In this document: piece by piece, positions 1-64,000 of the stretch
Position numbering within the stretch: the first letter of the stretch is position 1
Layout: every line of letters begins with the position of its first letter
Source of the DNA: a phage
Reading direction: 5' to 3' (one strand)
Sequence record: PZ295659.1
Length of the DNA stretch: 64,000 nt
Translations under genes and position numbers: made by a program
The notes under the pieces: generated by a model
The model's database searches: none
What the model was told of the DNA's origin: nothing
What the model saw: the letters and a program-made list of their open reading frames with translations, nothing else

Positions 1-1
1 T

Positions 2-2497
2 GTTATTGCTCTTGCTTCTCAAGAGCAAGCAAATGTCGATTTAGAAAATGCTCCTGGTAAAGAACTGGCTATTACTCCGGAAACATTAGCAAATCGTACA
101 GCAACTGAAACTCGTCGTGGTATTGCTCGTATTGCAACAACTGCACAAGTTAACCAGAATACCGATTTTGCATTCCAAGACGACTTGATTATTTCTCCTA
201 AGAAATTGAACGAACGTACAGCAACTGAAACCCGTAGAGGTGTTGCTGAAGTTGCAACTCAGGCTGAAACTAATGCTGGAACAGATGACACCACTATTAT
301 TACTCCTAAGAAATTGGATGCCCGTCAAGGTTCTGAAGTTTTATCCGGTATTGTAAAATACACATCTACGACTGGTACTACAGCTGCTACTATTCGCGGT
401 AATGCTGGGACTAACGTTTATAACAAAGCCGTAGATAATTTAACTATTTCTCCAAAGGCTCTTGACCAGTATAAAGCTACCCCTACTCAGCAGGGTGCAG
501 TAATTCTTGCTATTGAAAGTGAAGTTATCGCTGGCGAATCACAAGCCGGTTGGGCTAATGCTGTAGTGACCCCTGAAACTCTGCATAAGAAAACTTCTAC
601 TGATGGACGTATTGGTTTAATTGAAATTGCTACGCAAGCAGAAACTAACACTGGAACTGATTATACTAGAGCAGTAACGCCTAAGACGTTAAATGATAGG
701 AGAGCGACGGAAGGATTATCCGGCATAGCCGAAATTGCTACGCAAGTTGAATTTGATACTGGAACTGACGATACTCGTATCTCGACTCCACTGAAAATTA
801 AAACTCATTTTGATTCTTCTGACCGTACCAGTGTTAATTCTGATTCCGGACTTATTGAAGAAGGAACCTTGTGGAACCATTATACTCTTGATATTTCTAA
901 AGCAAATGAAACACAACGTGGTACACTTCGCGTAGCGACCCAGGCAGAATCTAATGCGGGAACTTTAGATGATGTTCTTATTACTCCTAAAAAGCTTTTA
1001 GGGACTAAGTCCACTGAAACGTCTGAAGGCGTGATTAAGGTTGCTACTCAGGCTGAAACTGTAACAGGAACTTCTGCTAATACTGCTGTATCACCTAAGA
1101 ATTTAAAATGGATTGTTCAATCGGAACCATCCTGGACTGCTACTACGGCAATTCGTGGATTCGTTAAAACTTCATCTGGTTCTATTACATTTGTCGGTGA
1201 CGATACTCAAGGTAATACCCAGGATTTGAATCTTTATGAGAAAAATAGTTATGCTATTTCTCCATATGAATTAAACCGTGTACTTGCTAACTACTTACCG
1301 TTGAAAGCTAAAGCAGCTGATAGTAATTTGTTAGATGGTCTAGATTCTCTTCAGTTCATCCGTAGAGACATCGACCAGACGGTTAATGGTTCTTTAAGTT
1401 TTACTAAACAGACCAACCTGAGTGCTCCTTTAGTATCTACAAGCACTGCTTCTTTTGGTTCCGAAGCATCTGTTACTCGTAGATTAACTCTTAATGACTC
1501 TAGCGGTTCCGAAATAATTTTCACTAAAGGAACCCAATCTCTTAGTAATAAAGAGAATTTCGTTGTTAGAGCATGGGGTAATAGCGCTACAGATGGTGCC
1601 CGTGACACAGTATTTGAAGCGGGTGACGAAACCGGATACCATTTCTATTCTCAGCGCGCTGCTGATAATAGAGTATCATTCAATATTAATGGAACACTTT
1701 ATTCAACAGGTATTGTTTCTACAAATGGATTAAATGTTACAGGTGTTTCTACCTTTACCGGGCCTATTAGTGCTACAGGCGAAATTGTTTCTAGTTCTCC
1801 TATTGCATTCAGAGCTATTAACGGTAACTATGGTGTTATGCTTTATAATGCTGGTAACAGTTCTTATATTGCATTAACTAACTCAGGTGACCAGACCGGG
1901 ACGTTTAATAACTTACGCCCGATCACGATTAACAATGCCACAGGATTAGTTCGTCTTGACAACGGTGTTCAAATCACAAGTGGTGCAACAATAACTACCG
2001 GTGGGTTAACTGTAAATAACAGAATTATTTCTAATGGCGTTAAAACTGCCACTGTTTATACCGATAAACCAACAGCTTCTACTGTAGGTTTTTGGTCTAT
2101 TGACATTAACGATTCTGCTGTATATAGCCAATTCCCTGGATACTGGACGCGTGATAACAAAGGTAACCGTGACCAAGAAATTAAATATCCTGGTACTTTG
2201 ACTCAATTCGGTAATAGCTTAGATTCGCTTTATCAGGATTGGATTTGTTATCCTACAGGTGCAAATGGCGGTAGTATTCGTTATACTCGTACCTGGCAGA
2301 AAAATAAAGATGCTTGGACTTCATTTGCAATGGTATTTGATAGTGGCAACCCACCTTCACCTAGCGATGTCGGTGCTATCCCATCTGATAATGCTGTTAT
2401 TGGAAACCTTACTATTCGAGACTTCTTACAATTAGGAAATGTGAGAATTGTTCCAGACCCGGTTAACAAAACAGTTAAATTTATATGGGTTGAATAA
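2..2497 (+). CDS. 34: Long tail fibre proximal subunit gp34, C-terminal part; frame is open from the window edge so the 5-prime end lies upstream
   Basis: No stop from nt 2 in this frame; degenerate ~35-aa repeats (ATQAE-N-GTDD...ITPKKL); followed by 35-36-37-38-t in T4 order. Confidence 0.8.
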   Translation, partial: VIALASQEQANVDLENAPGKELAITPETLANRTATETRRGIARIATTAQVNQNTDFAFQDDLIISPKKLNERTATETRRGVAEVATQAETNAGTDDTTIITPKKLDARQGSEVLSGIVKYTSTTGTTAATIRGNAGTNVYNKAVDNLTISPKALDQYKATPTQQGAVILAIESEVIAGESQAGWANAVVTPETLHKKTSTDGRIGLIEIATQAETNTGTDYTRAVTPKTLNDRRATEGLSGIAEIATQVEFDTGTDDTRISTPLKIKTHFDSSDRTSVNSDSGLIEEGTLWNHYTLDISKANETQRGTLRVATQAESNAGTLDDVLITPKKLLGTKSTETSEGVIKVATQAETVTGTSANTAVSPKNLKWIVQSEPSWTATTAIRGFVKTSSGSITFVGDDTQGNTQDLNLYEKNSYAISPYELNRVLANYLPLKAKAADSNLLDGLDSLQFIRRDIDQTVNGSLSFTKQTNLSAPLVSTSTASFGSEASVTRRLTLNDSSGSEIIFTKGTQSLSNKENFVVRAWGNSATDGARDTVFEAGDETGYHFYSQRAADNRVSFNINGTLYSTGIVSTNGLNVTGVSTFTGPISATGEIVSSSPIAFRAINGNYGVMLYNAGNSSYIALTNSGDQTGTFNNLRPITINNATGLVRLDNGVQITSGATITTGGLTVNNRIISNGVKTATVYTDKPTASTVGFWSIDINDSAVYSQFPGYWTRDNKGNRDQEIKYPGTLTQFGNSLDSLYQDWICYPTGANGGSIRYTRTWQKNKDAWTSFAMVFDSGNPPSPSDVGAIPSDNAVIGNLTIRDFLQLGNVRIVPDPVNKTVKFIWVE
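100..1090 (+). repeat. Degenerate tandem coding repeats (~105-120 nt units, at least 6 copies) inside gp34
   Basis: Recurring peptide blocks RRGIARIATTAQ / RGVAEVATQAETNAGTDD / IEIATQAETNTGTD / IAEIATQVEFDTGTDD / LRVATQAESNAGT / IKVATQAETVTGT each followed by (I/V)(T/S)PK-L. Confidence 0.7.
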
Positions 2498-2505
2498 GAG
2501 GTTAT

Positions 2506-3630
2506 ATGGAAAAATTTATGGCAAGGTTTGGACAGGGATACGTCCAAACGCCGTTTTTATCGGAAAGCAATTCAGTTAGATTTAAGCTAAGTATAGCGGG
2601 TTCATGCCCGCTTTCAACAACTAATCCGTATATTTTGTTCCAAGACGAGCCTTTAGGGTTGCAGTCTTTTGGTATTGGACTAAATGTTAGGGTGATAAAT
2701 CCGGAAAATGGAACTATAGTTGATAGTAAATTATACAATTTTGCGCCTACAAATAATGCAACTTCAGCTGCATTTATTTCGTTTGTTAATACATACGCAG
2801 ATAATTTCATTTTCGCATTTATTTCTAATAACAAATTTAATTTGCCGCCAGAAATAATTGAATGGTTTAAAGCTGCTGGGAGTTCAGTTATACCGTCAAT
2901 TGAAGTTGCTAGTCTTGTTGATATTTCATATTCAGCGTTTTATGTTTCAGGTAAAAATACTATTGCATTAGAACACATAAAATACAGTAATAAGAAAACA
3001 ATTTCTGATTACGCAACTCCATTAGATATTGTATATGACTCTATTGCTGATATAGGTGCTACCGGCTATCCTAGACGTACATATGAAGCTCTAGAAACGT
3101 TTTTATCTCCTGTTGGAAGAACTAACAATGAAATAAAAAGGATGCCTACATCATCCCTTGTTACTCCTATCGCAAACTATGGATTAAAGCCTACGGATTT
3201 TCTTTATTTGAAATTTCAATTAACGGCTGATGAAGAATTATTAGAGGAAGGAACCACAAGACTTTCAATTCGTTTCTTTAAGTCTCCATCTAGCTCTCCT
3301 ATATCATCTAAAGATATAAACTTTGATGGAACTGCCGGGGAGTGGAAGCTATATGAAGAATACGTTGAAATACCGGCTGAAGCTGATGGCTTTACAGTAT
3401 ATTGTTACCGTACGGCCTCAGTCGGTCAAGGTGGGCTAAGAAATGTTATTTTCACTGAAGTATCATGTAACGGAAGTATAGCAAAACCAGCCGAGTTTGG
3501 TATAAACGGTATTCGTGCTAATTACATTGATGAATCATTAACCGGTAATGATATAATGGACTTGCCTACTCAGTTATCTAACGACACAGGTAAGGTATTT
3601 GGGCAGGAATTTAAAGAGTACACAGAATAA
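2506..3630 (+). CDS. 35: Tail fibre hinge connector gp35
   Basis: 374 aa; N-terminus MEKFMARFGQGYVQTPFLSESNSV matches remembered T4 gp35; SD aagagg before ATG; synteny. Confidence 0.85.
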   Translation: MEKFMARFGQGYVQTPFLSESNSVRFKLSIAGSCPLSTTNPYILFQDEPLGLQSFGIGLNVRVINPENGTIVDSKLYNFAPTNNATSAAFISFVNTYADNFIFAFISNNKFNLPPEIIEWFKAAGSSVIPSIEVASLVDISYSAFYVSGKNTIALEHIKYSNKKTISDYATPLDIVYDSIADIGATGYPRRTYEALETFLSPVGRTNNEIKRMPTSSLVTPIANYGLKPTDFLYLKFQLTADEELLEEGTTRLSIRFFKSPSSSPISSKDINFDGTAGEWKLYEEYVEIPAEADGFTVYCYRTASVGQGGLRNVIFTEVSCNGSIAKPAEFGINGIRANYIDESLTGNDIMDLPTQLSNDTGKVFGQEFKEYTE

Positions 3631-3648
3631 AGGAGACTTCGGTCTCCT
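3631..3648 (+). terminator. Stem-loop AGGAGAC-UUCG-GUCUCCU followed by UUUU, directly after the gp35 stop
   Basis: Perfect 7-bp inverted repeat with UUCG tetraloop on the plus-strand transcript, then T-run. Confidence 0.55.
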
Positions 3649-3655
3649 TTTCGCG

Positions 3656-3663
3656 TATAAATA
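3656..3663 (+). promoter_or_regulatory. T4-type late promoter TATAAATA upstream of gp36
   Basis: Exact TATAAATA about 27 nt upstream of the gp36 ATG, with SD taaggag in between. Confidence 0.65.
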
Positions 3664-3689
3664 CTTTAATATTAATAAGGAGACACGAA

Positions 3690-4346
3690 ATGGCCGATTT
3701 AAAAGCCGGAAGTACAGTTGGTGGTTCCGTCATATGGCATCAAGGCAATTTTCCTTTAATGCCAGCTGGCGACGACATTCTATATAAAACATTTAAATTA
3801 TACACTGAATATAACAAGCCAAAAGCGGCTGATAACGATTTCGTATCTAAAGCAAATGGCGGGACATATCTCAAAAAGGTAATCTTTAACGAAGGTGTTG
3901 CAGTCAAAACAGCAGATGACCAAACGAATGGTATTTTTTCTGGTGGTGGTGACGCCGCGACATTCGACCAAACAAACATGGATATTGTTTCGTGGTATGG
4001 TATTGGGTTTAAAACATCTCAAGGTACAGGTGAAAGAACTGTTGTAATTGATACTCGCACCGGTAATATAAGTTCTAAAGGCGTTATTGAAGCATCTCAA
4101 TTCAGAGCCACAACGTTAGCACCTTTAAATAATTACGACCTTACTCGCAAAGATTATGTTGATAGTCAAATAAATACAGTTAATGCTAATGCAAACAGTC
4201 GTGTACTCCGTTCAGGAGATACGATGACCGGCGCGCTAACCGCCCCAAATTTTTTCTCACAGAATCCTGCATCTCAACCATCGCATGTTCCACGATTTGA
4301 CCAAATTGTTATTAAGGATTCTGTTCAAGATTTCGGCTATTATTAA
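3690..4346 (+). CDS. 36: Long tail fibre distal connector gp36
   Basis: 218 aa; MADLKAGSTVGGSVIWHQGNFPL... and C-terminal ...SQPSHVPRFDQIVIKDSVQDFGYY match remembered T4 gp36. Confidence 0.9.
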   Translation: MADLKAGSTVGGSVIWHQGNFPLMPAGDDILYKTFKLYTEYNKPKAADNDFVSKANGGTYLKKVIFNEGVAVKTADDQTNGIFSGGGDAATFDQTNMDIVSWYGIGFKTSQGTGERTVVIDTRTGNISSKGVIEASQFRATTLAPLNNYDLTRKDYVDSQINTVNANANSRVLRSGDTMTGALTAPNFFSQNPASQPSHVPRFDQIVIKDSVQDFGYY

Positions 4347-4354
4347 GAGGACTT

Positions 4355-7300
4355 ATGGCTACTTTAAAACAAATACAATTTAAAAGAAGCAAAACTGCAG
4401 GAGCACGTCCTGCTGCTTCAGTATTAGCCGAAGGTGAATTGGCTATAAACTTAAAAGACCGTGTACTTTTTACCAAAGATGACCAAGGAAATATTATTGA
4501 TCTGGGTTTTGCTAAAGGTGGTAGTATTGACGGGAATGTTATTCATACTGGCAATTATAACCAGACTGGCGATTATACTTTAAATGGCACCTTCACTCAG
4601 ACAGGTAATTTTAATTTAACTGGTATTGCTCGAGTAACTCGCGATATTATTGCCGCCGGGCAGATTATGACCGAAGGCGGAGAACTTATTACAAAAAGTT
4701 CAGGTACAGCACATGTTCGTTTTCATGATTCAGCTGATCGTGAACGTGGCATTATTTACGCACCGGCTAATGATGGATTAACTACGCAAGTAGTTAATAT
4801 CCGCGTTCAAGACTACGCCGCTGGTGATGAAAGCACCTATGCATTTTCAGGCAGTGGTCAATTTACTTCACCTGAAGTATCGGCATGGAAATCTATGTCA
4901 ACTCCTCAGATTTTGACTGACAAAGTCATTACAGACGGGAAGAAGGCCGGTGATTATGACATCTATTCATTAGCAAATAATAATTCTAACACAGATAAAA
5001 ATAATTTACGTGTCGTACGTACCGACCCAGCGGCCGCAATGCTCCATGAAATTTGTGAAAATAACGGTATCAGTTGGTATTCCGGTTCAACCCCTACTGA
5101 TTATATGTTGTCTTTTGCTTATTCCGGTGGTTTTCAAGCAGGTCATTCGATTGCAGTAGGTATGGAATCAGGGCCTTTGACATATTCAACCTTAGGTAAA
5201 GGTTCTATTGTTCTTGGTGATAATGATACTGGGCTAAAATGGCATCAGGATGGATATTATTTCAGCGTCAATAATGGAACGAAAACATTTTTATTTAGCC
5301 CTAGCGAAACAACTAGCCTAAGAAAATTTGTAGCTGGATATTCTACTAGCGGAACCGATTTAACGACTCCTCCGACAGAAAACTACGCATTAGCCACTGT
5401 TGTTACTTACCATGATAATAACGCGTATGGAGATGGTCAGACTCTTTTAGGATATTATCAAGGCGGTAATTATCATCACTATTTCCGCGGTAAAGGTACC
5501 ACAAACATTAATACTCATGGCGGTTTGTTAGTGACTCCTGGTAATATTGATGTTGTTGGTGGTTCGGTTAATATTGACGGCCGCAACAATGCATCTACTC
5601 TGATGTTCAGAGGAAATACAACAGGATGGAGTTCAGTTGATAATATGACTATCAGCGTTTGGGGTAATACCTTTACTCATATTGATAGCGTCCGTAAAAA
5701 CGTAATGGAAATATCTGATGCCACTAGCTGGATGAGCTATATTCAAAGACTTACTACTGGTGAAGTAGAAATGAACGTCAATGGTTCATTTGAATCATAC
5801 GGTGTTACTGCTGGAAATAGTGGAGTTCACACAACAGGCGAAATTTCATCTGGAGCAGTGAATGCTCTTCGTATTTGGAACGCAGATTATGGAGCCATTT
5901 TTAGACGTTCAGAAGGAAGTCTTCATATTATTCCAACTGCTTATGGTGAAGGTAAACATGGTGATATCGGTCCACTTCGCCCGTTTAGTATGGCTTTAGA
6001 TACCGGTAAAGTTACTATTCCAGATTTACAATCAAGTTATAATACGTTTGCTGCTAACGGTTATATTAAATTTACTGGTCATGGCGCAGGCGCTGGTGGT
6101 TATGACATTCAATATGCTCAAGCGGCTCCTATTTTCCAGGAAATTGATGATGATGCTATAAGCAAATATTATCCTATTGTTAAACAGAAGTTTTTAAATG
6201 GTAAAGCCGTTTGGTCTTTAGGTACTGAGATTAGTTCAGGTACATTCGTTATTCATCATCTGAAAGAAGATGGTTCACAAGGCCATACGTCTCGTTTTAA
6301 TCAAGACGGTACTGTTAACTTCCCGGGTAATGTTCTGGTCGACGGTGATATTAACATGAAAGGCGTGATGACTTTTGACGCCGGACGTTTAGGATCACGA
6401 GATTATTTTAAATTTAACCATTGGGGTGATAGTAATAATGCTCGTGATAACATCATCCAGTTAGAAGATAGTCAAGGCGCTCATTTTTCCACTGAACGTA
6501 CTTTAGCGACAGGTGCAATTAAAACTCGTTTCTTTGGCGAAACATTTACTGATGGTACATTATACCTAAATCAGATGAATAATAGCTCTGAACGATTCCA
6601 TATCAATAATTGGGGAAATTCAGAAGCTGGTCGCGCGGCAGTGATGGAAGTCGGTGATTCCAAAGGTTATCACTTCTATACTGAACGCAGGACAGATAAC
6701 AGTTTGAATTTTGATGTTGGTGGCAATTTTACTGTGCATGGACCTAGCGGGATCACTATCAAAAACTCTGCTGGCGCTCGCCACATCTGGTTTAGAGATG
6801 ATAGCGATGCAGAAAAGGCTGTTATCTGGGCTACAGATGATGGTATTTTACATATACGAAATAATCATGGGGGTCCATTTAGTCATCACTTCCAGGGTGC
6901 AATGATTCTAGCGGGAGAGCGTGTTCCATATAATAGTGAATACGCTCTTATCCGTGGTAATATTTCCGGTGGTGCATGGGTAGACTGGCGAGATCGTCCG
7001 GCTGGATTGTTGGTAGACTGTCAGGACTCACGAAATCAAGCATATAACATTTGGAAAGCTACTCATTGGGGCGAACAGCACATTGCGGCGATGGGTGTTC
7101 ATGCTGGTGGCGGTAATCCTCATGTTGTATTGCATGTTGGTGGGAGTGATTATGCATTTGGATTTAACGGTGATTTTACTGCTGGCGCTGCTGTATATTG
7201 TAACGACGTTTATATTCGTTCTGACCGTCGTCTGAAAATTAATGTTGAAGACTACGAAGAGAATGCGGTAGATAAGGTAAATAAACTCAAAGTTAAAACC

Positions 7301-7573
7301 TATGATAAAGTTAAATCTCTTTCTGACCGCGAAGTTATCGGCCATGAGATTGGTATTATCGCACAGGATTTGCAAGAAGTATTACCGGAAGCTGTTAGCA
7401 CTTCTAGTGTCGGATCTCAGGATAACCCAGAAGAAATTTTAACAATTTCTAACTCTGCTGTGAACGCGCTTTTAATTAAGGCCATTCAGGAAATGAGCGA
7501 AGAAATTAAAGAATTGAAAACGCCTCTCTTTACTAAAATTGCTCGCAAAATTAGTAAATATTTTAAATTCTAA
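4355..7573 (+). CDS. 37: Long tail fibre distal subunit gp37 with C-terminal intramolecular chaperone domain
   Basis: 1072 aa; N-terminus MATLKQIQFKRSK...AASVLAEGELAINLKDR as in T4 gp37; C-terminus carries SDRRLKINVEDY and GIIAQDLQEVLPEAV. Confidence 0.9.
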   Translation: MATLKQIQFKRSKTAGARPAASVLAEGELAINLKDRVLFTKDDQGNIIDLGFAKGGSIDGNVIHTGNYNQTGDYTLNGTFTQTGNFNLTGIARVTRDIIAAGQIMTEGGELITKSSGTAHVRFHDSADRERGIIYAPANDGLTTQVVNIRVQDYAAGDESTYAFSGSGQFTSPEVSAWKSMSTPQILTDKVITDGKKAGDYDIYSLANNNSNTDKNNLRVVRTDPAAAMLHEICENNGISWYSGSTPTDYMLSFAYSGGFQAGHSIAVGMESGPLTYSTLGKGSIVLGDNDTGLKWHQDGYYFSVNNGTKTFLFSPSETTSLRKFVAGYSTSGTDLTTPPTENYALATVVTYHDNNAYGDGQTLLGYYQGGNYHHYFRGKGTTNINTHGGLLVTPGNIDVVGGSVNIDGRNNASTLMFRGNTTGWSSVDNMTISVWGNTFTHIDSVRKNVMEISDATSWMSYIQRLTTGEVEMNVNGSFESYGVTAGNSGVHTTGEISSGAVNALRIWNADYGAIFRRSEGSLHIIPTAYGEGKHGDIGPLRPFSMALDTGKVTIPDLQSSYNTFAANGYIKFTGHGAGAGGYDIQYAQAAPIFQEIDDDAISKYYPIVKQKFLNGKAVWSLGTEISSGTFVIHHLKEDGSQGHTSRFNQDGTVNFPGNVLVDGDINMKGVMTFDAGRLGSRDYFKFNHWGDSNNARDNIIQLEDSQGAHFSTERTLATGAIKTRFFGETFTDGTLYLNQMNNSSERFHINNWGNSEAGRAAVMEVGDSKGYHFYTERRTDNSLNFDVGGNFTVHGPSGITIKNSAGARHIWFRDDSDAEKAVIWATDDGILHIRNNHGGPFSHHFQGAMILAGERVPYNSEYALIRGNISGGAWVDWRDRPAGLLVDCQDSRNQAYNIWKATHWGEQHIAAMGVHAGGGNPHVVLHVGGSDYAFGFNGDFTAGAAVYCNDVYIRSDRRLKINVEDYEENAVDKVNKLKVKTYDKVKSLSDREVIGHEIGIIAQDLQEVLPEAVSTSSVGSQDNPEEILTISNSAVNALLIKAIQEMSEEIKELKTPLFTKIARKISKYFKF

Positions 7574-7579
7574 CAACAA

Positions 7580-7597
7580 GGGGGAAATGCCCCCTTT
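7580..7597 (+). terminator. GC stem-loop (GGGGG-AAAUG-CCCCC) plus UUU after the gp37 stop
   Basis: 5-bp G/C stem with 5-nt loop and trailing TTT between gp37 and gp38; function (terminator or RNA stabiliser) not established. Confidence 0.35.
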
Positions 7598-7609
7598 GGA
7601 GTATAAATT

Positions 7610-8389
7610 ATGGCAGTAGTTGGAGTTCCTGGCTGGATTGGAAGTTCAGCCGTAAATGAAACGGGCCAGCGCTGGATGAGTCAAGCAGCTGGTCAATTAA
7701 GATTGGGTGTTCCTTGCTGGATGAGTCAATTTGCAGGTCGCTCAAGAGAAATTATTCACACACTTGGAGCAGACCATAACTTCAATGGTCAATGGTTCCG
7801 AGATAGATGTTTTGAGGCAGGTAGTGCACCTATAGTGTTTAATATCACCGGAAATTTAGTATCATATAGTAAAGATGTTCCTTTATTCTTTATGTATGGC
7901 GATACACCAAATGAATATGTTACTTTGAATATTCATGGTGGAGTTCATATGTGGGGACGAGGTGGTAACGGTACTGTAAACGGAAACCCGGGCACAAATG
8001 GCGGCGACGTAATCCAAAATGATATTGGCGGAAGACTTCGTATTTGGAACTATGGCGTTATTGCATCAGGTGGTGGCGGTGGCGGTGCAGTGTCATTACA
8101 GAATAGCTGGGCGCCAAATGCTACAGCAGGGGGCGGTGGTGGTAGACCATTTGGCATCGGCGGTGGCGGCGTTAATTGGCCGGGTGGTAATGCTAGTTAT
8201 GACTCCCCAGGCGGTGCCGGTTACACTTCCCAATTCGGCGGAGGCAATGGCGGTGATGCTGGAGGTCGTGGCGGAGATGGATGGGGTAATCACTTATCTA
8301 GATCTGGTGGTGGTGCTCCTGGCAGAGCAGTATTCGGAAGTTCACCGTCATGGGGTGCTACAGGCACAATCTACGGCTCCTGGATTTAA
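7610..8389 (+). CDS. 38: T2/T6-type tail fibre adhesin gp38 with glycine-rich motifs
   Basis: 259 aa; N-terminus [22 protein letters not shown]... and several poly-Gly blocks characteristic of T2-type gp38; SD ggag before ATG. Confidence 0.85.
7954..8323 (+). repeat. Simple-sequence GGN (glycine codon) tracts within gp38
   Basis: Runs such as ggtggtggcggtggcggt and ggcggtggcggc encoding [20 protein letters not shown]; locally GC-rich in an AT-rich genome. Confidence 0.7.
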
Positions 8390-8407
8390 ACGATAATACC
8401 TCTCAAT

Positions 8408-8415
8408 TATAAATA
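8408..8415 (+). promoter_or_regulatory. T4-type late promoter TATAAATA upstream of holin t
   Basis: Exact TATAAATA 22 nt upstream of the ATG at 8437, SD gggagagg in between. Confidence 0.65.
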
Positions 8416-8436
8416 TTGATAAATGGGAGAGGTAAT

Positions 8437-9096
8437 ATGGCAGCACCAAAAGTATCATTTTCGCCTAGTGATATTTTATTTGGGTTGCTAGACCGCATTT
8501 TCAAAGATAACGCCTCTGGAAATATTCTTATTTCAAGAGTTGCTGTTGTAGTTCTTTTGTTCCTAATGGCACTAATATGGTACAAAGGGAATATTTTTAT
8601 GGATTATTATGTGAGGTCTAAATATGATACTTACACAGAAGTAATTCAAAAAGAAAGAAATACACGATTTGAATCTGCGGCTTTAGAGCAACTACAAATA
8701 GTCCACGTCACATCAAGGGCGGATTTTAGTTCGGTGTATTCTTTCAGACCTAAAAATCTAAATTATTTCGTCGACCTTATTGCGTATGAAGGTAAGTTAC
8801 CTAGCACAGTAACTGAAAAATCTATGGGAGGATTTCCTGTTGATAAAACGACAGCAGAATATTCGGTCCATTTAAGTGGACTTCACTTTACTTCTAAAAC
8901 AGATTTTGCTTTCTTACCTACCAAATCAAAAACTCCGGAACTGGCGTATATGTATAGTTGTCCTTACTTCAATTTGGATAACATATATGCGGGAACTGTT
9001 TCTATGTATTGGTATAAGGGGTCGGATGTGTTAAATGAAGAACGCTTGGCTGCAATATGCAACCAAGCAGCAAGGATATTAGGGCGGGCTAAATAA
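8437..9096 (+). CDS. t: Holin t
   Basis: MAAPKVSFSPSDILFG..., single TM segment, C-terminus AARILGRAK matching remembered T4 holin; ATG at 8437 preferred over the upstream TTG at 8416. Confidence 0.9.
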   Translation: MAAPKVSFSPSDILFGLLDRIFKDNASGNILISRVAVVVLLFLMALIWYKGNIFMDYYVRSKYDTYTEVIQKERNTRFESAALEQLQIVHVTSRADFSSVYSFRPKNLNYFVDLIAYEGKLPSTVTEKSMGGFPVDKTTAEYSVHLSGLHFTSKTDFAFLPTKSKTPELAYMYSCPYFNLDNIYAGTVSMYWYKGSDVLNEERLAAICNQAARILGRAK

Positions 9097-9369
9097 TTAG
9101 TTGTTAGAATACATCGTCAAATGGCGATAAATATTTTCAAAACCTTCATTGAATTCACTAATCAGTGTTTTCTTTTCTTCGGCAGTTAAATTTGTAATTA
9201 GTTTTCTGAACGAATTCTGATTTAGCTGCCGACCATCTTTTTTAATTCCAATCTCATTCAAGAAACCGATGAAACTTGCTCGGTCTTCAACAATATCTTC
9301 CCTAGAGAATTTAATCAAAATAGAAGCAATAGTAATAATTTCACGTACGATTTCAATGTCTTTATTCAT
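9097..9369 (-). CDS. asiA: Anti-sigma70 factor AsiA
   Basis: 90 aa; MNKDIEIVREIITIASILIKFSREDIVE... closely matches remembered T4 AsiA. Confidence 0.9.
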   Translation of the reverse strand: MNKDIEIVREIITIASILIKFSREDIVEDRASFIGFLNEIGIKKDGRQLNQNSFRKLITNLTAEEKKTLISEFNEGFENIYRHLTMYSNN

Positions 9370-9415
9370 AACGTTTTATTCATTCCACTTAGTTGATATG
9401 GATATAGTACCATTA

Positions 9416-9577
9416 TCAGTGTTGATTGTAAACGGCTTTTTCTACGCTTTTAACGTAATTGGTGTAGTCTTCCTGTTCGTACGAGTGTAAGGCCAAGAAC
9501 GGAACTAATAGTTCATTATAGACTAAAGCCTCACGCTCACATTCGGCCTCTACTACGTTCTGAAGATTATGACTCAT
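9416..9577 (-). CDS. Hypothetical small protein (start taken at internal ATG with SD aagga)
   Basis: Six-frame ORF 9416..9631 trimmed to the ATG at 9577 to limit overlap with the upstream gene. Confidence 0.3.
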   Translation of the reverse strand: MSHNLQNVVEAECEREALVYNELLVPFLALHSYEQEDYTNYVKSVEKAVYNQH

Positions 9578-9866
9578 ATCGTTCCTTATAACTATCAATA
9601 TAATCCTGTATGTCGAAGAACGACATTTCATATTCTAGGGCATTAAGAGCCCGTTCTTCAGTATAGTCAGAACCAAAGACGATAGTGATTTCACCAGGCT
9701 TCATGTGATTGAAATCAACACTAAAAGGAATACGAGAACATACTTCGTCTGCCATATCTGCAACAACACTACGATATACTTCTCGGTTAACCTGATAAAG
9801 CTCTGCAAGTTCTTCGCATCGAATAACAAGTTCAGTGGCAGGATTTTCTTTGATTTTAGTAAACAT
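9567..9866 (-). CDS. arn: Acidic small protein in the position of Arn (anti-restriction)
   Basis: 99 aa, strongly acidic, immediately upstream of asiA as arn is in T4; SD aaggg; assignment by position and composition only. Confidence 0.4.
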   Translation of the reverse strand: MFTKIKENPATELVIRCEELAELYQVNREVYRSVVADMADEVCSRIPFSVDFNHMKPGEITIVFGSDYTEERALNALEYEMSFFDIQDYIDSYKERYES

Positions 9867-9940
9867 AGTCTTTACCCTTATGTTTTTGTTTGCGTTTAGA
9901 TTGAAGTTCTGATTTCTTCTTGTCCTTATGAACAGAAGCC

Positions 9941-10168
9941 TTATTGAAATCGTGTTTTGCTACAAGATTGTTCATAATGATTTATAACCTCATTTAAACA
10001 TTTATCGGTAAAAGAAAACTTTTTAGCCACAGAACATTCGATAATGTGCTCTTTCAAATCTTTAGAGTCGGTATATCCCATCTCAGTAATAAAGTGGCGA
10101 ATTAAAGCTTTATTCTTATCATTAACAGAATTAAAATAATCTGCTTTAGAATCAATTATTCTCATCAT
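9941..10168 (-). CDS. Hypothetical protein (arn.x region)
   Basis: 75-aa ORF in a co-directional gene run. Confidence 0.4.
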   Translation of the reverse strand: MMRIIDSKADYFNSVNDKNKALIRHFITEMGYTDSKDLKEHIIECSVAKKFSFTDKCLNEVINHYEQSCSKTRFQ

Positions 10169-10433
10169 CTAATTTCCTTAATTGATATTGCAACGAGCTA
10201 ATAATTTCTTCATTCATTTTAATATACATGTCACGCAAGAAAGGTTTTAACCCATCACGAATAATTGCTAACGTATCACCTTTACATAAATTAACCAAAT
10301 AAGGATGGTCTAAAGCGTCCCAACCAGGCTGATTAGCATACATACCATAGTTTTCTTCCATCATATGATTAAGACGTTTGATATCTTGGATACGTGATTC
10401 AATAGCATCTTTCTGGAGTTGTTTAATATTCAT
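10152..10433 (-). CDS. Hypothetical protein
   Basis: 93-aa ORF, 17-nt overlap with the downstream ORF. Confidence 0.45.
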   Translation of the reverse strand: MNIKQLQKDAIESRIQDIKRLNHMMEENYGMYANQPGWDALDHPYLVNLCKGDTLAIIRDGLKPFLRDMYIKMNEEIISSLQYQLRKLDDENN

Positions 10434-10894
10434 TAATAAAGGTCCTCTGAATAAAGTTCTTTCTCACTTCCGCCACGTTCAATACGTACCTGTCCAGCAT
10501 ACGTTGCAATAATCATTGCTTCTTCACGAGTCCAGTAATTAGAGTATTGGTCGATAAAGCCTTGGTCATCACCACAAACTTGTTGCGAGACTAATTGAGG
10601 ACCAACTATATCAAGTACTTCAGCCATATCTTTAGAGTAATGACGAACTCCAGGAATAACCAGAGTTCCACCGCTCTTCAATTTAAACCTATTAGCTGCA
10701 CATACTATAACACGTTGAACTTTTTGGTCATTATTCCAATAGCACGTTTGCCAACAGATTTCAGGAACTTCATTCACTATATCATCAGCAGAATAATTAT
10801 AACCGTAGGACTGGAATTTTTCTGCTAGACTTTCAGGAGTCTCACGAGACAAGGCCAAATCTAATAGCTCTAAACGTTCTTTAAATGATTTCAT
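10433..10894 (-). CDS. Hypothetical protein
   Basis: 153-aa ORF, start/stop overlap with neighbours. Confidence 0.5.
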
Positions 10895-11220
10895 TTAAAC
10901 CATTCCTTAATACGTTGCCAAATAGATTTTTGTGCTTGTTTATTTACACCAATCGAACGAATAACCGGTTGTGACTGCTGGTATTCTTTATAATCTTCTT
11001 TATAGATTTCGTAAGCTGCATCAACAAATGAACTGATCGCTGACATGTAGTTTTTGCGAAGGCCAAATGGTGCGTCATTATTTTCACGAATAACCATATA
11101 TTGGCCTGCTTTAATCTTTACAATTGTCCCTAAATAAGCCCCGTGGTACCAAATATCCCATCCTTCCTGAGTAGGTTCTGCACATTTACGAAGTTCGTTA
11201 ATAATATTCAGCTTATTCAT
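10891..11220 (-). CDS. Hypothetical protein
   Basis: 109-aa ORF directly downstream of motA. Confidence 0.5.
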
Positions 11221-11230
11221 TATGTATTCC

Positions 11231-11863
11231 TCACAGTACGTTAGTTACAAGGGTAATGATTTCTTTGGACACATTAGGGAAGTCAATGTAAGTATATTTA
11301 CCACCGATCTTAATCTTAACATCATTTTCAAGAGAAGTAAACAGCTTTGATTCAGTTTCTGACATGTTGTATGCAAATATTCTAAGACAACCATCTCGAC
11401 GAATTTCGATCTGACGAATACCTAGAACTCGTTTTGCAAATCGAACTTCCAAGTTACTACGGTTTTCACCAATTTCTTTAACTTCAACTTTATCTTTAAT
11501 ATTTTCAAAAACAAAGTTTGCTAGTTCATGCATTTCAGGAGTAACTCCACGTGCTTTTCTGGTGTTACGTTTCTGAAGAAGTTCTGGAGCATTTTCTTGG
11601 GCAAAGAGGTCTGCAGCTTTTTGGATAATATCCATTGCTTCGCCTGTTGCTATAAGTCCATCACCAGATTTTTCGACTAAACCTTTCTTAATCAATACAC
11701 CAATGTTAGAGTTAACAACCGATGCATTGTATTCCGCTTCCAGAGCTTCACGGACATTGGCAGCAGTGGTGAAGTTGTTCTTAATGATATAAACCATTAT
11801 TGCGGCAGTTTTTTCATTCAGAGCGTTTTCAGAAGCTTTGATGATGTAAGTAACTTTAGACAT
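11231..11863 (-). CDS. motA: Middle transcription activator MotA
   Basis: Start at internal ATG 11863 (MSKVTYIIKAS...), about 210 aa as in T4 MotA; SD ggaga; early promoter just upstream. Confidence 0.85.
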   Translation of the reverse strand: MSKVTYIIKASENALNEKTAAIMVYIIKNNFTTAANVREALEAEYNASVVNSNIGVLIKKGLVEKSGDGLIATGEAMDIIQKAADLFAQENAPELLQKRNTRKARGVTPEMHELANFVFENIKDKVEVKEIGENRSNLEVRFAKRVLGIRQIEIRRDGCLRIFAYNMSETESKLFTSLENDVKIKIGGKYTYIDFPNVSKEIITLVTNVL

Positions 11864-11900
11864 TTTATTTCTCCAAATTAGTATTTGTTTTGATAGGTCT

Positions 11901-11929
11901 ATAATATCATGTTTGAAGCACATGTAAAC
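11901..11929 (-). promoter_or_regulatory. Early promoter for motA
   Basis: Minus-strand reading GTTTACA-N17-TATTAT about 40 nt upstream of the motA ATG. Confidence 0.55.
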
Positions 11930-11954
11930 TGTTTTGTGAGAAAAATGCACAAAA

Positions 11955-11970
11955 GGGAGCCGAAGCTCCC
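11955..11970 (-). terminator. UUCG-tetraloop hairpin (GGGAGC-UUCG-GCUCCC) with U-rich tail
   Basis: Plus-strand gggagccgaagctccc; on the minus transcript a UUCG hairpin followed by UUUUGUGCAUUUUU, between gp52 and the motA promoter. Confidence 0.5.
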
Positions 11971-12046
11971 TAATCATGTTTGTCCAACCAATACAGCCAA
12001 ATCACTAGTGCGGCTATTGCACCGAGAAATCCTAAGGCTAGGGCAC

Positions 12047-13372
12047 TCAAAGTGCCTCCAAGTCTTTAGTGTACTCTGTCACAACATCAGTAGACTTCCA
12101 ATACTCATTTTCTTCTTTCTTAGCTTTAGCTTCTTCTGCTAGTTTACGTGCTTCGTCGGAAGTGATATGGAAGATGTTAAGACCCACCAGTTTATCGACA
12201 TGTTCTTTATACATTTCGATTTGTGCTAGCTCTTCAGTCAAAGCTTTACGAGTCTTGCCTTGAATCACAATTTCACCGTTGATAACTTTTTTGATGAAGT
12301 GTGCCTTAGCAAAAGCCAGTTTAAATGCTTTTTCAGATTCAAGGATTTTGTTGTCAATACGTTTCTGAACGTAAGTCTTACGGACTTCAACAAAATCTTT
12401 GATTAAGTCCACTACGTTATCGTAGACCGCTAATTTACCCTTTTCATTAATCACTGTGATGTTTTGTGAACGACGTTCGATGAGACTAAAATCTTTCATG
12501 ATTTTTTCATGACGTAGCTCTTCATCATCAGGAAGCGAGTACTCTTTACGGAACTTCACCTTAAACCCAAAGCCGTGTTCACCGCAATCATCTTCCCATG
12601 AGATTAGACCTTTGTCTTCCAATGGGTCAAGAACCTTACTCACATACGTTTCACGGTCGAATTTATATGGGATTTCAGTTATCTGCATTTGAGTGCGAGA
12701 TGTGAACTTATATGTTCCGTGAATCTCATAACGCCCATCAACTTCATGTACTTCACCACGGAATTCCGGGAATTCAACTTTTGGCTTAGTGACATTTTTA
12801 CCTTGAAGAGCTTGTAATACAGCCTTTTTGACTGATTTAAAACTATGGGGCAGAATATTTGTTGCGTAACCGGTTGCAATACCAGAGACGCCATTCAAAA
12901 GAACTGTCGGAATAATAGGAAGATAGAATTTTGGTGGAATGTGTTCTTTATCTTCATGAGCTGGAGCATATTCAGTATCTTTATATACGTTATAGAAATT
13001 TTTACTTACACGAGCAAAAATATAACGAGATGCTGCAGCTTTTTGGACTGTTCGAGAACCAAAGTTGCCTTGGCCATCTAACAGTGGATAGTTGTTGTTC
13101 CACGTGTTAGCCATCAATGCACCTGCATCTTGTGCAGAAGATTCACCATGGTGATAACCTAAATCTGCAACACCACCTGCAATTGACGCAAGTTTATGAA
13201 ATTTTTCTTTATTACCACGAGCCAAATCTAACGCACGATGAACCACAAAACGTTGAACCGGCTTAAATCCATCAATCATGTTTGGGATTGCACGGTTTTC
13301 GACGGTGTACATCGCATATGCTAAGGCTTCGTTATCAATAATACTTTTTAGATTACGAGAATTCAATTGCAT
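12047..13372 (-). CDS. 52: DNA topoisomerase II medium subunit gp52 (GyrA-like)
   Basis: 441 aa; MQLNSRNLKSIIDNEALAYAMYTVENRAIPNMIDGFKPVQRF... as in type IIA topoisomerase A subunits; T4 position. Confidence 0.9.
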   Translation of the reverse strand: MQLNSRNLKSIIDNEALAYAMYTVENRAIPNMIDGFKPVQRFVVHRALDLARGNKEKFHKLASIAGGVADLGYHHGESSAQDAGALMANTWNNNYPLLDGQGNFGSRTVQKAAASRYIFARVSKNFYNVYKDTEYAPAHEDKEHIPPKFYLPIIPTVLLNGVSGIATGYATNILPHSFKSVKKAVLQALQGKNVTKPKVEFPEFRGEVHEVDGRYEIHGTYKFTSRTQMQITEIPYKFDRETYVSKVLDPLEDKGLISWEDDCGEHGFGFKVKFRKEYSLPDDEELRHEKIMKDFSLIERRSQNITVINEKGKLAVYDNVVDLIKDFVEVRKTYVQKRIDNKILESEKAFKLAFAKAHFIKKVINGEIVIQGKTRKALTEELAQIEMYKEHVDKLVGLNIFHITSDEARKLAEEAKAKKEENEYWKSTDVVTEYTKDLEAL

Positions 13373-13376
13373 ATTT

Positions 13377-13517
13377 TCACCATATTAATGAACGAATATC
13401 CATTATAACATCTGAAATGAAAAGCACTACTTGGATTAGTCCAAACATCACACCATAGTACAGAACCGTAAGCAACAACAAGAGCCCGAAGGCTCCTGCT
13501 AAGATTTTCTTAATCAT
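13377..13517 (-). CDS. Possible small hydrophobic protein (46 aa); overlaps a UUCG-type hairpin so may not be coding
   Basis: ATG overlaps the upstream stop as TAATG; MIKKILAGAFGLLLLLTVLYYGVMFGLIQVVLF...; region where T4 has ac/stp. Confidence 0.3.
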   Translation of the reverse strand: MIKKILAGAFGLLLLLTVLYYGVMFGLIQVVLFISDVIMDIRSLIW

Positions 13518-13663
13518 TACTCGCCTTTTAATACGTTAAAAAGAGCTAAGACCGCTAAGGTACCTTGTGACACCGCCTGTTGAAATACTGATGTTTCGCC
13601 TGTAACTAAAGTGTTAATGAATAAAAACGACCAACACAACAATGCAATGATCCATGTTACCAT
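13517..13663 (-). CDS. Possible small membrane protein (48 aa)
   Basis: ATG with SD gaggt; MVTWIIALLCWSFLFINTLVTGE...; below the 60-aa cutoff of the six-frame track. Confidence 0.4.
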   Translation of the reverse strand: MVTWIIALLCWSFLFINTLVTGETSVFQQAVSQGTLAVLALFNVLKGE

Positions 13664-13684
13664 TTTAATTACCTCAAAAATAAA

Positions 13685-14131
13685 TTAATAACTCTGCAGA
13701 ATGAATTTGAAATTATCTGCCAGAAGACGGTTCATTTCAGTGAGTGTTTGATATTCTGATGTATGATTGCGAGTGAATGCCAGAGCCAATTGTCCTTTAC
13801 CATAACCAGTAGTCAGGGGTTTCATGTTCTTAGCTGCAACAAAGATTACATCATATTCGATATTGTTAGTGCCCATGGTACGGGCTAGTTGCGAACGGCC
13901 TTGACGAATGTGAGAAAGAATTGCATCCAACCCTTGTTTAGAACGTTGACGTCCTACAAAGAATCGTGCTGCTACTTGACGCCAATCAGATGAACCTTTA
14001 ACAAAGAAGTAAAAACCTTCACGAGAACGAAACTCTTTAGAAACTTCAGAACCGTATTCGCCATTACGAACTACTGCAACAACTTCACCGCCAACTGCCA
14101 GAAGGTCTTTACGAGTTAAATATTTGGACAT
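13685..14131 (-). CDS. ndd: Nucleoid disruption protein Ndd
   Basis: 148 aa; [29 protein letters not shown] and [20 protein letters not shown] resemble remembered T4 Ndd; synteny. Confidence 0.7.
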
Positions 14132-14174
14132 GCTAATTTCCTCAATTGATTAATGTTTTGTAATCCATGAGAGC

Positions 14175-14204
14175 ATTATACTCTGCTCTCAAGAGTTTGT
14201 ACAA
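14175..14204 (-). promoter_or_regulatory. Early promoter for ndd
   Basis: Minus-strand TTGTACA-N17-TATAAT, with the -10 inside a 7-bp inverted repeat (gagagca / tgctctc). Confidence 0.55.
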
Positions 14205-14206
14205 TT

Positions 14207-14407
14207 TTATTCGGCCATATCAGAACGTTCAAAAAGCTCTTCAACAGTTAAACATTCGGTGTCATCCTCAATAAAGAATCGGGTCCAACACGTTGGGGCG
14301 ATGCAGTTATGAGTTTGACCAGCTATAGAAGCTACACGAATAAGCTGCTGGCCATTATTCAGGACAAATTTTTCACCAATTTCAACATCTTTAAAAAGCT
14401 TAGCCAT
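14207..14407 (-). CDS. Hypothetical protein
   Basis: 66-aa ORF with SD gagga and its own early promoter upstream. Confidence 0.5.
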   Translation of the reverse strand: MAKLFKDVEIGEKFVLNNGQQLIRVASIAGQTHNCIAPTCWTRFFIEDDTECLTVEELFERSDMAE

Positions 14408-14435
14408 TTTGTATTCCTCATGTTTTGATAGGACT

Positions 14436-14465
14436 ACTATACCATAATCCTACCTTGATGTAAAC
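14436..14465 (-). promoter_or_regulatory. Early promoter (GTTTACA-N17-TATAGT) for ORF 14207..14407
   Basis: Consensus -35/-10 on the minus strand; -10 lies within the inverted repeat aggatta / taatcct. Confidence 0.55.
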
Positions 14466-14657
14466 AATTAAATTACATTAAAATATGTTAAAGCCAACCA
14501 TGTTCCAGTGAACGAACATGCGATGTAAAAACCCGTATCGCAAATTGTTCTTAGTACAATAAGAAGTGCATTTTTCATAAGTACCTCAATACAATTGAAA
14601 ATATTATACAAATCATAGGGATACTAAGCAACCATATTCCGATCCACATTTTAGAGC

Positions 14658-14921
14658 TCATATCTCAACTTCCGCGAGTTCCATATATCCTTTGTTGATA
14701 ACCTCTTTAAGGTCTTTAGAAAGAATAACATCAAAATGGTCGTTCATATGTCCATTAACCAGACGAGTTATTTCGGCTTCAGATGACATATAAGGCACGT
14801 CTGAGTCCCAATGAGATAGACCTAAATGGGTATAAATCATCCCTTCGTCATCTGCAGTGTTGTACATTGAAACAAATTCGCCTGTTACTTTATGTTTTGC
14901 GTAGAAAAATTTAAATTTCAT
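14658..14921 (-). CDS. Hypothetical protein
   Basis: 87-aa ORF with SD and early promoter. Confidence 0.5.
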   Translation of the reverse strand: MKFKFFYAKHKVTGEFVSMYNTADDEGMIYTHLGLSHWDSDVPYMSSEAEITRLVNGHMNDHFDVILSKDLKEVINKGYMELAEVEI

Positions 14922-14947
14922 GATGTTATCCTCTTTTAGATAGGACT

Positions 14948-14977
14948 ACTATATCATAGTCCTACTTAGTTGTAAAC
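14948..14977 (-). promoter_or_regulatory. Early promoter (GTTTACA-N17-TATAGT) for ORF 14658..14921
   Basis: Consensus elements on the minus strand; -10 embedded in the 8-bp palindrome taggacta / tagtccta. Confidence 0.55.
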
Positions 14978-14989
14978 ACTTTTATGAAA

Positions 14990-15547
14990 TTAAAGATGAA
15001 GATACCACCCGTTGTAGTTGCTCTTGCGGACGATTTTCTTTAGGTCTTCATGGTCTCCCACGAACTTTATAGAATAAGAGAAGACGTCAGGTGAGGTTTC
15101 TTTGACATCTAATATAATAATGCAATCTGCGACTCGATGGTTCAAGAAGGGCCCTATATTGATTCCATTACCACCCGGATAATCACCACTGTATCCTGTG
15201 GTAACCGAAATCCATTTAGAATCTATCTGGTGTGTCTTGACTTCTACACGAATTCCACAATACTTGGGATGGGCTAACACGTCCCATGCATACGTGTACG
15301 GGTCTTCTACGTCTTCAATACCTTTATTAACATATCCGTCTAGCCAATTTGCTACTACATACTCTGCAAAGACCGCAACCTTACAACGTCGAACTACATC
15401 TTCTTTGTTTTGGCCAGGATTTTGGCTCAGGGAATACCGAGCAGTATCAGCGATCTTCACCTTCATTTCACTAGTCAAAAACTCATTCGACAGGATAAAT
15501 GTCGGAAGATTCTTCAGTCTCAACAGTCCCAAGTTCGTCTTTACCAT
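14990..15547 (-). CDS. denB: Hypothetical protein in the position and size range of endonuclease IV (DenB)
   Basis: Start taken at internal ATG 15547 (SD agagg), giving about 185 aa as T4 DenB; assignment by synteny between ndd and rIIB only. Confidence 0.4.
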   Translation of the reverse strand: MVKTNLGLLRLKNLPTFILSNEFLTSEMKVKIADTARYSLSQNPGQNKEDVVRRCKVAVFAEYVVANWLDGYVNKGIEDVEDPYTYAWDVLAHPKYCGIRVEVKTHQIDSKWISVTTGYSGDYPGGNGINIGPFLNHRVADCIIILDVKETSPDVFSYSIKFVGDHEDLKKIVRKSNYNGWYLHL

Positions 15548-15770
15548 AGATACCTCTGATGTGTAGTTCGCCAAAATAAATGCGGTCACCTTCTTCAAGA
15601 TATTCTGCATCTACAGGCGGAATTTCAATAACAACTTCGTCACATTCTAACCAGCCGTAGTGTGCATCACCAGGATGTTTTACCAATTTAGCACAATAAA
15701 CTGATTTACACTTATGATGACCACGAAGATTAGCAATTTTGGATTCTGATACGTCAAATGGATGAATCAT
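15483..15770 (-). CDS. Hypothetical protein (start moved to internal ATG with SD agggg)
   Basis: The first 17 codons of the six-frame ORF overlap the rIIB stop and a terminator hairpin; ATG at 15770 follows the hairpin. Confidence 0.4.
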   Translation of the reverse strand: MIHPFDVSESKIANLRGHHKCKSVYCAKLVKHPGDAHYGWLECDEVVIEIPPVDAEYLEEGDRIYFGELHIRGIYGKDELGTVETEESSDIYPVE

Positions 15771-15789
15771 AATTACCCCTAAAGAAAAA

Positions 15790-15805
15790 GGGGACCGAAG
15801 TCCCC
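15790..15805 (-). terminator. UUCG-tetraloop hairpin (GGGGAC-UUCG-GUCCCC) + U-run after rIIB
   Basis: Plus-strand ggggaccgaagtcccc 5 nt downstream of the rIIB stop; minus transcript ends ...GUCCCCUUUUUCUUU. Confidence 0.6.
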
Positions 15806-15810
15806 AATTA

Positions 15811-16746
15811 TTATTCTGCAAATAATTCAGTAACGTCTGAAATTACTTCATAACGACAAGTACGCATCTTAGCATCACCATAGTCAACTGGGATAGATAC
15901 AACATCACGTGGATGAACTTTAACCTTAACAACTTTATCTGAGCTAGAACCAAAGTAACGAATATATGATTTAGCACAAACATGTAGACCACGGGAACAA
16001 GTTTGTGTATCATCATCGTTAACACGAGTACGAGGCATTGAAACAACTTTACCAGGCGAGTTATCAAATGTGCCGCTATAGCAATCTAAATAGTCCTTAC
16101 GAACTACTTTCCATGCGTAGAAATGTCCGTCTTCAGTGATTTCAATATCATTTGCAACCAAGAAGTCGAATAAACGTTGTACAGCTTTTTCGCTTGGGTT
16201 TTCTAACAGGTTTTCAAGGAACGGCAGATAGAATTTAAAGTCTTCGCCTTTTTCCATGGAATCAATAATACGGTTAACCAGTCCTGAACGAATTTCTATA
16301 CCTTGATAAAATAAACTACCACCTTCAATAGTAACATTACCATCAACAAACTTAGTAATAGCTTTCTTGATGTTAATAAGTTCGACAGCTTTACTAAGGT
16401 TTCCTGCGACCAAATTAGCTTTAATTTCTTCAAAATTTGCATGACTTGATGGGGTCGCATTGTATGCTACGCGTCCTTCAATGATTGAAATAAATTTAGA
16501 TGACGCGTTCCATACGATTTCTGGACGATGACCTGTAATAATAGGTTCATTATTTTCTGGGATCTGTTCTTCGTCTTCAAATTCAGCTGCTTTCTCTTCA
16601 GCTTTAAAATTCTTAACAATCTTACGAAGAGTATCTGTTGAAATGTCAAAGTAATCGGCAATTTCTTTACGGGTCCATTTGCCTGATTTGACCAGGTCGT
16701 AAGCTTCTAACTGTTCTTCTTGGGACAAGCATTTGATATTGTACAT
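15811..16746 (-). CDS. rIIB: rIIB protein
   Basis: 311 aa; MYNIKCLSQEEQ...; size and position as T4 rIIB. Confidence 0.9.
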   Translation of the reverse strand: MYNIKCLSQEEQLEAYDLVKSGKWTRKEIADYFDISTDTLRKIVKNFKAEEKAAEFEDEEQIPENNEPIITGHRPEIVWNASSKFISIIEGRVAYNATPSSHANFEEIKANLVAGNLSKAVELINIKKAITKFVDGNVTIEGGSLFYQGIEIRSGLVNRIIDSMEKGEDFKFYLPFLENLLENPSEKAVQRLFDFLVANDIEITEDGHFYAWKVVRKDYLDCYSGTFDNSPGKVVSMPRTRVNDDDTQTCSRGLHVCAKSYIRYFGSSSDKVVKVKVHPRDVVSIPVDYGDAKMRTCRYEVISDVTELFAE

Positions 16747-16755
16747 AATGTTTCC

Positions 16756-18969
16756 TTATTTGGCCGCTTCCACGGCCTTCATGAATTTAACGATTTGAGC
16801 GACCTGTTCTTTAGAAAGAGTACCACGTCGTCCCATGTATTCTGACACAATATGATAATTGGTTTCAAATTCAATAACCATTTTATCATCATTATCGTAA
16901 GCATTATCTTTAAGCTTATCGAAAATTTTAGCACACAATTCTAACTTCCTGTTTAAGTCTCTGTTATCAGCACCTGCGAATCGATTCCATCCCCAACGAT
17001 TATTTACTGTTGAAAGTTTTGCAAAATCTTTACTGATTTCTTTGTTCTTAGAGCTAAAATACTTACTAAGGAAGTTAAGCTCTTCATTACGAGTAATATG
17101 ATTCAAATAAGGCTGTGCTCTACGACTTGGTGATACATACTCATCATAATCCACTTTATCAATTAGCGTAATATAGTCATTAATTGATTTTTCGAACAAG
17201 CATTCTACTTCACCAAGTTTACGAACTTTCTTAGCAATCTGTGGACGGACTACAGTGAACTCTTTAATACCTGATAAATCGGCAATACGAGTCAAGAAAC
17301 TAGAATCGTAGTTCAACCAACCTTTATTTGCGTCAAGACATTCAGCGTTAGAACGATTACGAATTACAACATAACCTTGGATTTCATCAGCTTTACCGGC
17401 TGGAATAAAGAGATCTTCTGATACCCAAACATCGTTTTCATTCTTAAAGAACCGATGAGCACTCGGTGATTTAGGACGAGGCTGTGATGAACGTTCTTTA
17501 ACTTCAATCCACGGTTTAACTAATGCAAGAATTTCAGAGGTCTTATAGAATTTAAGGCTATCACCAGCGAAAATAACCTTTAATCGTTCTAGAAGTTTCA
17601 TTGCAACTTCATCTTCCGGGTTAATGAATAATACACTACTACCACGTCCGGAAGGAACCTTATCAACGAGTGTTGATGCATCGGCGGAAGCCAAAGCATC
17701 GTTCAGAGCACGCATCATTGGTACGCGGCCTTTCACATCGTCAATAACAATATCAATATGCTTACGACTAATACCTAGCAGGCTATTAATTGAAATAGTT
17801 GCAGACGAGCTTCCGCTTTCACGAATACGACGAAGTCGTGGGTCTGAAACGATATCATATACAACGCCGAGGTTGCACCATTCAGGTCCCATTTTAAAAC
17901 GTTTGTACAACTCAGAATAAGTTAGCTGTTCTTTAGAATATTTCAGTGATTCAATATTAGAACCAGCTTTTTCCATGTATTTACGAGCAGAGTAACCAAG
18001 AGAATCGATTTCACGGAATACATGACGTGGATATTCACAATCAATCCATTTCTTAGAATCTTCAGCAAATAATTTTGCATCGATTTCTGCAACACGTTTA
18101 TGGATATTTGCTACTGTACGTTTATCAAATGACAACGCTTCACGAGACGGGGCTACATCTAGTTCACCCATAGGGAATTTAATATAAGCTGTAGTGCATC
18201 GCGTCATCATCCATGTTTGTTCTTTAATAACACTTCCGATTGGATATACAATACCACCGTAAACAGCCATGATATTACCACGTTCACCCCATGGAGCTTC
18301 CTTGGCTAAATAAACATCATCGAATTCCGGGAAGTATTTGATATCTTTAACACCACGAACTTCTGCAATGTCACCCAGAGGACGCATAACATAAGCAATT
18401 TCGGATGCGAACTTTTCAAAATCTTCTGGGTTAACAGGCACAACTACTTCAACGCCGGTCCGGTCATCAGGGCCCATCTTATCTACGAAGGTTGGCTTAA
18501 TCTGTGGACCTGTGTCATCTTGGTAGATTACGTAACCACGAACTTCACCGTTGTGATAAGACGTAAGGTTAAACGTATCGGTATATGCTAGTGGAGCTTT
18601 AGAGCCGAGTCCGAATCCACCAATGAAATCGTTACTCGATGTTTTAGTTGAAGCAAAATATGAATTATAGATTCCTGGCTCTTCGTCATTACCTCGAATG
18701 GTGAAATCACTCATACCAGGACCAAAGTCTCGAACTACAAAACGTGGGTCTAAACGACCTGGAGCCTGAACAATAAACTTATCAGTGCAACCATTAAGAA
18801 TTTGACCGTCGATACAGTTTGTGATTAATTCACGTACACAAGCCAATTCTTTGTTTGTATAAAGGTCATTAGACAAAATCTTATAAACTTTGCTATTGCC
18901 TTGAATAGTAAATGCTGTGCTCTTACCGCCTGAACCAATAATCGTTTCTTTAGCCGTTTCAATAATCAT
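16756..18969 (-). CDS. rIIA: rIIA protein
   Basis: 737 aa; size and position as T4 rIIA, adjacent to rIIB. Confidence 0.9.
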   Translation of the reverse strand: MIIETAKETIIGSGGKSTAFTIQGNSKVYKILSNDLYTNKELACVRELITNCIDGQILNGCTDKFIVQAPGRLDPRFVVRDFGPGMSDFTIRGNDEEPGIYNSYFASTKTSSNDFIGGFGLGSKAPLAYTDTFNLTSYHNGEVRGYVIYQDDTGPQIKPTFVDKMGPDDRTGVEVVVPVNPEDFEKFASEIAYVMRPLGDIAEVRGVKDIKYFPEFDDVYLAKEAPWGERGNIMAVYGGIVYPIGSVIKEQTWMMTRCTTAYIKFPMGELDVAPSREALSFDKRTVANIHKRVAEIDAKLFAEDSKKWIDCEYPRHVFREIDSLGYSARKYMEKAGSNIESLKYSKEQLTYSELYKRFKMGPEWCNLGVVYDIVSDPRLRRIRESGSSSATISINSLLGISRKHIDIVIDDVKGRVPMMRALNDALASADASTLVDKVPSGRGSSVLFINPEDEVAMKLLERLKVIFAGDSLKFYKTSEILALVKPWIEVKERSSQPRPKSPSAHRFFKNENDVWVSEDLFIPAGKADEIQGYVVIRNRSNAECLDANKGWLNYDSSFLTRIADLSGIKEFTVVRPQIAKKVRKLGEVECLFEKSINDYITLIDKVDYDEYVSPSRRAQPYLNHITRNEELNFLSKYFSSKNKEISKDFAKLSTVNNRWGWNRFAGADNRDLNRKLELCAKIFDKLKDNAYDNDDKMVIEFETNYHIVSEYMGRRGTLSKEQVAQIVKFMKAVEAAK

Positions 18970-18981
18970 ATTTTTCTCTCA

Positions 18982-19182
18982 TCACAAGTTACGTTTAAAA
19001 ATTTCTGCTACTTCAAGAAGTTCTTCTTTAGTAGCTGTATCGGTTTGTATTTTATATCGAATTTCTTTAAAGCGTTCTTTAAAAGACTCTGCCGACTCGA
19101 TATCAAAAAATCTTTGGATAAGCCGGAATTCCCGGAGCACCGCTTTATCAAAAAGGTCCAAGTCCACGTTATATGTTCTCAT
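18982..19182 (-). CDS. Small protein rIIA.1-like
   Basis: 66-aa ORF immediately upstream of rIIA. Confidence 0.5.
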   Translation of the reverse strand: MRTYNVDLDLFDKAVLREFRLIQRFFDIESAESFKERFKEIRYKIQTDTATKEELLEVAEIFKRNL

Positions 19183-19207
19183 AATATTCTCTTCAGTAGA
19201 TTCCTAG

Positions 19208-19258
19208 GGCACTATTACTAAAGACCATATAATCTATCATCTTATGTGTAATAGTGCC
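19208..19258 (-). other. Long inverted repeat (11-bp stem ggcactattac / gtaatagtgcc, 29-nt loop containing TATAAT-like sequence)
   Basis: Perfect 11-bp arms in the intergenic space between the glycosyltransferase gene and rIIA.1. Confidence 0.5.
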
Positions 19259-19274
19259 TCAGGCTATTCAGGAT

Positions 19275-20375
19275 TTACGCTGTGAAGATTTTATCCCACA
19301 TCGCAACAACTGCATCTCGATTATACTTCTTCCATACTGCTTCAGCACGTTTAACTCGAGCTTCGTATGTGTCAGTGAATTCTAATACAGCTTTTGTGTA
19401 AAGCGCAACTACTTCTTTCTTAGGAGTAGAGGAATCAATTTCTACACGCACAGTATCTGGGTCGTATTCGAATGTCGCATGAGGATAATCCTTAAAAACT
19501 AACTGGATTACGGGGACACCTTTAGAGATGGCTTCAATAGAACTATTCTCTACTGTACCTGTGTCAGGACACGTATTAATAAGTGCTTTAGCTGTTTTAA
19601 GGCGTTCCATGATTTCACTGTGTGGAGCATCAATAATAACAGGATATTTAGCTGGTGGAGCCCATTTACTAGGACAGTATCCTACACCATTTTCGCCTAG
19701 TGCTTTAATCGCTTCAAGAGCAACATCGGTACGACGCATTTTAGTGTCATAACGTTGTGCACTAATAATCAGATCAGTCGCCGGAAGAACTTCAGGTTTC
19801 TCATTCAAACAAATAACCGGATAATCTTCGGCTTCAAACAACGGATTTGCTCGCCAATAATCATAATCAATTTTGTCAGTCAGAGCTGAAGTCATATGGC
19901 AATATTTACGTTCAAATTCACGGAAGGCTTTAGTAGGAGCATAACTCTTACCACCATTCTTATGAATTTGAATAGTCTGGTCCCAAATTTGAACAATGCC
20001 ACGAGATACCGGTTCAAATGGTGTTGCCATAAAATTCTTATGAACTTTAGAGAGACCTGCGTCTTTAATTGCCTGAACGGTTAGTTTAGTCGGTTCCATA
20101 GTAACAACAAAATCGTATTCATTGATGCCGGCTAGTTCAACAATCTTACGAGCCATAGTATAACTCATACCTAGACTGAATTTAGTCAGATGACCAACAG
20201 GATGGTGTGTAACTTTCCAGTCACCAAACGTGTCATTATCAAAGCCGATATAATCAATATCAGCACCGATGGACACAAGATATTTCAACACATTTAAATG
20301 TACTGCTTCAAGGCCACCTTGTACACGGTCAGGATTAAATGGGACTGCACGAGATGGGATAAACATAACTTTCAT
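19275..20375 (-). CDS. GT-B fold glycosyltransferase (candidate DNA sugar transferase)
   Basis: 366 aa; N-terminal MKVMFIPSRA... Rossmann-like start and C-terminal ENSSIEAISKGVPVI resembling the GT4 E-x7-E motif; sits between rIIA.1 and gp39. Confidence 0.65.
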   Translation of the reverse strand: MKVMFIPSRAVPFNPDRVQGGLEAVHLNVLKYLVSIGADIDYIGFDNDTFGDWKVTHHPVGHLTKFSLGMSYTMARKIVELAGINEYDFVVTMEPTKLTVQAIKDAGLSKVHKNFMATPFEPVSRGIVQIWDQTIQIHKNGGKSYAPTKAFREFERKYCHMTSALTDKIDYDYWRANPLFEAEDYPVICLNEKPEVLPATDLIISAQRYDTKMRRTDVALEAIKALGENGVGYCPSKWAPPAKYPVIIDAPHSEIMERLKTAKALINTCPDTGTVENSSIEAISKGVPVIQLVFKDYPHATFEYDPDTVRVEIDSSTPKKEVVALYTKAVLEFTDTYEARVKRAEAVWKKYNRDAVVAMWDKIFTA

Positions 20376-20401
20376 AATTAAGCCTTATTAAAATTAAAAT
20401 G

Positions 20402-20419
20402 AAGCTCCAGAAGGAGCTT
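20402..20419 (-). terminator. Hairpin AAGCUCC-UUCU-GGAGCUU overlapping the gp39 stop
   Basis: 7-bp inverted repeat aagctcc/ggagctt with 4-nt loop. Confidence 0.4.
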
Positions 20420-22235
20420 AGGACATCCATTCTTTACGAAGTTCTGAATCATCACCCAACAACATTTCAAAGAGTTCTTTCCAATTTTCAGGAAGTTTAA
20501 CTACGTCGTACACAGGGTTCTGAATCATTTCACGATATTCTGACTTTTCAAGGGAGCCTAATCCCTTGATGTATCGAATACTATGCTTAGGAAGTGTATC
20601 TTTAGCTTCTTCATACTCAGCTACAGTATAAAACCATTTTTGAGTTTTGCCAATTTGTGCAATAATTACAGGCGTTTTAACAAAGCGAATACGTCCTTGT
20701 TCAAACAATTCAGGCCAATTACTAAAGAAAGCAAGCAAAGCTGGATAAATACTTCCAAGACCGTCATGATCGGCATCGGTCATAATTGCAATATTACGAT
20801 AGTTTGTATTCTCTGCCTTTTCACCAAGAATAAGACCTGTGATAGCACAGATATCAAAGAGCTCTTTATTCTTCATCATATCAGCATATGACATACCCCA
20901 GCTATTCATCACCTTACCACGTAATGGGAATCCGCCGTGTAGTTCACGGTCACGAACATCAATGAGATAACCAATTGCCGAATCACCTTCTGTTAAAAAC
21001 AATGTCGTATCTGCATCTTTACCACATTGGTTAGCTTTAATATGCTTATGAACCTTAGCTTTAGTTGCCTTTTTAGCTGCTTTAGTTTCTGCAGCTTTTT
21101 CTGCCGCCAATTTACGAGCTAATGCTGCTTCAACAATAGGCATAATCAAGGCTTCGTTTTTAAGAAGTGCCTGAGCAATTTTCTTAGCATCTAATTGGAT
21201 ATGATTACGAATATCACCATACGTTGACGTTAAACGTTCTTTAGTCTGAGAATCAAAACGCATGTTGCTCATGTCTCTAATAAACATCAACATTGTGAGA
21301 CATTCTTTAACACGAGCTTTAGTGACTTCAATACCCTTATATTTCTTTTTAATACCTGGCAAAAGATGTTCGCAGATATCATCCATTACACATTCAACAT
21401 GATGACCACCATTTTTAGTATGGATGTTATTCACATAAGTTAAATGACGGAAGCCATCTGGTGATGTTGTGAATGCTATAGAGACTTTATCATTTTCTTG
21501 AATGATGTTATCTTCGCCAAATTGTTTAGCAAATCGTTTAAAATTACCATCAACCTTTTTACCGTTAAATGTGAACTTGATATCAGGATAAACGACTGCC
21601 AATGTTTGAAGTCGGTCTAAAGTAATATCTAAATAAATTTGAGATAAATTATGTTCTTCAAATGAAGAGAAATCAGGAGTGAAGATTACTTTAGTGCCTT
21701 TACCTTTAGATTTCTTAGAAGACCATGATTTGTTTTCCATTCCGTTTGAACAGTTAACAGTGATTTCATTTTCGCCATCTGATGTGATGCCTGTAAACAA
21801 CGTAGAGAAGATATTAGTTAAACTACTCCCGACGCCGTTCATACCACCAGTCTTGCGTTCAGAGTCATCACCAAAGTTACCACCAGCCTTTGGAATAGTC
21901 CAGGCTGCTACAGGACCTGGAATCTGTTCACCATTTTGGTCGGTGACCATTGCTTGAGGAATACCACGTCCGTTATCTTCCACTGAGACTTGATTATTTT
22001 TAATTTGCACATCAATTTTATTTGCAAACTTAAACGATGTACGAATAGCTTCATCAACCGAGTTGTCAATAATCTCATCGATTAATTTAACCAGACCAGG
22101 AACATATTCAACTTGTTGATATTTACCAAACAAAAAACGCTCGTGGGCTTCTTTAGCCGAAGAACCAATATACATACCACTTCGTTTCTTAATATGTTCT
22201 ACATCTGACAGTACCTTAATTTCATTTTTAATCAT
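20418..22235 (-). CDS. 39: DNA topoisomerase II large subunit gp39, uninterrupted GyrB-like form
   Basis: 605 aa continuous ORF MIKNEIKVLSDVEHIKKRSGMYIGS... covering the ATPase and Toprim regions. Confidence 0.9.
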   Translation of the reverse strand: MIKNEIKVLSDVEHIKKRSGMYIGSSAKEAHERFLFGKYQQVEYVPGLVKLIDEIIDNSVDEAIRTSFKFANKIDVQIKNNQVSVEDNGRGIPQAMVTDQNGEQIPGPVAAWTIPKAGGNFGDDSERKTGGMNGVGSSLTNIFSTLFTGITSDGENEITVNCSNGMENKSWSSKKSKGKGTKVIFTPDFSSFEEHNLSQIYLDITLDRLQTLAVVYPDIKFTFNGKKVDGNFKRFAKQFGEDNIIQENDKVSIAFTTSPDGFRHLTYVNNIHTKNGGHHVECVMDDICEHLLPGIKKKYKGIEVTKARVKECLTMLMFIRDMSNMRFDSQTKERLTSTYGDIRNHIQLDAKKIAQALLKNEALIMPIVEAALARKLAAEKAAETKAAKKATKAKVHKHIKANQCGKDADTTLFLTEGDSAIGYLIDVRDRELHGGFPLRGKVMNSWGMSYADMMKNKELFDICAITGLILGEKAENTNYRNIAIMTDADHDGLGSIYPALLAFFSNWPELFEQGRIRFVKTPVIIAQIGKTQKWFYTVAEYEEAKDTLPKHSIRYIKGLGSLEKSEYREMIQNPVYDVVKLPENWKELFEMLLGDDSELRKEWMS

Positions 22236-22284
22236 GTTGTCTCCTCGTTATGAAGGTATTCTATCATCCGAAATCTAAAGCAAA

Positions 22285-22300
22285 AAGGGCCGAAGCCCTT
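22285..22300 (-). terminator. UUCG-tetraloop hairpin (AAGGGC-UUCG-GCCCUU) + U-run upstream of gp39
   Basis: Plus-strand aagggccgaagccctt between ORF 22299..22724 and gp39. Confidence 0.55.
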
Positions 22301-22724
22301 ATTTAAATTTAATTTTCTGAAGTGCATCAATTGCGGCCAAACGCCCTTGTTCACTTTTAACTGTAATGACCACATCACCTGATACGATCACCGAACCATC
22401 AACGAATTCTATAGAGCCTTTTTTGAAATCGACAGTTGTATCTGGTTCCGGAACTTCTTCAAAGAATTTAAATTCTGCACCATAAAGCAAAATATCACCT
22501 TGCATACTATGAATAGTTCGGCCATAATCGCCTACGGCTTCTACAGCAATAATCGAAACGCCGTAACCAATCATCTCTTCCACAATAAAATCTTTGGACA
22601 ATAAAGTAGTATGCAAATTAGTATTAAGACGTTTACCGGTCGTATTAAGCATTCTCAAGAAATTATCTTCCTGACCTTTGATAATACGATATTTCTTACC
22701 AACTTCAAAACCTTTAAAAGCCAT
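22299..22724 (-). CDS. Hypothetical protein
   Basis: 141-aa ORF. Confidence 0.5.
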   Translation of the reverse strand: MAFKGFEVGKKYRIIKGQEDNFLRMLNTTGKRLNTNLHTTLLSKDFIVEEMIGYGVSIIAVEAVGDYGRTIHSMQGDILLYGAEFKFFEEVPEPDTTVDFKKGSIEFVDGSVIVSGDVVITVKSEQGRLAAIDALQKIKFK

Positions 22725-22726
22725 AA

Positions 22727-22906
22727 TTAACCCTTCTTAAGTAAGTCGTAAAAACCGCCGTTCACATGTTTAGGAGCAGAAACCCGACGAGTAGACAGAC
22801 GATGACATTCAGGGCAAACATCGTTTTCTCGTTCAGAAATTCTTTTAATTTTTTCATATTCATGGCCACAATCTTCAGATTGACATTTATAGTCGTATAA
22901 TGGCAT
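22727..22906 (-). CDS. Zinc-ribbon small protein (59 aa, two CxxC pairs)
   Basis: MPLYDYKCQSEDCGHEYEK...CPECHRLSTRR; fills the gap between two annotated ORFs; absent from the six-frame track because it is under 60 aa. Confidence 0.55.
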   Translation of the reverse strand: MPLYDYKCQSEDCGHEYEKIKRISERENDVCPECHRLSTRRVSAPKHVNGGFYDLLKKG

Positions 22907-22908
22907 TA

Positions 22909-23337
22909 TTATTCCTTAAAATGTGCTTTCAACATTTGATACAAAGACCATGCCTGGTCATTATTTTCGATAGTAATCGTCATCACAGGAAATTCAGACA
23001 ATTCGTCAAGTTCATCAGAATCTTGCTCTTCGGACGCTTGATATGGATTTTCAACTTCGTCAAAGAACTCTGCTTCATTCGTGGAGAGCCAGATAAAGTT
23101 TTCATCAAGGATATCACCGCCTGTTGCGTATCCAACCGTGCCAGTAGATGTCACAATTTTAGTAGGACGTCCAAGATGGTCAACATCTAATACTTTAAAT
23201 GGTTCCATGCCAAGACGTCGTGCATAAATCCCATTATCAGTGTGGTCTTTAATAAACTCTTCTTGGGCACGTTTATCTATAAATTGGTACCATGAGTTAA
23301 CGCGGAATTTATTAGCCATTAGTAAGTTTCCTTCCAA
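22909..23337 (-). CDS. Hypothetical acidic protein
   Basis: 142-aa ORF. Confidence 0.5.
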
Positions 23338-23546
23338 TAAGTTGTACCATTTTCAGTGATTTCACGGAAGATACCATAGATAGGCATTTCATCGCCGAGT
23401 TTTTCGTAAACGTAAACCACTTCGGTGTAGCATAAAAATTCGGTCCAGTTTTTCTGTACAACAACTAAATCAGGATTAAACAGAACATCTTCAAACTCAT
23501 CGATGTTTGAATCAGTAGTTACGTTTTTAATGATTTGACGTTTCAT
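23319..23546 (-). CDS. Hypothetical protein (start at internal ATG with SD aggag)
   Basis: Six-frame ORF 23319..23591 trimmed; promoter-like cassette lies between 23570 and 23605. Confidence 0.4.
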
Positions 23547-23603
23547 AATATTCTCCTCTTGTTTTGATAGGTCTATAGTATCATAGACCATAGTTGTTGT
23601 ACA

Positions 23604-24128
23604 TCATTTTAGCAAAATAAAATCAACTTGTTCTGCCAATGAACGTCTAAACATTAATTGACAACTTCCGAGGATGAAATCAGGTGCTTCATAGACCGCG
23701 ATGTAGTATCCTTTAGCTTTCAAGAGTTCAACATCCACCTGGTCGTCAAACCATGCATAAACCGCGTCAACACTTTCAAATCCAAAATAGAACCCTTGGG
23801 CCCAATCTTCACTCAATTCAAATGTGTGCCCAATTCTATAGTATCTTAAGATATTTTGTTCAAGGAGTTTATCTTCATTTACTGTAGGACGATTAGGAAC
23901 ATTATAGTTGTCGCCGTGATGGTAGAAGTTACCTGAGATTATTCCATGTTTATCAAGGAACTCCCATGTTTCTTCAGAGTTGTCGGTGCCCGACCAACCG
24001 TATGGCGAACGAGGTTCTTTATTCCAAGAGGTTTCCCAAATTCTGACCGCTTTACCGTCTTCGATAGCAATTCCTGGTAATGATTCACGTTGAGTACAAA
24101 AACTACGTTCTACGCGGTAAACTAACAT
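23604..24128 (-). CDS. Hypothetical protein (start at internal ATG with SD ggaga)
   Basis: About 174 aa after trimming the six-frame ORF 23604..24185. Confidence 0.45.
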   Translation of the reverse strand: MLVYRVERSFCTQRESLPGIAIEDGKAVRIWETSWNKEPRSPYGWSGTDNSEETWEFLDKHGIISGNFYHHGDNYNVPNRPTVNEDKLLEQNILRYYRIGHTFELSEDWAQGFYFGFESVDAVYAWFDDQVDVELLKAKGYYIAVYEAPDFILGSCQLMFRRSLAEQVDFILLK

Positions 24129-24154
24129 ATTATTCTCCTCTGGTTGATATGGGT

Positions 24155-24183
24155 ATAATATCAAAACCAGAGGAGAAGTAAAC
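24155..24183 (-). promoter_or_regulatory. Early promoter (GTTTACT-N16-TATTAT) inside an 11-bp inverted repeat
   Basis: ctcctctggtt...aaccagaggag arms flank the -10 region. Confidence 0.5.
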
Positions 24184-24187
24184 AACT

Positions 24188-24607
24188 TTATGCGAAAGCA
24201 GCTGGGGTATATTTTTTAATTTGGAATTCAGGAACTACCATGAACTGTCCAGCGAAAACGATGTTATAAAGCTTAACACCATCTTCTACCCAACGGTCGC
24301 TAATAAATCCGGCGATTTGCTTAGTTTTCCATGGTGTTCCATCAGTTGCCGCAGCAATAGTGAATTCATGGTCTTTTTCAACAGAAACTGATCTGCATAG
24401 TCCCCATTTGAACGCTTTTTCTTCCGGTTCAATGAATTGGCTTGAGACGTAGCCAATATTACCATTAGCATCACGAACTTTAACTTGGTTACGACCAAAA
24501 ACCGGATCACTCACAGAAAGAACTTCAACCAACTTCCCGGCAACTTTAGAGCGAGAAGCAACAGATACATATACATAATCACCTGTAGAGAGATTTACAA
24601 TATTCAT
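24188..24607 (-). CDS. Hypothetical protein, paralog A of a tandem pair
   Basis: 139 aa; shares FKWGLC...GFISDRWVEDGVKLYNIVFAGQF with the adjacent ORF. Confidence 0.55.
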   Translation of the reverse strand: MNIVNLSTGDYVYVSVASRSKVAGKLVEVLSVSDPVFGRNQVKVRDANGNIGYVSSQFIEPEEKAFKWGLCRSVSVEKDHEFTIAAATDGTPWKTKQIAGFISDRWVEDGVKLYNIVFAGQFMVVPEFQIKKYTPAAFA

Positions 24608-24616
24608 AATAATTCC

Positions 24617-25072
24617 TTAAGCTTTACGAGGAGACACATAGCGAGTGATTTCAGATTCTTTAACAACTCGGAAGTCACCTAAGAATACGATATTGTATAA
24701 CTTTTCACCATCTTCAACCCATTGGTCACTAATGAAGCCACACATAGTATCAGTTTTGCTTGGATAACCGTATTCGTCGATGAAGTCAAATTCTTTATCA
24801 GTCTGGAATTCAACACCTTTACACAAGGCCCATTTGAACTGTACATTAGGTTCAGTAGAAGCAGATGGAGCGCTCACACGAGTTTCCAGGAATTTAGGAC
24901 TTACGTAAGCGTACTGAGTATCCTGACGTCCAAAACTAGGAATGATTCGAACTTTAACTTCTTTAATACGTCCCATGCCATTTGTGCGAAGTCCGACAAC
25001 TTCAACCAGACGACCAGCGGCTTTAGACCGGGATGCAGTTGATACACGCTTAATTTCACCAATAGTAATCAT
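24617..25072 (-). CDS. Hypothetical protein, paralog B of a tandem pair
   Basis: Start at internal ATG 25072 aligning with paralog A; shares FKWALC...GFISDQWVEDGEKLYNIVFLGDF. Confidence 0.55.
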   Translation of the reverse strand: MITIGEIKRVSTASRSKAAGRLVEVVGLRTNGMGRIKEVKVRIIPSFGRQDTQYAYVSPKFLETRVSAPSASTEPNVQFKWALCKGVEFQTDKEFDFIDEYGYPSKTDTMCGFISDQWVEDGEKLYNIVFLGDFRVVKESEITRYVSPRKA

Positions 25073-25137
25073 ATTTTTTCTCTCTTTGTTTAAGTTGAAT
25101 TCATTATACTCCATCCATCCTTGGATGTAAACTGTTT

Positions 25138-25815
25138 TTATCGCTGTTTTACACTTAACGGGTCAGGATTCTCAGGGACATCTTCAAGACCAAGCGCATA
25201 ACGCTGAGCATATTTTAACATCAAAATATCTTTAGCACAATCATGAATACTATCATGGGCAACGAATCCTTTTAGCGTACCCATTGGTAATGGACACATA
25301 CTTAATCCTCGTGTCAACGAGTAAGCTTCGATTGCCGTACGAATATCACGTTGAGCCCAGAATTTAACCGGTTCTAATTTATCAGTATCAATCTCTGGTT
25401 CAGGAACACCTTCATCACGATAGAGGTCACGAATCAAATCGACCAATATCGGGAAGTCAAAGCTCATACCACGACACCACATCTGTGATTTCCATTGGTC
25501 AACTTTATTAGCTCGGCAATAATCTAAAAAGATTTTAATGCCTTCAAGCGTAGTGACATCGTCTTCAGACGGAGCCAAGTTTTTACGCGCTTCGGCCGAT
25601 TGTTCTTTCCACCATTTCATAGTGGATTTAGCGAAAACTCGCTTACCTTTCTGAGAAGCTAAATTAAATTTAATTCGCTTACCTCGTTGAACAAGTTCTT
25701 CAAATGATTCAACAACTTCAGGGTCGGAATTATACGCAATAACCGCAAGGTCAATAACAGCCGCTTTTGATGTATTGCCGAATGTTTCAAAATCTATAAT
25801 AACATCAGTGCTCAT
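25138..25815 (-). CDS. dexA: Exonuclease A (DexA), DEDD-type
   Basis: 225 aa; MSTDVIIDFETFGN...; adjacent to dda as in T4. Confidence 0.8.
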   Translation of the reverse strand: MSTDVIIDFETFGNTSKAAVIDLAVIAYNSDPEVVESFEELVQRGKRIKFNLASQKGKRVFAKSTMKWWKEQSAEARKNLAPSEDDVTTLEGIKIFLDYCRANKVDQWKSQMWCRGMSFDFPILVDLIRDLYRDEGVPEPEIDTDKLEPVKFWAQRDIRTAIEAYSLTRGLSMCPLPMGTLKGFVAHDSIHDCAKDILMLKYAQRYALGLEDVPENPDPLSVKQR

Positions 25816-25824
25816 AATTTTCTC

Positions 25825-27138
25825 TCAAATAAAATGGACGTCAAACCGGCCACGAGTTGTGCCGACATACAATAACTGTTTAGCTAATTCTGAATCGGCA
25901 TAATGGATACACGGTGTATAAACAAAGGCCGTGTCAACAGACATACCCTGGGCCTTATGGAAGGTTGATACTGGTAGTGCCTTCACCTTAGTGAACATAC
26001 GTTTAGCATCCCAGAATTCGCTCCATGGAGCTTTACCACCTTTATTCCAAAATTTGTATGTTTCTGCGGTCTTAGCCAAAAACAAATTGAATTTATAAAG
26101 CTCTTCTTCAGAAGAAATAACCTTTATATCTTCGCGGATGTATTCTTCATCATCCCCATATGTTTCTACTGTAAGATTCCAGTATCGTATCATATATTCG
26201 CCTGAAACACCACGTGCTTTAACGAATGTAGACGTTTCTACAGCATCTCGAATACGAACGAATTGGCCGTTATTGAAAAGCATTTCGGTCATATTTTTAC
26301 CATCTAGCTTATATGTCTTAGTAAACGGCTCTTGTAGAACAATGACTTCGTCTTTAATAAATGGTTTTTCTGTTTCAAGAAGTTTTCGGCGAATAATTGA
26401 ATTTAACTTGTCCACCGACTTATTTGTGAATGCCATCATTCGATTTTCGAAAAGGTCTTCAGGAGTTTTAACGACGTTAAAATAGTTCATCATATACGAT
26501 TTAAGGTCTGTATATCCATGAACACCATGCCCATCAACTACTTTATCGTAAATCCATTTGCCGTTACGAATATCAGTCGCAACATCAATAATTGGTGCAT
26601 TGCTACGTTTAACTTCTGTAAGGTTGCATTGCACGAAGTCTTTGTGAGTGAAGAAAGGACTTAGATACGCAGTTGATTCGCCTGGGTCTACCGGACGAAT
26701 CTGGCATCGGTCGCCGATTCCAATTACTGTACACCATTTAGGGATACTAGCTAACATTATTTTAAACAGAGAACGGTCGCACATTGACGCTTCATCAAAT
26801 AACAGTACACGGCACAAGGCTAAGTCGGGAACCTTTTTCTGTTCAAACAATATGTTTTCTTCGTATGTAGTTGGGTTGATTTTAAGAATGCTATGAATAG
26901 TCGATGCTTCTTGACCCGCAAGTTTGCTTAGAACCTTTTTAGCAGCATGTGTAGGGGCTGCTAAAATAATACCTGATTCTCCAGAAGAAATAAGGGCTTC
27001 AACGATGAATCTAGTAAGGGTTGTTTTACCTGTACCAGCAGGCCCATTAATAGTTACGTGATGTTTCTTTTCTTTAATAGCGTTCATAACAACGTTGAAG
27101 GCGTTTTTCTGGCCTTCAGTCAAATCATCAAATGTCAT
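25825..27138 (-). CDS. dda: DNA helicase Dda (SF1)
   Basis: 437 aa; MTFDDLTEGQKNAFN...INGPAGTGKTT Walker A; matches remembered T4 Dda. Confidence 0.9.
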   Translation of the reverse strand: MTFDDLTEGQKNAFNVVMNAIKEKKHHVTINGPAGTGKTTLTRFIVEALISSGESGIILAAPTHAAKKVLSKLAGQEASTIHSILKINPTTYEENILFEQKKVPDLALCRVLLFDEASMCDRSLFKIMLASIPKWCTVIGIGDRCQIRPVDPGESTAYLSPFFTHKDFVQCNLTEVKRSNAPIIDVATDIRNGKWIYDKVVDGHGVHGYTDLKSYMMNYFNVVKTPEDLFENRMMAFTNKSVDKLNSIIRRKLLETEKPFIKDEVIVLQEPFTKTYKLDGKNMTEMLFNNGQFVRIRDAVETSTFVKARGVSGEYMIRYWNLTVETYGDDEEYIREDIKVISSEEELYKFNLFLAKTAETYKFWNKGGKAPWSEFWDAKRMFTKVKALPVSTFHKAQGMSVDTAFVYTPCIHYADSELAKQLLYVGTTRGRFDVHFI

Positions 27139-27446
27139 CGTAAAGTCCCTGCAATTGGAATACTAACAATACGGCCTGTATCCAGGATTCGTTGATACAA
27201 TTTTTGCGTCTCCGCATCTAGTTTAAAGCGTTTCATTTCAAGCTTATTAAACCAGAACTTACGCGGAGTTTCGACCATTCTTAGAACTCCCATTTTTAAA
27301 TCTGTTTTATACTGTGTTTTCAAAGTATCGAAAACTTTATCTGCAATATCCTTTCTAAAAAATACTGCAGGACGATGCTCATCAAGTGGAACCGGGACAG
27401 TAAATCCTTCCATATCTCGATAAACTATTGCATATACATAAACCAT
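27135..27446 (-). CDS. Hypothetical protein (dda.1 position)
   Basis: 103-aa ORF with start/stop overlap to dda. Confidence 0.5.
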   Translation of the reverse strand: MVYVYAIVYRDMEGFTVPVPLDEHRPAVFFRKDIADKVFDTLKTQYKTDLKMGVLRMVETPRKFWFNKLEMKRFKLDAETQKLYQRILDTGRIVSIPIAGTLR

Positions 27447-27448
27447 AA

Positions 27449-28195
27449 TTAACCTTTAATCAGTTGGAATAATGATGCGCTAAGTGGTAAGCCACGTTTC
27501 AATTTTAATTTACCAATGAAACCGATCTTTTCAAAACGTTGCAGACCTTGGATAACTTTATCATATGTATCGAAAAGCGATTCAGCGTCAGTTAATTTAG
27601 TTTTAGTTTTCCAGTCAGAGCCTTTAAGAAGAACGTTGAGTTTAGTAAGTTCATGGCCTTCTGCTTGATGTGAGCCATTAATGCGTGCTTTCAAAGCAAC
27701 AATTCTAAGTTTAGATTCGTTAGATAAAGGTTGATTTTTCATCATGTTCGCCATATGCTTAACACGATTTTCACGTTTTGCTCGGATTTTTAAAATAGTG
27801 CCATAAATCTTTTTAATTTGGGCCCATTTCTTCTCGTCGAGATTAAGTTTCTCTACTTTACGAGCAGAAGGATTAGCGATACGTCTTGCAATGGCATCAC
27901 GTTTCTCAATAAGTTCTTCTAATGTTAAATCAGAACGAGCTGTGTTATATTTTTTCTTAACTGGGATAACATTACCTTTAATGTAGCCGATATCGTTATT
28001 AAAACGTTCTAAGGATAATTTCTCACCTTCAACAGAGTTATTGAAAGATTCACCTGAGTAAGCGCAGACCTTTTGATCAAGAATGTTTTTAAGGTAATTA
28101 AAATCTAAGTTAAAATCCTTAGAGCGTCTCTTCGCAGAAGCTCTGGTGTGGTCAAGACGACGATTGATTTTGTTAATTTTATTATTTGATAACAT
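27449..28195 (-). CDS. Hypothetical basic protein (position of T4 srd); degenerate HNH-like stretch without catalytic His/Cys
   Basis: 248 aa, lysine/arginine rich; ERFNNDIGYIKGNVIPV segment; no confident family assignment. Confidence 0.45.
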   Translation of the reverse strand: MLSNNKINKINRRLDHTRASAKRRSKDFNLDFNYLKNILDQKVCAYSGESFNNSVEGEKLSLERFNNDIGYIKGNVIPVKKKYNTARSDLTLEELIEKRDAIARRIANPSARKVEKLNLDEKKWAQIKKIYGTILKIRAKRENRVKHMANMMKNQPLSNESKLRIVALKARINGSHQAEGHELTKLNVLLKGSDWKTKTKLTDAESLFDTYDKVIQGLQRFEKIGFIGKLKLKRGLPLSASLFQLIKG

Positions 28196-28245
28196 AATAT
28201 TTTCCTCTGTCTTACGGACGTTAGGTCATTTAGCTGATATGTCCT

Positions 28246-28274
28246 ATAATATCATGCCCTCAGGTAGTGTACAC
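28246..28274 (-). promoter_or_regulatory. Early promoter (GTGTACA-N16-TATTAT)
   Basis: Upstream of ORF 27449..28195. Confidence 0.5.
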
Positions 28275-28348
28275 TCTTTTTTCGTAAAATGCTTTAATTT
28301 TTTATGTGTTATAATGGTTCTGAGTTCCATCCGGTTATTCCAATCCAG

Positions 28349-28957
28349 TCAGTAACCGACAATAGACAGATTCCAGATTGTATAACTTCCATCTTGAATA
28401 ATAGAATCTACACGCAGTGTAGTCCCTATAGGGAGCATAAATTCACATTCGTCAGATATAAGTCTAGCATTAGACCGTCTTGTCGCTTCAGGGAAAGCTC
28501 CATTGAACTCACAAGATGGCGCAGCCAGAATCATGTTAAGCATATGTTCACGGAAGTTGAAAGCAAATGGTGCATCTTTGATGCAGAACATATTAAATGT
28601 TCCGTAAAAATTATACGAAGCAAAGTTACGTGCTACACTGAACACTGGGCTGAAGCTCATTACTCTGTCAAATTTAATAATACTACCAACGCCTTTATCA
28701 TCGAGTGTGGCCATAGTTTTCTTAGAGATTCCACGATACATTGTCTCAGGAACAGAAGACGTCCAATTTCTACGAACGATTGAACTTAACTCCTGTTGGA
28801 TGCTATCAGGCTTGTTTTCCATACATTGCCATAGTACACTTTGTTCAATGTCGCTGAATTGCTCATCGATTTTGTACTGAAGCATATCTTGATAATCCGG
28901 GCATTGAGCACGACGAACCATTTCTTCAATTTCACATTCATTATACGGCATAAACAT
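28349..28957 (-). CDS. modA: ADP-ribosyltransferase, ModA/ModB-like
   Basis: 202 aa; R-S-ExE elements: YRGISKK, FSPVFSVA and SDECEF; position between dda and soc as T4 mod genes. Confidence 0.6.
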   Translation of the reverse strand: MFMPYNECEIEEMVRRAQCPDYQDMLQYKIDEQFSDIEQSVLWQCMENKPDSIQQELSSIVRRNWTSSVPETMYRGISKKTMATLDDKGVGSIIKFDRVMSFSPVFSVARNFASYNFYGTFNMFCIKDAPFAFNFREHMLNMILAAPSCEFNGAFPEATRRSNARLISDECEFMLPIGTTLRVDSIIQDGSYTIWNLSIVGY

Positions 28958-28985
28958 TTAGGTTTCTCCTGTGGTTGATAAAAGT

Positions 28986-29015
28986 ATAGTATCATCGTCG
29001 GTAGAGTTTGTACAC
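28986..29015 (-). promoter_or_regulatory. Early promoter (GTGTACA-N17-TACTAT) for the ADP-ribosyltransferase gene
   Basis: Consensus elements about 30 nt upstream of the ATG. Confidence 0.5.
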
Positions 29016-29304
29016 TAAAAATTCAACATTTTCAAATGAATGATTTTGTTAGGTATTCGCGTTCTTGAAGTTCAGATTGACATGTCATGATAGACCTCCA
29101 TTTAAAGATAAGCCTATCATAACACGAGAGGAGGGAATGTAAACTACTTTTTAAGCTTTCCTACTAAAGGTCCATCAGGTCCAGGTTGTTCTAACATGAA
29201 TAAGGATGCTTTAAAAAGCAATGCCAACCCTTTCACCATTCGATACCATGTCTCAAAGTCTTTTTCCTTGATTTCTAGTAAGAATTTCTCTTTAAATTTC
29301 TCTT

Positions 29305-29493
29305 TCATTTCCAAGGACTCCATGGTGGAGGGTCGTCATAATAAGAGGCAAGGTCTTTCAGGGCTTCAACAGGTAAACTAAAGCCGTGTCGTTGTATAAT
29401 ACTATCTAGTTCATCAACAAGTTCACTACGATGCACTTTAGGAGCCTCAACTTCAGGCTCATCAAACATACTCATCAAGTCCATATTATTCAC
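29305..29493 (-). CDS. Hypothetical acidic small protein
   Basis: 62-aa ORF. Confidence 0.35.
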   Translation of the reverse strand: MNNMDLMSMFDEPEVEAPKVHRSELVDELDSIIQRHGFSLPVEALKDLASYYDDPPPWSPWK

Positions 29494-29950
29494 CGAGATA
29501 AAAACTAGCAGGTTCAGAGAATGTTTCTAGTGCTACACCTTTTGTCTTAAAAAATTTCCAAATAGCTCGTTGCAAATGGGTTAAATCTGCTAATGATGTA
29601 ATAAAGTATTTTTTGGCAAAATACTTATGGTCTCGCTTTTCAAACAAGTCTAAACGCTTTTCAGGATTCACATAAACTGCATTTTCCGTAGATTCATAAC
29701 CTAAGTCCTTTATGCCTTCTTCAAGACTAAACGGAGAATTTTTAGAATGAGTAATAGCTCCAACTCGCTCTACACGAATTTTGTAACCTTTAGGAATCTG
29801 CAATTTACAGAATTCTTCTACGATATATTGCGGATTATTTAGACTTTTGTTAATGAGAATAGCTATTTCTAGTGGAGTCTTATCTTCTACTGGTATATGT
29901 TTAAACGATTTGGCTTCAAGCAAATACATTTTAAATAACATAGCATCCAT
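29486..29950 (-). CDS. Hypothetical protein
   Basis: 154-aa ORF. Confidence 0.5.
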   Translation of the reverse strand: MDAMLFKMYLLEAKSFKHIPVEDKTPLEIAILINKSLNNPQYIVEEFCKLQIPKGYKIRVERVGAITHSKNSPFSLEEGIKDLGYESTENAVYVNPEKRLDLFEKRDHKYFAKKYFITSLADLTHLQRAIWKFFKTKGVALETFSEPASFYLGE

Positions 29951-30339
29951 TATAATTTCCTCGATGGTTCACCCATATAAAGTTTTACAATACGTTCGCC
30001 TTCATCTTCGATGAGTTTCTCTTCGTGTTTCTGGAATTCTTTAGCCATATTCTCTTCAAGAACATCCAGCCAATCTTCTGGTTCGACTCCATCATTCAAG
30101 CTTTTAAACCATTTTACTATTTTGTTCATTCACAGCTCCCTGAGCTTGAACCACAATCAGAATAACTTGACCCAGAATCACCAGGCCAAGACGATACGTA
30201 TGAATGATTATAATCGGAAGAGCTTGAAGCATTAACCTGTTTTGTTTTTGGACGAACAACTTCTTCCATCATTCCGTCACCGATATATTCCCAACTTTTT
30301 TCGTGTGTATCAGGAATAGGCATCATACCTTCGCCTGGT

Positions 30340-30567
30340 TTAACAGCAAACAACTTCTTCAGCATCGTAAGCATTAATTGTTCCTCGAACAAAACGAACA
30401 CCACCGTCATCCCAACGGATTTCGGCATTAAATTTGACGTCTTCACCATCCATCATGAACGAGTGTACGACTACATCATCATAATATCCAAGGCCGTATT
30501 TCAATGAAACTTCTTGAGCAATCAAAGCACCTAATGTGTTATTAGGTTTAATCCAACGATTTAACAT
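30340..30567 (-). CDS. Hypothetical protein (start at internal ATG with strong SD gaggag)
   Basis: Six-frame ORF 30340..30636 trimmed. Confidence 0.45.
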   Translation of the reverse strand: MLNRWIKPNNTLGALIAQEVSLKYGLGYYDDVVVHSFMMDGEDVKFNAEIRWDDGGVRFVRGTINAYDAEEVVCC

Positions 30568-30595
30568 ATTGTTCTCCTCTTGAGTAAGTAAGAAT

Positions 30596-30625
30596 ATCTT
30601 AACACAGTTTTTAGCGGTTGTAAAC
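30596..30625 (-). promoter_or_regulatory. Early promoter (GTTTACA-N17-TAAGAT) downstream of the soc terminator
   Basis: Consensus -35 with weaker -10. Confidence 0.4.
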
Positions 30626-30642
30626 TGTAGAAACAAAAAAAA

Positions 30643-30662
30643 AGGAATCCCGAAGGATTCCT
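30643..30662 (-). terminator. UUCG-tetraloop hairpin (AGGAAUCC-UUCG-GGAUUCCU) + U9 after soc
   Basis: 8-bp stem, UUCG loop, nine-U tail on the minus transcript, 8 nt after the soc stop. Confidence 0.7.
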
Positions 30663-30669
30663 TAAATTA

Positions 30670-30906
30670 TTAACCACTTACTGCTGTAGGCGTGAACATT
30701 GCTGCGTTCTTGGTCTTCCAGTCAGCAGCATCAGTTACTACCGTTGTATAAGCAGCTTTTTCAGACGGGAAAGTCTGATAATGAGAATCTGCAATCCGAT
30801 GTTCGTTTGAATAAATCTCAAACGGTACAGAAACTTCCATACCTTTAACTTCTTTGCCTTCACCAGCAGGATGCGTAAAGGTTTTGATGTTTACATAACC
30901 ACCCAT
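30670..30906 (-). CDS. soc: Small outer capsid protein Soc
   Basis: 78 aa; GYVNIKTF...HYQTFPSEKAAY matches remembered T4 Soc; late promoter upstream; strong SD aaaggag. Confidence 0.85.
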   Translation of the reverse strand: MGGYVNIKTFTHPAGEGKEVKGMEVSVPFEIYSNEHRIADSHYQTFPSEKAAYTTVVTDAADWKTKNAAMFTPTAVSG

Positions 30907-30937
30907 AATTAACTCCTTTGTTGTTTAATTACAGGTG

Positions 30938-30945
30938 TATTTATA
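30938..30945 (-). promoter_or_regulatory. T4-type late promoter TATAAATA for soc
   Basis: Exact TATAAATA on the minus strand 32 nt upstream of the soc ATG. Confidence 0.65.
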
Positions 30946-30951
30946 ACTTAA

Positions 30952-31473
30952 TTAGTAACCATTATCCTGGCGTTCAAAGTTGTGTTGGTTTTTCAGGTAA
31001 TACAGTTTGAAGATTTCTTCAGCAGAAAGTCCTAGACCTTGGAACATATTTAGAACGAAATGCAGAATATCAATCATTTCAAATTTAATTTCAAGCTGGT
31101 CTTCAGGAGACAGTTCATCGATACGACGATTTCGATATTCAGCATGTTGTGCCTTCCACGGCTTCCATACAGAGCTAGCGGCTTTTTCACCATTGCTCAT
31201 ACCACCAAGTGAAGTCAGCAGTTCACGGAATTCATCATCAATATAATCTTTCTGATTACGCAGCCAGTCAACAACATCACCAGCAGTAGCCAATTCATCA
31301 GGATGTTTGTTATGTTCAGGCTTGTCATTTGCCAGACGAACCTGTAAAGATTTCTGCATATCAAGCATTACCTGCAGAGGGTCTTTATCTTCGTGAATCA
31401 GAGCATTAAAATAAGCTTCTTCTGCTTTATCAACACCAGAAATAAGTTGTGAACATTCGTTAAAGTGCGCCAT
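30952..31473 (-). CDS. 56: dCTP pyrophosphatase gp56
   Basis: Start at ATG 31473 (MAHFNEC...), SD aaagga; MazG-like; between soc and gp61 as in T4. Confidence 0.75.
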   Translation of the reverse strand: MAHFNECSQLISGVDKAEEAYFNALIHEDKDPLQVMLDMQKSLQVRLANDKPEHNKHPDELATAGDVVDWLRNQKDYIDDEFRELLTSLGGMSNGEKAASSVWKPWKAQHAEYRNRRIDELSPEDQLEIKFEMIDILHFVLNMFQGLGLSAEEIFKLYYLKNQHNFERQDNGY

Positions 31474-31563
31474 TATTTTTCCTTTCAATTCAGTATAAGA
31501 GAAGTTAATTCTAACATTAATTTTATAAAGCGTAATAAATAATAAGGTAACTAAGGAGATATT

Positions 31564-31761
31564 ATGTTTAAACTTCCATCGTTAATCAACGCTATTAAAG
31601 GCAATAAAAAGAAAACTGCTATCGCTGCAATAGTTGTAGGTGGCATTATTTCATGGAACTTTGGGATTGCACCATTGTTAGTTGCCCATGGTGTTATGGT
31701 TCCTTCTGTTCCATTGGATACTGTAGTTGATTTGGCCTTTGCTATTATAGGGCTTGTTTAA
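31564..31761 (+). CDS. Small membrane protein on the opposite strand (65 aa, two predicted TM segments)
   Basis: Strong SD taaggag 7 nt before ATG; hydrophobic IAAIVVGGIISW and VDLAFAIIGLV; the only plus-strand candidate gene inside the minus-strand run. Confidence 0.45.
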   Translation: MFKLPSLINAIKGNKKKTAIAAIVVGGIISWNFGIAPLLVAHGVMVPSVPLDTVVDLAFAIIGLV

Positions 31762-32780
31762 ATCTTAGAATAACGAGATAATCTCATTTTAGCATGCAAC
31801 CCACTTGAAATATTCTGTTTCATATATTCTAAAATTTCTTGTGGTGTTGCATTTTCTTTCATTACCATATCATTCACATCCTTTGATCTCCATGGAGCTC
31901 GGTCCCAGAACATGACACGTTCGCCTGCATCAACTAATCGCTTCATGCGAGCTATAGTATCCGGATGCCTAGGTTCATTATCCATTACCCATACCCGACG
32001 TTCTTTAAATGGTACCACATCTAAATCTATTGAGCCGCCTGTAATAGCGATTGCATTGGGTATGAATAAACTATCAATAGGGCCTTCCATTACCCAGACG
32101 TCTCCTTCCTTAACACGTTCAACACCATAAATTTTTGTTGCAGACTCAAACGCTTTAATAGTGATATATTTCTGAGGAGCATCTTTACGAAGTGCACGTC
32201 CTTGGAATGACTCGGCCTTCCCATCTTTATTAAAAATAGGAATCACTAAACGTGGTTCTGGAATCTCTTTCTTATACGTACCAGGTTGAATCTTGTTGAC
32301 CAATTTGGGCCATTCTAATGTGAACCATAATCTGTTCCATGATTCTTTAGGAATGCATCGAGACTTAACATATTTCACAATAGGATGCTCTTCAGGCAGC
32401 TTGTCCAGACGAGAACAAGACGGCAAAGAATTTATAGTCTTTTTCTCCGGTTCTGGTTTATGTTCAGGAACCTTTTCAATCTTTGGTTCCATTCTAGCTT
32501 TTTCTTTACGAACTTCCATTAGATATTCGCGGTAAAGCTCTTCATCATACTCTTTTAAGTATCCGGAAATTGTATTGTGGTATTGACAATTATAGCAATG
32601 TACATTACCAGGAGTACCGCCATAATACCATCCACGAGCTTTCATTACATCTGTCTGGGAGTCGCCACAAACTGGACAACGAAATGTTAATTTAAATGTG
32701 CTTGAATTATTGATTTGTCTAAAACGAGGTAGGTGAGAAAACGCACGATAAGCAAATTCATTATCTATCCATTCAGCCAT
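31758..32780 (-). CDS. 61: DNA primase gp61
   Basis: 340 aa; N-terminal zinc-binding CPVCGDS...CYNCQYH and Toprim region; size as T4 gp61. Confidence 0.9.
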   Translation of the reverse strand: MAEWIDNEFAYRAFSHLPRFRQINNSSTFKLTFRCPVCGDSQTDVMKARGWYYGGTPGNVHCYNCQYHNTISGYLKEYDEELYREYLMEVRKEKARMEPKIEKVPEHKPEPEKKTINSLPSCSRLDKLPEEHPIVKYVKSRCIPKESWNRLWFTLEWPKLVNKIQPGTYKKEIPEPRLVIPIFNKDGKAESFQGRALRKDAPQKYITIKAFESATKIYGVERVKEGDVWVMEGPIDSLFIPNAIAITGGSIDLDVVPFKERRVWVMDNEPRHPDTIARMKRLVDAGERVMFWDRAPWRSKDVNDMVMKENATPQEILEYMKQNISSGLHAKMRLSRYSKI

Positions 32781-32793
32781 AGTATTCTCCAGA

Positions 32794-32813
32794 GGCCTTA
32801 AATTAATAAGGCC
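32794..32813 (-). terminator. Hairpin GGCCUUA-(6 nt)-UAAGGCC upstream of gp61
   Basis: 7-bp inverted repeat in the 39-nt intergenic gap. Confidence 0.4.
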
Positions 32814-32819
32814 ATCATA

Positions 32820-33314
32820 TCACAACTTATTAATATTTACTTTAATTCGCTTTCTTTTCTTGGAAGGAATTTGTTCTGGACCTTTATTTACGACTGCACC
32901 TGTAGTTGTTCCTGATGCAATAGCTTGAGGACTACCGCCTGAATCACCAGCAACCATATCCTCAAATAAAGGGAGTTCTTTAAATATTTCTTTCTGTTGT
33001 TCTTCCGTAATGTTATAGCGTGAAGCTACAGCACTCCAGGCAGACATCATTGAGGCCATTCCATTAAGACCTGGAACAGTGCTCATCATTCGCTTCATTG
33101 AACGAACTGAAGCATGAAAAGGTGTATAAGCCGCTTTCTCTTCGGGAGTAGAAGGACGTTTAAGAACACTTCCACGTTCATCGATGATTTTGGCTTCGTA
33201 TGCTTTCCATTCGGTAAAAGGTTTTTGCATTAGTCGAATAAACTTATATGCATAAACAGAATCTATTGCAGTGTTAATAATACCCATAGGTACCTCCTGA
33301 GTATATTTAATCAA
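32820..33314 (-). CDS. Hypothetical protein
   Basis: 164-aa ORF. Confidence 0.5.
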   Translation of the reverse strand: MIKYTQEVPMGIINTAIDSVYAYKFIRLMQKPFTEWKAYEAKIIDERGSVLKRPSTPEEKAAYTPFHASVRSMKRMMSTVPGLNGMASMMSAWSAVASRYNITEEQQKEIFKELPLFEDMVAGDSGGSPQAIASGTTTGAVVNKGPEQIPSKKRKRIKVNINKL

Positions 33315-33504
33315 TTACAAAGATTGCTTTGTCACCATTTATATCTGTGACTTCATATGTAGTGCCTTCATACTGTGGAATATTCCAAATTACACCATCA
33401 TTAGCTTTTACGCTAATATGGTATTGGTGTTTTGAAACAACTTCATAATCTTCAAAACTTGTAAAAACACTAATTTTAGAACCAGTGCAAATTGCAGTAG
33501 TCAT
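33307..33504 (-). CDS. Hypothetical protein
   Basis: 65-aa ORF. Confidence 0.4.
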   Translation of the reverse strand: MTTAICTGSKISVFTSFEDYEVVSKHQYHISVKANDGVIWNIPQYEGTTYEVTDINGDKAIFVID

Positions 33505-33505
33505 T

Positions 33506-34165
33506 TTAACCTCGATTCATAAATGCATTAAATATTTGGTCATCAACAGAAATTTCTAATTCGACTTCAATTGTTTCAGCCTTTTCTTCAGGTGGTAATT
33601 CGTATCCACACACTACAATTTTTTCATCGATATCAAAATACACAGAAGCAATACGATTAATGTTATTTTCGGTTAAGTCTAAATCAACATCAACATCTTT
33701 TTGACCTACACTTAAAGGATAACTAATACGGGTTATTTTATTATCTTTAACAAAGAGACCACCAACATACTCTGTACTACGTTTGAAGTTTACACGTTTC
33801 CGAAATGAAAGATATGATGCATCTTTACCGTGAGCTCGGCTCATAGGACATAATGAATAGCTAGAATAAGAGATGTCAAATCCTACACCTTCAATATGAG
33901 CCAACGCGTCATGATTAAACCAATTATAATCATATGCCAAATCCATTATATTGTAATATGTGAAAGGCACCGGATTAACATCATACGTTGTACCTTTAAA
34001 ATCTGCCCAGGCAACGATTTCGTTATCTTTAACAATTACAAAAATTACACCAATATGATATCCGTTATTATTTTCATTCGGCGTTATATTATAACATTGT
34101 GCATTAGGAAATTTACCATATTTAAACGGCGCATTTTTGTGCATATAATAAATCATATTATTCAC
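33506..34165 (-). CDS. Hypothetical protein
   Basis: 219-aa ORF. Confidence 0.5.
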   Translation of the reverse strand: MNNMIYYMHKNAPFKYGKFPNAQCYNITPNENNNGYHIGVIFVIVKDNEIVAWADFKGTTYDVNPVPFTYYNIMDLAYDYNWFNHDALAHIEGVGFDISYSSYSLCPMSRAHGKDASYLSFRKRVNFKRSTEYVGGLFVKDNKITRISYPLSVGQKDVDVDLDLTENNINRIASVYFDIDEKIVVCGYELPPEEKAETIEVELEISVDDQIFNAFMNRG

Positions 34166-34451
34166 CTGTGATTTCGGTTACGATATCTTTGTTATCGAAA
34201 TTAGGGTCACAATACAAGACATAATTGTACTGCATGATACCACCGGACTTAAGTTGTTCAACAACTTTATTAACCATATTAGGACGGTCTCGTTTAGTGA
34301 TGTTCATGATATCAGAGAAAATTTGTTGTTCAACATCTTCTTGATTTGCAGTCATTGACCACTCACAGAGGTCTTTATCATAACCTGCCGTAACTGGAGC
34401 CGGTGCACATGATACTGCAAGTAAGATTGCTGCCAATGATAACTTTTTCAT
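34158..34451 (-). CDS. sp: Periplasmic protein Spackle (Sp)
   Basis: 97 aa; signal peptide MKKLSLAAILLAVSCAPAPVTA then GYDKDLCEWSMTA...MQYNYVLYCD as remembered for T4 Sp. Confidence 0.7.
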   Translation of the reverse strand: MKKLSLAAILLAVSCAPAPVTAGYDKDLCEWSMTANQEDVEQQIFSDIMNITKRDRPNMVNKVVEQLKSGGIMQYNYVLYCDPNFDNKDIVTEITGE

Positions 34452-34480
34452 TTTAACTCCTTAGTTGATTTGATAGGACT

Positions 34481-34510
34481 ACTATACTATAGTCCATCTA
34501 TAATGTAAAC
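34481..34510 (-). promoter_or_regulatory. Early promoter (GTTTACA-N17-TATAGT) for sp
   Basis: Consensus elements; -10 inside the aggactac / atagtcc inverted repeat. Confidence 0.55.
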
Positions 34511-34514
34511 AAGT

Positions 34515-34763
34515 TTATTCTTTTTCGCGAATAATAATTACTTGTTGAGGCTGCTGAGCAGATTTCTTTTCGGCAACGATAGACCAAATTAAAGTTCCAA
34601 TCCAACCAACCATCGTCCAGTTAAAGAGTAAAGATACAAAGAAGATTGCTGTTGTGCTTTTTGTGCCACGAATAAGTGCGATTACCCAAGGCAACATGTA
34701 AATGATGATTGAACCAATACCTGCGATTAAAACCGCTACTGAACTAGCTACGAATAATTCCAT
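34515..34763 (-). CDS. Small inner-membrane protein (two TM segments)
   Basis: 82 aa, hydrophobic throughout. Confidence 0.55.
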   Translation of the reverse strand: MELFVASSVAVLIAGIGSIIIYMLPWVIALIRGTKSTTAIFFVSLLFNWTMVGWIGTLIWSIVAEKKSAQQPQQVIIIREKE

Positions 34764-34824
34764 GTTAATTTCCTCTTGATTTGTTATGTTTATAATATCT
34801 TATTTTAACTTTGGCGTAAACCAA

Positions 34825-35193
34825 TTAATTAAATTTGTTTAAACGTTCAATACACTGGACGTAGTTATTTGCGATTTGTTTCTGGGTAGGCTCTTTACCA
34901 GTTGTTTCAATATAGCGAATGAATGCGATTTCAGTAGCCTGTAAGCAATGTTCTTTAACGCGCTGTTCTTTTGACATAGCTACGGTATCAGAATCACGAT
35001 AACGTTGAGCATGAGCATCAGCTTGAATCATTCGATTACCTACAGTAACCGGGTCTTCCACTTCAACTTTAGGTTGGTCATACTGTTTAACATTCGGATT
35101 GTAAATCAGTTGGCCAACGTTATTAGGGATAAAGCCGTGGGCACCACATCCGGTTAATCCAAATACCATTGCTAAAGCGATTAATTTTTTCAT
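34825..35193 (-). CDS. Putative lipoprotein
   Basis: 122 aa; signal peptide with lipobox LTGC. Confidence 0.55.
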   Translation of the reverse strand: MKKLIALAMVFGLTGCGAHGFIPNNVGQLIYNPNVKQYDQPKVEVEDPVTVGNRMIQADAHAQRYRDSDTVAMSKEQRVKEHCLQATEIAFIRYIETTGKEPTQKQIANNYVQCIERLNKFN

Positions 35194-35221
35194 TTCAATT
35201 TCCTCTGTAGTTGATAGAAAG

Positions 35222-35251
35222 ATAGTAACACAGTATGCGATGCTTGTAAAC
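35222..35251 (-). promoter_or_regulatory. Early promoter (GTTTACA-N17-TACTAT) for the lipoprotein gene
   Basis: Consensus elements about 30 nt upstream of the ATG. Confidence 0.5.
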
Positions 35252-35253
35252 AG

Positions 35254-35511
35254 CTATTTTAAACTTTTGCGAAATTTGCGTTTTTCTTGACGAATCTGTC
35301 GTTTAGTCGGACGTACAGCAAATTTAACGAAGTCCACTTTACCGTGTGGAAACTTTTCAGATGCTTCACAGTCCATCATTAGTTCCCATCCTTCCAGAAT
35401 AAGAGCTTTCCATTGTGTAGTTGATGCAAATTCGTATGTTGATGGTTTAAACACAGTTGAATACATATTATCCTCTGAAATCAGCTTCGAAAACTTTCTC
35501 GTCATTAACAA
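35254..35511 (-). CDS. Hypothetical basic protein
   Basis: 85-aa ORF. Confidence 0.4.
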   Translation of the reverse strand: MLMTRKFSKLISEDNMYSTVFKPSTYEFASTTQWKALILEGWELMMDCEASEKFPHGKVDFVKFAVRPTKRQIRQEKRKFRKSLK

Positions 35512-35659
35512 ACGCTTTAACTAATGCGTTGTTCACTTCAGCAAGTTGTACCGCAACCCACTCGATTTCTTCGCTATCACCTGATAACATGATATCTTTA
35601 GTGAACATCTCGCCGCTTTTAAACCAACCGATAAAAGTAACTTTAGTTAATTTGCTCAT
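35468..35659 (-). CDS. dmd: Dmd-like antitoxin
   Basis: Start at internal ATG (MSKLTKVTFIGWFKSGEMFTKDIMLSGD...), about 63 aa; resembles remembered T4 Dmd; between sp and gp41. Confidence 0.55.
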   Translation of the reverse strand: MSKLTKVTFIGWFKSGEMFTKDIMLSGDSEEIEWVAVQLAEVNNALVKAFVNDEKVFEADFRG

Positions 35660-35973
35660 ATTTCCTCGCAAAATGCCCATTCAGCGTGATAAACTGTAGC
35701 ACCTTTAGTATTATTCATTTGAACTACGTCTACCGGAGAAATTACTCGATAGAGACGTGGTTCACCTCCATAAGAGCGTGCTGCTCGTCCTGCATAAATC
35801 TTTGCTAAACCGATATCTTCAGTAAAGAATACACGATCCAAGTTTTTCTTACGTCCAGTTTCAGACAGAACTCCTGTTTCTTCAGGAGGACAAAGTATAT
35901 TTTCGATGTTAGCTGAACTACTTGAACCGTGATAAAAAATCTTAAATTCTGCTTTACAATCGATGGTTTTCAT
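35656..35973 (-). CDS. Hypothetical protein
   Basis: 105-aa ORF with SD and early promoter. Confidence 0.5.
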   Translation of the reverse strand: MKTIDCKAEFKIFYHGSSSSANIENILCPPEETGVLSETGRKKNLDRVFFTEDIGLAKIYAGRAARSYGGEPRLYRVISPVDVVQMNNTKGATVYHAEWAFCEEI

Positions 35974-36002
35974 TTTGTTCTCCTCTTGGTTGGTGTAAGT
36001 AC

Positions 36003-36032
36003 ATCATATCATGCCTAGAGGAAGATGTAAAC
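36003..36032 (-). promoter_or_regulatory. Early promoter (GTTTACA-N17-TATGAT)
   Basis: Immediately downstream of the gp41 terminator hairpin. Confidence 0.5.
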
Positions 36033-36036
36033 CCCG

Positions 36037-36058
36037 AAAGGAGACCGAAGTCTCCTTT
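36037..36058 (-). terminator. UUCG-tetraloop hairpin (GGAGAC-UUCG-GUCUCC) + U-run after gp41
   Basis: Plus-strand aaaggagaccgaagtctccttttt 4 nt after the gp41 stop. Confidence 0.65.
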
Positions 36059-36061
36059 TTA

Positions 36062-37504
36062 TTAAAATTTTAACTCATTGGCTAAGCTATCTAGGTCAGC
36101 ACGTGTTGTTTTGGCTTTACCTACGCGTTCCGTACGATTCATCTCTGCCTGACGCATCTGAGCACCTGCGTTTTCATTTACTGTGTTAGGTGTGTTCATG
36201 CCTTCTTGCTCAATCTCAACCCATTTCTGGTTGCCTTTACGTACACCCATCAGGAATTTATTCCACTTATTCTTATCACCGTATCGTGATTTGATTTGTT
36301 TGATAAGTTGTTGTTCAGCTTGTGCAAGTTCTTCGGTTTCAATTACGGCCAACATGAAATCTGCCGTTGCTGGTAAACCTGCTGATTCTGCAATATCGCT
36401 CATGTTCATATCCGAAGCATCCCATGCTGCACGTCCTACTTGAGCTGCAGTCCATAGAACTGTTTCAGATTCTACTGCTAATGCACGAAGTTCTTCTGCG
36501 ATAGCTTTAACTAATGTGTAGCTATTTTCAGTGTAAACTCTGATACGACAAGACCCACAAATACCTAAGTAATCAACCATGATTACAGATGGCACAAAGT
36601 TCTTCTTGAGTTTCAATTCATTAAGCAATGCACGGAATGTATTAGCATTAGCTCCACCAGTAGGATACTGTTTAACTACTAAACGTCCTAATGTGGATTT
36701 TGAACGCCATTTTTCCATCTTGGCTTTATATTCAGCATAAGATACGTTACCATCATCGATATCATCAAGTGATACGTCAAGCATGTTTGCATCTATACGC
36801 TTAGCACAAACTTCTTCAGCCATTTCCATGGAAATATAAAGAACATTATGACCTGTTTGAAGATAATCTGCAGCAAGTGAACAAAGGCCTAAAGATTTAC
36901 CAACGTTAACACCGGCCATTAAAACATTCAGTGTACCGGTTTCAGCACCACCTTTAGTGATTTTATTCAGAATGTTTAATTTGAACGGGACCTTACGTGC
37001 TTTGTTCAGATAAGAAAGCCAGCGGGCTTCATAGTCTTCCATCCAGTCGTGTCCAACATAACTATCAAACGAAATTGAAAGTGCTTGACGCATAATATCA
37101 GGAATAGCTCCTACGTCAGGCATTTTCTTGTTACGTTGTTCTGGAGGTAGTTCAGCATTAGACTGAATCTCAATGATTTTGGATGTAGCATTATACATCG
37201 CTTTTTGCTGGACATATTTCTCAGTTTCTTTAACCAACCATTCGTGGTCTTCAGGAGTATCAGCCAATTTTTCAATTAGGTCTGAAGTTCCTTTATATTC
37301 GGCTTCAGTTAAAGAACTGTTATCTAAAGCCACCTTTAATGCGTTGATAGACGGCATTGCATTATATTCGTTAACGTGGCTCTTTATAATTTTAAAGACG
37401 TTTTTTGCCGGTCCACGCTCAAAATACTCAGAATCCATATAAGGCCAAACCTTAGAAAAATAAGCCTGGTCATATACTAGATGAGACAAAATAATTTCTA
37501 CCAC
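36062..37504 (-). CDS. 41: Replicative DNA helicase gp41 (DnaB-like), GTG start
   Basis: 480 aa; MVEIILSHLVYDQAYFSKVWPYMDSEYF...; first codon is GTG preceded by SD aaggag. Confidence 0.9.
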   Translation of the reverse strand: MVEIILSHLVYDQAYFSKVWPYMDSEYFERGPAKNVFKIIKSHVNEYNAMPSINALKVALDNSSLTEAEYKGTSDLIEKLADTPEDHEWLVKETEKYVQQKAMYNATSKIIEIQSNAELPPEQRNKKMPDVGAIPDIMRQALSISFDSYVGHDWMEDYEARWLSYLNKARKVPFKLNILNKITKGGAETGTLNVLMAGVNVGKSLGLCSLAADYLQTGHNVLYISMEMAEEVCAKRIDANMLDVSLDDIDDGNVSYAEYKAKMEKWRSKSTLGRLVVKQYPTGGANANTFRALLNELKLKKNFVPSVIMVDYLGICGSCRIRVYTENSYTLVKAIAEELRALAVESETVLWTAAQVGRAAWDASDMNMSDIAESAGLPATADFMLAVIETEELAQAEQQLIKQIKSRYGDKNKWNKFLMGVRKGNQKWVEIEQEGMNTPNTVNENAGAQMRQAEMNRTERVGKAKTTRADLDSLANELKF

Positions 37505-37513
37505 GATAACTCC

Positions 37514-37855
37514 TTAAAAGAATTTAAATTTTTTCTTGGTCCGTTCATTAAAAGCTTGTTGTACTTGCATTGTAACACATTTTTCAACATGTGGTGCAAG
37601 TTCTGCTTTTCTGTCCTGGTCAAGAACTGCAAAGTCCATTACGATTTTACCATCAACCCAGTCTAGTTTTGTAATATAGACTATATGATGAGAACCATCT
37701 TCAAGCGTAATCAGAATCTCTTGAATGACATTTTCCATTGCTGAACGGATAATTTTAAGAGATTCATTAAACACTCGTTCTTTGCGAATGTCTTCCCCTT
37801 CCGAAGAAGGGGATTCATCAACGATTTCTAGATTTAAATCATCGAGATTATTCAT
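37514..37855 (-). CDS. 40: gp40-like small protein
   Basis: Start at ATG 37855 overlapping the uvsX stop by 8 nt; the alternative TTG at 37876 gives 120 aa; position as T4 gene 40. Confidence 0.5.
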   Translation of the reverse strand: MNNLDDLNLEIVDESPSSEGEDIRKERVFNESLKIIRSAMENVIQEILITLEDGSHHIVYITKLDWVDGKIVMDFAVLDQDRKAELAPHVEKCVTMQVQQAFNERTKKKFKFF

Positions 37856-39020
37856 CGAAATCTTCCATTTCGTCAAGGTCGTTTTCTATATCTGCTGCAG
37901 ACGGAGCATCAGAAGTTTTAACCGGAACTTTAGTTGTTGCTTTGCAATTAATAAGGTCGTTAACAGCGTCATCAACTTCTTTAATAGAAGAGATAGCACC
38001 TAGTTTATATTTAGTTTCAATTGCATCTCGGAAAGGTTTGTGTTTAAACAACGGTCCCCAGAATTCTACACAATCAGTAGCTTTAGCACGCCATGATTTT
38101 TCTTCACGAATCATTTCACCTGTTTCTTCGTCAAGGAATTCACGAGCATACCAACCAGCTTTAGGCTTAACTACAAAACCAATTTCAGTTGCCATTTCTA
38201 ACAAGCCACTGAATGGGTCAATACCACCATCAAAATTAACTGTGATCGGAAAAGTAGATTTCTCTTTAACCGTACGAGATTTTTCTGCTTTCAACGTGAA
38301 GTCATAACCGGTCAATTCTGTACCTTCTTTAACCTGACGTTTAGAGATAAAGAATACAGTGTTAGCAGAGTAAAGAATACCTGTACCACCACCCATAATC
38401 TCTTTAGGATACAATCCGCCAATTTCCATTGCGGTATGGTTAATTGCAACACACGGAATATCTTTAATAGTCAGATACGGGGTCACAATGCGGAACAGAG
38501 ATTTAAGTGCCTTAGCACGAGACATATCACCTACAACTTTCTCGTTCAATGCATCTTCGGTTTCTTTCTTAGATGCAGTATTACCGATTGAATCGATAAA
38601 GATAATAACTTTATCACCGCGTTCAATCGCGTCAAGCTGATTAGTCATATCAACTTTAAGTTGTTCGACAGATTGAATCGGAGTATGAACTACACGGTCT
38701 AAATCAACACCCATTGAACGAAAATAAGATTCTGAAGCACCAAATTCTGAATCATAGAACAAACAAATTGCATCTTTATATTTCTTCATATATGCTGCAA
38801 CCATGGTCAGACCAAACAACGTTTTAAAGTGTTTAGAAGGAGCAGCAAAAATAGTTAAGCCTGATTGCAACCCGGCATTCAGTGCACCACCTAATGCAAT
38901 ATTCAACATCGGAATACGAGTAGGGACTTCATCACGATTATTAAACAGCTTAGACTTAGTCAAGTCTGCAGTCATTTTAGAAGTAGAAGCTTTAATCAGA
39001 CGAGATTTTAAATCAGACAT
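37848..39020 (-). CDS. uvsX: Recombinase UvsX (RecA-like)
   Basis: 390 aa; MSDLKSRLIKASTSKMTADLTKSKLFNNRDEVPTRIPMLNIALGG...; matches remembered T4/RB69 UvsX. Confidence 0.9.
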   Translation of the reverse strand: MSDLKSRLIKASTSKMTADLTKSKLFNNRDEVPTRIPMLNIALGGALNAGLQSGLTIFAAPSKHFKTLFGLTMVAAYMKKYKDAICLFYDSEFGASESYFRSMGVDLDRVVHTPIQSVEQLKVDMTNQLDAIERGDKVIIFIDSIGNTASKKETEDALNEKVVGDMSRAKALKSLFRIVTPYLTIKDIPCVAINHTAMEIGGLYPKEIMGGGTGILYSANTVFFISKRQVKEGTELTGYDFTLKAEKSRTVKEKSTFPITVNFDGGIDPFSGLLEMATEIGFVVKPKAGWYAREFLDEETGEMIREEKSWRAKATDCVEFWGPLFKHKPFRDAIETKYKLGAISSIKEVDDAVNDLINCKATTKVPVKTSDAPSAADIENDLDEMEDFDE

Positions 39021-39120
39021 TGTATTTTTTCCATAGGCATCATTATATTTTACTCATGTTTAAAAGATAAGACGATTATATACTAAGGGTTATACAGCAT
39101 TTAAAACTTTAAACAGGCTC

Positions 39121-39669
39121 TTAACGAGCCCATTTGATAATTTCTGTAATCAAATTATTACGTTCGCTTGCATTAAATCCTATAACTTTGTTAGCACCAT
39201 CATGATTAAGTAATTGATACGTTTGGATTTCGTTATGAATTGCAAACTCTTCAAAATATGAAATGACTGTATTAAAACCGAACGAAGACAAAGTAATAAG
39301 GTCGTCTTCAAAACTTTCAGTCATTTCGTTACGTGTTAAAATAATTGTGAACACATCATGGTTTTGGCAAAGACGAACATAATCCTGTTCATAAACGTCA
39401 AGAACCGAGTCCGCATCTTGTCGAATACGTCCATAAACCCAGTTACTAATATATCCACGGTCTAACAGATAAATCTTAGTAGGGTCTAAATAATTCAACA
39501 TCGTTTCGAAACAGCCAACTTCATTTCGAGACTTAACATCGAAACGTCCATCAACTGTTCGTTTAGGGAAATCAATCTTTACATATCTTTCGCTAATTTC
39601 CATTATGTCATTAATGAAAGTTGTTTTACCAGCATTATCCGGGCCATCTACTAAAATAATTTTAGCCAT
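39121..39669 (-). CDS. P-loop NTPase, nucleoside/nucleotide kinase-like
   Basis: 182 aa; Walker A ILVDGPDNAGKTTF; no direct T4 counterpart at this position. Confidence 0.5.
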   Translation of the reverse strand: MAKIILVDGPDNAGKTTFINDIMEISERYVKIDFPKRTVDGRFDVKSRNEVGCFETMLNYLDPTKIYLLDRGYISNWVYGRIRQDADSVLDVYEQDYVRLCQNHDVFTIILTRNEMTESFEDDLITLSSFGFNTVISYFEEFAIHNEIQTYQLLNHDGANKVIGFNASERNNLITEIIKWAR

Positions 39670-39670
39670 T

Positions 39671-40570
39671 TTATTCCTCGATTACGACATCTTCATATTT
39701 AGGTATATTATACGGCGAAGAAATTAAAGCATTAAAGTAGATGAACTCACCAAGACCTGGATGGAATACTTCTTCAGGATTTTCGAAATATTGAATCTTC
39801 GGTCGTCCTTTAAGAATTTGATAGTACTCAGTTTTAGTTGGGTTAAAAATTCGAATCAGCGCTTCTTCAGGATACTTATTTCTGTCGAAGCTATTATTTG
39901 GATCGGTTATATAAAGCGGTTGGCCTAATTGAATTGCACATTCAACCACTTGTTCAAAACGATAACACGGGTCACTAATTCGAAATGGATGAAAAATACC
40001 ATCTAGATGAATAGGAGCCAAATCACCTACAAGACGCTGCATGATGGAAGGACGTATAACTTTCTGCGTTACGATAATCTTATTACCATCTGCACCTGCG
40101 TTAACCAGCACTTCTTTTTGACGTTCATTCAACACAGTAGTTTGAAGTGAACGATTAACCGACAACATGTCGGTTTTTAAGAATTCGTCAATATAAAAAC
40201 GTGGTTTATTAGGGTCCGCAGTGATATTGAAATTGAATTCCACATCAAAAGCGCCGTCATATCCAGTGATATCTGTGATTAGAAAATCACAATCATAATA
40301 AGCAATTAATGAATCAACCACAAATTCATTTTCAGACCAGAAATATTTACGAGTGTTATATGCGTTATCTTTATACCATAATGGAACAAACTTAAATTCT
40401 GGGAAAAGACGTTCACATTCTTTAATATCAGATGCATTACGTGGATATGTAATCACATCACCCGGATTAGCACGGTGCAAATGAAGTTGGAAGTTGCCAT
40501 CCTTAAGGATAGCATACTGTCCAGTTTCATAAGACCGCATACTCAAGATAGGTACGCGGAAAATAGCCAT
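39671..40570 (-). CDS. Protein of unknown function at the beta-glucosyltransferase locus; candidate DNA sugar transferase
   Basis: 299 aa between uvsX and gp42; no recognisable similarity to remembered T4 beta-gt; no motifs identified. Confidence 0.35.
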   Translation of the reverse strand: MAIFRVPILSMRSYETGQYAILKDGNFQLHLHRANPGDVITYPRNASDIKECERLFPEFKFVPLWYKDNAYNTRKYFWSENEFVVDSLIAYYDCDFLITDITGYDGAFDVEFNFNITADPNKPRFYIDEFLKTDMLSVNRSLQTTVLNERQKEVLVNAGADGNKIIVTQKVIRPSIMQRLVGDLAPIHLDGIFHPFRISDPCYRFEQVVECAIQLGQPLYITDPNNSFDRNKYPEEALIRIFNPTKTEYYQILKGRPKIQYFENPEEVFHPGLGEFIYFNALISSPYNIPKYEDVVIEE

Positions 40571-41286
40571 TAGTCAAGGAATCCTTTAACATAATCAAAA
40601 TCACGTTCAAACACATGGGCACTTACCATGGTATGAGTATAATCACCAACTTCTACACCACATTCGTTAGCGATATAATGAAGTAATTTTCCTTGGAGAT
40701 AAAAATCCAACTGCATAACAACAGCACAGTTCTGAGAACGCATATGACAGTGGGTATAAAGCTTACCATCACGAATATAATAAGTCACTGAGTCAGTACA
40801 TGGATATTCAAGTGTTTCGTCCGAATCAAGCAAAGCCTGATCTGAACTTTCTAGAATTTGGAACACAACTCTTCGGGAGTTAGGCTTCTCTTTAAGTTCT
40901 TTTAGAAGAGCTGGTAATTGAGCCGCAATGCGAGGACCGTAGAAAGTGTTGAAGTTTGCAGGCAAAGCGTCTGATTTAGGTTTAGAAATAAATTTAGCGA
41001 CATTAGGATATGCCTTAAATGCTTCTTCTGCATCAGTACCACCAGAAATCATAAACTTCCAGAAGTCTTCGGCATATTCATAAGAGATGCGATTAATACG
41101 TGGATCGGTCATTTTGAATGATGAAGGGGTATCAACAACTACTGTCATAGACCCAATTTCATTACAACGTCCAATACGAGAATCAGTAACGAACTGTGGA
41201 TTTTCTAAAATTTCACGATTAACAGCTTTAAATGCGGATTGAAAATCTGCGGCTTTAATATATTTCATTGTGTTATGTTTTCCCAT
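40570..41286 (-). CDS. 42: dCMP hydroxymethylase (thymidylate synthase family)
   Basis: 238 aa; PCTDSVTYYIRDGKLYTHCHMRSQN aligns with the T4 gp42 active-site region CTNTVQYLIRD; SD gaggt; N-terminus diverged from my recollection of T4. Confidence 0.65.
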   Translation of the reverse strand: MGKHNTMKYIKAADFQSAFKAVNREILENPQFVTDSRIGRCNEIGSMTVVVDTPSSFKMTDPRINRISYEYAEDFWKFMISGGTDAEEAFKAYPNVAKFISKPKSDALPANFNTFYGPRIAAQLPALLKELKEKPNSRRVVFQILESSDQALLDSDETLEYPCTDSVTYYIRDGKLYTHCHMRSQNCAVVMQLDFYLQGKLLHYIANECGVEVGDYTHTMVSAHVFERDFDYVKGFLD

Positions 41287-41304
41287 GTTTACCTCAATAC
41301 AGTT

Positions 41305-41328
41305 ATTATATACTCAATTCATAAAGCT
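41305..41328 (-). promoter_or_regulatory. Candidate MotA-dependent middle promoter for gene 42
   Basis: Minus-strand AGCTTTA (one mismatch to the TGCTTTA MotA box) 11 nt upstream of TATAAT. Confidence 0.35.
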
Positions 41329-41406
41329 TATTTGAATTTCTTAGCAATGTTGATATAACGTAAAGCTTCAGCATCGATACTTCCAAGAACACTATGAAGA
41401 AATGCA

Positions 41407-41568
41407 TCAGCGTAGTATTCTAGTTGAACAGGTTTCTTTAATCACTTTAGCCGCTTTAGTTTCAAACAGGCCCATAAGGGCCTTTTTAAGAATTTGTTCG
41501 TTGCTGTTAATTTTCGTAGTCAAAATCTCTTCATTAAGTTGGTGGTTAAAAGTTTTTCTAGAAATCAT
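41407..41568 (-). CDS. Possible small protein (53 aa) coupled by ATGA to the Cys-rich gene
   Basis: ATG overlaps the upstream TGA; region also contains a GGCCC/GGGCC hairpin, so coding status is uncertain. Confidence 0.3.
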   Translation of the reverse strand: MISRKTFNHQLNEEILTTKINSNEQILKKALMGLFETKAAKVIKETCSTRILR

Positions 41569-42725
41569 TCCGGGTACCTCAAAGCGTCGTCAGAGTTAGT
41601 TATATCAATAATAGATATAGAGTTTTCTGCTAACCCATTTTTAGATAACTGACGTTTATAATATCTTTCACAATATGTACACGTCGTCCCGCAGATTTCA
41701 TTAGCACAATCGAAATCTGGATGTCTGAACCACCTTTTTTCTAAAAAGCCATCTAACAAAGAGGTTTCAATATTTACCGTATGTGAAAACTCGGTCTCAT
41801 TTTCAAGAGTGAAAATAGTCTCTAAAGGCTTCCACAATTCCAACAAATTACCTTCAAATTTTTCAGAAGCATAAGCTTCAAGAACTTTCAAAATGTAGTC
41901 TGTGCTACCTGTACGTCCTGAAACTTTGAATTGAGTGATACCAATATCATTATAAAGTTTCAAATCTTGAGGACGAACAAAACGAGTTCTCAACCAGTTA
42001 AATGGGTCTGTATCACGAGCTTTAATACAGTGTTGCATTGGATAGCCATTTAAGGATTTGGCATCATCTACTGTAACGTCGGTGCTATGGAAAATATAGC
42101 AAGAGTCACGATAGCTACAATGTGTTGTATACCCTTTACCAGCATTAGAACAGAACTCATTTACAAGAACTTCAAATATTATATTGTTCTTATTGCAAAA
42201 CTCTGCTGCACGCTTCAGGAAAGAAACTGAACGGTTCTTATGAATTCCACAGCAGACCTTTTTGATATTATATTGGTCATGCAAGTATTTGATTTGAGTT
42301 ACAGCATCGACATGTAGAATTGTTGAAACTTCAATCTCAATGTCTTTATTAACTTCACGAACAATTTCCATAACAACAGGGTTAGCGATAGTAATACGCC
42401 ATACGCCTATTGACCAAAGATACTGAACATAATCCTGAATAGCTTTCTTCTTCCACTCAACTAGTTCTCTTTTTGAACCAGGATTTATCGTGTTGAGTGT
42501 ATAGTTAAAGCAAATACCTAATTCGTTACAACGTTTAACATAATCTTCTAACATCTTTTTGTCAACGTCAGGAAGCCTAAAATCAGGTCTGGCTGCTACA
42601 AAAGCCATTTCTCTTGTAGAGCCGTATACTTCATTTATCAAGCTATTAGGATAAGTTTTATTGAGCTCTACGATTTTATCAAGAAGAGCTAAATCAAAAT
42701 TCGTTCCGATTTTAAAAGTATTCAT
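41565..42725 (-). CDS. Cys-rich protein of unknown function, possible metal or Fe-S binding, in the sugar-nucleotide module
   Basis: 386 aa; C-terminal CANEICGTTCTYC (C-x4-C-x3-C-x2-C) plus further Cys pairs; weak resemblance to U32-type Cys-rich segments not confirmed. Confidence 0.5.
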   Translation of the reverse strand: MNTFKIGTNFDLALLDKIVELNKTYPNSLINEVYGSTREMAFVAARPDFRLPDVDKKMLEDYVKRCNELGICFNYTLNTINPGSKRELVEWKKKAIQDYVQYLWSIGVWRITIANPVVMEIVREVNKDIEIEVSTILHVDAVTQIKYLHDQYNIKKVCCGIHKNRSVSFLKRAAEFCNKNNIIFEVLVNEFCSNAGKGYTTHCSYRDSCYIFHSTDVTVDDAKSLNGYPMQHCIKARDTDPFNWLRTRFVRPQDLKLYNDIGITQFKVSGRTGSTDYILKVLEAYASEKFEGNLLELWKPLETIFTLENETEFSHTVNIETSLLDGFLEKRWFRHPDFDCANEICGTTCTYCERYYKRQLSKNGLAENSISIIDITNSDDALRYPE

Positions 42726-42779
42726 TTTTACATCTCGCGTTAATTGATGCGATGGTTTTTGCAGGTCTTACTTAAATTA

Positions 42780-43181
42780 TTATAGATTCGGTTTATATGA
42801 TTTAAATGTTTCGAATTCGCCTTTATTCATAAGAGCTTTGAATTCGTCAGGACGCATAGCTTTGTCGTCGATAATCCAATCATATACTGGTTTATGTGTT
42901 AGCAAATTATGGTACTTCAAGCCAATGTTTGCCAAGTTCTGAATCAGACTTGGGAGAATGTCAATTGCTATACGACCAGGACCTACTGACTTCATACCGC
43001 GAGCAGTGTAAAGCGTTATTGTATGCCCTGCATCATACAGGGCATTAATGGCAGACACCATTTCGACGTCTGGTTTGAAGTTCACGTAATCACGATTGTT
43101 ATTCCACTCGGTTATACAATCATCGACATCAAAACAAAGATTAAGCATGTTTTCTACACGGTGCATTAGATTCGTTCCCAT
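42780..43181 (-). CDS. HAD-superfamily phosphatase (small, capless)
   Basis: 133 aa; motif I-like FDVDDCIT, then LYTAR and KP...WIIDDKA; an alternative ATG at 43166 overlaps the upstream stop as TAATG. Confidence 0.55.
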   Translation of the reverse strand: MGTNLMHRVENMLNLCFDVDDCITEWNNNRDYVNFKPDVEMVSAINALYDAGHTITLYTARGMKSVGPGRIAIDILPSLIQNLANIGLKYHNLLTHKPVYDWIIDDKAMRPDEFKALMNKGEFETFKSYKPNL

Positions 43182-44851
43182 TGATGAGTGATATCGCCAC
43201 CGATTGGACGATAGGAAACACCAGTTTCTTTATCAGTTAGTACCCATTTACCAGGATTTTTTGTAATCAGAGTAGCCGTTACAGGTTCTGCTACGTCATA
43301 ACTAATAGAGCCGTCTTGAAGTACACGGCCCATGTTACGTAATTGCTTAGTCAGAAGTTCCATACCTTTATAATATGCGGCTACCGCTTTAAGTGGATTA
43401 TTCTTGAAATAACCACCTAATGCAATCCAGATAATTGCTACAGCCAAATGATGATACTCGTTAAACGAACTCATCTTTCCATATTTGTAAACTAATGGAT
43501 TGATGTTAATAGTCACATTACAAGTTGTTTCATCAATAGTAAACTGACCCCAGGTCGGATTAGCGTTGAATTCATCATAACCTGAAACAGCGTAAAGCAC
43601 TTTAGCTTCATCATACAATTTTGGCCCGTAAATCTTGGTTTCACCAAAATATCCACGAGGGTCGATAAACTTGACTTCACCATTATCAGTAATCATAGTA
43701 TTACTGAAGTTCGGGTCACCATGAATAACAGAGTACTGTCCCTGAGAACGGTTATGATAACGAATAAGGTGTTCTAAAGCTTGTTTCAACATTGGCTTCA
43801 GACGTCCAATCTTAGTGTAGTTCACATGTGTGATTTTACCAAATGAATCAATCAATGGTTGAATACTTTCACAACGATCAATAACTTTCGTATAGAATTC
43901 TTTAGTGAAATCACGACGAACAGTTTCAGGACTTACAAAATAAGTGTCTGTGCTGAATTTCAGTGCATCTAAAATTGCATCAACAATTTGTGGACGAGCA
44001 AGACTCGATTTGGATTTAATATATTCAAATGCCGGCTTACCTTTAATGCGTTCCATTTCAAAGTTATTTTCATTAACAGAAACTAACTGAGGAACTGAAT
44101 CTGATTTCACTTTAAGATACCATGAAATCTCATCTTTCTGAAGAGCTCGACCCTGTTCGGTTAATGCGAATTTAGTTACAGTTTCTTCACCAATTTCAAC
44201 TGCATTAAAACTACGATTAAGTTCACGAACTTCATGAGCTTTTTCAAGTTTAGGCATATCACCTAAATCAATTAGATTCATAAGCTCTGATTTATTGAAT
44301 GCGCTGCCGTAAAGGAATTCTACGAAATCACGCCCTTTGCAGTATTCATGAATTTCCTCATCAGTAGAACCCATATAGAATTCCCAGTCTTTGAACTGAT
44401 AAATTCCTACAACATTACCACCTGTTGAACCTACGTTAGTGATATTTTCACCGTCGAAATTATATCGACATTCGTCACCCTTAACATAGATTGCGTTAAC
44501 ATTCCAAGACCATGAACCAAAATCAGGAATAATATCGCACCAGTTAACAATTACATTATGGCTGTCTAAATCTTTGTGTAATTTAGCAAGAGCATAAGCA
44601 GAACCATACGCTTCATCAACTGTACGAATAGTCACATTGAACCCTTCTTGCTCACAATAAGCTCGAACAGTTTCAGCAAATTTTGAATGAACTACTACAA
44701 TAATTTCATCTGCGCCAAGGTCAGAATAAATTGTATACAAATTGCTCAGAATAGTGTCTTGTTTATAGTTAACAAGCACCTTAGGAATATGATGCGTTAT
44801 TGGATACAAACGAGTTGCCAGTCCAGCACCAAGAATAACAGCTTTTTTCAT
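43166..44851 (-). CDS. Bifunctional sugar-1-phosphate nucleotidyltransferase / APH-fold sugar kinase fusion
   Basis: 561 aa; N-terminal AVILGAGLATRLYP (RmlA-type G-x-G-T-R-L), C-terminal VIHGDPNFSNTMI...FIDPRG (Brenner and D-x-x-G motifs of choline/aminoglycoside kinase fold). Confidence 0.65.
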   Translation of the reverse strand: MKKAVILGAGLATRLYPITHHIPKVLVNYKQDTILSNLYTIYSDLGADEIIVVVHSKFAETVRAYCEQEGFNVTIRTVDEAYGSAYALAKLHKDLDSHNVIVNWCDIIPDFGSWSWNVNAIYVKGDECRYNFDGENITNVGSTGGNVVGIYQFKDWEFYMGSTDEEIHEYCKGRDFVEFLYGSAFNKSELMNLIDLGDMPKLEKAHEVRELNRSFNAVEIGEETVTKFALTEQGRALQKDEISWYLKVKSDSVPQLVSVNENNFEMERIKGKPAFEYIKSKSSLARPQIVDAILDALKFSTDTYFVSPETVRRDFTKEFYTKVIDRCESIQPLIDSFGKITHVNYTKIGRLKPMLKQALEHLIRYHNRSQGQYSVIHGDPNFSNTMITDNGEVKFIDPRGYFGETKIYGPKLYDEAKVLYAVSGYDEFNANPTWGQFTIDETTCNVTININPLVYKYGKMSSFNEYHHLAVAIIWIALGGYFKNNPLKAVAAYYKGMELLTKQLRNMGRVLQDGSISYDVAEPVTATLITKNPGKWVLTDKETGVSYRPIGGDITHQWERI

Positions 44852-44892
44852 GTTGTGGTCCTCATTGGTAAGTAGGAGTATTGTACACTATT

Positions 44893-45036
44893 CTAGTTAA
44901 AGCATTCATACTTTGCTTGTAGTCCAATCATAATCCATCCGATTACAAGTGTTGGAATCATTACTGGAGCCGTTAAGCTCCAGTAGATAGTCATGACAAG
45001 CATCAATAGTAAAAGTCCTATTGTTATTGCTTTCAT
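44893..45036 (-). CDS. Small hydrophobic peptide (47 aa) coupled by ATGA to the isomerase gene
   Basis: MKAITIGLLLLMLVMTIYWSLTAPVMIPTLVIGWIMIGL...; ATG overlaps the TGA of the SIS gene. Confidence 0.4.
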   Translation of the reverse strand: MKAITIGLLLLMLVMTIYWSLTAPVMIPTLVIGWIMIGLQAKYECFN

Positions 45037-45668
45037 TGTTCGCCTCGTAACATGGCACCTAGTGCACCGCCAGGGTGGAACTTAAGGAAGTCATTAGAGG
45101 TAAATCCACGTTCAGACGAAAGGTTGATAGCAAACGTATCGATAAGCGCTAACAACAATGTAGTGGACATGGTCGGAGCCAGAGAATTCTCATCAACCTC
45201 TACTGCGATGCCTGTACAGAACGTATAATCAAAAAGAGCTTCATATTCTTGTGGAATGTCTGGGTTACAATGCAACAGAATCTGTTTGACGTTCGGACGA
45301 ATCATTTTAAGATGCTTAGCCACGCCTATCATTTCTTCAGTTTTACCAGAACGACTAATATGAATCAACACATCATTAGGCGCAATGAATCCTGCATCAC
45401 CGTGAGAATAATGCCCGGTGTTCAAGTACATACTAGGGATACCGAGTGAAGCAAATGTTTCAGAAGCTTTAGTTGCAATATTAGCATTCTTACCAACACC
45501 TGTAATAATTACTCGGCTTTCATAATTACTAAGCCCTGGGCGTCGAAGAGTTTCTAGAATAGCATTATAACGAGCAGGGTTTTGACTAATTACTTTGGCC
45601 ATAGCGGCCAAAGAAGAAGCTTGTTTTATGATTGCGTCAATAGCGATAGTAATAGGAGTAGTTTTCAT
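45033..45668 (-). CDS. SIS-domain sugar-phosphate isomerase, KdsD/GutQ-like (arabinose-5-phosphate isomerase type) without CBS domains
   Basis: 211 aa; ITGVGKNANIATKASETFASLGIPSMYLNTGHYSHGDAGFIAPNDVLIHISRSGKT parallels the KdsD SIS core GMGKSGHIG...HGDLG...ISNSGES. Confidence 0.7.
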   Translation of the reverse strand: MKTTPITIAIDAIIKQASSLAAMAKVISQNPARYNAILETLRRPGLSNYESRVIITGVGKNANIATKASETFASLGIPSMYLNTGHYSHGDAGFIAPNDVLIHISRSGKTEEMIGVAKHLKMIRPNVKQILLHCNPDIPQEYEALFDYTFCTGIAVEVDENSLAPTMSTTLLLALIDTFAINLSSERGFTSNDFLKFHPGGALGAMLRGEQ

Positions 45669-45708
45669 ATTTCTCTCATTTAATTAGTTTACCGTCCATG
45701 ACATTATA

Positions 45709-48420
45709 TCAAAAATCGAACATATCGAAAAGAGATGCTTTCTTCTCGTAATCGAGTTTCGCTGCTGATGTGAATCCTTCAAGTGGTTTAATAAATGTCT
45801 TCTCAAGGAGAACAGTGTAGTCCATCCAATGAAGTACGTCGTCTTTAATTAAATCTGTGATTTCAGTACCAGAAGGCCATGCGATACATTTATCACCGAA
45901 TGGGTTTCCTTCACGTAAAGGCAGAACATATACTTTTTCACCTTCTACAACTTGCGGTGCATCGATATTACCTTTGATGGCCCGGTTATATGTCAGAATT
46001 CCACGAATATGGAACGGACATTTAGGACCAGGGAATCCACCTACGTCATATTTAGCGATGTTATTCGCAGAAGATACCGACGCGATGCTAATATAATTCA
46101 ATTGACGGAATTCTTTTTCAAACTCTTTAAAATATTCTTGTAATGATTCTTCACCTTCTTGAAGCATACGACGAATACATTCTTTAAGAGCTTTCTGTAC
46201 GGCTTTAGGAGTCGAAGATTTCTGCGTCTCTAGACCCATGATTTTGAGTTTAGGCTCAGCGTAACGAGTACCTTCCATATCCCACACGTTTAATGCATAA
46301 CGTTTCTTACCAGTCCAGAATCCACCAATACCTTTAGAACCAAGTGGAGGCCCAGCGATAGCTTCTCGGTCCATGAACATTAAGTGTTGTTTATTGTTCA
46401 TGTATTCACACATTTCACGGAAACCTCTATCAATAGCTGGTTCCATACGTTCACGTGCAAACTTATCTAAGAAGTCTACCCAGTGGTTGGTATCACGGAA
46501 TTTAGATTCACCAACCTTATCGATAATTTTATCAGCAGATACGTAAATAGAGTCTGTATCACCATAAAGAACGAAAGCTTCACCTTCTGTACCACAAACT
46601 TCGTTCAGATATTCATTAACTTTACGTTCAATCCACTGTAAAGCCATTTGCCCAAATGTTGTGATTGCAGTAGCATTACGCAAATCATAATAACGGAACC
46701 AAACGTTGCCAAGTGCACCATAAAGTGAGTTGATAAGCAATTTACGGTTAATTTGAGCAGTCATACCTGCAACTTCGGTACGTTGAGCTCTAAACAACAT
46801 TTCATTAAGAGATTTAGCAGACAACTTTTTAATCTTTTCTTTAATCTCATCACTGAAGTCGAAACGATAATCAACATCTAATGGTTCGTCAACAGAAAGA
46901 TTAGGATTATGCAATGCCTCTTTAATTATTTCACCGTTACGTTGAGCTGCAAGCATGTAACCTTTATGTTCTTTACGTTGATTAAAGACCTTAGTGATTT
47001 CAGTTGGAACTACACCATCACGGTCTTTATAATACATCATGCCGTTAGGAGAGCAACTGTACACATCTGAAGGACGTTCAGCAACAGCGTTAATATAATC
47101 ATGCAATGGAGCTACTTTAAACGTTCCTGCTATTGTTTCCGGGCTAATATTCACTTGGCGAATAATACTTGGATACAGAGATGTAAGGTCGAAACTCATT
47201 ACATATTTGTATCGATTTGGAATAGGTTCCTTAACAAAAGCACCAGGATAAGGTTGAACCGGGTGAGAACGACCTTGTGGAATCACCTTGTTCTGCTCTT
47301 TAAGGCTATTAAAAATAATAGCATCCCATGTTTTAATTGGGCTAAACACAGATTGAATCTGTATCTTAGCATAATAACCCATGTCCAAACTCAAGTTGAT
47401 GAACTGACGCTTAGCATCAATTTGCAATACACGATACACGTCGATAATGTTATAAGAAATATATCGTTGGTGATTGCTTTCACGAAGCTTAGAAATAGGG
47501 CCGTCATATTTCAGTTTACCAACGTTCAATTCAAATTCTGAAATGTAATCCAGAGAATATGACGGCTGATTGGTAAAAGAGAATTTTTTGTAAAGGTCAA
47601 TGTAATCAAGAACAGAGATACCGAACAATGTAATGATTTCACGAGAACCATACATGTTTTCGATAACTTTAACACGAGTTTTACGATGTGGTGATAAACG
47701 TTTCGCAGTAGATTCGCCAAAAATATTCTTGATTCGGTTATACACATATGGAATATCAAATGACTCAACGTTCCATCCAGTCAAAATGACAGGAGTTTTC
47801 TGTTGCCAGAAGTTGAGATATTCCATCAACAATTCTTTTTCGTTATCGAACGGCATATAAATGATTTTATCGATAATTTCGGATGGAACTTCATCACCGC
47901 CTTGTTCTTGAAGCTTGGCCGCAATTTCGATAGACCATTCTTCTACATTACCATATGGAGAATTCAATAGATCAAATACGTAGAACCTGTCGTCAATTGA
48001 GTCATAATGGGTGATAGCATCAATCGGATGTTTTGCTTGTGACGGCTCAGGGAACCCATCCGGGGATGTTACTTCGATGTCGAAGTTAGCCACACGAATT
48101 TTTGTATGGTCGTATTTGATTTCATAGTTATAAGTGTCAGACAAATACGCCAATTTGAAATCGTCCATGCCAAGTGCTTCAAGTCCGATATCTTCCATGC
48201 GTTTAATCCATTGGGAGGCATCACGCATATTGGCGAACAACTTACGAGTACACGGCTTACCATAGATATCAAAATATTTCGTGGCCTGACTTTCAGGACA
48301 ATGTGCAAACAATGATGGTTTATACTCTACTTCACGAGTACGTTCACGGCCGTTAGAATCGATGTAACGTTCAAAAATTGAATCACCAATCTGTTCAACC
48401 GTTAAGTAAAATTCTTTCAT
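45709..48420 (-). CDS. 43: DNA polymerase gp43 (family B), RB69-type
   Basis: 903 aa; MKEFYLTVEQIGDSIFERYIDSNGRERTREVEYKPSLF... matches my recollection of RB69 gp43; exonuclease and polymerase motifs (YGDTDS) present. Confidence 0.95.
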   Translation of the reverse strand: MKEFYLTVEQIGDSIFERYIDSNGRERTREVEYKPSLFAHCPESQATKYFDIYGKPCTRKLFANMRDASQWIKRMEDIGLEALGMDDFKLAYLSDTYNYEIKYDHTKIRVANFDIEVTSPDGFPEPSQAKHPIDAITHYDSIDDRFYVFDLLNSPYGNVEEWSIEIAAKLQEQGGDEVPSEIIDKIIYMPFDNEKELLMEYLNFWQQKTPVILTGWNVESFDIPYVYNRIKNIFGESTAKRLSPHRKTRVKVIENMYGSREIITLFGISVLDYIDLYKKFSFTNQPSYSLDYISEFELNVGKLKYDGPISKLRESNHQRYISYNIIDVYRVLQIDAKRQFINLSLDMGYYAKIQIQSVFSPIKTWDAIIFNSLKEQNKVIPQGRSHPVQPYPGAFVKEPIPNRYKYVMSFDLTSLYPSIIRQVNISPETIAGTFKVAPLHDYINAVAERPSDVYSCSPNGMMYYKDRDGVVPTEITKVFNQRKEHKGYMLAAQRNGEIIKEALHNPNLSVDEPLDVDYRFDFSDEIKEKIKKLSAKSLNEMLFRAQRTEVAGMTAQINRKLLINSLYGALGNVWFRYYDLRNATAITTFGQMALQWIERKVNEYLNEVCGTEGEAFVLYGDTDSIYVSADKIIDKVGESKFRDTNHWVDFLDKFARERMEPAIDRGFREMCEYMNNKQHLMFMDREAIAGPPLGSKGIGGFWTGKKRYALNVWDMEGTRYAEPKLKIMGLETQKSSTPKAVQKALKECIRRMLQEGEESLQEYFKEFEKEFRQLNYISIASVSSANNIAKYDVGGFPGPKCPFHIRGILTYNRAIKGNIDAPQVVEGEKVYVLPLREGNPFGDKCIAWPSGTEITDLIKDDVLHWMDYTVLLEKTFIKPLEGFTSAAKLDYEKKASLFDMFDF

Positions 48421-48480
48421 TTAATTTCCTTTAGACGAGTTATTGTCTTTTGTTTGTTGATGAACTTATTATACTCCAAA

Positions 48481-48496
48481 TGGGACCGAAGTCCCA
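48481..48496 (-). terminator. UUCG-tetraloop hairpin (UGGGAC-UUCG-GUCCCA) between regA and gp43
   Basis: Plus-strand tgggaccgaagtccca 6 nt after the regA stop, about 60 nt upstream of the gp43 ATG. Confidence 0.55.
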
Positions 48497-48501
48497 TTGC
48501 T

Positions 48502-48870
48502 TTAATTACCAATTGTATATTTTGCTTTCAAAGTCCAGTCATCTTTCTGTTTAAAAGAGATAACTCGGAAGTTATTAGTCAGGCTAAATAGATCTTCACG
48601 AGCAGAGTCTTCAATAATAATCAATCCCCAGTCTTCAAGCAACTGAGCAATCGAATCACGTCGCTGATAGTCTTCACCATCAATATCAACCTGACGTCCG
48701 TCCATACGCAGCATTTCTTTAAAGTGGACGATATAGTACTTACCTTGCTTTTGGAGGATATGACAAGACTGGTAAAGGACTTTATCCTTGTTATTAGCGA
48801 TGCCCATACGGGTCAAAGTCTCTTTGACTTTCAGAAAATCTTCAGGGTTCTTCAATTTAATTTCAATCAT
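48502..48870 (-). CDS. regA: Translational repressor RegA
   Basis: Start at ATG 48870 (MIEIKLKNPEDFLKVKETLTRMGIANNKDKVLYQSCHILQK...), 122 aa as T4 RegA. Confidence 0.9.
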   Translation of the reverse strand: MIEIKLKNPEDFLKVKETLTRMGIANNKDKVLYQSCHILQKQGKYYIVHFKEMLRMDGRQVDIDGEDYQRRDSIAQLLEDWGLIIIEDSAREDLFSLTNNFRVISFKQKDDWTLKAKYTIGN

Positions 48871-48872
48871 TT

Positions 48873-49436
48873 TTACCATTCCAATGCTAATTTTTTAAAT
48901 TGTTTTTGTTCTTTCACATTTTTTGTAACTTCTTTGAGAAACTCATCGGTGACCATGGCCTTCAGTTCTTTAAGGACTATTGGCAACTTGTTATTTTTTT
49001 CAAGGAGCCGCTTATACTCAGTAGCATCATTCATGTTGATTGTGTAATGTTTCATCAACAGTTTGATAACTAGTAACTCTGAAGTGTCTTCGACTAGTTT
49101 AGCCCATTTAGAGAATCGACGACCACGTGGAATTGCCGCCATCATATAGTTGAAGTGCGCTTCATCACTTAATTCAGAACCGACTAAGTTCATCATGTAA
49201 ACAGCTGGCATACATTCTGGGAACTGGGATAATGAGTTCTCAACCATAAATTTTGAGTAGTCGACCTGAGCAATTGACATAGATTTCTTTTCATTAATAG
49301 CATTAATGATTTTAAAGAATTCATTCTCAGGTTTTTCTTTAAACATATCAGCACATTTTTGAATCGCATCAGCGTCATTAGACTTCCATGCAATTTGGTG
49401 CTCGTTAAGCCGGACGTCATCATCGAATAAGTTCAT
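48873..49436 (-). CDS. 62: Clamp loader small subunit gp62
   Basis: 187 aa immediately after gp44; size and position as T4 gp62. Confidence 0.85.
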
Positions 49437-49437
49437 A

Positions 49438-50400
49438 TTATTTCCAAGTCAGTTCGCAGGTCAGTTGAAGAAGCATATACATAACATGTAATTCAATATT
49501 ACTTGCTAATCCATGAAACTTATTGTTTTCGCCTGCAATTTCATAAAGCGAAATAATACTTTTACCAGGTGCAACTTGGTCATAACATTCTGAAACTAAT
49601 TTATCGATGAACCATGAATAATCTGCGGCATATTTTGGAGCTAATGCACGAAGCTGTTTGATATCTTTGTTCTTCATTGCTTCGATAACATCAGAGACTG
49701 TGCCACGGTCATTAGTTACGATAGACAAAATACCCGCATCAAGAACACCTTTAGACGAGTACTGGTCTAATTGACCAATTGTACGACGAAAGTCCGGGAA
49801 GTTCTTTTTAACCAGAGCTGCAACAACTTTCATATCAGCGATTTCGATATTTTCGTTCTTACAGATTTCAACCATACGATGAATCATTTTCTTCATCATC
49901 GAGATTTTATCTTCTTCGGTTGGACGTCCGAATTCGATAACTCGACAACGACTACGTAACGGTTCGATAATTCCATCGATGTTGTTGGCAGTAATAATAA
50001 TAGAACAGTTACTAGAGAATTCTTCCATGAATGTACGAAGGTGTCGTTGTGATTCGGCAAGGCCACTACGGTCAAATTCATCAATAACAATAACTTTCGG
50101 CTTGCCTTCCATTGAGACTGAACGAGCAAATGCAGTTAACGGTCCACGTACAAAATCAATCTTACAATCAGAACCGTTGACGAACATCATTTCGGCATTG
50201 ATATCATTACATAATGCTTTTGCTACGGTTGTTTTACCTGTACCAGGAGAAGGAGAGTGCAAAATAATATGAGGAAGTTTTCCTTTAGATACTAAAGACT
50301 TGAATGTTTCATGGTCATACGCAGGCAGAATACATTCGTCAATGGAAGAAGGACGATATTTCTGTTCTAGAATGTGTTCTTTGGAATTGATAGTAATCAT
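49438..50400 (-). CDS. 44: Clamp loader ATPase gp44
   Basis: 320 aa; [27 protein letters not shown]...[10 protein letters not shown] Walker A; matches remembered T4 gp44. Confidence 0.9.
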
Positions 50401-50475
50401 GTAATTTTCCTCATTATCATTAAACTGGAGGATTTCTCCTCCATAATCGTATCACAATAAACGTAAAGCTTTGAC

Positions 50476-51162
50476 TTAGAAGTCGTGAGTAGAATCAGCT
50501 TCCATCGCAATAACATAACTTACTTGAGAGCTTTCAAACTTAGCTGCAACTTTATCACCAGCTCCCCACAACATTACTTTATAGTTACCTGGCTGGATTT
50601 TCATATTAGCCATATTGATTACGAAGTTAAAGTTATTAGAACCATCATAATCGGTAAGAGTCAAAGAATACTTAGGACGGGTTAGTCTAGAATCTTCAAC
50701 TTTATTATAGCCATTGATAACAATTTTACCATCTTTATTTGTAATAGCAATTGTATCAATCTGAAGACCACGTGAAACTCGAAGCAATTGTTGAAGGTCT
50801 TCAGCTTTAATTTCAGTAATCACAGAAGCCACTGGGAATTGAATTGGCTTATTAGGAAAAACAATGGTGCTCTTGTCAGCGGCAGGCCAATAAACCGTGG
50901 AACGTGTATCTGCAATTTTAATATTGCCATCAGTGTGCATTGAAATTTCAGCATCATCAGACACTAGACTCAAAATGCTTAAGAAGCTATTCAAATCATA
51001 AAGTGCTACGTCAAAATCAATTTCATCAGAGATATTTGCTTCTGCATAAGTGGTGCCATTAACTGCACGAGTCATAATAAATTTACCTTGACTCAGCAGA
51101 ATGCCGGAGTTAATAGAGGCAAAGTTTTTCAGAATAGCGATAGTATCTTTAGACAGTTTCAT
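50476..51162 (-). CDS. 45: Sliding clamp gp45
   Basis: Start at ATG 51162 (MKLSKDTIAILKNFASINSGILL...), SD aagga; the upstream TTG of the six-frame ORF is not needed. Confidence 0.9.
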   Translation of the reverse strand: MKLSKDTIAILKNFASINSGILLSQGKFIMTRAVNGTTYAEANISDEIDFDVALYDLNSFLSILSLVSDDAEISMHTDGNIKIADTRSTVYWPAADKSTIVFPNKPIQFPVASVITEIKAEDLQQLLRVSRGLQIDTIAITNKDGKIVINGYNKVEDSRLTRPKYSLTLTDYDGSNNFNFVINMANMKIQPGNYKVMLWGAGDKVAAKFESSQVSYVIAMEADSTHDF

Positions 51163-51202
51163 TTTATTTCCTTTCAAGACAATTCAAAGTTTAACAAATT
51201 TA

Positions 51203-51619
51203 TTATGCAGCAGCCATTTGCTTTTTAATAGCTTCAGGCAGTGATTCAATATATTCTGGAATTTTAGAAGCAACAATTTCGCCAGCTGCAATTAGTTGTT
51301 CGTCGGCATCAACACAGTAGAAATCTTCCAGACGCTCAGAACCATCTTTATCAAGAACGATTTTTCCGCCGGCTTCAATAGAATCTTTATAGTGCTTACG
51401 CATCAGATGAATCCACATATCAGATACATCGTTATCAATAAAACCATAAATCATAAAACGAGTTTCTTGTGGCAAAGATTGGAGTTTTTTAGCACTTGCG
51501 TCATCACAATGCAGGACCCATGCTTTACGAACACGATTATGGTTATGTGGGTTAGCGTCAGTACGGATAGAAGTAACTTTCAGATCAGCAGCAGTGAAAC
51601 CTTTAGCAGTAGTAAACAT
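51203..51619 (-). CDS. rpbA: RNA polymerase binding protein RpbA-like
   Basis: 138-aa ORF between gp45 and gp46 as in T4. Confidence 0.55.
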   Translation of the reverse strand: MFTTAKGFTAADLKVTSIRTDANPHNHNRVRKAWVLHCDDASAKKLQSLPQETRFMIYGFIDNDVSDMWIHLMRKHYKDSIEAGGKIVLDKDGSERLEDFYCVDADEQLIAAGEIVASKIPEYIESLPEAIKKQMAAA

Positions 51620-51631
51620 ATTATTTCTCTC

Positions 51632-51832
51632 TTATTCGTAGAAGTCGGTAACTGTCCATGCGGAATTGCGATTAGACATTATTTTATTATACTCATCTTT
51701 AAAAGCAGATTTGAGCATTTGTTCAGTAACAATATGTTCTTCACCTGAAAACGTATTGGTCAAAACATATTTTTTAATTTCAGGGACAACGAGAAGATGT
51801 TGGCCAGTTGAATACTCCATGTTGTTCTCCAT
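51632..51832 (-). CDS. Small protein (45.2 position)
   Basis: 66-aa ORF. Confidence 0.45.
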   Translation of the reverse strand: MENNMEYSTGQHLLVVPEIKKYVLTNTFSGEEHIVTEQMLKSAFKDEYNKIMSNRNSAWTVTDFYE

Positions 51833-51874
51833 TTAATTTGATGTGGTCATTATAACCACATCGTGTTAAAGCAT

Positions 51875-53563
51875 TTATGAAACAGTCATTACAGTAAATC
51901 GTCCAACTTTGCTCATCTGAAGATGTTGTCCATAACGTTGAGGGTCATGGTCTCGATGAGAGATAATGAACACGTTAGTATTTTGTAAACTTCCAAGAAT
52001 GGTATCTATAGCCTTAACAGCCTCAGAATCGACAGCACCATCAAAAACCTCATCAAGAATCAGAGTGTTGATTTTAACACCAGAGACCTTTTCAGCAATA
52101 TCTCGCCATGTAAACAACAATGCGATATCGATACGTGCCTTTTCACCTTGACTAAATGAAGCATAACTGAAATCTTCACGGCCACGTGATTTTATAGATT
52201 CATTGAATTCTTCGTCAATAGAAAACACGTAATCAGCTTCCATGATTTTAAGATAATAGTTAATCTGCTTGTTGAACAGAGGCACATATTTTTTAATGAT
52301 AGCACCTTTAATACCAGAATCTTTTAACATATCTGTGATAATACCACGATGGTATTTTTCAAGAACGATATCCGATTTTGTTTTAATGATTTTATCAAGT
52401 TCTTTTTGAAGCAAAGCTATCTCATCGGCATGGTCGATAAATTCCGCCGAGGCTTGTTCTATTGCAGCTTTAACTTTCTTAGCTTTATCAATAGTGGCAA
52501 TCATTGCTTGTTTCTTGGTACGAATATCAGATGCAAGGTCCTGTTTAGTCTTAACATTAGCTCTATATTCGTCCACTAGGACACTCAGATTATCTCTGTG
52601 ACATGTAAGTTGCTCGAATGAGTGATTACATTCATGAAGCTTATCGGTAATCTTAGAGACAATAGGGTCACCCTGGTGCAACTGTGACGCACAAGTAGGA
52701 CATGTGCCACCGTCATGATACATCTTAATAACTTTGTTATATGAGTCGATTTTAGATTTAATCAAGAATGCTTCTTGTCCGATCTTGTTGAATGCCTCAG
52801 TAGGGTCTTCATCAAGAACGATATTAAGTAGTCGCTCATTAGCTTCTTCGATTTCTGCTTTTAATGAACGAGCTTCTTTGGCTAGGTCGTCATACATATT
52901 CTGTAGACGCGCTACATTATCACCAGATAATTTCTTTTGACGTTCGATATTCTCGTTATAAATCTTAATTTGTTGGATAATACCATCTTTCTTGGCATCG
53001 AGAACTTGTCCCTGGGAATTAAGTTCTCGAACTTGAGACTTATTGATTTTATCCATTTCAGCGAGTGTGCCGACTTCTAAAAGGTCTTCGACAAGTTTTC
53101 TACGAGCAGGGGTGCTAAGAGCCATGAAAGGGGTATACCCTGCCGTCCCAAGCACAACGATTTGTTTAAAAGACGCGTATGACATTCCGATGCTACGTTC
53201 AAATTCTTCTTGGAAGTCACGACTGCTGGCAGATTCATCAAGACGAACACCGTCAACGGAGATTTCGAAAATATTGGGCTTTTGGCCACGTTTAATGAAG
53301 TATTTTTTACCATCGAATTCCATCCAAAGCTCAACTAAGAGCTCTTTCTTGTTCGTGCTATTAATGATTTGCCCTTTCTTAACATCACGAAATGGTTTAC
53401 CGAAAAGTCCGAAAGTAATGGCTTCTAACATCGTAGATTTACCACCGCCGTTTTTACCAGTGATTAATGTCTTTTGGACTTTATCTAATTGGATGTCAAT
53501 AGGATTCCCACCTACCGACATGATGTTTTGATAACGAACACGATTTAATTTAAATGATTTCAT
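51875..53563 (-). CDS. 46: Recombination endonuclease subunit gp46 (Rad50/SbcC-like)
   Basis: 562 aa; MKSFKLNRVRYQNIMSVG...ITGKNGGGKST Walker A, coiled-coil middle, CPTC zinc hook, C-terminal ABC signature. Confidence 0.9.
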   Translation of the reverse strand: MKSFKLNRVRYQNIMSVGGNPIDIQLDKVQKTLITGKNGGGKSTMLEAITFGLFGKPFRDVKKGQIINSTNKKELLVELWMEFDGKKYFIKRGQKPNIFEISVDGVRLDESASSRDFQEEFERSIGMSYASFKQIVVLGTAGYTPFMALSTPARRKLVEDLLEVGTLAEMDKINKSQVRELNSQGQVLDAKKDGIIQQIKIYNENIERQKKLSGDNVARLQNMYDDLAKEARSLKAEIEEANERLLNIVLDEDPTEAFNKIGQEAFLIKSKIDSYNKVIKMYHDGGTCPTCASQLHQGDPIVSKITDKLHECNHSFEQLTCHRDNLSVLVDEYRANVKTKQDLASDIRTKKQAMIATIDKAKKVKAAIEQASAEFIDHADEIALLQKELDKIIKTKSDIVLEKYHRGIITDMLKDSGIKGAIIKKYVPLFNKQINYYLKIMEADYVFSIDEEFNESIKSRGREDFSYASFSQGEKARIDIALLFTWRDIAEKVSGVKINTLILDEVFDGAVDSEAVKAIDTILGSLQNTNVFIISHRDHDPQRYGQHLQMSKVGRFTVMTVS

Positions 53564-53799
53564 ATGTATTCTCTTCGAATGAAGTCCTCTACATATTTTA
53601 ACATGTTATCTCTATCAGCAAAATATTCATCTAGTTCTGCATACATAACAACACCTGGTGCGTACTCACAGGTAACATACATTGTTCCAAAGAAACGAGG
53701 AGTTGATTCCTCGTAATTCTCGGTCCATTCAACGATACCAATATAACCGTCACCAATACTAAATTCATGACGATGGATTTCATAATCAGTCTTCGTCAT
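53560..53799 (-). CDS. Hypothetical small protein (46.x position)
   Basis: Start at internal ATG with SD gagga. Confidence 0.45.
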   Translation of the reverse strand: MTKTDYEIHRHEFSIGDGYIGIVEWTENYEESTPRFFGTMYVTCEYAPGVVMYAELDEYFADRDNMLKYVEDFIRREYI

Positions 53800-54043
53800 T
53801 ATACGCGTCCTCAATACACGCTTCAGCCATTTTAAGAATAGAGCCAGGAGTATCGTTGTCCATTATATTAAAGCTAAATTCAATAGCCCAGTCTGTGCAG
53901 ACATGAACTGCTTTAACTTCATTGCCTTCAACGCGTAATGGCTCAATCCAATACTTGATAGTGTTCTCGAATCCATCATCATCTTTAACGTCCATTTCAA
54001 CTTCAAGCCCAAGCCCAGCATTGTTAAATTCATCTAAAGTCAT
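53786..54043 (-). CDS. Hypothetical small acidic protein (46.x position)
   Basis: 85-aa ORF. Confidence 0.45.
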   Translation of the reverse strand: MTLDEFNNAGLGLEVEMDVKDDDGFENTIKYWIEPLRVEGNEVKAVHVCTDWAIEFSFNIMDNDTPGSILKMAEACIEDAYNDED

Positions 54044-55059
54044 TGTGTTGCCTCAATATAAAGTTCATTGGAATATTTGACCAGCGCTTCTCTTTCTTCG
54101 TCTGAGATATCTGGAATCGCGTCAATATATTCTTTAATGATATCTTGAAGTGATTTAATCTCGATTTCCTGGTCATCATCAGATTCAACACTGTTATCAA
54201 CTTTAGAAACCATACGAAGAGAGTGAACTACTTTTTCAAGTTCAGATTCAAACTTAGTCAACTCTGAATCAATTTCTGATACTATAACACGTACGGCTAG
54301 ATTAGTATAATCAGAATAATTGATTTTGCCTTTAAACGGATAAGTGATTCGTCGATGCCATGTTGTTTCATTAGGAATAAATTCCATACGTTCAACATCA
54401 GTGTCAAATACCCAGAATCCGCGCGGGTCGTTCTCATCGCCTGCAGTAAGGGTCCATGGTGTCCCAATATATTTAACGTTAGCAGCTTCAGAGATTGTGT
54501 GGAAGTGGCCAGACCAGACTTGTTTATAGGTCTTTAAGAAATCAGGTTCAAGCCCATGAGACTTCATTCCTTTATAGAAATAAAAGCCATTCAGTTCCCA
54601 GTGACCAACACAATACGCCGCAGAAGAAGTCTTGATGTGCTCTAAGATTTCACCTGTATTTTCTTCACACATCCATGGAACGATATCAATAAGACATCCG
54701 TCAAAATCTACAGTAGTTGGATGTTCGTAAATAGTAAAGTTTTCAAATTGAGTTAACAATTCAGAAACAGTGTTAGGTGTTATTGTATTCTTAAACGCCA
54801 TGTCATGATTTCCTATCGTGACATGAACGTGAATGCCTGCTTTAGAAATCATATCAACGATTTCACGATTGAATTCCATTGTACGATGTGTTATTGCTTT
54901 ACGGACGTCAAACCAATCACCGTACTGAATCCAAGTTTTAATCCCGTGTTTCTTAGAGTATTCAATTGCTTGACGAATACCATCACGTTGAATATCTTGA
55001 ACCCATGGGTCGTCTTGTTTGACTCCGATATGGAAGTCGCCTAAGTGCAAAATTTTCAT
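54040..55059 (-). CDS. 47: Recombination endonuclease subunit gp47 (Mre11/SbcD-like)
   Basis: 339 aa; MKILHLGDFHIG phosphoesterase motif I and further calcineurin-like motifs. Confidence 0.9.
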   Translation of the reverse strand: MKILHLGDFHIGVKQDDPWVQDIQRDGIRQAIEYSKKHGIKTWIQYGDWFDVRKAITHRTMEFNREIVDMISKAGIHVHVTIGNHDMAFKNTITPNTVSELLTQFENFTIYEHPTTVDFDGCLIDIVPWMCEENTGEILEHIKTSSAAYCVGHWELNGFYFYKGMKSHGLEPDFLKTYKQVWSGHFHTISEAANVKYIGTPWTLTAGDENDPRGFWVFDTDVERMEFIPNETTWHRRITYPFKGKINYSDYTNLAVRVIVSEIDSELTKFESELEKVVHSLRMVSKVDNSVESDDDQEIEIKSLQDIIKEYIDAIPDISDEEREALVKYSNELYIEATQ

Positions 55060-55112
55060 ATTATTTCCTCATTAGTTAATTCATTCTATCATCCGTTTAT
55101 AAAGCAAAAAAA

Positions 55113-55132
55113 AAGGAACTCCGAAGAGTTCC
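55113..55132 (-). terminator. UUCG-tetraloop hairpin (AGGAACUC-UUCG-GAGUUCCU) + U8 upstream of gp47
   Basis: 8-bp stem, UUCG loop, eight-U tail; overlaps the stop of the small ORF 55131..55289. Confidence 0.7.
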
Positions 55133-55289
55133 TATCCACATAGTACACCGTACAGAGGCTCACGGTTCGATTTGAACTTGATCGGCCTACGGGTAATAGT
55201 ACCTTCTGCTTTAGCTTTTTCATATGATGCGTTAAAACGCTTAATCATATTAGTTTTGCTTTCTCTAATCTTGTTGAAATCGATGTCCA
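55131..55289 (-). CDS. Possible small basic protein (52 aa)
   Basis: ATG with SD aagga; not in the six-frame track (under 60 aa); followed by the terminator hairpin. Confidence 0.35.
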
Positions 55290-55344
55290 TAGGAGTCCTT
55301 AGAAATCTGGATGTTCGTCATTCATTAACCAGCGGTCCATGTTA

Positions 55345-55545
55345 TCACCGTTGCCACCATTTTTTAAGTTGATGTGAATCTACCCACACCTTCGCTACAG
55401 GTTCAATCTGAAAAATACCATCAGACGTACGTCCAATCATTTTGTATTCGGTCTCAGATTGTTTGACACAAATATCACCGTAAGAGCGAAGTCTAAAAGC
55501 GGCTCCTACTAGAAGCCGTTTAAATGGTTTATTTACTAGCGCCAT
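55345..55545 (-). CDS. Hypothetical small protein
   Basis: Start at internal ATG 55545. Confidence 0.4.
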   Translation of the reverse strand: MALVNKPFKRLLVGAAFRLRSYGDICVKQSETEYKMIGRTSDGIFQIEPVAKVWVDSHQLKKWWQR

Positions 55546-55852
55546 TAATGATGTCCTCAATAGCCTGACGAGTAGTAACCCACTGAATTTTAATCAATTC
55601 GTCAGTGTAGGGTTGACGCAGAATATCACGAGATTTTTTAATAGCGTATTCGTAAGCTTCGAAGTTATTTTGAATTGCAGCTTCTTGCGCGTGAGCATAA
55701 AGACGATTAAGTTCGCTACGATTCTTTTTAAGAATCTTTTCGGCTTTCTTAACCGCTTCTGCTTCATTTTTCTTTTGAATTTCTTGTAGCATTTTAGCTA
55801 CTTTATCTTCGGCTTCTTTGTTTTCAGCTCTTTCAATAATCTCAGTATTCAT
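55529..55852 (-). CDS. Hypothetical protein
   Basis: 107-aa ORF, charged, helical-looking. Confidence 0.5.
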   Translation of the reverse strand: MNTEIIERAENKEAEDKVAKMLQEIQKKNEAEAVKKAEKILKKNRSELNRLYAHAQEAAIQNNFEAYEYAIKKSRDILRQPYTDELIKIQWVTTRQAIEDIINGASK

Positions 55853-55853
55853 A

Positions 55854-56069
55854 TTATCTCATTAAATTAAAATAAAAACGTCCGTCCTCTTCAATACAGA
55901 ACTCATACTCAACCGGAGTCCCATTTATCGAAAATGACACGTCATGTGGGTTCAAAGGGTCGATGTCAAAATTAATTTTAAATTCTCGACCCAACAGTTT
56001 TACCAAATAAGGGATTGCTTCGTCAAAAGGTTCTTCTAAGTAGTTAGAGATGTCAATTGTCATCCTCAT
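55854..56069 (-). CDS. Hypothetical small protein downstream of gp55
   Basis: Six-frame ORF trimmed to an internal ATG to limit overlap with gp55. Confidence 0.4.
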
Positions 56070-56610
56070 ATAAAAAATCCAAACTAGGCGAATCGCTAAC
56101 AACTTCCTTCTTTTCAGCCCCAGGAGCTTTATAAGCGGATTCTTCATAATGCGTCATTTTATCGTAGATGTCTTGAATAAACGTTTCATCTACCAACGCT
56201 ACCATATCATCGTCATGACTGTCGTAGACATTATGAACGAAGTAACTATATTTCTTTGCAACTTCCTTACGTTCTTTTTTGATACGTTGGACAAAAGCAT
56301 TAAAACAAGCTCGAGTTATGTATGCATGTGGGTTATTGTACTTAGTTTCGTCGAAATTATGAAGTCCCTTAATAGAGGCTTCAATCCCATCTGCAATCAT
56401 CTCCTGCTTCCAAGACTGGGTATATCCTGAAAAGTTGAAACGTTTGGACAGGCCTTCGGCGATAAGCATAATTGCTAAACCGATGGTATCATTCTGACGA
56501 ATAATTTTGTTTGGGTCTTTATTATTTAAGAGCTCCTTTTTCCACTCGATTATAGCGGCGAGAAGCTCTTTATTATTCACATAGTTATTTTTAGGTTTTT
56601 GTTCAGTCAT
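56053..56610 (-). CDS. 55: Late-transcription sigma factor gp55
   Basis: 185 aa; [28 protein letters not shown]...; size and sequence as remembered for T4 gp55. Confidence 0.9.
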
Positions 56611-56682
56611 AAGTACCTCTTAGCTCAATTCATAGGTCTATTATATCATAATATTTAGAGACCTATCTTAAAGCACGAGATA

Positions 56683-56952
56683 CTATCGGAGCAAACAATA
56701 AGCCTGAAACACTTTTTCCATTAAACGTTTGAACTCATGGATATCGATATAAAGCTCAGTAAGACCGGCATTATAAAGAAAATCTAAAAAGTTCTCATGT
56801 GTTTCATTATAGTCGCCTTCGTTTAATTGAGATACATGAGTTTCCCAAAAACCAACACCTTTAACAAATGGAAAATACGTGACTTTCATGTATTCGTCAA
56901 CATAAAATTCGCCCAGCTTTTCTTCAGTTATACTGATTCGAGTTAATTTCAT
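56683..56952 (-). CDS. Hypothetical protein (55.x region)
   Basis: 89-aa ORF. Confidence 0.45.
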   Translation of the reverse strand: MKLTRISITEEKLGEFYVDEYMKVTYFPFVKGVGFWETHVSQLNEGDYNETHENFLDFLYNAGLTELYIDIHEFKRLMEKVFQAYCLLR

Positions 56953-57176
56953 TCTAGTTCCTTTGCTGCTTCAAGAGCAGCATCCAGCGAATCAAATTGG
57001 TCAACGAAATCAATATTCAACGCATCGTCAACCGTAGCATATAACCACCATTGTTTGAATTCATATTCTAGGATAAATCCAGGACCTTCAATCTGAGGAA
57101 GACCTAGGCTATTTGTACCAACTTCGTAACCAGCTAGACGCAGGTCGTTAATCAAAGTTTCTGTTAATACGCTCAT
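56949..57176 (-). CDS. Hypothetical acidic protein (55.x region)
   Basis: 75-aa ORF with stop/start overlap. Confidence 0.45.
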   Translation of the reverse strand: MSVLTETLINDLRLAGYEVGTNSLGLPQIEGPGFILEYEFKQWWLYATVDDALNIDFVDQFDSLDAALEAAKELE

Positions 57177-57505
57177 TTTACCGCCTTAACAATTTTCAGG
57201 TCAACGAATTTTTTCTTACGTTGATTTTTCATACGACGGATAGTCTTTTCAGAGATTTCATGTTTCTGATAAGCTTTAGATTCAACACCAAATGCAGCAA
57301 CGTCAAATTCAGAAAGAATATATTGTACTAGAATTTCACGAATAGAATTACGTCCAATTTTCTGGTCGTGTTTTTGCATGATTTCATAAAGACGGAATTC
57401 CCACGCGTCAAGAACTTGAGGAGTAACAATATTGCCGGATTCCAGAAGAGCAACAACTTTATCGAAAGCGAAAGAATTAACTACGTTTTTGATTTTAGTA
57501 GACAT
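57173..57505 (-). CDS. Hypothetical protein (55.x region)
   Basis: 110-aa ORF with early promoter upstream. Confidence 0.5.
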   Translation of the reverse strand: MSTKIKNVVNSFAFDKVVALLESGNIVTPQVLDAWEFRLYEIMQKHDQKIGRNSIREILVQYILSEFDVAAFGVESKAYQKHEISEKTIRRMKNQRKKKFVDLKIVKAVK

Positions 57506-57542
57506 ATTATTTTCCTAGGTTATTTTATTATCCAATGAGAGA

Positions 57543-57572
57543 ATTATACTTTGCTCTCAAGAGTTTGTATAC
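57543..57572 (-). promoter_or_regulatory. Early promoter (GTATACA-N17-TATAAT), near-identical copy of the ndd promoter cassette
   Basis: gagaattatactttgctctcaagagtttgtatac vs gagcattatactctgctctcaagagtttgtacaa at 14171..14204. Confidence 0.5.
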
Positions 57573-57811
57573 TATTTTTTAAGCATGAAAAGTAAGTAAT
57601 TTGTATCACGTGGAGTAATATCAACACCCATATCAAAGATGCCTTTATAGATTGGGTATTTGTTTTCGGTTGTATCGAAGCTGAAACTATTTCCATCGCA
57701 TCTAACAGTAATAGCATCTGTTAAAATGTCATACTCAATCCTAACAATTGAATCCCCAATTTTAACGTCGAGGTGTTTTTTGAATTTGATAAAATCTAAT
57801 TCTTGGGCCAT
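57572..57811 (-). CDS. Hypothetical protein
   Basis: 79-aa ORF; 10-bp inverted repeat gataggaaga/tcttcctatc upstream. Confidence 0.45.
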   Translation of the reverse strand: MAQELDFIKFKKHLDVKIGDSIVRIEYDILTDAITVRCDGNSFSFDTTENKYPIYKGIFDMGVDITPRDTNYLLFMLKK

Positions 57812-57874
57812 GATATTTTCCTCGTTTTAAGACGATAGGAAGACATGTTATTATCTTCCTATCGTTGTACATTA

Positions 57875-58075
57875 TTAACCGAACTTTTTAGCGCCTTTCC
57901 AGCCTTCGTACATAACTGCACAAGTCAGTAGTACAGCGTGCTGGCATTCTTTGTATTTGTAAATCCAGAACCAGCGTAAGAAGTCTTCGTCCTCAACGCC
58001 GTTGAGTTTCATATTGGCAAAGAATTCGGCACGTTCTTCACGAAGTTGCCATGACACAATATTTTCAGGATTCAT
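57875..58075 (-). CDS. Hypothetical small protein
   Basis: Start at ATG overlapping the upstream stop (ATGA). Confidence 0.4.
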   Translation of the reverse strand: MNPENIVSWQLREERAEFFANMKLNGVEDEDFLRWFWIYKYKECQHAVLLTCAVMYEGWKGAKKFG

Positions 58076-58206
58076 TTTGTGTTCCACGCCCCGTTTTCGT
58101 CGATGAACTTAATCCAGTCATTTACAGACCATTTAGTTGTATCATCCTTTGGATTAACATTTAAAGTATATAATCCCTGCTTAAAAAGCATTCGTTTGAT
58201 ATTCAT
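58072..58206 (-). CDS. Hypothetical small protein (44 aa)
   Basis: Start at internal ATG with SD gagga. Confidence 0.35.
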   Translation of the reverse strand: MNIKRMLFKQGLYTLNVNPKDDTTKWSVNDWIKFIDENGAWNTK

Positions 58207-58213
58207 AATTTCC

Positions 58214-58507
58214 TCAACTGTAACGATAACATTCGTTAGCTTTACGTTTGGCTTCAGTATGAGAAGTATTATAATCATAATCTTCTTTACTGTAAACATC
58301 TTTTTTCAACTTACGAACTTCTTTGCGAAGTTGTCGATTCATTTCGTTCTTGACTTCAGAATCAACCCCGCTCATACGCTTCCATTTATCTGAGCGGAAT
58401 ATGTTTTCAACCATGTCTTTGTGGCTAACACCGTCAGGAGCTTTACGTTTACCAAAATAGTCGTAATCACGAACTTTCAAATCTTTACGACGATACGTTT
58501 TACCCAT
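58214..58507 (-). CDS. Hypothetical basic protein
   Basis: Start at internal ATG with SD gaggt; lysine/arginine rich. Confidence 0.45.
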   Translation of the reverse strand: MGKTYRRKDLKVRDYDYFGKRKAPDGVSHKDMVENIFRSDKWKRMSGVDSEVKNEMNRQLRKEVRKLKKDVYSKEDYDYNTSHTEAKRKANECYRYS

Positions 58508-58514
58508 AAGTACC

Positions 58515-58763
58515 TCAGAGGTTGATTGATACAATGCGTTTGATAAAATTCACTTCACTTACTGAAAGGTCTTTGAGACCGATTGATTCTAAACGTTGAG
58601 TAAGCGTCAACATTGGGATATAGTCCCATTGTGTTTTAGACGTTTGATAAGTACGGACGCCATTAGCAATTTCAACATGCAAATCGGAAATGGTAACGAA
58701 TACTGGACGCTCATCATTAACTTTAAGGGTTAGAACAACTTTCTTTGAATCTAAACTAATCAT
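58515..58763 (-). CDS. Hypothetical protein
   Basis: 82-aa ORF. Confidence 0.45.
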   Translation of the reverse strand: MISLDSKKVVLTLKVNDERPVFVTISDLHVEIANGVRTYQTSKTQWDYIPMLTLTQRLESIGLKDLSVSEVNFIKRIVSINL

Positions 58764-59062
58764 GGCTTAATTTCCTTTGCAATTGAACAGAAGATACCAC
58801 GGTCACAAAGCATTTCACCAATTTCTGGATATTTGATTGAACGGTACCAAACATCCAGGCTTGAAACTCTGGTTATCTGTACTGCATTACCGTTGACAGA
58901 ATAGTACTGGTCGACCTTAATTTCTTTATCTTCAATTGTCATTTTATTTTCCTCTATAGTAGATGGCTTAATCTTAACACATCTATTGAGGATGTAAACT
59001 GTTTTATGAAAATATTTTCGATTTGAGAGGGGCACAAGGAGATAGTGAAGTGAAGATTCCAA
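58760..59062 (-). CDS. Hypothetical protein
   Basis: 100-aa ORF. Confidence 0.45.
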   Translation of the reverse strand: MESSLHYLLVPLSNRKYFHKTVYILNRCVKIKPSTIEENKMTIEDKEIKVDQYYSVNGNAVQITRVSSLDVWYRSIKYPEIGEMLCDRGIFCSIAKEIKP

Positions 59063-59107
59063 TGGATTATATTAGAAATGAGATAAAGAAGACCAGGCGG
59101 CACCTGG

Positions 59108-59431
59108 TCAATCTTCTATAATATCAGAGTCATATCCTAATGAAATCAAGGACTTTTTAAACTCTGCAATATTCTTTTGTTTCTTATCATTTAAAAATAT
59201 GACAGGATAACGAATATTAAGTGAAGTGAATCCTGCACGTTTAGCAAGAGATACGATTAAAGGACGGTCATATTCAATCTTACCATTATTAGTGAGGACT
59301 TTATAAAATGTATAAGGAGCATTGAGCTCCTTTAAAAGTTTTGTAACAGTATAACATCCCGGACAACGTCCTACTTCTTCAGGGATGCCGTAAATTTCAA
59401 TCTTATTCTTTAAGTTCGAGTTTTGTTCCAC
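59108..59431 (-). CDS. nrdH: Glutaredoxin/NrdH-like redoxin (start uncertain, possibly GTG)
   Basis: KIEIYGIPEEVGRCPGCYTVTKLL with CxxC active site; no in-frame ATG near the start, GTG at 59431 preceded by aagga. Confidence 0.45.
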   Translation of the reverse strand: MEQNSNLKNKIEIYGIPEEVGRCPGCYTVTKLLKELNAPYTFYKVLTNNGKIEYDRPLIVSLAKRAGFTSLNIRYPVIFLNDKKQKNIAEFKKSLISLGYDSDIIED

Positions 59432-59714
59432 GAGAAATAATTCCTTGGTAAGCCCAATAAGGAGGATTAACAGAATCCTCGCCAGAGTTTTCTTCAGGAA
59501 AATAAACCTGGATAACAAATCCAGATTCATCAAAGGTAAAATAAACTGTAGGCAGTTCACCTAACAATTCGGCACGAGCATTAATTTCTTCGAGATCTCG
59601 TTCACGTCCAGCCCAAAAACTAGGATTTAGATTACATTCGTAAAAATAATAGTCATTACCGAACATATCAAAACCTTTCCAACTCTCTACCACATACCGC
59701 TCAAAACTAATCAT
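59403..59714 (-). CDS. Hypothetical acidic protein
   Basis: 103-aa ORF. Confidence 0.45.
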   Translation of the reverse strand: MISFERYVVESWKGFDMFGNDYYFYECNLNPSFWAGRERDLEEINARAELLGELPTVYFTFDESGFVIQVYFPEENSGEDSVNPPYWAYQGIISRGTKLELKE

Positions 59715-59716
59715 AA

Positions 59717-59956
59717 TTAAGCCTTTTTATCAAGAACAGAATTCAGTTTATTAGTAATTTTGTCCAAACGTTCATTGAATTCGCTGGAGGATAATCCCTT
59801 TTCCGGAGAAATTAAACTAATCACGAAAAATACACCAGTAAAAGGAATAAGAAAAATAGCTCCAACTGCCATAAACAAAAAGAATGTTACGGTTGTAAGA
59901 AAATCAGCTAAACCTTTACGAAATTTATACATATTTACCCTTAATTGATTAACCAA
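59717..59956 (-). CDS. Small membrane protein
   Basis: 79 aa with one long hydrophobic segment. Confidence 0.5.
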   Translation of the reverse strand: MVNQLRVNMYKFRKGLADFLTTVTFFLFMAVGAIFLIPFTGVFFVISLISPEKGLSSSEFNERLDKITNKLNSVLDKKA

Positions 59957-60046
59957 GCATTGATAAGCACTAAACTATATTGCGAATAAAATTCTGGACC
60001 AAAATGAAAAATCATATCATTTATAGTATCCATAATATAATTCAAT

Positions 60047-60517
60047 TTAATCATGTTTCCACACCCCATCGGTATTTGACCAAAGTCGCTGATTATCTGA
60101 TCCTCGCCACAGTTTTTTGGTCGGAAGATTTTTCTCATACTTCCCATCAATAATAACATCAACATATTTAAGCATTTCTAGTTGTTTAATATCTTCAAAC
60201 TTATATCCTGTCCACAACCAAATGCTTTTATTGGGATAAAGATTTTTTACTGTTTGAACAATGCAATGAACAACATCTCGGTTATCAGGATAGAGAGGGT
60301 CTCCTCCAGTTATAGTTAATCCTTCTATATAATCATTATTCAAACATTCAATTAATTGTTCTAGCGTTTCACCAGTGAATGGAACGCCATTTCTAGCATT
60401 CCATGTTGATTTATTATAACACCCTTCGCATTTATGCAAACAACCGGTAACGAAAAGAACGACCCTGCAACCAGGGCCATTCACAAAATCACAGGGATAA
60501 AATCTATCATAATTCAT
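60047..60517 (-). CDS. nrdG: Anaerobic ribonucleotide reductase activating enzyme NrdG (radical SAM)
   Basis: 156 aa; cysteine cluster CLHKCEGC; ATG overlaps the nrdD stop as ATGA. Confidence 0.9.
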   Translation of the reverse strand: MNYDRFYPCDFVNGPGCRVVLFVTGCLHKCEGCYNKSTWNARNGVPFTGETLEQLIECLNNDYIEGLTITGGDPLYPDNRDVVHCIVQTVKNLYPNKSIWLWTGYKFEDIKQLEMLKYVDVIIDGKYEKNLPTKKLWRGSDNQRLWSNTDGVWKHD

Positions 60518-62331
60518 TGGTGTTTAACCCTATGCATGATTTCTTTATTTTTGCCGAGATTAAATCCACGTTCGTTCGGATTTCCAAGATAACCGCATGT
60601 TCTTCTTATGGTGTTCATCTTTTTAGGATCAGTTTCTCCACAAATAGAACAAACAAATCCGTTTTCAGTAGGAGTCATTTCATGGGTACTTCCACACGTA
60701 AAACATTTATCTACTGGCATATTAACACCAAAATAATCTAAATGTTGCGCAGCATAATCCCATACAGCCTCAAGACCTTTTAGGTTATTTTTCATATCAG
60801 GAAGTTCAACATAAGAAATGTGACCGCCAGTCGCAATGAAATGATATGGGGCTTCGCGAGAAATCTTTTCAAACGGAGTAATATTTTCTTCTACTGAAAC
60901 ATGGAAACTATTAGTGTACCATCCTTTATCAGTAACATCTTTTACACTTCCATATTTTTCAGTATCGAGTTTACAGAAGCGATAGCACAGGTTTTCAGCA
61001 GGAGTAGAATACAAGCTAAAAGCAAAACCGGTTCTTTCAGTCCACTGCTTAAGACGAGCATTCATTTTAGTTAAAATTTCTTGTCCAATATCACGACCGA
61101 CAAGAATATTCAATTCGTGAATACCAATGTATCCTAGGGACACTGAACTTCTACCGTTTTTAAATAACTCAATTATGTCGTCGTCAGGTTTAAGACGAAC
61201 CCCGAATGCACCTTCTTGGTAAAGAATAGGAGCAACAGTCGCTTTAACTCCTTTTAAGGAACTAATTCTACACATCAAAGCTTCAAAACATAAATCCATT
61301 CGTTCATTGAACAATTCGGTAAATTTCTGTTCATTGAACTGTGTTCCAATATAAGAATCTAACGCAATACGAGGAAGATTCAGTGTTACAACACCAAGAT
61401 TATTACGTCCATCAAGAATTTCATTACCAGTCGAATCTTTCCATACACTCAAGAAACTACGACAACCCATTGGAGAAACAGGAATAGATGAACCGGTGAT
61501 AGCTTTATTATTCTTAACTGAAATAATATCAGGATACATTCTTTTGCTTGCACACTCTAGAGCAAGCTGCTTAATATCATAGTTCGGGTCGTCTTTATAA
61601 AGATTGACACCCTCTTCAACGAACATAACAAGTTTAGGGAAAATAGGAGTTATTCCATCACGACCAAGGCCTTTAATACGGTTTTTAAGAATTGCCTTCT
61701 GAATAATTCGTTCAGTCCAGTCAGTTCCAGTACCAAATGTAATTGTTACAAAAGGCGTTTGCCCGTTTGAACTAAAGAGAGTATTTACTTCGTATTCATA
61801 CGCTTGGAATGCATCGTATACGTCTTTTTCTGTTTTAGATTGGGCATAATTCAACGCATCAGCGATTTGCCATTTTTCTGCATCCTCAATATGTTTTGCA
61901 TAGGTGCGTTTAACATAAGGAGAAAGTACTTTATCTACATTCGCAAAAGTCGTTCCGCCATATTGATGGGAAGCAACCTGTGCAGTAATTTGTGCCATAA
62001 TTGCAGTAGCAACGCCGATTGATTTAGGAGTTTCAATCTGTGCATTACCTAGCTTAAATCCGTTTTCAAGCATTCCTTTTAAATCTACTAAACAGCAATT
62101 AGTAAATGGAAGAGCAGGGGAATAATCAATATCATGGAAATGGATAATTCCGCTTTCATGTGCTTTCATAATAAAAGACGGGACCATATTTTTGGCAATG
62201 TGCTTAGACACAATACCAGCCATAAGGTCCCGTTGAGTTGGAAAAACACGAGAATCTTTATTAGCATTCTCGTTCAAAAGATCTTTATTAGTTTTATGAA
62301 TTAATCCTTCAATTTCTTTTTCAATTTTCAT
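60514..62331 (-). CDS. nrdD: Anaerobic ribonucleoside-triphosphate reductase NrdD, uninterrupted
   Basis: 605 aa continuous; C-terminal zinc-ribbon cysteines CFTCGS...CSICG and glycyl-radical region RRTCGYLG. Confidence 0.95.
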   Translation of the reverse strand: MKIEKEIEGLIHKTNKDLLNENANKDSRVFPTQRDLMAGIVSKHIAKNMVPSFIMKAHESGIIHFHDIDYSPALPFTNCCLVDLKGMLENGFKLGNAQIETPKSIGVATAIMAQITAQVASHQYGGTTFANVDKVLSPYVKRTYAKHIEDAEKWQIADALNYAQSKTEKDVYDAFQAYEYEVNTLFSSNGQTPFVTITFGTGTDWTERIIQKAILKNRIKGLGRDGITPIFPKLVMFVEEGVNLYKDDPNYDIKQLALECASKRMYPDIISVKNNKAITGSSIPVSPMGCRSFLSVWKDSTGNEILDGRNNLGVVTLNLPRIALDSYIGTQFNEQKFTELFNERMDLCFEALMCRISSLKGVKATVAPILYQEGAFGVRLKPDDDIIELFKNGRSSVSLGYIGIHELNILVGRDIGQEILTKMNARLKQWTERTGFAFSLYSTPAENLCYRFCKLDTEKYGSVKDVTDKGWYTNSFHVSVEENITPFEKISREAPYHFIATGGHISYVELPDMKNNLKGLEAVWDYAAQHLDYFGVNMPVDKCFTCGSTHEMTPTENGFVCSICGETDPKKMNTIRRTCGYLGNPNERGFNLGKNKEIMHRVKHQ

Positions 62332-62801
62332 TTTAAACTCTTTCTAAGCTGCTTTTTGAATGAAGCTATTAATTGTGTTTTGGTATCAGATTCATTATAT
62401 TCAAATCCTCTTTGAAGCATCTCAGCCATCATTTCCTCTTTACCTAGTCTTGAGAACTCTTTAGTTTTGTCTGGAACAAAATTAGGATGGATATTATTAT
62501 CAGAATAATCTTGTTTCAAATAAGCAAGAAGAGCTTCAAGCCATTCGAGGTAGTCGACATCACGTCCTTTAAGACCGGAACGGTTGAACTTATGCTTCAT
62601 TTGACCTTCTGCTGCGTTGCACAGATTACAGAGTAACCCACGAACTCTACCTGCTTTTGGCCCGTTTAATTCGTGGTCGTGGTCAAGATGGTTACCTTGA
62701 ACATCAGGGTCTAATTCACGGTGGCAAATAGGACACTTACCATTCTGTGCATCATAAAATTTTTGTTTTTCTTCTTTATATTTTGTGCCTGATAATAACA
62801 T
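62328..62801 (-). CDS. 49: Endonuclease VII (gp49), Holliday junction resolvase
   Basis: 157 aa; CPICHRELDPD...HLDHDHELNGPKAGRVRGLLCNLCNAAEG matches remembered T4 endonuclease VII. Confidence 0.9.
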   Translation of the reverse strand: MLLSGTKYKEEKQKFYDAQNGKCPICHRELDPDVQGNHLDHDHELNGPKAGRVRGLLCNLCNAAEGQMKHKFNRSGLKGRDVDYLEWLEALLAYLKQDYSDNNIHPNFVPDKTKEFSRLGKEEMMAEMLQRGFEYNESDTKTQLIASFKKQLRKSLK

Positions 62802-62836
62802 GATAAACCCTTACCTTAAATAGATAAGGGTATTTA

Positions 62837-63247
62837 TTAACTTAAACGTCTTTCTAAATATTCAATGTATTCTGCGGCTGCTTGCATCAGGTTACCTTCA
62901 TAGCCGTCGTTATTTTCTTGTCCGGCTAATTTAGCTAATGCATAAGAAATTCGTTCACCTTCGAATTCACCAAGTTTACTGCCACAAACTACTTGATCAA
63001 TTTCTTCGAGTTCATCTATTGAATTGGATTCCCAGAAACACCAAAAACCAATATCACGGTCGTGAATGCAAAGTTTCTCGCCGGTAGACAACATCACTTC
63101 AACGATGCCGCCGTCAAGGTCAGCCGTTGTTGAAATACCAATTACCTTGATTATTGTTCCTTTCTTTAATTCAGGAAACTTGACTTGTAGTTCTTCATCT
63201 TCTTTAACAATCTTGAACCATTTACCGCGAGTTTCAGAAATATTCAT
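62837..63247 (-). CDS. Hypothetical acidic protein (start at internal ATG)
   Basis: Six-frame ORF 62837..63385 trimmed to ATG 63247, immediately after the stop of ORF 63249..63446. Confidence 0.4.
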   Translation of the reverse strand: MNISETRGKWFKIVKEDEELQVKFPELKKGTIIKVIGISTTADLDGGIVEVMLSTGEKLCIHDRDIGFWCFWESNSIDELEEIDQVVCGSKLGEFEGERISYALAKLAGQENNDGYEGNLMQAAAEYIEYLERRLS

Positions 63248-63248
63248 A

Positions 63249-63446
63249 TCAATATTCTCTATAAAAGTTACGATGAGAACGTTTAGCTTTGCGAAGCTGA
63301 CGTTTAGTAGGACGAACTGTAAACGGTTGTCCAGAGAAAAAATTCGGATCGGTTTTAATAAGCAAATACCAATCATGCTTGCCATTTTTTAATAAACGGT
63401 ACAATAATTTAACTTGCATAATAATCTCTTCCCATTTCCATATCAA
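63249..63446 (-). CDS. Hypothetical basic small protein
   Basis: 65-aa ORF. Confidence 0.4.
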   Translation of the reverse strand: MIWKWEEIIMQVKLLYRLLKNGKHDWYLLIKTDPNFFSGQPFTVRPTKRQLRKAKRSHRNFYREY

Positions 63447-63547
63447 TTAATTCATTTATTGAAGGTTCATCATAACATGGTTCTTCGTAGTTGTAAACCG
63501 TTTCGACGTCTGGCTCGACAGTTTCCCATCGAGCCGAATACCATGGT

Positions 63548-63904
63548 TTAACCCCGGAGTTTATTGAGCTCTTCATAATCAATCCAGGATTCTAGCCCTG
63601 ATGGCAAATCAGATTCAACATCCCACAGAAGCTCTTCAATGGCTTGCAGGCGATTATATTCTTCAACGGTAATGGTAACCATTGGTGCAACCGGTTCCGC
63701 CTTTTTAACCATCATATCGTTCATCAGGACGTAAAGGTCATCACGAACGACAGTGTCGTTCCAACCCCATGATTTGGCTTCGTAAGCTAACGATGAAGGG
63801 AGCACATTTAAAACTTCAATAATAGTTGGAGCATCAGGACCAAGTTCATTGGCACAAACTTCGTATACATCTTGGAAATCTTTAAGATTTAATGAATATG
63901 TCAT
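63548..63904 (-). CDS. Hypothetical acidic protein
   Basis: 118 aa; ATG overlaps the nrdC stop as ATGA. Confidence 0.5.
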   Translation of the reverse strand: MTYSLNLKDFQDVYEVCANELGPDAPTIIEVLNVLPSSLAYEAKSWGWNDTVVRDDLYVLMNDMMVKKAEPVAPMVTITVEEYNRLQAIEELLWDVESDLPSGLESWIDYEELNKLRG

Positions 63905-64000
63905 TTAAAATATTCTCGTAGTTGGTCAAATCCACCAATGTGACTTCCGTCAGGAGCAAACACTTGAGGCATAGTCAATCCGACTTGTGATTCACGTCCA
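63901..64000 (-). CDS. nrdC: Glutaredoxin/thioredoxin NrdC, C-terminal end only (gene starts beyond the window)
   Basis: Minus-strand translation ends ...QVFAPDGSHIGGFDQLREYFK, matching the remembered T4 NrdC C-terminus. Confidence 0.7.
   Translation of the reverse strand, partial: GRESQVGLTMPQVFAPDGSHIGGFDQLREYFK

Follow-up and report, generated by a model that had tools for sequence, protein, structure and literature searches.

Gene 37 of this T6-like coliphage raises the question of how the distal long tail fibre ends, and which protein supplies its receptor-recognising tip. The gene (4355..7573, + strand) is an open reading frame encoding the precursor of the distal subunit (gp37; 1072 aa, 116.7 kDa), and lies in the window, the 64,000-nucleotide stretch of sequence record PZ295659.1 that we analysed. 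Its product matches PHROG 1699, 'long tail fiber protein distal subunit' (E=0), and the g37-g38 DNA is 94.4% identical to g37-g38 as annotated in phage ChristianSchoenbein, the closest phage, under whose name our search found no literature. An antisense ORF at 7028..7375 is without a Pfam match and was rejected as a gene.

The fibre does not end as it does in T4. The N-terminal 635 aa of gp37 are homologous to T4 gp37, and the similarity stops there. In Pfam, T4 gp37 carries Collar (PF07484) and Phage_fiber (PF03335) domains and lacks an S74 domain, whereas neither Collar nor Phage_fiber is found in the window gp37. No HxH motif occurs anywhere in the protein, and the T4 gp37 tip chain is not among its PDB matches at E<=0.01. 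The original prediction, that a T4-like His-rich gp37 tip is lacking here, is thus borne out.

Instead, the extreme C-terminus of gp37 (aa 956-1072 of 1072; 7220..7570, +) is an intramolecular chaperone (IMC) of the Peptidase_S74 type, a 117-aa, 13.2-kDa domain predicted to cleave itself off after trimerisation. The Pfam model Peptidase_S74 (PF13884) matches aa 956-1014 with E=1.3e-14; the match spans profile positions 1-57 of 58, and its score of 54.6 bits far exceeds the curated cut-off of 22. The domain had been placed at 7217-7573, with a length of about 118 aa; its presence at the end of gp37 stands, but its start has to be moved, as 7217-7219 encode Arg955, the Ser codon occupies 7220-7222 and the released fragment would comprise 117 aa. 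Within it, GIIAQDLQEVLPEAV (aa 1000-1014; 7352-7396, +) is the motif conserved at the core of the S74 domain, and G1000, A1003, L1010, P1011, E1012 and A1013 are invariant across an alignment of 33 homologues (A1).

Comparison with solved structures gives the same picture. S16 gp37 (6F45_A) matches the gp37 C-terminus with E=1.8e-12, YCRDLNVSSDRRIKK being aligned against YCNDVYIRSDRRLKI, and a PDB search with a profile of 33 sequences matches the 8JOV tail fibre, the ICA domain of MyRF (7DC3) and the GA-1 IMC (3GUD). The IMCs of K1F and T5 were not found at E<=1 by PDB sequence search with the 118-aa fragment or by the 33-sequence profile. They were recovered solely by fold comparison, in which the predicted IMC fold agrees with solved IMC domains; the proposed alignment with the K1F chaperone consequently holds for the fold and fails for sequence and profile searches. 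The IMC is 72% identical to that of T6, with which it shares the C-terminal tail, and about 44-45% identical to that of T2. Judged by sequence, it is T6-type, not T2-type, which narrows the T2/T6 arrangement originally proposed: the Pfam architecture is identical to that of T6 and T2 gp37 has a similar end (NVYIR-SDIRLK), but the IMC itself is specifically that of T6 (72%) and not of T2 (45%).

We then considered where the precursor would be cut. Homologue alignments identify Ser956 (7220..7222, +) as the predicted nucleophile and residue 1 of the released domain, and Lys961 (7235..7237, +), at Ser+5, as the predicted general base; both lie in SDRRLKINVEDY (aa 956-967; 7220-7255). S956, D957 and K961 do not vary across alignment A1, in which identity falls to 28%, and Ser956 and Lys961 are also invariant when the window sequence is aligned with T6, T2, S16, GA-1 and 8JOV. 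The predicted cleavage at a Ser with a Ser/Lys dyad therefore survived the conservation check. The crystallised, released GA-1 IMC (3GUD) begins at the equivalent Ser (SDER), and the spacing of +5 equals that of Ser1264/Lys1269 in T5, in which the scissile bond is Thr1263-Ser1264 (PMC4690869). Upstream folding-sensor residues are known from T5 (Arg1250/Asp1239, supplied by a neighbouring subunit) and from endoNF; the gp37 region upstream of the IMC is not alignable by sequence with T5 or endoNF.

The residue at P1 of the predicted scissile bond is Arg955 (7217-7219), the last of the pentapeptide DVYIR (aa 951-955; 7205..7219, +), which also occurs in T6 and takes the form NVYIR in T2. DVYIR would be the last strand of mature gp37, and is predicted to form a flat trimeric tip docking the gp38 N-terminus. 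According to PMC7917993 and PMC7289586, the last 113 residues of S16 gp37 are auto-cleaved at DLNVS^SDRRIKK (2018), exposing the gp38 docking surface. Cleavage of gp37 in Yersinia fPS Tequatroviruses was predicted in 2021 at DVYIR^SDGRLKI by alignment to the S16 site (PMC7917993). C-terminal proteolytic processing of T2 gp37 goes back to Drexler, Riede & Henning 1986, as cited in PMC3157838, and autoproteolytic IMC release is reported for S16, T2/T6, T5 and K1F. By analogy, we infer that gp37 of the window phage is cleaved at Arg955-Ser956, giving a predicted virion form of aa 1-955 (4355..7219, +; 103.5 kDa), its end being set by the aligned cleavage site.

The tip itself is probably supplied by the product of the next gene. 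Gene 37 ends at 7573 and is followed by gene 38 (7610..8389, +), encoding a T6-type tail fibre adhesin of 259 aa, and by t (8416..9096; Phage_holin_T, E=5.8e-89). gp38 matches the Pfam families GP38 (E=3.9e-83, 279 bits) and Gp38_N (E=1.4e-20, 73.5 bits), each with a cut-off of 25 bits, as well as PDB 9V85 gp38 (E=1.2e-73) and, over aa 5-259, the S16 gp38 chain 6F45_D (E=1.5e-47). The separate downstream adhesin of the original prediction is thus confirmed at the level of protein family. Only one position in the first 51 aa differs from T6 gp38. The translation has W9, W22 and W37 near its N-terminus and the glycine runs GRGGNG, GGGGGG, GGGGG and GGGNGG; the organisation published for gp38 is an N-terminal attachment domain with conserved Trp, then Gly-rich motifs between variable segments (PMC3157838, PMC7917993). 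These matches point to gp38 as the receptor-binding adhesin of the virion. That gp38 supplies the tip had been deduced from the presence of the chaperone domain; the conclusion stands but the deduction does not, because T5 pb1 has an IMC and yet binds its receptor with its own tip. It is the presence of the gp38 gene itself that argues for a gp38 tip.

The spacer between the two genes contains a hairpin, GGGGG-AAATG-CCCCC (7580..7594, +), detected by a stem scan. On its 3' side, GGAG at 7598-7601 lies 8 nt before the g38 ATG. The equivalent element in the T2 record X04442.1 is annotated as a stem-loop/possible terminator beside the g38 ribosome binding site. Our scan did not call the hairpin as a + strand terminator, because only three T follow the stem, and we regard it as no more than a conserved element of the spacer.

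Taken together, this analysis suggests that the locus is very probably the usual distal long-tail-fibre module found in a T6-type Tequatrovirus, with a self-released IMC and a gp38 tip; its directly supported elements are the identity, position, conserved catalytic residues and fold of the domain, the family of gp38 and the absence of a T4-type tip. In the corresponding model, gp37 would be synthesised as a 1072-aa precursor in which Ser956 to Phe1072 form the IMC. By analogy with K1F endosialidase, T5 pb1 and S16 gp37, three IMCs would come together and start trimerisation of the distal fibre at its C-terminal end. Correct folding of the trimer would then allow Ser956, with Lys961 as its activator, to attack the Arg955-Ser956 bond, so that the 13-kDa domain is released and the trimer is left with an exposed tip whose last residues are DVYIR. 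Into this tip gp38 may plug its N-terminal, Trp-containing domain, leaving its glycine-rich C-terminal domain to act as the receptor-binding adhesin.

Other readings of the S74 domain fare poorly. The idea that short motifs look alike by chance, without a functional domain behind them, has a single point in its favour, namely that the original prediction leaned on two such motifs; against it stand a full-length Pfam match, tblastn matches in 1595 phage records and consistent fold matches, and we give it no credence. The domain might instead stay uncleaved in the mature fibre as a structural or receptor-binding cap, gp38 being merely an assembly factor, as is implied by GenBank records of some close relatives that label gp38 'long tail fiber assembly catalyst/chaperone'. 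These labels, however, carry over T4 gene names, and gp38 does not resemble the T4 gp38 chaperone (BLASTP best E=2.1), belonging rather to an adhesin family whose S16 member has a solved structure in complex with the cleaved gp37 tip. With Ser956 and Lys961 invariant, and with experimental cleavage reported in S16 and processing in T2/T6, we regard an uncleaved cap as extremely unlikely.

The last 17 residues of the IMC raise a different possibility. This basic amphipathic tail, TPLFTKIARKISKYFKF (7520..7570, +), is specific to T6-type IMCs: it occurs in T6 and in the gp37 of 225 phage records, whereas T2, S16, the remaining 32 sequences of alignment A1 and the T5 and K1F chaperones all lack it. 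It has a net charge of +5 and a hydrophobic moment of 0.63, against 0.28 for shuffled sequences, 0.7% of which reach 0.63. A frameshift artefact relative to a variant ending in AKLG (P0001) was rejected, the tail being kept in T6 and the 225 records. Its amphipathicity and conservation would fit a second role for the released 13-kDa fragment, which would not simply be discarded but might, for example, associate with membranes or gate gp38 loading. However, the AF2 model runs the C-terminal helix on through the tail, as expected of a longer IMC coiled coil, other IMC subtypes work without it, and no link was found between the tail and any other process. We therefore consider such a role very unlikely.

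For annotation, the module reading implies that virion gp37 should end at Arg955, and that gp38 should be described as a host-range determinant, not as the 'assembly catalyst' of many T-even records. In host-range engineering, the exchangeable unit would be gp38 plus the DVYIR docking tip, while the IMC would be needed for fibre folding. The current understanding of T-even fibres is unchanged by these findings: the combination of IMC and gp38 is ordinary, and already described for T2/T6/S16-type phages.

Among known systems, the K1F endosialidase CIMCD (3GW6), the T5 pb1 IMC (4UW8) and the GA-1 neck appendage IMC (3GUD) have 9-21% sequence identity and different cargo domains, such as the beta-helix stalk of a sialidase or a receptor-binding tip shaped like a bullet; mature T5 pb1 binds the receptor with its own tip and receives no gp38-like cap. 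The myelin regulatory factor ICA domain (7DC3) belongs to a eukaryotic membrane-bound transcription factor, an unrelated context. The S16 gp37-gp38 tip complex (PDB 6F45; Dunne et al. 2018) has a homologous gp37 C-terminus/IMC and gp38, but its 113-aa IMC is about 34% identical to that of the window, lacks the basic tail and follows DLNVS at P5-P1 in place of DVYIR. T2 gp37 (X04442.1) ends ...NVYIR^SDIRLKSN..., with g38 directly after a hairpin; its IMC lacks the T6-type tail and its gp38 has a different N-terminal subtype (subtypes per PMC3157838). The gp37 of Yersinia phages fPS-2/-65/-90 has a near-identical predicted site with the same published interpretation (PMC7917993), and the C-terminal 24 residues of fPS-65 gp37 are identical to ours; the fPS phages have G against R at Ser+2, and other parts of gp37/gp38 differ. 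T6 (MH550421) shares the gene order 34-35-36-37-38-t, an identical Pfam architecture (Gp34_trimer + Peptidase_S74 in gp37; Gp38_N + GP38 in gp38), the cleavage context DVYIR^SD.RLKIN and the C-terminal tail TP(L/F)FTKIARKIS(K/N)YFKF. Even so, IMC identity to T6 is only 72%, gp37 has 1072 aa in the window against 994 aa in T6, and the two phages differ in the part of the gp37 shaft immediately preceding the tip, as well as in the hypervariable segments of gp38; receptor specificity may therefore differ.

The final 118 codons of g37 plus the stop (7217-7573) had been predicted to encode a chaperone domain of the peptidase S74 type, and a Pfam search bore this out: Peptidase_S74 ('chaperone of endosialidase', PF13884) matches end to end over aa 956-1014 of gp37 (E=1.3e-14; 54.6 bits, cut-off 22). 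Both peptides quoted in the original prediction are present, SDRRLKINVEDY at aa 956-967 and GIIAQDLQEVLPEAV at aa 1000-1014. Its domain start moves by one codon: 7217-7219 encodes Arg955 and the Ser codon lies at 7220-7222 (that of Lys961 at 7235-7237), so the domain proper comprises 117 aa. By tblastn, the chaperone fragment matched 1595 phage records, spanning T5-like L-shaped fibres, Streptococcus hyaluronidase/PblB proteins and records annotated 'peptidase_S74'; given these matches and the end-to-end Pfam hit, a chance motif match was rejected. Homologues were gathered with aa 880-1072 as query, and all listed matches carry PF13884. Across 33 aligned homologues, with identity down to 28%, S956, D957, K961, G1000, A1003 and L1010-A1013 are invariant. 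Among solved structures, the nearest relative is the distal subunit of the S16 long tail fibre (6F45_A, E=1.8e-12), aligned across YCRDLNVSSDRRIKK in the window and YCNDVYIRSDRRLKI in S16. The profile of the 33-homologue alignment matches 6F45 at E=3.6e-19, as well as 8JOV (a tail fibre), 7DC3 (the ICA domain of MyRF) and the intramolecular chaperone (IMC) of the GA-1 neck appendage, 3GUD, whose crystallised, already released chain starts exactly at the aligned SDER. In terms of fold, the proposed comparison with the K1F chaperone gave a positive result; the sequence profile built from this alignment did not recover the K1F and T5 domains.

The T5 fibre protein pb1 is cleaved between Thr1263 and Ser1264, the Ser being activated by Lys1269; S1264A blocks the reaction, and an Arg from a neighbouring chain ties it to correct trimer folding (PMC4690869). 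The same Ser...Lys(+5) geometry is found in window gp37. In S16, the final 113 residues of gp37 are reported to be auto-cleaved between both serines of DLNVS^SDRRIKK (^, scissile bond), baring the surface where the N-terminal tryptophans of gp38 dock, and DVYIR^SDGRLKI of the Yersinia Tequatroviruses fPS-2, -65 and -90 has been aligned to this site, with cleavage predicted after DVYIR (PMC7917993). The window site, DVYIR^SDRRLKI, differs from the fPS site by one residue; on this basis a cut is predicted that leaves mature gp37 at 103.5 kDa (aa 1-955) and releases a 13.2-kDa fragment. We infer both this cleavage and its dependence on trimerisation.

The T6-type IMC terminates in a 17-residue basic amphipathic tail, TPLFTKIARKISKYFKF (7520-7570), with a net charge of +5 and a hydrophobic moment of 0.63, compared to 0.28 for shuffles. 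In 225 phage records, T6, RB14, RB32 and fPS-65 among them, gp37 keeps this tail, which is missing from the aligned sequences of T2, S16 and other, more distant S74 chaperones. As the terminal helix runs on through the tail in a structure model, it most likely merely extends the chaperone's coiled coil; a second role would be speculative and of low probability.

The separate adhesin gene anticipated downstream is indeed present, with gp38 matching Pfam GP38 (E=3.9e-83) and Gp38_N (E=1.4e-20), the solved S16 gp38 (6F45_D, E=1.5e-47) and a second solved gp38 (9V85, E=1.2e-73). Comparison with T4 revealed no similarity to its gp38 chaperone (best E=2.1). The tip is likewise not of T4 type: in T4, gp37 has a Collar and a Phage_fiber domain but no S74 domain, whereas a Pfam search of window gp37 found neither Collar nor Phage_fiber, the protein contains zero HxH motifs, no T4 gp37 tip chain figures among its PDB matches, and it aligns to T4 gp37 over its first 635 residues only. 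The proposed contrast with T4 holds. A gp38-supplied tip, though, does not follow from the IMC: in T5, pb1 possesses one and yet binds its receptor through its own matured tip (PMC4690869); the real evidence for a separate adhesin is the gp38 gene.

Between the two genes, the spacer 7580-7609 holds a GGGGG-AAATG-CCCCC hairpin followed by TTT, GGAG (7598-7601) and TATAAATT (7602-7609). The last of these adjoins the g38 ATG and resembles the T4 late-promoter box, TATAAATA. The T2 record labels its counterpart of this hairpin a possible terminator, one that overlaps the ribosome binding site of g38.

One 303-aa homologue, P0007, fuses a gp38 N-terminus to a gp37 tip and IMC (L004:6001-6912, on contig ABMKHH010000064.1 of E. 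coli assembly GCA_031535085.1; also L005), and its phage surroundings are not T-even. Its first ~157 aa correspond to a T6-type gp38 N-terminus (Gp38_N and part of GP38), and the remainder to the gp37 tip strand and S74 chaperone (...VYCNDVYIR-SDRRLKINVEDY...AKLG). It sits directly downstream of a 1140-aa fibre with its own terminal T6-type DVYIR-SD...KYFKF chaperone; an HK97-like protease-capsid fusion is encoded upstream, while the downstream genes specify an 809-aa protein and a distal tail protein resembling T5 pb9. The fused order was found in no phage record as a single tblastn piece. Simple assembly collapse is an unlikely origin, because no DNA repeat of at least 40 nt is common to both chaperone copies. 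A gp38-like protein carrying its own trimerising chaperone is unexpected, as 6F45 contains three gp37 chains but one gp38 chain.

The window comes from a Tequatrovirus (T-even) genome: across its replication-gene region (20000-44000), identity to many T4-like phages of Escherichia is ~97.7%. At its left end sits the long-tail-fibre cluster, with the 3' portion of gene 34 (an open frame spanning 2-2497), g35 (2506..3630), g36 (3690..4346; Pfam Phage_T4_gp36), g37 (4355..7573) and g38 (7610..8389), followed by holin gene t (8416..9096; Phage_holin_T, E=5.8e-89). The g37-g38 block (4355-8389) diverges more than this backbone, as is typical for mosaic fibre genes, and looks mosaic against it (94.4% at best among phage records, to phage ChristianSchoenbein, versus 97.7%). 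Its closest matches vary by part: phage SQ17 for the chaperone fragment (100%) and Shigella phage ESh27 for gp38 (99.2%). Within gp37, a Gp34_trimer-like domain (PF21446) occupies aa 447-545 (5693-5989), and aa 414-556 also match solved gp34 structures. A WG(D/N)S...D(S)(Q/K)G(A/Y)HF(S/Y)TER module occurs twice, at ~aa 687-720 and ~aa 750-779 (6413-6700); both copies are similar to T4 gp37 aa 483-517, and their repetition points to putative duplicated shaft modules. The hinge protein gp35 matches Pfam ILEI (interleukin-like EMT inducer, PF15711) barely above threshold (aa 58-131; 30.2 bits, cut-off 27; E=6.5e-07).

The S74/gp38 finding is correct, yet already known: a near-identical cleavage motif is in print (PMC7917993), and the S16 IMC is given as a textbook example alongside those of K1F, phi29 and T5 (PMC7289586). 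The proposed T2/T6 arrangement stands as an arrangement; the IMC itself is of T6 type and not of T2 type (72% and 45% identity, respectively). T2 gp37 (X04442.1) ends ...NVYIR-SDIRLKSNF..., with g38 beginning right after the annotated hairpin. T6 (MH550421) has a Pfam architecture identical to the window's, a gp37 C-terminus reading ...DVYIR-SDSRLKIN...TPFFTKIARKISNYFKF, and a gp38 differing at 1 of 51 N-terminal residues. Trojet et al. define subtypes in which each gp38 N-terminus goes with a matching gp37 C-terminus (PMC3157838); by that classification the fibre-tip module of the window is T6-type.

Follow-up and report, generated by a model that had tools for sequence, protein, structure and literature searches.

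A glycine-codon-rich, GC-rich stretch in a T-even-like coliphage belongs to a T2-type gp38 adhesin and probably encodes a conserved scaffold for receptor loops

Does a run of glycine codons in the gene for a surface-recognition protein mark a hypermutable locus or a structural element? The question is raised by gene 38 (7610..8389, + strand; 259 aa plus stop) in a phage DNA window of 64,000 nucleotides (record PZ295659.1), where the first-pass annotation had described an adhesin with glycine motifs encoded by slippage-prone GGN repeats. The reading favored here, with a probability of roughly 0.93, is that the gene encodes a monomeric T2-type gp38 in which a conserved polyglycine-II (PGII) glycine scaffold holds variable receptor loops, with OmpF as the likely receptor.

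Identity and genomic setting of gene 38

The protein matches both adhesin profiles over their full length and above the curated cut-offs, PF05268 (GP38) at aa 47-259 (3.9e-83; 279 bits against a cut-off of 25; profile positions 1-218 of 218) and PF21721 (Gp38_N) at aa 1-42 (1.4e-20; 73.5 bits against a cut-off of 25; profile positions 1-40 of 40). Sequence matches in the PDB to the gp38 proteins of PP01 (9v85, 1.2e-73) and S16 (6f45_D, 1.5e-47) also bear out the initial naming of the gene as a gp38 adhesin. Matches to gene 38 occur in 430 phage records, the best at 97.5% nucleotide identity, and a public protein 99% identical to gp38 (P0001) heads a cluster of 123 sequences, with RB51, RB68, phiC120 and FL31 among its members. 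The close relatives SQ17, Bp7 and RB69 are annotated as encoding a T4-type assembly chaperone, a protein absent from the virion, and many database records carry the name 'long tail fiber assembly catalyst'. Such a role is most improbable here, as the Pfam scan (E <= 0.01) returns only the adhesin families PF05268 and PF21721, a result on which the chaperone annotation is rejected, while the sequence and predicted fold match crystallised fibre-tip adhesins and the gp37 of this phage has its own S74 intramolecular chaperone. The RB69 and Bp7 records themselves note that the 'gp38' of the T2 subfamily is an adhesin unrelated to the T4 chaperone.

Gene 38 lies between gene 37 (4355..7573, +), whose product is the distal subunit of the long tail fibre and carries an intramolecular chaperone at its C terminus, and the holin gene t (8437..9096, +; Pfam Phage_holin_T, 5.2e-89). 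The gp37 protein matches Pfam Peptidase_S74 at aa 956-1014 (1.3e-14) and Gp34_trimer, and its translation shows the motif DVYIR/SDRRLKI, in which the cleavage site (slash) is the one predicted for the fPS phages (PMC7917993). This canonical order 37-38-t is also found in SQ17, Bp7, RB69, fPS-2, FL33 and ChristianSchoenbein. The first 25 kb of the window are 96.3% identical to phage ChristianSchoenbein, whose record is classed as Mosigvirus, over 100% of their length, and the genome is most probably that of a Mosigvirus-like, T-even-like coliphage. A scan for promoters and terminators around gene 38 returned nothing above shuffle expectation on the + strand, and a hairpin lying between genes 37 and 38 has a z-score of -1.57, short of significance. 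As a protein, gp38 is an ordinary and well-known T2-type tail-fibre tip adhesin that brings nothing new and advances no open question; published descriptions of its architecture date from 1987-1989 and those of its structure from 2018 (PMC3157838, PMC6851490, PMC12892980).

Domain map and predicted fold

The AF2 model of gp38 (pLDDT 86.9) has the three-domain fold of this family, comprising a helical attachment domain, a beta-helix and a PGII sandwich. Searched against the PDB with Foldseek, it retrieves 9v85_C (E 7.7e-26; TM 0.90, rmsd 1.9 A) and 6f45_D (E 1.5e-20; TM 0.83), and no other fold below E = 4. DSSP leaves the residues of the glycine clusters in the model unassigned, and the PGII geometry proposed for them derives from the homologous structures. 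Among the homologues, T6 gp38 has five glycine-rich motifs (GRMs) and four hypervariable segments (HVSs), all essential (PMC3157838), S16 gp38 has ten PGII helices and five distal loops (PMC6851490), and PP01 gp38 has loops A-E with a described OmpC interface (PMC12892980).

By analogy with these proteins, gp37 would trimerise and shed its C-terminal chaperone, after which the N-terminal helical domain of gp38 would cap the fibre tip. The remainder of gp38 would form a beta-helix, and two excursions from it (aa 116-132 and 153-238) would make up a three-layered sandwich of PGII helices, the glycine motifs being those helices and the segments between them forming distal loops A-E that contact the receptor. 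Glycine would be needed because PGII helices pack backbone to backbone via main-chain hydrogen bonds, and this packing would place both residue identity and tract length under strong purifying selection. Nothing was found that contradicts this explanation.

[quoted passage not shown] Its residues W9, W22 and W37 are conserved in the family and align with the three Trp 'prongs' of S16 gp38, which have a role in plugging into the gp37 tip (PMC6851490). The first part of the central beta-helix domain (aa 47-115; 7748..7954, +) is modelled as strands at 48-115 with pLDDT 93-96 and superposes on 9v85 and 6f45. It is followed by the specificity domain (aa 116-238; 7955..8323, +), recognised from glycine content, alignment and fold match as a predicted PGII sandwich of about ten glycine clusters with loops A-E between them, a domain type described in PMC6851490 and PMC12892980.

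Within the specificity domain, GRM1 (GRGGNG, aa 116-121; 7955..7972, +) opens with a GRGG that is identical in 118 of 118 aligned homologues and is followed by HVS1 (TVNGNPGTN, aa 122-130; 7973..7999, +), which falls in variable gapped columns 134-155 with 19 sequence types and is equated with PP01 loop A by sequence alignment and PMC12892980. Residues 131-152 (8000..8065, +) comprise GG131-132, again present in 118 of 118, and a conserved beta-helix rung with model strands at 135-152. GRM3 (S-GGGGGG, aa 153-159; 8066..8086, +) is the equivalent of the central PGII helix 3 of S16, and its six-glycine core is kept at unchanged length in at least 112 of 118 sequences. HVS2, or loop B (aa 160-173; 8087..8128, +), is the most variable segment, with 20 sequence types; model pLDDT falls to 68 here, and its nucleotide sequence is 100% identical to that of RB69. 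GRM4 (aa 174-185; 8129..8164, +) contains a GGGGGRPFG found in 105 of 118 and leads into HVS3, the loop C region (aa 186-199; 8165..8206, +; gapped variable columns 214-234), where PP01 loop C aligns to aa 186-190 (PMC12892980).

The following segment (aa 200-209; 8207..8236, +) joins a PGGAG cluster, of which P200 and G201 are conserved and the remainder variable, to loop D (YTSQF, aa 205-209), mapped via the PP01 alignment. The clusters GGGNGG and GGRGG (aa 210-222; 8237..8275, +), with G212, G214, G215, G218 and G221 conserved at 90% or more, precede HVS4, or loop E (aa 223-232; 8276..8305, +), which occupies variable and gapped columns 261-284; loop E of PP01 (N225-S231) aligns to aa 225-231 (PMC12892980). 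This loop contains ATCTAGATCT (8296-8305), the site of a 6-nt tandem duplication in phage SQ17. The last glycine cluster (GGGAPG, aa 233-238; 8306..8323, +) is also the place of the longest perfect period-3 tract of the gene, TGGTGGTGGTG (8305-8315). The C-terminal strands (aa 239-259; 8324..8386, +; model strands 241-255) are predicted to close the beta-helix, and A240, V241, G243, P246, W248, G252, I254, Y255 and G256 are conserved there.

Composition, conservation and length of the glycine tracts

The stretch at 7954-8323 corresponds to codons 116-238, in which 47 of the 123 residues are glycine (38%, against 12% in residues 1-115). The four glycine-rich motifs listed in the first-pass annotation all lie where it placed them in the frame 7610..8389 (+), with GRGGNGT at 7955-7975, GGGGGGAVS at 8069-8095, the third at 8129-8170 and the fourth at 8237-8287. 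Its description of the DNA as locally GC-rich likewise holds, at a GC fraction of 0.562 against 0.375 for the whole window, and none of the 370-nt stretches in the 64 kb is richer in GC (z = 6.3; reached by 0.009% of windows). G at codon positions 1 and 2 accounts for the excess, and position 3 stays at about 65% A+T.

Two open frames overlie the glycine region, 8019..8396 (+, 125 aa) and 8096..8293 (-, 65 aa), whose lengths of 125 and 65 residues are what could recommend them as real overlapping genes. That possibility is vanishingly small, as among 17 relatives the + frame stays open for anything between 36 and 127 aa, with interruptions in three of them (L007, L008 and L012), and the translation of 8019..8396 is a low-complexity string of V and A. 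Since strings of GGN-GGN are free of stop codons in all six frames, such open frames are an arithmetic by-product; the overlapping-gene reading is rejected on this ground and for lack of conservation of the frames among relatives, in agreement with their earlier description as spurious.

The conservation pattern was read from an alignment of 118 homologues, each representing a cluster at 90%. Forty-one columns are at least 90% glycine with at most 4% gaps, and the glycine pattern is not a product of chance. Of the columns aligned over aa 116-238, 49 are conserved, at a mean entropy of 0.12 bit, and 113 are variable, at 1.53 bit; all gapped columns (49 of 49) fall between columns with at least 90% glycine. 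The view of the glycine motifs as a scaffold separating short variable segments is upheld by this alternation, and the variable loops, for which an alignment of related phages had been proposed, map between the motifs. The same annotation had held that an invariant gp38 among phages with different receptors would speak against its reading; gp38 varies between such phages. Beneath the constant protein the DNA is diverse, with 15 haplotypes for each of GRM3 and GRM4 in 16 genes at identical codon count, and an average of 3.0 different codons in the invariant-glycine columns. Invariant tract length together with scrambled synonymous sites indicates that the tracts are the most constrained part of the domain.

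These observations bear directly on the proposal that the GGT/GGC runs resemble a contingency locus, expanding and contracting by slippage so as to vary the adhesin and with it host range rapidly. In its favour, GGN codons abound in the region, and Tandem Repeats Finder reports one short array, GGTGGC x2.7 (16 nt, 8072-8087, within GRM3), which is all that answers at the DNA level to the 'repeats' of the earlier description; at its lowest score threshold over 7400-8600 the program gives only two trivial matches. Perfect tandem tracts reach at most 11 nt at period 3 (3.7 units) and 16 nt at period 6 (2.7 units), and homopolymers at most five G. In contingency tracts of short period the repeat count is usually no lower than about 6-8 units. 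When the gene's own glycine codons were reassigned randomly in 5000 synonymous shuffles, the observed values matched expectation, with nine adjacent identical glycine codons (8.5 +/- 2.3 in shuffles), a longest period-3 tract of 11 (10.7 +/- 2.1; attained in shuffles with P = 0.53) and a longest period-6 tract of 16 (12.5 +/- 1.9; P = 0.07). The shuffles reveal neither enrichment nor avoidance of repeats, and selection against DNA repeats in the glycine tracts, also considered, is unsupported by them.

Length polymorphism gives the same picture. No indels occur in the polyglycine tracts of the 118 representatives, within three clusters of more than 90% identity (40 sequences), or in the full-length gene matches with at least 88% nucleotide identity. 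A spread of glycine-run lengths from 4 to 9 could be taken for slippage and proves to consist of in-register substitutions at flanking positions 153, 160 and 161. The family has one glycine indel, IHGG against IHG at aa 110-111, seen among close relatives and located outside the polyglycine domain and outside 7954-8323, which indicates that the gain or loss of a single glycine is not strictly excluded at every position. Elsewhere in gene 38 slippage does appear to take place, as the only clean in-frame indel in the full-length matches with at least 88% nucleotide identity is a duplication of ATCTAG in loop E of SQ17 (LSRS in the window, LSRSRS in SQ17). In T6, removing single GRMs is lethal for adsorption (PMC3157838). 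Slippage of the glycine runs as a source of host-range variation is therefore very improbable; the tracts are invariant in length, their perfect tandem DNA is short, and variation sits in the loops.

How, then, do the loops vary? A published model (Tetart/Krisch; cited in PMC3157838 and PMC12032242) holds that the conserved GRMs are also DNA recombination hotspots that shuffle individual HVSs between co-infecting phages. Gene 38 is indeed mosaic, with RB69 showing 56% nucleotide identity to the window in codons 1-46 and 94-100% thereafter and relatives L005-L008 the reverse, and some loop types have several partners (HVS1 type 1 occurs with HVS2 types 1, 3, 6 and 11). Loops were typed by single linkage at 70%, an arbitrary threshold, in the 118 proteins that represent clusters at 90%. 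In a four-gamete test on this set, every loop showed 15-30 incompatibilities with the N-terminal domain, and none arose in ten of ten loop-by-loop comparisons. The attachment domain thus recombines independently of the loops, and the specificity domain behaves as one cassette in this sample of 118. Further against shuffling at the GRMs, synonymous scrambling leaves little exact DNA identity between alleles in GRM3 and GRM4, and recombinants from RB5 x RB32 crosses carried essentially the whole HVS set (PMC3157838). Exchange of single loops at the glycine motifs consequently appears rather unlikely for this gene.

Judged from the alignments, loop variation probably arises by substitution, by cassette exchange and, in one observed case, by a non-glycine tandem duplication, and host-range change in the family would proceed through loop substitutions and small indels together with exchange of the whole specificity domain, not through slippage of GGN runs. 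A more speculative proposal, which we hold to be unlikely and slightly more so than single-loop exchange, is that the true micro-slippage site is the ATCTAG(ATCT) repeat of loop E (8296-8305), whose length variants could tune OmpF/LPS recognition, and that in natural populations the five loops are passed on as one co-adapted cassette, in contrast to the one-by-one shuffling at glycine motifs put forward in the classical model. For the reading of T-even genomes, a GC-rich island of glycine codons would signify a rigid structural scaffold, the PGII sandwich, and is not to be taken as hypermutable.

Receptor assignment and comparison with known gp38 systems

The alleles with known receptors that served as references are RB69, fPS-2 and FL33, used in place of the closest whole-genome relative, ChristianSchoenbein (Bas46). 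Over aa 116-259, one or two substitutions separate the window protein from RB69 and fPS-2, and about four separate it from FL33. RB69 needs OmpF, FhuA and LPS core (PMC3157838), fPS-2 needs OmpF and LPS core (PMC7917993), and FL33, FL34 and FL31 depend on OmpF (PMC12032242). Since the loops nearly match those of RB69 and fPS-2, at one or two substitutions, and resemble those of FL33 closely, the porin OmpF is the most likely receptor, with a contribution from the LPS core. A position at the fibre tip of the virion and binding to an outer-membrane receptor are likewise suggested by the near-identical alleles of RB69, fPS-2 and FL33/FL34. The published receptor phenotypes in this allele group differ in their co-requirements (FhuA, TolC, LPS), and some of these may reflect indirect effects on the level of OmpF. 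Placement of this allele in the OmpF-recognising group helps to predict the host range of the phage, a purely practical use.

The OmpF-type allele group comprises RB69, RB51, phiC120, ChristianSchoenbein (Bas46), fPS-2 and FL33, and differs from the window by few substitutions, for example at I183 (L) and S199 (A). The gp38 genes of SQ17, ChristianSchoenbein, fPS-2 and FL33 are 91-97.5% identical in nucleotide sequence and 98-100% in protein, SQ17 having two extra residues (SR) in loop E. RB69 gp38 shares 91% protein identity, with 95% nucleotide identity over nt 87-780 and nearly identical loops; its N-terminal attachment domain is a different one, shorter by two residues. The likeness to the simple-sequence contingency loci of bacteria and phages is superficial, consisting of the clustering of like codons within a gene for surface recognition, and unlike such loci gene 38 is without a long perfect repeat, copy-number polymorphism or an excess of repeats over codon shuffles.

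Among the crystallised adhesins, the receptor-binding domain of PP01 gp38 (9V85) shares the beta-helix and PGII sandwich (model TM 0.90, rmsd 1.9 A), with 63% identity over 218 columns and all glycine motifs conserved. Its loops A-E differ in sequence and by one-residue indels, and its receptor is a different one, the OmpC of O157 (PMC12892980). The S16 gp37-gp38 tip complex (6F45; Dunne et al. 2018; PMC6851490) gives a full-length match at 45% identity and TM 0.83, with the three N-terminal Trp residues, ten glycine clusters and five distal loops in common. The S16 protein differs by ten residues in length and in its loops, and binds Salmonella OmpC. Its partner is likewise a gp37 with an S74 intramolecular chaperone, with DLNVS/S around the cleavage site in S16 against DVYIR/S here and in the fPS phages (PMC7917993), and docking of gp38 on gp37 in the present phage would follow the mechanism known from these homologues.

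Identity and surroundings of gene 38

Gene 38 (7610..8389, + strand) encodes a protein of 259 amino acids and comes out as a T2-type gp38 adhesin in every sequence, fold and synteny test applied. The adhesin identity proposed by the first-pass annotation is borne out by matches to the Pfam families PF05268 (GP38, 3.9e-83, over the full profile) and PF21721 (Gp38_N, 1.4e-20). Two structure entries also match: 9V85 (1.2e-73), the receptor-binding domain of PP01 gp38, and 6F45 chain D (1.5e-47), the gp38 of S16 solved together with gp37 as a tip complex. An AlphaFold2 model made with 88 homologues has a mean pLDDT of 86.9 and recovers the same two entries from the PDB with TM scores of 0.90 and 0.83, respectively, and no further PDB fold, the next match having E > 4. 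The gp37 gene (4355..7573, + strand) lies upstream, and its product has in its C-terminus (7215-7573, gp37 residues 956-1072) a Peptidase_S74 intramolecular chaperone preceded by DVYIR/SDRRLKI, the cleavage point predicted by Salem et al. (PMC7917993) to expose the gp38 docking surface; the predicted autocleavage/gp38-docking junction is the same as that of the Yersinia fPS phages. Holin t (8437..9096, + strand) follows downstream.

Gene 38 has matches in 430 phage records (best SQ17, 97.5%), and at the protein level a 99%-identical sequence heads a public cluster with 123 members, RB51, RB68, phiC120 and FL31 among them. Escherichia phage ChristianSchoenbein, whose record is classed as Mosigvirus, is 96.3% identical over 100% of the window's first 25 kb. 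The label "long tail fiber assembly catalyst" found in many database records was inherited from T4 gp38, an unrelated protein, as the RB69 and Bp7 record notes point out. Genes 37 and 38 are separated by 36 nt, within which a GC-rich hairpin (AAGGGGG-AAAUG-CCCCCUU, 7578-7596) lies directly upstream of the gene 38 ribosome-binding site GGAG; its fold energy does not differ significantly from that of shuffled sequences (z = -1.57). Past the gene 38 stop and ahead of the holin start, TATAAATA (8408-8415) represents the T4 late-promoter consensus, and a predicted late promoter is annotated at the equivalent place in fPS-2.

Composition and repeat content of the glycine-rich stretch

The range 7954-8323 corresponds exactly to codons 116-238, where glycine makes up 47 of 123 residues (38%) versus 12% in residues 1-115. 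The four glycine motifs quoted earlier are all present on the + strand in the gene 38 frame, as GRGGNGT (7955-7975), GGGGGGAVS (8069-8095), a 14-residue motif (8129-8170) and a 17-residue motif (8237-8287), and glycines fall into clusters at residues 116-121, 128-132, 153-159, 174-178, 184-187, 192-193, 200-204, 210-215, 218-222 and 233-238. The proposed local GC-richness is also real, as the 370-nt stretch has a GC content of 0.562 versus 0.375 for the window (z = 6.3), the highest of any 370-nt stretch in the 64 kb. The island is an effect of amino-acid composition, since the excess is made up of G in the first two codon positions and the third is about 65% A+T, as elsewhere in the genome. 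Spurious open frames, noted before, do exist in other frames (8019..8396, + strand, 125 aa; 8096..8293, - strand, 65 aa) and are an arithmetic by-product of GGN strings, which contain no stop whichever of the six frames is read; the open stretch in the frame of the former ranges from 36 to 127 residues across 17 related genes.

Repetitiveness of the DNA is slight. The sole Tandem Repeats Finder report at the lowest threshold is GGTGGC x2.7 (16 nt, 8072-8087), the longest perfect tracts of period 3 and period 6 are 11 nt (8305-8315) and 16 nt, and the longest homopolymer is five G. When the glycine codons of gene 38 were re-dealt among its own glycine positions in 5000 shuffles, there was no excess of adjacent identical glycine codons (9 observed vs 8.5 +/- 2.3) or of period-3 tract length (11 vs 10.7 +/- 2.1), and the longest period-6 tract (16 vs 12.5 +/- 1.9) was reached by 7% of shuffles. 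In all three respects tested (length of perfect tandem repeats, copy-number polymorphism among close relatives, and repetitiveness beyond what the protein requires), gene 38 differs from a slippage-prone simple-sequence tract.

Constraint on the glycine tracts and variation in the loops

Within the specificity domain, constraint is strongest on the GGN tracts, which are not a source of variation. Aligned by MAFFT, the query and 117 cluster representatives share identical GRGG and GG131-132 in 118/118 sequences, with the six-glycine core at residues 154-159 present in at least 112 and GGGGGRPFG in 105. Forty-one columns are at least 90% glycine with at most 4% gaps, and the gapped columns of the aligned region, 49 in number, all fall between these. 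The longest glycine run per homologue varies from 4 to 9 because flanking residues at positions 153, 160 and 161 are substituted in register, and aligned strings with differing runs, e.g., GGGGGGGGYSQANNWA, are all equal in length. No polyglycine-tract indels are found in three clusters of >90% identity (40 sequences), where the sole glycine indel is HGG/HG at residues 110-111, outside the polyglycine domain. This IHGG versus IHG polymorphism (7937-7942), which belongs to the beta-helix domain and precedes the polyglycine region, recurs in the gp38 family and within one of the clusters. Among 16 related genes, the six glycine codons of glycine-rich motif (GRM) 3 and the nine codons of the GRM4 core GGGGGRPFG each have 15 DNA spellings at constant codon number, with 3.0 codons used on average per invariant-glycine column; spellings scrambled in this way indicate ample mutational opportunity with protein sequence and length held fixed. 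The view of these tracts as slippage-prone generators of variation is thus not supported by three independent tests, which show no repeat excess, no tract indels in the sequences compared and varied spelling at fixed length. Polyglycine type II helices would pack via main-chain hydrogen bonds, leaving space for neither side chains nor shifts in register, which would explain why both glycine and tract length are fixed.

Variation is instead concentrated in the four hypervariable segments (HVS1-HVS4), where relatives that are 58-94% identical to the window in GRM1 and GRM4 drop to 17-57% nucleotide identity. A glycine scaffold separating variable segments stands as proposed; slippage in the GGN tracts as the route to variation is not supported. 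Full-length gene matches with nucleotide identity of 88% or more show just one clean in-frame difference in length, in SQ17 (L015, 301-1086), where a tandem duplication of ATCTAG at window 8296-8305 (ATCTAGATCT) gives LSRSRS in place of LSRS. Alignment to PP01 (PMC12892980), with N225-S231 at residues 225-231 and Tyr230 at S230, places it in receptor loop E. Slippage-type events thus appear to occur in gene 38, but in a non-glycine loop. The Bp7 gene (L016, HQ829472, 301-1092) carries two 1-nt deletions relative to window 8270-8389, which put its annotated C-terminus (...RYLWLLVIIRKY) out of frame and beyond the normal stop, and it is the richness in GGN alone that keeps this frame open; the deletions probably reflect a sequencing error or an inactive allele.

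A sharp mosaic boundary follows the N-terminal attachment domain (7610-7747 vs 7748-8389). In nucleotide identity to the window, RB69 (L017) stands at 56% in codons 1-46 and 94-100% beyond. The pattern is the opposite in four other relatives (L005-L008), with 91-95% across the N-terminal domain and 21-57% across the loops. In a four-gamete test of the 118 proteins, N-terminal type against each loop type gives 15-30 incompatibilities and 10/10 loop-by-loop comparisons give 0. By this rough test (70% single-linkage threshold, representatives clustered at 90%), the specificity domain moves as one cassette in the sample, in agreement with crosses between RB5 and RB32 by Trojet et al. (PMC3157838), in which host range passed with essentially the full HVS set.

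Receptor and comparison with known adhesins

Residues 116-259 differ from those of RB69 and fPS-2 by one or two substitutions and from FL33 by about four. RB69 needs OmpF, FhuA and the full LPS core (PMC3157838), OmpF and the LPS core serve fPS-2 (PMC7917993), and FL33, FL34 and FL31 are OmpF-dependent and also TolC-dependent (PMC12032242). By homology to these adhesins, OmpF is the most likely primary receptor.

The substance of the finding can all be found in earlier literature, and alleles almost identical to this one are publicly available; the small additions are the explicit negative slippage test, the loop-E ATCTAG duplication and the absence of a loop-by-loop recombination signal in the sample. 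A division into constant glycine-rich and hypervariable regions goes back to work by Henning's group in 1987-1989, who suggested a core of glycine bearing omega loops (cited in PMC3157838 and PMC12892980). The five GRMs and four HVSs were defined by Trojet et al., who found that T6 no longer adsorbs when any tested GRM or HVS is deleted (PMC3157838), and the PP01 structure defined loops A-E with a role in OmpC/LPS binding (PMC12892980). S16 gp38 attaches through a helical N-terminal domain bearing three Trp prongs, followed by a five-ring beta-helix and a sandwich in which ten polyglycine type II helices (>50% glycine) are stacked in three layers, with five distal hypervariable loops (Dunne et al., PMC6851490). 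The ten glycine clusters and three conserved Trp residues (W9, W22, W37) of the present gp38 parallel the ten helices and three prongs of the S16 protein.

Follow-up and report, generated by a model that had tools for sequence, protein, structure and literature searches.

The segment 14408-14989 contains, on its minus strand, two promoter-like sequences whose -10 hexamers lie inside inverted repeats. It raises the question of what such a hairpin does at an early promoter and why the unit recurs. We analysed the whole stretch of DNA from which the segment comes (64,000 nucleotides of record PZ295659.1, hereafter the window), which belongs to an RB69-like phage (Mosigvirus) and is 97-98% identical to PHB12 and phi25-307. 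The window carries 19 sites of this type, which are probably sigma-70-dependent early promoters of an RB69-like T4-type phage, borne on compact cassettes of about 60 bp, roughly half of them with a hairpin.

Predicted early promoters of the window

Nineteen predicted promoters followed by an SD and an ATG were identified on the minus strand; all lie on the early-gene strand. They are named here by the coordinate of the last base of the -10 (e.g. 9404, 28246). The genes downstream are homologues of early genes: asiA, motA, ndd, ndd.1, cef, motB, motB.2, modA, imm, imm.1, sp, mrh.2, 55.2 and 55.6. The sites show the characteristics of T4-type early promoters, i.e. a -35 GTTTAC(A/T), a 17-bp spacing, a -10 of the form TGn + TAnnnT and an A-rich segment near -40, and their position profile gives T-33, C-31, G-14, T-12, A-11, T-7 and A-40. 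The strict pattern GTTTACA-N15-19-TATAVT has 5 matches in the window for 0.11 expected from shuffles. A generic sigma-70 scan was also tried and did not discriminate (64 and 72 matches vs 66.9 and 73.7 in shuffles): the T4-type pattern alone is informative for promoter detection, the generic scan is not.

The 19 sites map one-to-one onto RB69 early promoters predicted in 2006 (Nolan et al., PMC1524935). The counterparts are Pe:160217, 162713 (our motA site), 165022 (ndd), 165283 (14436), 165795 (14948), 6863 (cef), 7443, 8387/8947 (motB), 12088, 12829, 13466 (modB), 14950 (mrh.2), 19020 (sp), 19331, 19761, 20971 (36003), 42515 (55.2), 42816 (the promoter at 57832..57872) and 43945 (55.6). Early-gene context and orthologous conservation in relatives are thus both found. 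A preliminary description of this DNA had listed 11 minus-strand early promoters, and a promoter-like -35/-10 pair is indeed present at 11/11. The sequence GTTTACA-N17-TATAGT/TATAAT that it gave for them occurs at 4/11 sites, the others having GTGTAC, TTGTAC or GTATAC and TATTAT, TACTAT or TATGAT. Its list omitted 58971, 57845, 34792, 30596, 29116, 25103 and 9404, and 23575, which it cited as a repeat sequence, was left off the promoters. The designation as early promoters is supported from sequence by the T4-type early consensus, the early-gene homologues downstream and the RB69 predictions of 2006, from which we infer promoter activity and timing. Rfam gave zero family matches anywhere in the window. 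The T4 RefSeq record has no promoter features, so T4 was scanned afresh; a literature search found no study mapping T4 transcript ends.

Cassette layout and start-site motif

The cassettes can be read in a constant order: the stop codon of the upstream gene with an A-rich element, the GTTTAC -35, the TGn-extended -10, a putative start-site motif C-T-A(+1)-T-C-A-A, the SD and the ATG. They fill whole intergenic gaps. The upstream stop codon lies at most 5 nt from the -35 in 11/19 promoters, and 14 of the 19 have their ATG 55-61 nt from the -35.

TATCAA occupies positions -1 to +5 relative to the predicted start in 8/19 promoters (binomial p about 2e-13), among them 9404, 28986 and 35222; at 28246, TATCAG stands one base later. 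The preliminary description had placed this element 7-10 nt downstream of the -10 in at least seven cassettes. Tested against chance expectation the motif is strongly enriched, but its offset is always 6 nt after the -10 hexamer. Because T4 early promoters also have TATCAA, at the same position, the motif appears to be part of the known T4 early-promoter start-site consensus. "Additional regions of consensus" beyond -35 and -10 have been reported for T4 early promoters (PMC2988021), and a preference for C at -3 to -1 for RB69 early promoters (PMC1524935). The motif had also been suggested to be a shared regulatory element of the initial transcribed region. It would then be separate from the promoter, for example an RNase or protein site, or a sequence that pairs with TGATA of the extended -10 to form a small hairpin. 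Its strong conservation at a fixed position, the exact reverse complementarity of TATCA and TGATA, and helices in the -11:-1 register in 6/240 promoter-like sites are in line with this. We consider it very improbable nevertheless, since the motif straddles the predicted start, is common to T4 early promoters whose extra consensus is known, and persists at 35222, where -13 cannot pair (TGTTA); a stem of 5 A/U-rich base pairs closing a loop of 9 nt would moreover be unstable. As a separate element the motif is therefore unsupported, and we retain the start-site reading.

Hairpins of individual cassettes

In roughly half of the cassettes the two freely variable segments of the promoter are complementary, with a 5' arm in the spacer (about -27 to -16). 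Two designs are seen. In type A the 3' arm covers the discriminator and the start (-8 to +3); the hairpin is tight, its centre is at about -11.5 and its loop holds the -10. In type B the 3' arm is the downstream SD or AUG. All features below are on the minus strand; p values compare the stem with shuffles, and energies and z values are from RNAfold.

The cassette at 14937..14977, upstream of an 87-aa ORF (ATG 14921), has a -35 GTTTAC at 14972-14977, a -10 TATAGT at 14948-14953, a predicted +1 at 14941 and the start motif TATCTA at 14937-14942. The hairpin extends over 14940-14965; its arms are GTAGGACTA and TAGTCCTAT, and its loop contains the -10 (p=0.010; -13.2 kcal/mol, z -2.3). Its RB69 counterpart, Pe:165795, is the top-scoring early promoter of RB69, and 71/71 positions are identical in that phage. 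The second cassette (14425..14465), upstream of an ndd.1 homologue (ATG 14407), has its -35 at 14460-14465, the -10 TATAGT at 14436-14441 and TATCAA at 14425-14430; the hairpin at 14427-14454 pairs GGTAGGATTA with TAGTCCTATC, including one U.G pair (p=0.014; -13.7 kcal/mol, z -3.7). A third member of this family, called the TAGGACTA family, is the early promoter of sp (spackle) at 34470..34510 (-10 TATAGT 34481-34486, TATCAA 34470-34475, hairpin 34472-34498; -11.5 kcal/mol, z -2.0).

The ndd early promoter (14164..14204; -35 TTGTAC 14199-14204, -10 TATAAT 14175-14180) has no TATCAA. Its hairpin, TGAGAGCA / TGCTCTCA, spans 14168-14191 (p=0.010; -14.8 kcal/mol, z -3.9), and the T4 motB promoter is of the same family, with GGGACC/GGTCCC stems. 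The 55.2 early promoter (57532..57572) is a paralogue of the ndd cassette with a degraded stem TGAGAG / CTCTCA (57536-57559; z -0.4). The RB69 orthologue of this site, 57543, reads CGAGAGA / TCTCTCG, a compensatory U-A to C-G change. The cef early promoter (23564..23604; -35 ATGTAC, -10 TACTAT 23575-23580, TATCAA 23564-23569) pairs GGTCTAT with ATAGACC over 23570-23589 (p=0.034; -9.5 kcal/mol). Compared with GGACTA/TAGTCC of the 14948 family, its stem shows a compensatory T-A to A-T swap. The motA early promoter (11890..11929) has only the 3' half (ATGATATTATAGACCTATCAAAACA, 11886-11910) in common with the cef cassette and looks chimeric; since the 5' arm is absent, no hairpin forms across the -10 at 11901 (p=0.17, z -0.7). 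A weak promoter, ATGTAC / TAACAT, at 57832..57872 upstream of a 79-aa ORF has a 14-bp hairpin ACGATAGGAAGATA / TGTCTTCCTATCGT spanning 57832-57865 (p=0.002; -20.1 kcal/mol, z -6.9), which RB69 retains with changes.

Other stems reach the translation signals. The motB.2 early promoter (24133..24183, ATG 24128) has a long hairpin at 24133-24177. Its 5' arm TTCTCCTCTGGTT..GATA is in the spacer, its 3' arm TATC..AACCAGAGGAGAA includes the SD (GAGG 24137-24140), and the predicted +1 (24148) falls between the arms (p=0.002; -23.9 kcal/mol, z -6.6). The RB69 orthologue keeps this long hairpin (-24.4 kcal/mol), and an analogous hairpin masks the SD at the motB.2 promoter of T4, where the flanking pairs differ (-23.7 kcal/mol, z -7.2). 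The 55.6 early promoter (58950..58999, -10 ending at 58971) has an inner hairpin around its -10 and, outside it, a stem UCCUC / GAGGA that masks the SD (58951-58954); it folds at -12.0 kcal/mol, z -3.8, and its RB69 orthologue at -14.8 kcal/mol, z -3.9. In read-through RNA of the modB promoter (29116; 29085..29144, with a modB remnant of 18 aa after it in the window) the -10 and discriminator segment pairs with the SD and AUG over 29085-29122 (-14.4 kcal/mol, z -2.1). The early promoter at 35980..36055 (-10 36003-36008) has a weak TTCCTCT / AGAGGAG stem reaching the SD (z -1.5). A UUCG-loop hairpin, GGAGAC-TTCG-GTCTCC with a TTTC tail (36036-36055), lies directly upstream of its -35. The mrh.2 early promoter (30585..30663, -10 30596-30601) has no hairpin around the -10 (z 0.2) and a canonical terminator directly upstream: AAGGAATCC-TTCG-GGATTCCTT, then T7 (30642-30663). 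The remaining early promoters apart from motB (see below), between 9393 and 35251, show no significant hairpin: 9404 (asiA), 28246, 28986 (modA), 34792 (imm) and 35222 (imm.1).

Hairpin enrichment, geometry and covariation

Compared with shuffled sequences, 6/19 promoters have a significant stem across the -10 (p<0.05; Fisher combined 2e-5), and the RNAfold z is about -2 or lower (-1.97 to -6.87) in 9/19. The hairpins first described are thus real, but inverted repeats of 7-11 bp in "most" promoters was an overstatement: they concern 6-9 of the 19, and about 6/11 of the sites then listed. About half of the promoters have no hairpin, so its role must be optional. The T4 scan gave -10-spanning stems in 9/24 promoters (Fisher 4e-6), with folds of -12 to -24 kcal/mol.

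The position of these stems is remarkably constant. In 240 non-redundant promoter-like sites, helices of at least 6 bp pile up on one axis: registers -15:-8, -16:-7, -17:-6 and -18:-5 together hold 29 helices, for a shuffle expectation of 0.5 at -16:-7 (the register checked) and of no more than 3.4 at any register. At least 12 unrelated stem sequences share this one geometry, with an axis near -11.5. In a sample of 23 promoters fixed only on the -35, TGR-TACTAT and TATCAA, 5 have in their spacer an exact complement of the promoter's own -6 to -2 segment, against an average of 0.62 under permutation; 0/2000 permutations reach 5. In an alignment of 33 sequences, 8/9 pairs change on both sides and the covariation score is 0.74, vs 0.32 when shuffled and at most 0.30 in slid registers; these sequences were picked for pairing in the tested register, which biases the percentage of paired cells. 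To this is added the compensatory change between the orthologous window and RB69 sites at 57543. A search for loci related to the 87-aa ORF returned only 3 near-identical ones, too few for orthologue covariation, and the exact 15-mer TATAGTAGTCCTATC gave mostly chance matches in IMG/VR, about 9/47 loci being real cassettes.

Such stems could also have no function and simply result from templated (quasi-palindrome) mutation, together with gene conversion between the repeats of a highly recombinogenic phage. Quasi-palindrome correction is well documented in T4 and can make "compensatory" changes in one step, half of the promoters do without a hairpin, and decay is visible in some of those that exist (57543, the 11901 chimera). 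What makes this origin hardly likely is the same axis adopted by many independent stem sequences across genera, the strong hairpins kept at orthologous T4 and Mosigvirus promoters despite differing sequence (motB.2), and the large enrichment over shuffles.

Repeat families and recombination between cassettes

The preliminary description had reported three cassettes recurring as repeats, and this is borne out: 14425-14465, 14934-14978 and 34466-34511 have 74-80% identity over 50 nt, for a median of 46% between promoters. The 14436 and 14948 members form a direct repeat 512 bp apart with 80% identity, and the sp member has 74-78% identity to both. The 14175 and 57543 cassettes constitute another family, 82% identical, absent from that description. 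Its "nearly identical" pair is a real match whose second range was out of register: 11886-11910 corresponds to 23560-23584 (24/25, 96%), and the match covers only the 3' half of the cassette. In an independent repeat search of the region, the highest-ranked families of direct repeats are these cassettes. They cluster in small-ORF regions (ndd-denB, motB, imm/sp, 55.x), and cassettes of one family precede different genes in different phages. Since they are repeated and conserved, they most likely also serve as crossover sites to add, remove or swap small early genes.

One such event is visible at motB. RB69 has 558 bp (ORF012 + motB.1) between two cassette copies, Pe:8387 and Pe:8947, where the window has a single cassette (25066..25132). 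The alignment pieces overlap by 67 nt at the junction, with 491 extra nt in RB69, and a three-way alignment shows the window cassette to be a chimera of the two RB69 copies. The cassette pair explains the 558-bp difference in gene content. It is the only clean cassette-to-cassette event among 5 differences between the window and RB69; at 36003 the difference is a 414-nt indel whose junctions overlap by 15 nt at the SD/ATG. The homology to T4 breaks off at 14971, within the -35 of the 14948 cassette. The 512-bp unit between 14436 and 14948 is covered in 153/153 close relatives, no Mosigvirus genome was found to be without it, and RB69 has the same arrangement of this segment.

Recombination also bears on whether the inverted repeats act in DNA, as a cruciform or hairpin substrate or as a binding site for a recombination or regulatory protein; in one version, a structure-sensing factor would shut off early promoters. 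Crossovers do map to the cassette core (window vs RB69; PMC2839356), the authors of the latter work speculated on a DNA-binding recombination protein, and the shut-off of early promoters is incompletely understood (PMC2988021, PMC3014915). Wobble pairs do not settle the matter in favour of RNA. As an arbiter between RNA and DNA, the asymmetry of G.U over A.C pairs was rejected: the raw excess (42 vs 21; shuffles 132 vs 126) is lost after de-duplication and composition control (22 vs 14, p=0.33), and further tests under the same controls are not significant (11 vs 2, p=0.28; 63 vs 53, p=0.20). Action in DNA nevertheless seems improbable to us. At least 12 unrelated stems with the same geometry exclude a sequence-specific binder, stems of 6-10 bp with 6-8-nt loops are poor cruciform formers, the arms of type B contain the SD, an RNA-level signal, and repeats of 40-67 bp recombine homologously without special structure.

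Possible termination, attenuation or masking

We infer an action in RNA. The predicted start lies inside or after the 3' arm in type A and between the arms in type B, and therefore only read-through RNA would fold the hairpin; RNA begun at the cassette's own promoter would be without the 5' arm.

The preliminary description had proposed combined terminator-promoter units, which matches the published interpretation of such cassettes. In this case the -10-embedded hairpins would be true intrinsic terminators, and each cassette would end every upstream transcript and start a new one. One RB49 stem-loop did cut lacZ read-through as strongly as rrnB T1 (PMC2839356), the hairpins are stable (-9.5 to -20 kcal/mol), and a canonical UUCG-loop hairpin ending in a T-rich tail immediately precedes both 30596 and 36003. 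These two are the only ones of the 19 promoters with such a hairpin directly upstream of the -35. We regard true termination at the -10 hairpins as unlikely. Intrinsic terminators require a GC-rich stem, a short loop and an immediate U-tract; like them, the type A hairpins would be stable nascent-RNA hairpins between two same-strand genes, but they have loops of 6-8 nt and no U-tract, their tails being A-rich (TCAAAAC, TCTAAAAG or TGGATTAC). A terminator scan of the sense strand calls none of them, and the RB49 stem-loops that were tested have polyG/polyC stems, unlike those of the window. Only the separate hairpin 30642-30663 has all these features, 36036-36055 having a short TTTC tail, and the canonical terminators of the window (e.g. 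30642-30663, 15790-15805, 22285-22300) look unlike type A hairpins.

For type A, the most likely effect would be attenuation or insulation of read-through, or protection of the 3' end of the upstream message, in keeping with how such cassettes have been interpreted in print. For type B it would most likely be silencing of the gene's translation on read-through transcripts. The SD or AUG is within the stem at 24155, 58971, 29116 and, weakly, 36003, and stems including these signals are found in T4 at motB.2, ndd.4, rnlA and 30.8; in each the helix has its 5' arm upstream of the predicted internal start, as in gene e. Anti-SD 4-mers are present in 4/19 window spacers for 4.9% expected (p=0.012), a modest enrichment, which is not significant in T4 spacers. 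It is conceivable, although rather doubtful, that a sizeable minority of early promoters in T4-type phages, T4 included, carry an "own-promoter-only" code. If true, a hairpin on the -10 axis or reaching the SD would make read-through RNA inert (attenuated or untranslatable), and expression of the gene would be limited to the time during which its own early promoter is active. These phages would then have a general means of immediate-early confinement, which exceeds the published view of the cassettes as terminators and recombination sites.

Comparison with known systems

The window cassettes match the published promoter-early stem-loop (PeSL) cassettes of T4-type phages (Arbiol et al. 2010, PMC2839356; Comeau et al. 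2014, PMC4122927). Both combine a strong early promoter of sigma-70 type, AT-rich in its upstream region, with a stem-loop and, at the 3' end, an SD and ATG, and both are repeated in the intergenic gaps of small-ORF-rich regions. Stem-loops between -35 and -10, or overlapping the -10, are among the five PeSL subclasses, and PeSL crossovers, which fall in the loop or the -10, cause genes to be inserted or deleted, with the ndd-denB region as a published example (PMC2839356). In the window, promoter, stem-loop and 3' SD/ATG occur together in 9/19 cases by RNAfold z, two more have the upstream UUCG-loop hairpin, and the remaining 8 or so are plain promoters. Repetition in gaps of small or variable ORFs (families 74-82% identical) is also found, as is cassette recombination with gene gain or loss (the 558-bp ORF012 + motB.1, the homology break at 14971). 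There are differences. PeSLs were published for RB49/phi1, PST/T4 and nt-1/KVP40, RB69 being absent from the 2010 paper. The PST/T4 stem-loop was placed by its authors just upstream of the promoter, whereas the dominant design in the window, and in T4 by the present scan, is centred on the -10 at about -11.5. Window stems are of mixed sequence, not polyG/polyC. Termination or attenuation was shown experimentally for one RB49 stem-loop only (PMC2839356). The 2010 paper does not discuss SD masking: the word "translation" is absent from it, as is any term for masking or sequestering.

As promoters, the cassettes resemble the T4-type early promoters of T4 (Pe) and RB69 (Nolan et al. 2006), with GTTTAC, a TGn-extended -10, an A-rich upstream element and conserved bases around +1. 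Nothing essential separates them from the RB69 predictions (PMC1524935); in that paper the words "hairpin", "stem-loop" and "inverted repeat" are absent, and the repeat families are not described. Type B is closest to the RBS-masking leader hairpins with an internal promoter of T4 e, soc, 49 and I-TevI (PMC3014915). In both, the SD/AUG pairs with an upstream segment and the promoter is inside the hairpin; internal-promoter transcripts without the 5' arm are translatable and longer ones silent, as predicted for the window. The known cases use late promoters to delay expression, whereas the internal promoter here is early (24155, 58971, 29116, 36003; T4 motB.2, ndd.4, rnlA, 30.8), which would confine translation to the period of early-promoter firing.

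With promoters predicted in RB69 in 2006 and a cassette concept published in 2010 and 2014, little is new for the window. Of some value is that the RB69 group can be added to the phages with PeSL-type cassettes, together with a concrete case of genes gained or lost through cassettes (motB.1, ORF012). So is the finding that the hairpins sit on one fixed -10 axis, covary, occur in T4 too and have as arms exactly the two freely variable promoter segments. Finally, the analysis points to early-promoter versions of the gene e-type RBS mask, which could help explain how some early genes are switched off at early-promoter shutdown, a step that reviews describe as incompletely understood.

Predicted early promoters

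The region 13000-17000 is 97-98% identical to Escherichia phages PHB12 and NHEP10 and to Shigella phage phi25-307, relatives which belong to the genus Mosigvirus (RB69 group). Past about 9.4 kb the minus strand holds most genes of the rest of the window, among them every early gene treated here. The cassettes, promoter units of about 60 bp that end with SD and ATG, were first noted amid the small ORFs of the denB-ndd stretch. The preliminary description gave eleven sites as GTTTACA-N17-TATAGT/TATAAT; a minus-strand -35/-10 pair is indeed present at all eleven, but the hexamers are not uniform (-35: GTTTAC, GTGTAC, TTGTAC, GTATAC; -10: TATAGT, TATAAT, TATTAT, TACTAT, TATGAT). A strict T4-type pattern matched 5 times for 0.11 expected, and a looser scan requiring SD and ATG downstream yielded 19 promoters, all on the minus strand. 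A generic sigma-70 scan did no better than shuffles, the enrichment being limited to the T4-type signature.

These 19 sites, named below by the last base of the -10, correspond one-to-one to RB69 early promoters (Nolan et al. 2006 supplement, PMC1524935): the 14948 cassette is Pe:165795, the top-scoring RB69 site, and the 14436 cassette is Pe:165283. Downstream genes are homologues of T4 asiA, motA, ndd, ndd.1, cef, motB, motB.2, modA, imm, imm.1, sp, mrh.2, 55.2 and 55.6; three further downstream ORFs matched nothing in the T4 regions under comparison. Signature, RB69 counterparts and downstream homologues together support their prediction as early promoters.

Another perfect GTTTACA-N17-TATAAT match, at 58268-58297 (-), corresponds to RB69 Pe:43242; it has no visible SD/ATG within about 40 nt downstream, and could have arisen by chance or serve as an internal promoter. 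In IMG/VR, GTTTACA-N17-TAnnnT-N5-TATCAA followed by SD and start codon recurs in numerous viral contigs whose size is not evidently that of T4 (L007-L126), SD and start lying downstream in 92 of 127 pattern matches; some loci (e.g. L070, L121, L093) carry instead a G/C hairpin with a T-run around the -35. Judged from these sequences, the combination of T4-type early promoter and start motif seems to be widely distributed.

The TATCAA start motif

TATCAA was said to recur 7 to 10 nt past the -10. The recurrence is clear, at an offset of exactly 6 nt in 8/19 promoters (p ~2e-13, well above expectation), and TATC occupies the same offset in 12/19. If the start lies, as usual, 7 nt from the -10, TATCAA covers -1 to +5, so the predicted transcript would start with AUCAA. 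The suggestion of a shared regulatory element was not upheld: since CTATCAA(C/A) occupies this position in the early promoters of T4, for which further consensus stretches have been reported (Hinton review, PMC2988021), and since a C at -3 to -1 has been noted in those of RB69 (Nolan et al., PMC1524935), TATCAA is part of the known promoter/start-site consensus and not a separate element. TATCA (-1 to +4) and the extended -10 TGATA (-15 to -11) are also exact reverse complements, and helices pairing the two occur at 6 of 240 non-redundant sites. This could reflect weak pairing; as TATCAA is kept where such pairing is impossible, we treat the complementarity as coincidence.

Repeat families and recombination

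The repeat families proposed earlier are well supported: the 14948, 14436 and 34481 cassettes show 74-80% mutual identity, and the 14175 and 57543 cassettes 82%, for a median of 46% between promoters, and an unguided search of 51 kb (9000-60000) returned these cassettes as the top direct repeats. The near-identity claimed for the 11901 and 23575 cassettes holds for their 3' half only (24/25 identical), and 11901 therefore looks chimeric. Families are not bound to position, the T4 motB promoter belonging with the ndd and 55.2 promoters of the window; its stem GGGACC/GGTCCC replaces GAGAGC/GCTCTC.

One difference from RB69 is the absence of 558 bp (ORF012 and motB.1) in the window. RB69 has the 25103 cassette twice, once on either side of this unit; in the window there is a single, chimeric cassette, its crossover point lying in the spacer or -10. 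A 414-nt indel adjoins 36003, with a 15-nt overlap at SD/ATG: RB69 ORF041c (414 nt, RB69 20480-20893) is absent, and the 15-nt repeat at the junction (35969-35983) suggests a deletion between two similar translation-initiation regions. Cassettes do not account for the other three differences, among them a 503-nt internal deletion of modB (29045-29144, minus strand) with a 5-nt junction overlap (29045-29049); the modB promoter 29116 now drives an 18-aa remnant ORF (ATG 29088), and the phage appears to lack a functional ModB ADP-ribosyltransferase. T4 homology stops at 14971, within the -35; the 14436-14948 unit is kept in RB69 and in 153/153 close relatives.

Hairpins at the -10

Inverted repeats around the -10 are present, though not "in most" promoters as first described: a -10-spanning stem beats shuffles in 6/19 (Fisher combined 2e-5), RNAfold z is about -2 or lower (-1.97 to -6.87) in 9/19, and 8 of the 19 have no significant hairpin. 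Type A hairpins, tight stems with a 5' arm at about -25 to -16 and a 3' arm at -8 to +3, were found on the minus strand at 57845 (-20.1 kcal/mol), 14175 (-14.8), 14436 (-13.7), 14948 (-13.2), 34481 (-11.5) and 23575 (-9.5). Type B hairpins, in which SD or AUG forms the 3' arm, occur on the same strand at 24155 (-23.9 kcal/mol), 29116 (-14.4), 58971 (-12.0) and, weakly, 36003. None of the type A hairpins of the window is followed by a U-tract; a canonical UUCG-loop hairpin with T-rich tail lies directly upstream of the -35 at 30596 and 36003 only. The presence of the SD in type B arms argues for action at the RNA level. For type A, raw counts favour tolerance of G.U over A.C on the sense strand (42 vs 21), but the effect loses significance once duplicates are removed and composition is controlled for.

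T4 behaves similarly, with significant stems in 9/24 early promoters (Fisher 4e-6) and folds of -12 to -24 kcal/mol; type A hairpins were found at dmd, motB, cd.3, frd.1 and cef, and type B masks are predicted at motB.2, ndd.4, rnlA and 30.8. Among 240 non-redundant promoter-like sites helices share one axis, registers -15:-8 to -18:-5 holding 29; shuffles gave 0.5 helices for -16:-7 (one register checked), with no register above 3.4. In 23 promoters sampled without reference to hairpin arms, the spacer of five contains a perfect complement to segment -6 to -2 of the same promoter, with five different stem sequences (permutation mean 0.62; 0/2000 reach 5). A 33-sequence alignment shows both-side changes in 8/9 pairs and a covariation score of 0.74 vs 0.32 shuffled and <=0.30 slid; these sequences were picked for pairing, which biases the percentage paired. 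In the 57543 stem, a U-A pair of the window is matched by C-G in RB69, a compensatory change.

In 11/19 promoters the stop codon of the upstream gene is <=5 nt from the -35, and in 14/19 the span from -35 to ATG measures 55-61 nt; the cassette is the entire intergenic gap. Spacer and discriminator would then be the only promoter segments free to vary, and a hairpin of smallest loop would have to close around TGn and the -10; we infer that the observed axis at the -10 follows from this freedom.

At two other sites a hairpin is combined with promoter-like elements. Upstream of gene 55 (~56610-56680, minus strand), a hairpin ATAGGTCT...AGACCTAT surrounds a TATAAT box, with no GTTTAC -35 and a MotA-box-like GTGCTTTAA upstream; it shows the same hairpin-around--10 design at a probable middle promoter, much like the "PmSL" described in phage nt-1. 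Upstream of gene 43 (~48440-48490, minus strand), a canonical terminator GGGAC-TTCG-GTCCC, then ATTT, occupies the -35 position and is directly followed by TGGAGTATAAT, the terminator being fused to an extended -10 element.

Comparison with known cassettes

Arbiol et al. 2010 (PMC2839356) described PeSLs as early promoter, stem-loop, SD and ATG. The stem-loop may take five positions, among them the interval from -35 to -10 and an overlap with the -10; a read-through block was shown for one stem-loop, and crossovers fall in the loop or -10. RB69 is unmentioned in that paper, as are the words translation, masking or sequestering. Comeau et al. 2014 (PMC4122927) extended PeSLs to PST/T4 and nt-1/KVP40 and discussed the ndd region. 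Masking of the RBS with an internal promoter is known for e, soc, 49 and I-TevI, which use late promoters (PMC3014915). The promoter, repeat and hairpin features of the window are real and beyond chance, but ordinary for this phage group: its cassettes belong to a known kind, in which the type A hairpins may have a function and the RBS masks at early promoters are putative.

Follow-up and report, generated by a model that had tools for sequence, protein, structure and literature searches.

A GT-B glycosyltransferase encoded between rIIA.1 and gene 39 of a Mosigvirus-type phage is proposed as the second, distal DNA arabinosyltransferase

The window analyzed here, a stretch of 64,000 nucleotides of phage DNA (record PZ295659.1), encodes on its minus strand a 366-amino acid protein that is most probably (at about 85%) the Mosigvirus orthologue of RB69 gp3 (ORF003c), a UDP-sugar-dependent GT-B enzyme acting as the second arabinosyltransferase on phage DNA. 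Four lines of evidence support this reading, namely the fold together with the UDP complex of an orthologue, the association with an arabinosylation pathway, the copy number of the gene, and the in vitro extension of arabinose chains by homologues. All of this is a rediscovery of a known component, since the literature and the PDB already cover the gene with its fold, locus and proposed role. An earlier note, made from the letters of this DNA, had read the gene as one of two putative glycosyltransferases, perhaps adding successive or differently linked sugars to DNA, an interpretation that is supported by our analysis apart from the substrate chemistry.

The gene is a real open reading frame with an ATG start, of the length and at the position between rIIA.1 and gp39 given in the earlier note (Table 1), and its GC content of 0.38–0.39 is ordinary for the window. 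The protein matches PHROG 8302, a family labeled as of "unknown function", over residues 1–366 of 366 (E 4e-222). Full-length identity to the RB69 and HY126 proteins is 98–99%: 360 of 366 residues (98%) are shared with RB69 ORF003c (RB69p003) and 364 of 366 with the chains of PDB entries 9iqz and 9ir0, which were released in 2025 and are titled as the glycosyltransferase of phage HY126 in the apo form and with UDP. A full-text literature search on these two PDB codes returned irrelevant papers only. The GenBank protein of HY126, encoded at the same locus, differs from the window protein at four residues. Substitutions relative to RB69 and HY126 avoid the family-invariant alignment columns, with the exception of residues 288–289 of the HY126 GenBank protein (1744–2844 of the stretch compared), where L288-G289 replaces the P288-V289 found in the window, in RB69 and in the 9iqz/9ir0 chains as part of a nearly invariant G-V-P-V segment. 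This difference is probably an error of the genome record or a variant. The 9iqz chain has H85 and F315 in common with the HY126 GenBank protein.

An AlphaFold model computed from a 12-sequence alignment reached a pLDDT of 90 (a single-sequence run gave only 37.9) and superposes on 9iqz and 9ir0 with TM values of 0.96–0.97. The structure consists of two Rossmann-like β/α/β domains, with C-terminal helices that cross back to the N-domain as is characteristic of GT-B enzymes, and the N-terminal half is predicted to alternate between β-strands and α-helices. Structure prediction bears out both the GT-B assignment and the Rossmann-like N terminus of the earlier note. The protein is likely to bind a UDP donor, as indicated indirectly by the title of the 99%-identical entry 9ir0. 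The structural neighbors that follow 9iqz and 9ir0 are GT4-like GT-B enzymes at 10–14% identity, including the CAZy GT4-type proteins PimA (2gej), BshA (3mbo/6n1x), MshA (3c4q), WaaG and sucrose-phosphate synthase (6kih). At the sequence level the protein falls outside the GT4/Glycos_transf_1 models: no Pfam family was matched even at E ≤ 10, Glycos_transf_1 and Glyco_trans_1_4 included, NCBIfam likewise gave no family, and a six-sequence profile found no PDB sequence besides 9iqz.

The usual GT4 motif reads E-A-M-A-x-G-x-P-V-I, with two glutamates spaced E-x7-E. A C-terminal motif of this kind had been claimed for the string ENSSIEAISKGVPVI, which corresponds to residues 276–290, but its two glutamates, E276 and E281, are spaced E-x4-E and the GT4 E-x7-E motif is absent. 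When aligned by eye, E281-A-I-S-K-G-V-P-V-I corresponds to the usual GT4 sequence, and the canonical position of the first glutamate of E-x7-E is occupied by G273. Both E276 and E281 are invariant in the family, and the G20-G21 loop, R208 and R214 are invariant or nearly so. By analogy with GT4 enzymes, these residues are expected to be functional, with R208 and R214 predicted to contact the phosphates and E276 and E281 placed at the N terminus of helix 277–284.

In the minus-strand order, the gene 39-like gene (605 residues) is followed by the 366-residue frame, the rIIA.1-like gene (66 residues), rIIA (737 residues) and rIIB (311 residues), which is the gene order of RB69 (RB69p004-p003-p002-p001). 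The position between rIIA.1 and the gene for the topoisomerase large subunit is conserved in Mosigvirus and is the one found here, and a transferase locus at this site is already in print (PMC13390438). T4 was said in the earlier note to have only gene 60 at this site, whereas rIIA.1 and 39 are separated there by genes 60, 60.1 and mobA. In the window gene 60 is fused into the 605-residue gene 39, and the 366-residue frame consequently occupies the place of the short rIIA.1/60 spacer of T4. The fused gene 39/60 is without the gene 60 bypass element, 60.1 and mobA, unlike T4, and the fusion is as in RB69. In comparison with phages a20 and phi25-307, some close relatives have ~800 bp inserted in the stretch from rIIB to gene 39, with a homing endonuclease annotation; this insertion is absent from positions 16700..22300 of the window.

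Table 1. Features of the transferase locus and of the arabinosyl-5-hydroxycytosine module in the window
Feature	Position	Strand	Remarks
rIIA.1-like protein, 66 aa	18982..19182	-	downstream neighbor of the transferase gene
Stable hairpin	19203..19263	-	in the 92-nt spacer between transferase stop codon and rIIA.1 start codon; 16-nt arms, 88% complementary
GT-B glycosyltransferase, 366 aa	19275..20375	-	orthologue of RB69 ORF003c/gp3 and of the HY126 glycosyltransferase (PDB 9iqz/9ir0); proposed second (distal) DNA arabinosyltransferase
Small terminator-like hairpin	20402..20419	-	putative; 7 bp, 4 GC, then T-rich tail; overlaps gene 39 stop codon, 27 nt upstream of transferase start
DNA topoisomerase II large subunit, 605 aa	20418..22235	-	unsplit gene 39+60; upstream neighbor
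Nucleotide kinase-like protein, 182 aa	39121..39669	-	RB69 gp45 equivalent; role from PMC13326640 Table 1
First arabinosyltransferase candidate, 299 aa	39671..40570	-	RB69 gp46:47 equivalent; beta-gt locus; role from PMC13326640
ThyA-like dCMP 5-hydroxylase (5hodCMP synthase), 238 aa	40570..41286	-	Pfam Thymidylat_synt; near-identical to PDB 9iqc/9ir2/9iqu; function from PMC13326640
U32-family protein, 386 aa	41565..42725	-	RB69p050 equivalent; Pfam Peptidase_U32, 42.4 bits vs cutoff 22.4; weak UbiU match
HAD-like phosphatase, 133 aa	42780..43181	-	RB69 gp51 / AfhF equivalent; NCBIfam TIGR01689 (capsule biosynthesis phosphatase subfamily) E 4e-13, below its cutoff; role from PMC13326640
Bifunctional nucleotidyltransferase + kinase, 561 aa	43166..44851	-	RB69 gp52:53 / AfhE equivalent, makes UDP-arabinofuranose; Pfam NTP_transferase, weak kinase matches, PDB 1jyk; role from PMC13326640
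SIS-domain arabinose-5-phosphate isomerase, 211 aa	45033..45668	-	RB69 gp55 equivalent; Pfam SIS; role from PMC13326640

The DNA modification to which the gene would contribute has been characterized in RB69. Arabinose was found in RB69 DNA by Thomas et al. (2018), who nominated ORF003c as the arabinosyltransferase, likely with a GT-B fold (PMC6024577). Lee et al. (2026) identified the modified cytosine as β-D-Araf-(1-3)-α-D-Araf-5-hydroxy-2'-deoxycytidine, attributed the synthesis of 5-hydroxy-dCMP to a ThyA homologue, and, with the wording "we propose", assigned the first transfer to gp46:47 and named gp3 "β-arabinosyltransferase 2" (PMC13326640). This chemistry corrects the earlier note, which had assumed hmC as the substrate: the modified base is 5-hydroxycytosine, and what it carries is arabinofuranose. 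The note's idea of successive sugars from two transferases was right, with the role of gp3 a proposed one.

The window contains the published arabinosyl-5-hydroxycytosine module on its minus strand at 39121..45668, between the genes for DNA polymerase (45709..48420) and UvsX (37848..39020). Encoded there are the 5-hydroxy-dCMP synthase, the enzymes for UDP-arabinofuranose and the candidate first arabinosyltransferase. The gene for this 299-residue protein comes after the gene 42 homologue, a placement like that of beta-gt in T4, which identifies it as the candidate that the earlier note had placed at the beta-gt locus. The 299-residue protein has no match in Pfam, NCBIfam or the PDB sequences and no detectable relationship to the 366-residue protein (BLASTP E 1.7). 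It and the 561-residue kinase/uridylyltransferase are each encoded by one intact frame in the window. This agrees with a published account in which the splitting of RB69 genes 46/47 and 52/53 is put down to sequencing errors in the reference record.

The family of the 366-residue protein is tiny. An exhaustive profile search of 1.84 billion protein-cluster representatives gave just 11 at E ≤ 0.001, a word-index homology search gave five clusters, and a scan of viral contigs returned the same isolate lineages, so that no wider family could be built. By tblastn the protein is found in 212 phage records, 156 of them at ≥95% identity (Escherichia and Shigella Mosigvirus); the other 56 are <60% identical and stem almost entirely from Acinetobacter phages, with two family copies per Acinetobacter phage record. 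All members with a traced origin belong to a T4-like phage or a phage-like contig, several representatives, including the most distant (P0015), being untraced. As for the Glycos_transf_1 and Glyco_trans_1_4 models, only P0015 and P0010, both distant relatives, show any match, and this is sub-threshold. P0010, a divergent member of 394 residues and 35% identity, is encoded on a T4-like metagenomic contig (3040–4224) downstream of DNA ligase and a phage DsbA homologue, a third genomic position of the family, and shows a weak sub-threshold Pfam GT4-conflict match.

In the Acinetobacter phages AM101 and DLP2 the two copies are arranged in tandem within the modification cluster, directly 3' of the kinase gene; their identity to the window protein is 42% and 40%. 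These Lazarusvirus pairs (AM101 gp071/gp070, DLP2 047/048 and, by synteny, DLP3 gp77/gp76) belong to the same family at 40–42% full-length identity and share with the window protein the invariant G-G, R-x5-R and E-x4-E residues. In vitro, DLP3 gp76 and gp77 with UDP-Araf convert RB69 DNA to a tri-arabinosylated form, and the two are active just in combination, the single DLP3 transferases being inactive (PMC13326640). The Lazarusvirus pair thus adds the third arabinose jointly from two in-cluster copies, whereas the window has one copy, 20 kb away from its cluster. Across these phages the copy number of the family (0, 1, 2) tracks the number of extra sugars (0, 1, 2). The 299-residue protein is more widely spread: it is found in 349 phage records, also from Klebsiella, Serratia, Enterobacter, Proteus, Yersinia and Erwinia phages, and AM101 gp073, at the cluster position of the first transferase, is 46% identical to it. 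Such a distribution (349 vs 212 records) is the pattern expected of a first step common to all these phages, carried out by the 299-residue enzyme, and an optional extension by the 366-residue family.

In the proposed pathway, the ThyA-like enzyme would produce 5-hydroxy-dCMP, which after phosphorylation would enter the DNA in place of dC, while the isomerase, the kinase/uridylyltransferase fusion and the phosphatase would supply UDP-arabinofuranose. The 299-residue transferase would then attach α-D-arabinofuranose to the 5-hydroxyl of the base. The 366-residue enzyme, with UDP-arabinofuranose bound in the cleft between its two domains, would transfer β-D-arabinofuranose to O3 of the first arabinose in duplex phage DNA. 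The product would be the di-arabinosylated cytosine of RB69-type virions, which would shield the DNA from host nucleases. Both the β-1,3 linkage of the second sugar and this acceptor are ascribed to the window protein by inference. Among phage DNA hypermodifications, arabinosylated 5-hydroxycytosine has been resolved only recently; it confers protection against many restriction enzymes as well as against type I CRISPR-Cas and the Brig1 glycosylase (PMC13216743, PMC13326640). Deletion of the arabinosyltransferase (Aat) of phage Bas46 is reported, in work cited in PMC13216743, to sensitize the phage to a defense system. The number of sugars probably alters which host defenses a phage escapes or triggers, which makes the identity of the enzyme for the second sugar relevant to phage therapy and engineering.

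A different division of labor, in which the 366-residue protein is the priming transferase that places the first arabinose directly on the modified cytosine and the 299-residue protein has another role, would agree with the nomination of ORF003c as "the" arabinosyltransferase in 2018 (PMC6024577). The priming step has also not yet been reconstituted, as no activity was seen for any single transferase on 5-hydroxycytosine DNA (PMC13326640). We nevertheless regard this arrangement as improbable, because the gene is absent from most phage genera that have the rest of the pathway, as the record counts reflect, and because Thanatos, whose DNA is mono-arabinosylated, has only the 299-residue type of transferase (PMC13326640). 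The in vitro lengthening of an existing arabinose chain by the homologues and the agreement of copy number with extra sugars likewise argue against it.

Even less probable is an acceptor other than DNA, such as a lipid or glycan of the host envelope or a phage or host protein, which would make the enzyme unrelated to the DNA modification. The nearest structural neighbors are indeed envelope or small-molecule GT4 enzymes (PimA, WaaG, BshA, PglA), and the Mosigvirus gene lies ~20 kb from the modification cluster. However, similarities at such low identity reflect a generic fold, the family has only 11 cluster representatives, its members of traced origin all come from T4-like phages or phage-like contigs, and the Acinetobacter homologues are encoded within the modification cluster and act on DNA in vitro. 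It is similarly very unlikely that the enzyme modifies DNA with another donor or at another position, that is, with another pentose or a hexose, or by forming a branch instead of a β-1,3 extension. The title of the solved complex names UDP only and no sugar, and the gp3 linkage was assigned by elimination (PMC13326640), which leaves some room for this reading. Against it, NMR of RB69 DNA showed Araf-Araf on 5-hydroxycytosine and nothing else (PMC13326640), a dedicated UDP-Araf pathway is encoded in the genome, and UDP-Araf is the donor used by the homologues.

Some observations count against the second-arabinosyltransferase reading itself. Since gp76 and gp77 are active only jointly, a lone paralogue may behave otherwise. 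The E-x4-E spacing in place of E-x7-E and the lack of any Pfam or NCBIfam glycosyltransferase match also weigh against it, as does the fact that the closest structural neighbors are retaining GT4 enzymes but the proposed linkage is β. An α linkage between sugar and base and a β linkage between the sugars, presumably both formed from one UDP-Araf donor, would mean that one transferase inverts and the other retains, so that the proposed product of the 366-residue enzyme is anomerically opposite to that of its partner; both window transferases have their closest structural neighbors among retaining GT4-type enzymes. It is conceivable, though doubtful, that the 366-residue enzyme is the inverting one. 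It would then have a GT4-like scaffold, with its motif shortened to E-x4-E, and yet perform an inverting furanosyl transfer to a DNA-bound sugar, which would be mechanistically unusual.

Among the glucosyltransferases of the T-even phages, a functional counterpart of the second arabinosyltransferase is the second glucosyltransferase of T2 and T6 (gentiobiosyl-hmC), which likewise adds a second sugar to the sugar of a modified cytosine, with a linkage unlike the first (PMC6024577; PMC13390438). The likeness is one of function, as T2 and T6 use hmC, glucopyranose and another locus, whereas the base and sugar here are 5-hydroxycytosine and arabinofuranose. With the α-glucosyltransferase (1y6f/1xv5) and β-glucosyltransferase of T4 the 366-residue enzyme has in common the GT-B fold and, as proposed, a UDP-sugar donor and a DNA acceptor. 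It shows no sequence or profile homology to T4 β-gt, whose position next to the gene 42 homologue is held in the window by the partner transferase, and it is not closer to T4 α-gt than to other GT-B families.

The inverted repeat that the earlier note had seen just downstream of the gene is present, with arms at 19203–19218 and 19248–19263. The RNA folds into a longer hairpin, with a free energy of −28.6 kcal/mol (z = −4.05) that none of 200 shuffles matches, and this hairpin is found at ≥95% identity in 155 Mosigvirus-type records; the equivalent spacer of T4 contains no significant hairpin (z −1.04). The hairpin has no match in Rfam and is not followed by a U-tract. Across eight sequences its stem has acquired three wobble-preserving and two to three disruptive changes and no compensatory one, a pattern indistinguishable from shuffles. 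The hairpin is real and stable, and protection of the mRNA 3' end, processing or attenuation are candidate roles. The small hairpin upstream of the transferase start is followed by an AAGG Shine-Dalgarno-like element and is a putative terminator, the count of terminator-like sites in the region equaling chance expectation. A sigma-70 promoter scan of the region gave five sites compared with 5.3 expected by chance, and the surroundings of the transferase gene are free of T4 late-promoter motifs, for which reason no promoter was assigned to it.

The gene for the U32-family protein sits between those for the phosphatase and the ThyA-like 5-hydroxy-dCMP synthase. The U32 proteins include the O2-independent, prephenate-dependent hydroxylases RlhA, which forms 5-hydroxycytidine in rRNA, TrhP and UbiU/V (PMC5727448, PMC6599085, PMC6747719, PMC10990095). 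The phage protein is listed in PMC13326640 only as a "sugar or heterocycle reductase", and the link to oxygen-independent hydroxylases is not mentioned there. Between the U32-like and ThyA-like genes, at the position of RB69ORF049c, the window has a frame of 53 residues (41407..41568, minus strand) where an Erwinia phage has a chorismate mutase; the idea that it is a decayed chorismate mutase was rejected, as it has no Pfam match and a tblastn E of only 0.16. In that Erwinia phage, Virsaitis27, the gene after the U32 gene codes for a genuine chorismate mutase of type II (CM_2, 44.6 bits; stretch 3492–5002), the enzyme that makes prephenate. The phage U32 protein is ≥80% identical over 222 records, from phages of Enterobacterales and Shewanella, which are facultative anaerobes. 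Acinetobacter is a strict aerobe; the U32 gene is absent from the Acinetobacter phage clusters examined (AM101, DLP2), and at most a few of the 222 records are from Acinetobacter phages. The U32 protein may be an oxygen-independent cytosine hydroxylase that provides an anaerobic route to 5-hydroxycytosine.
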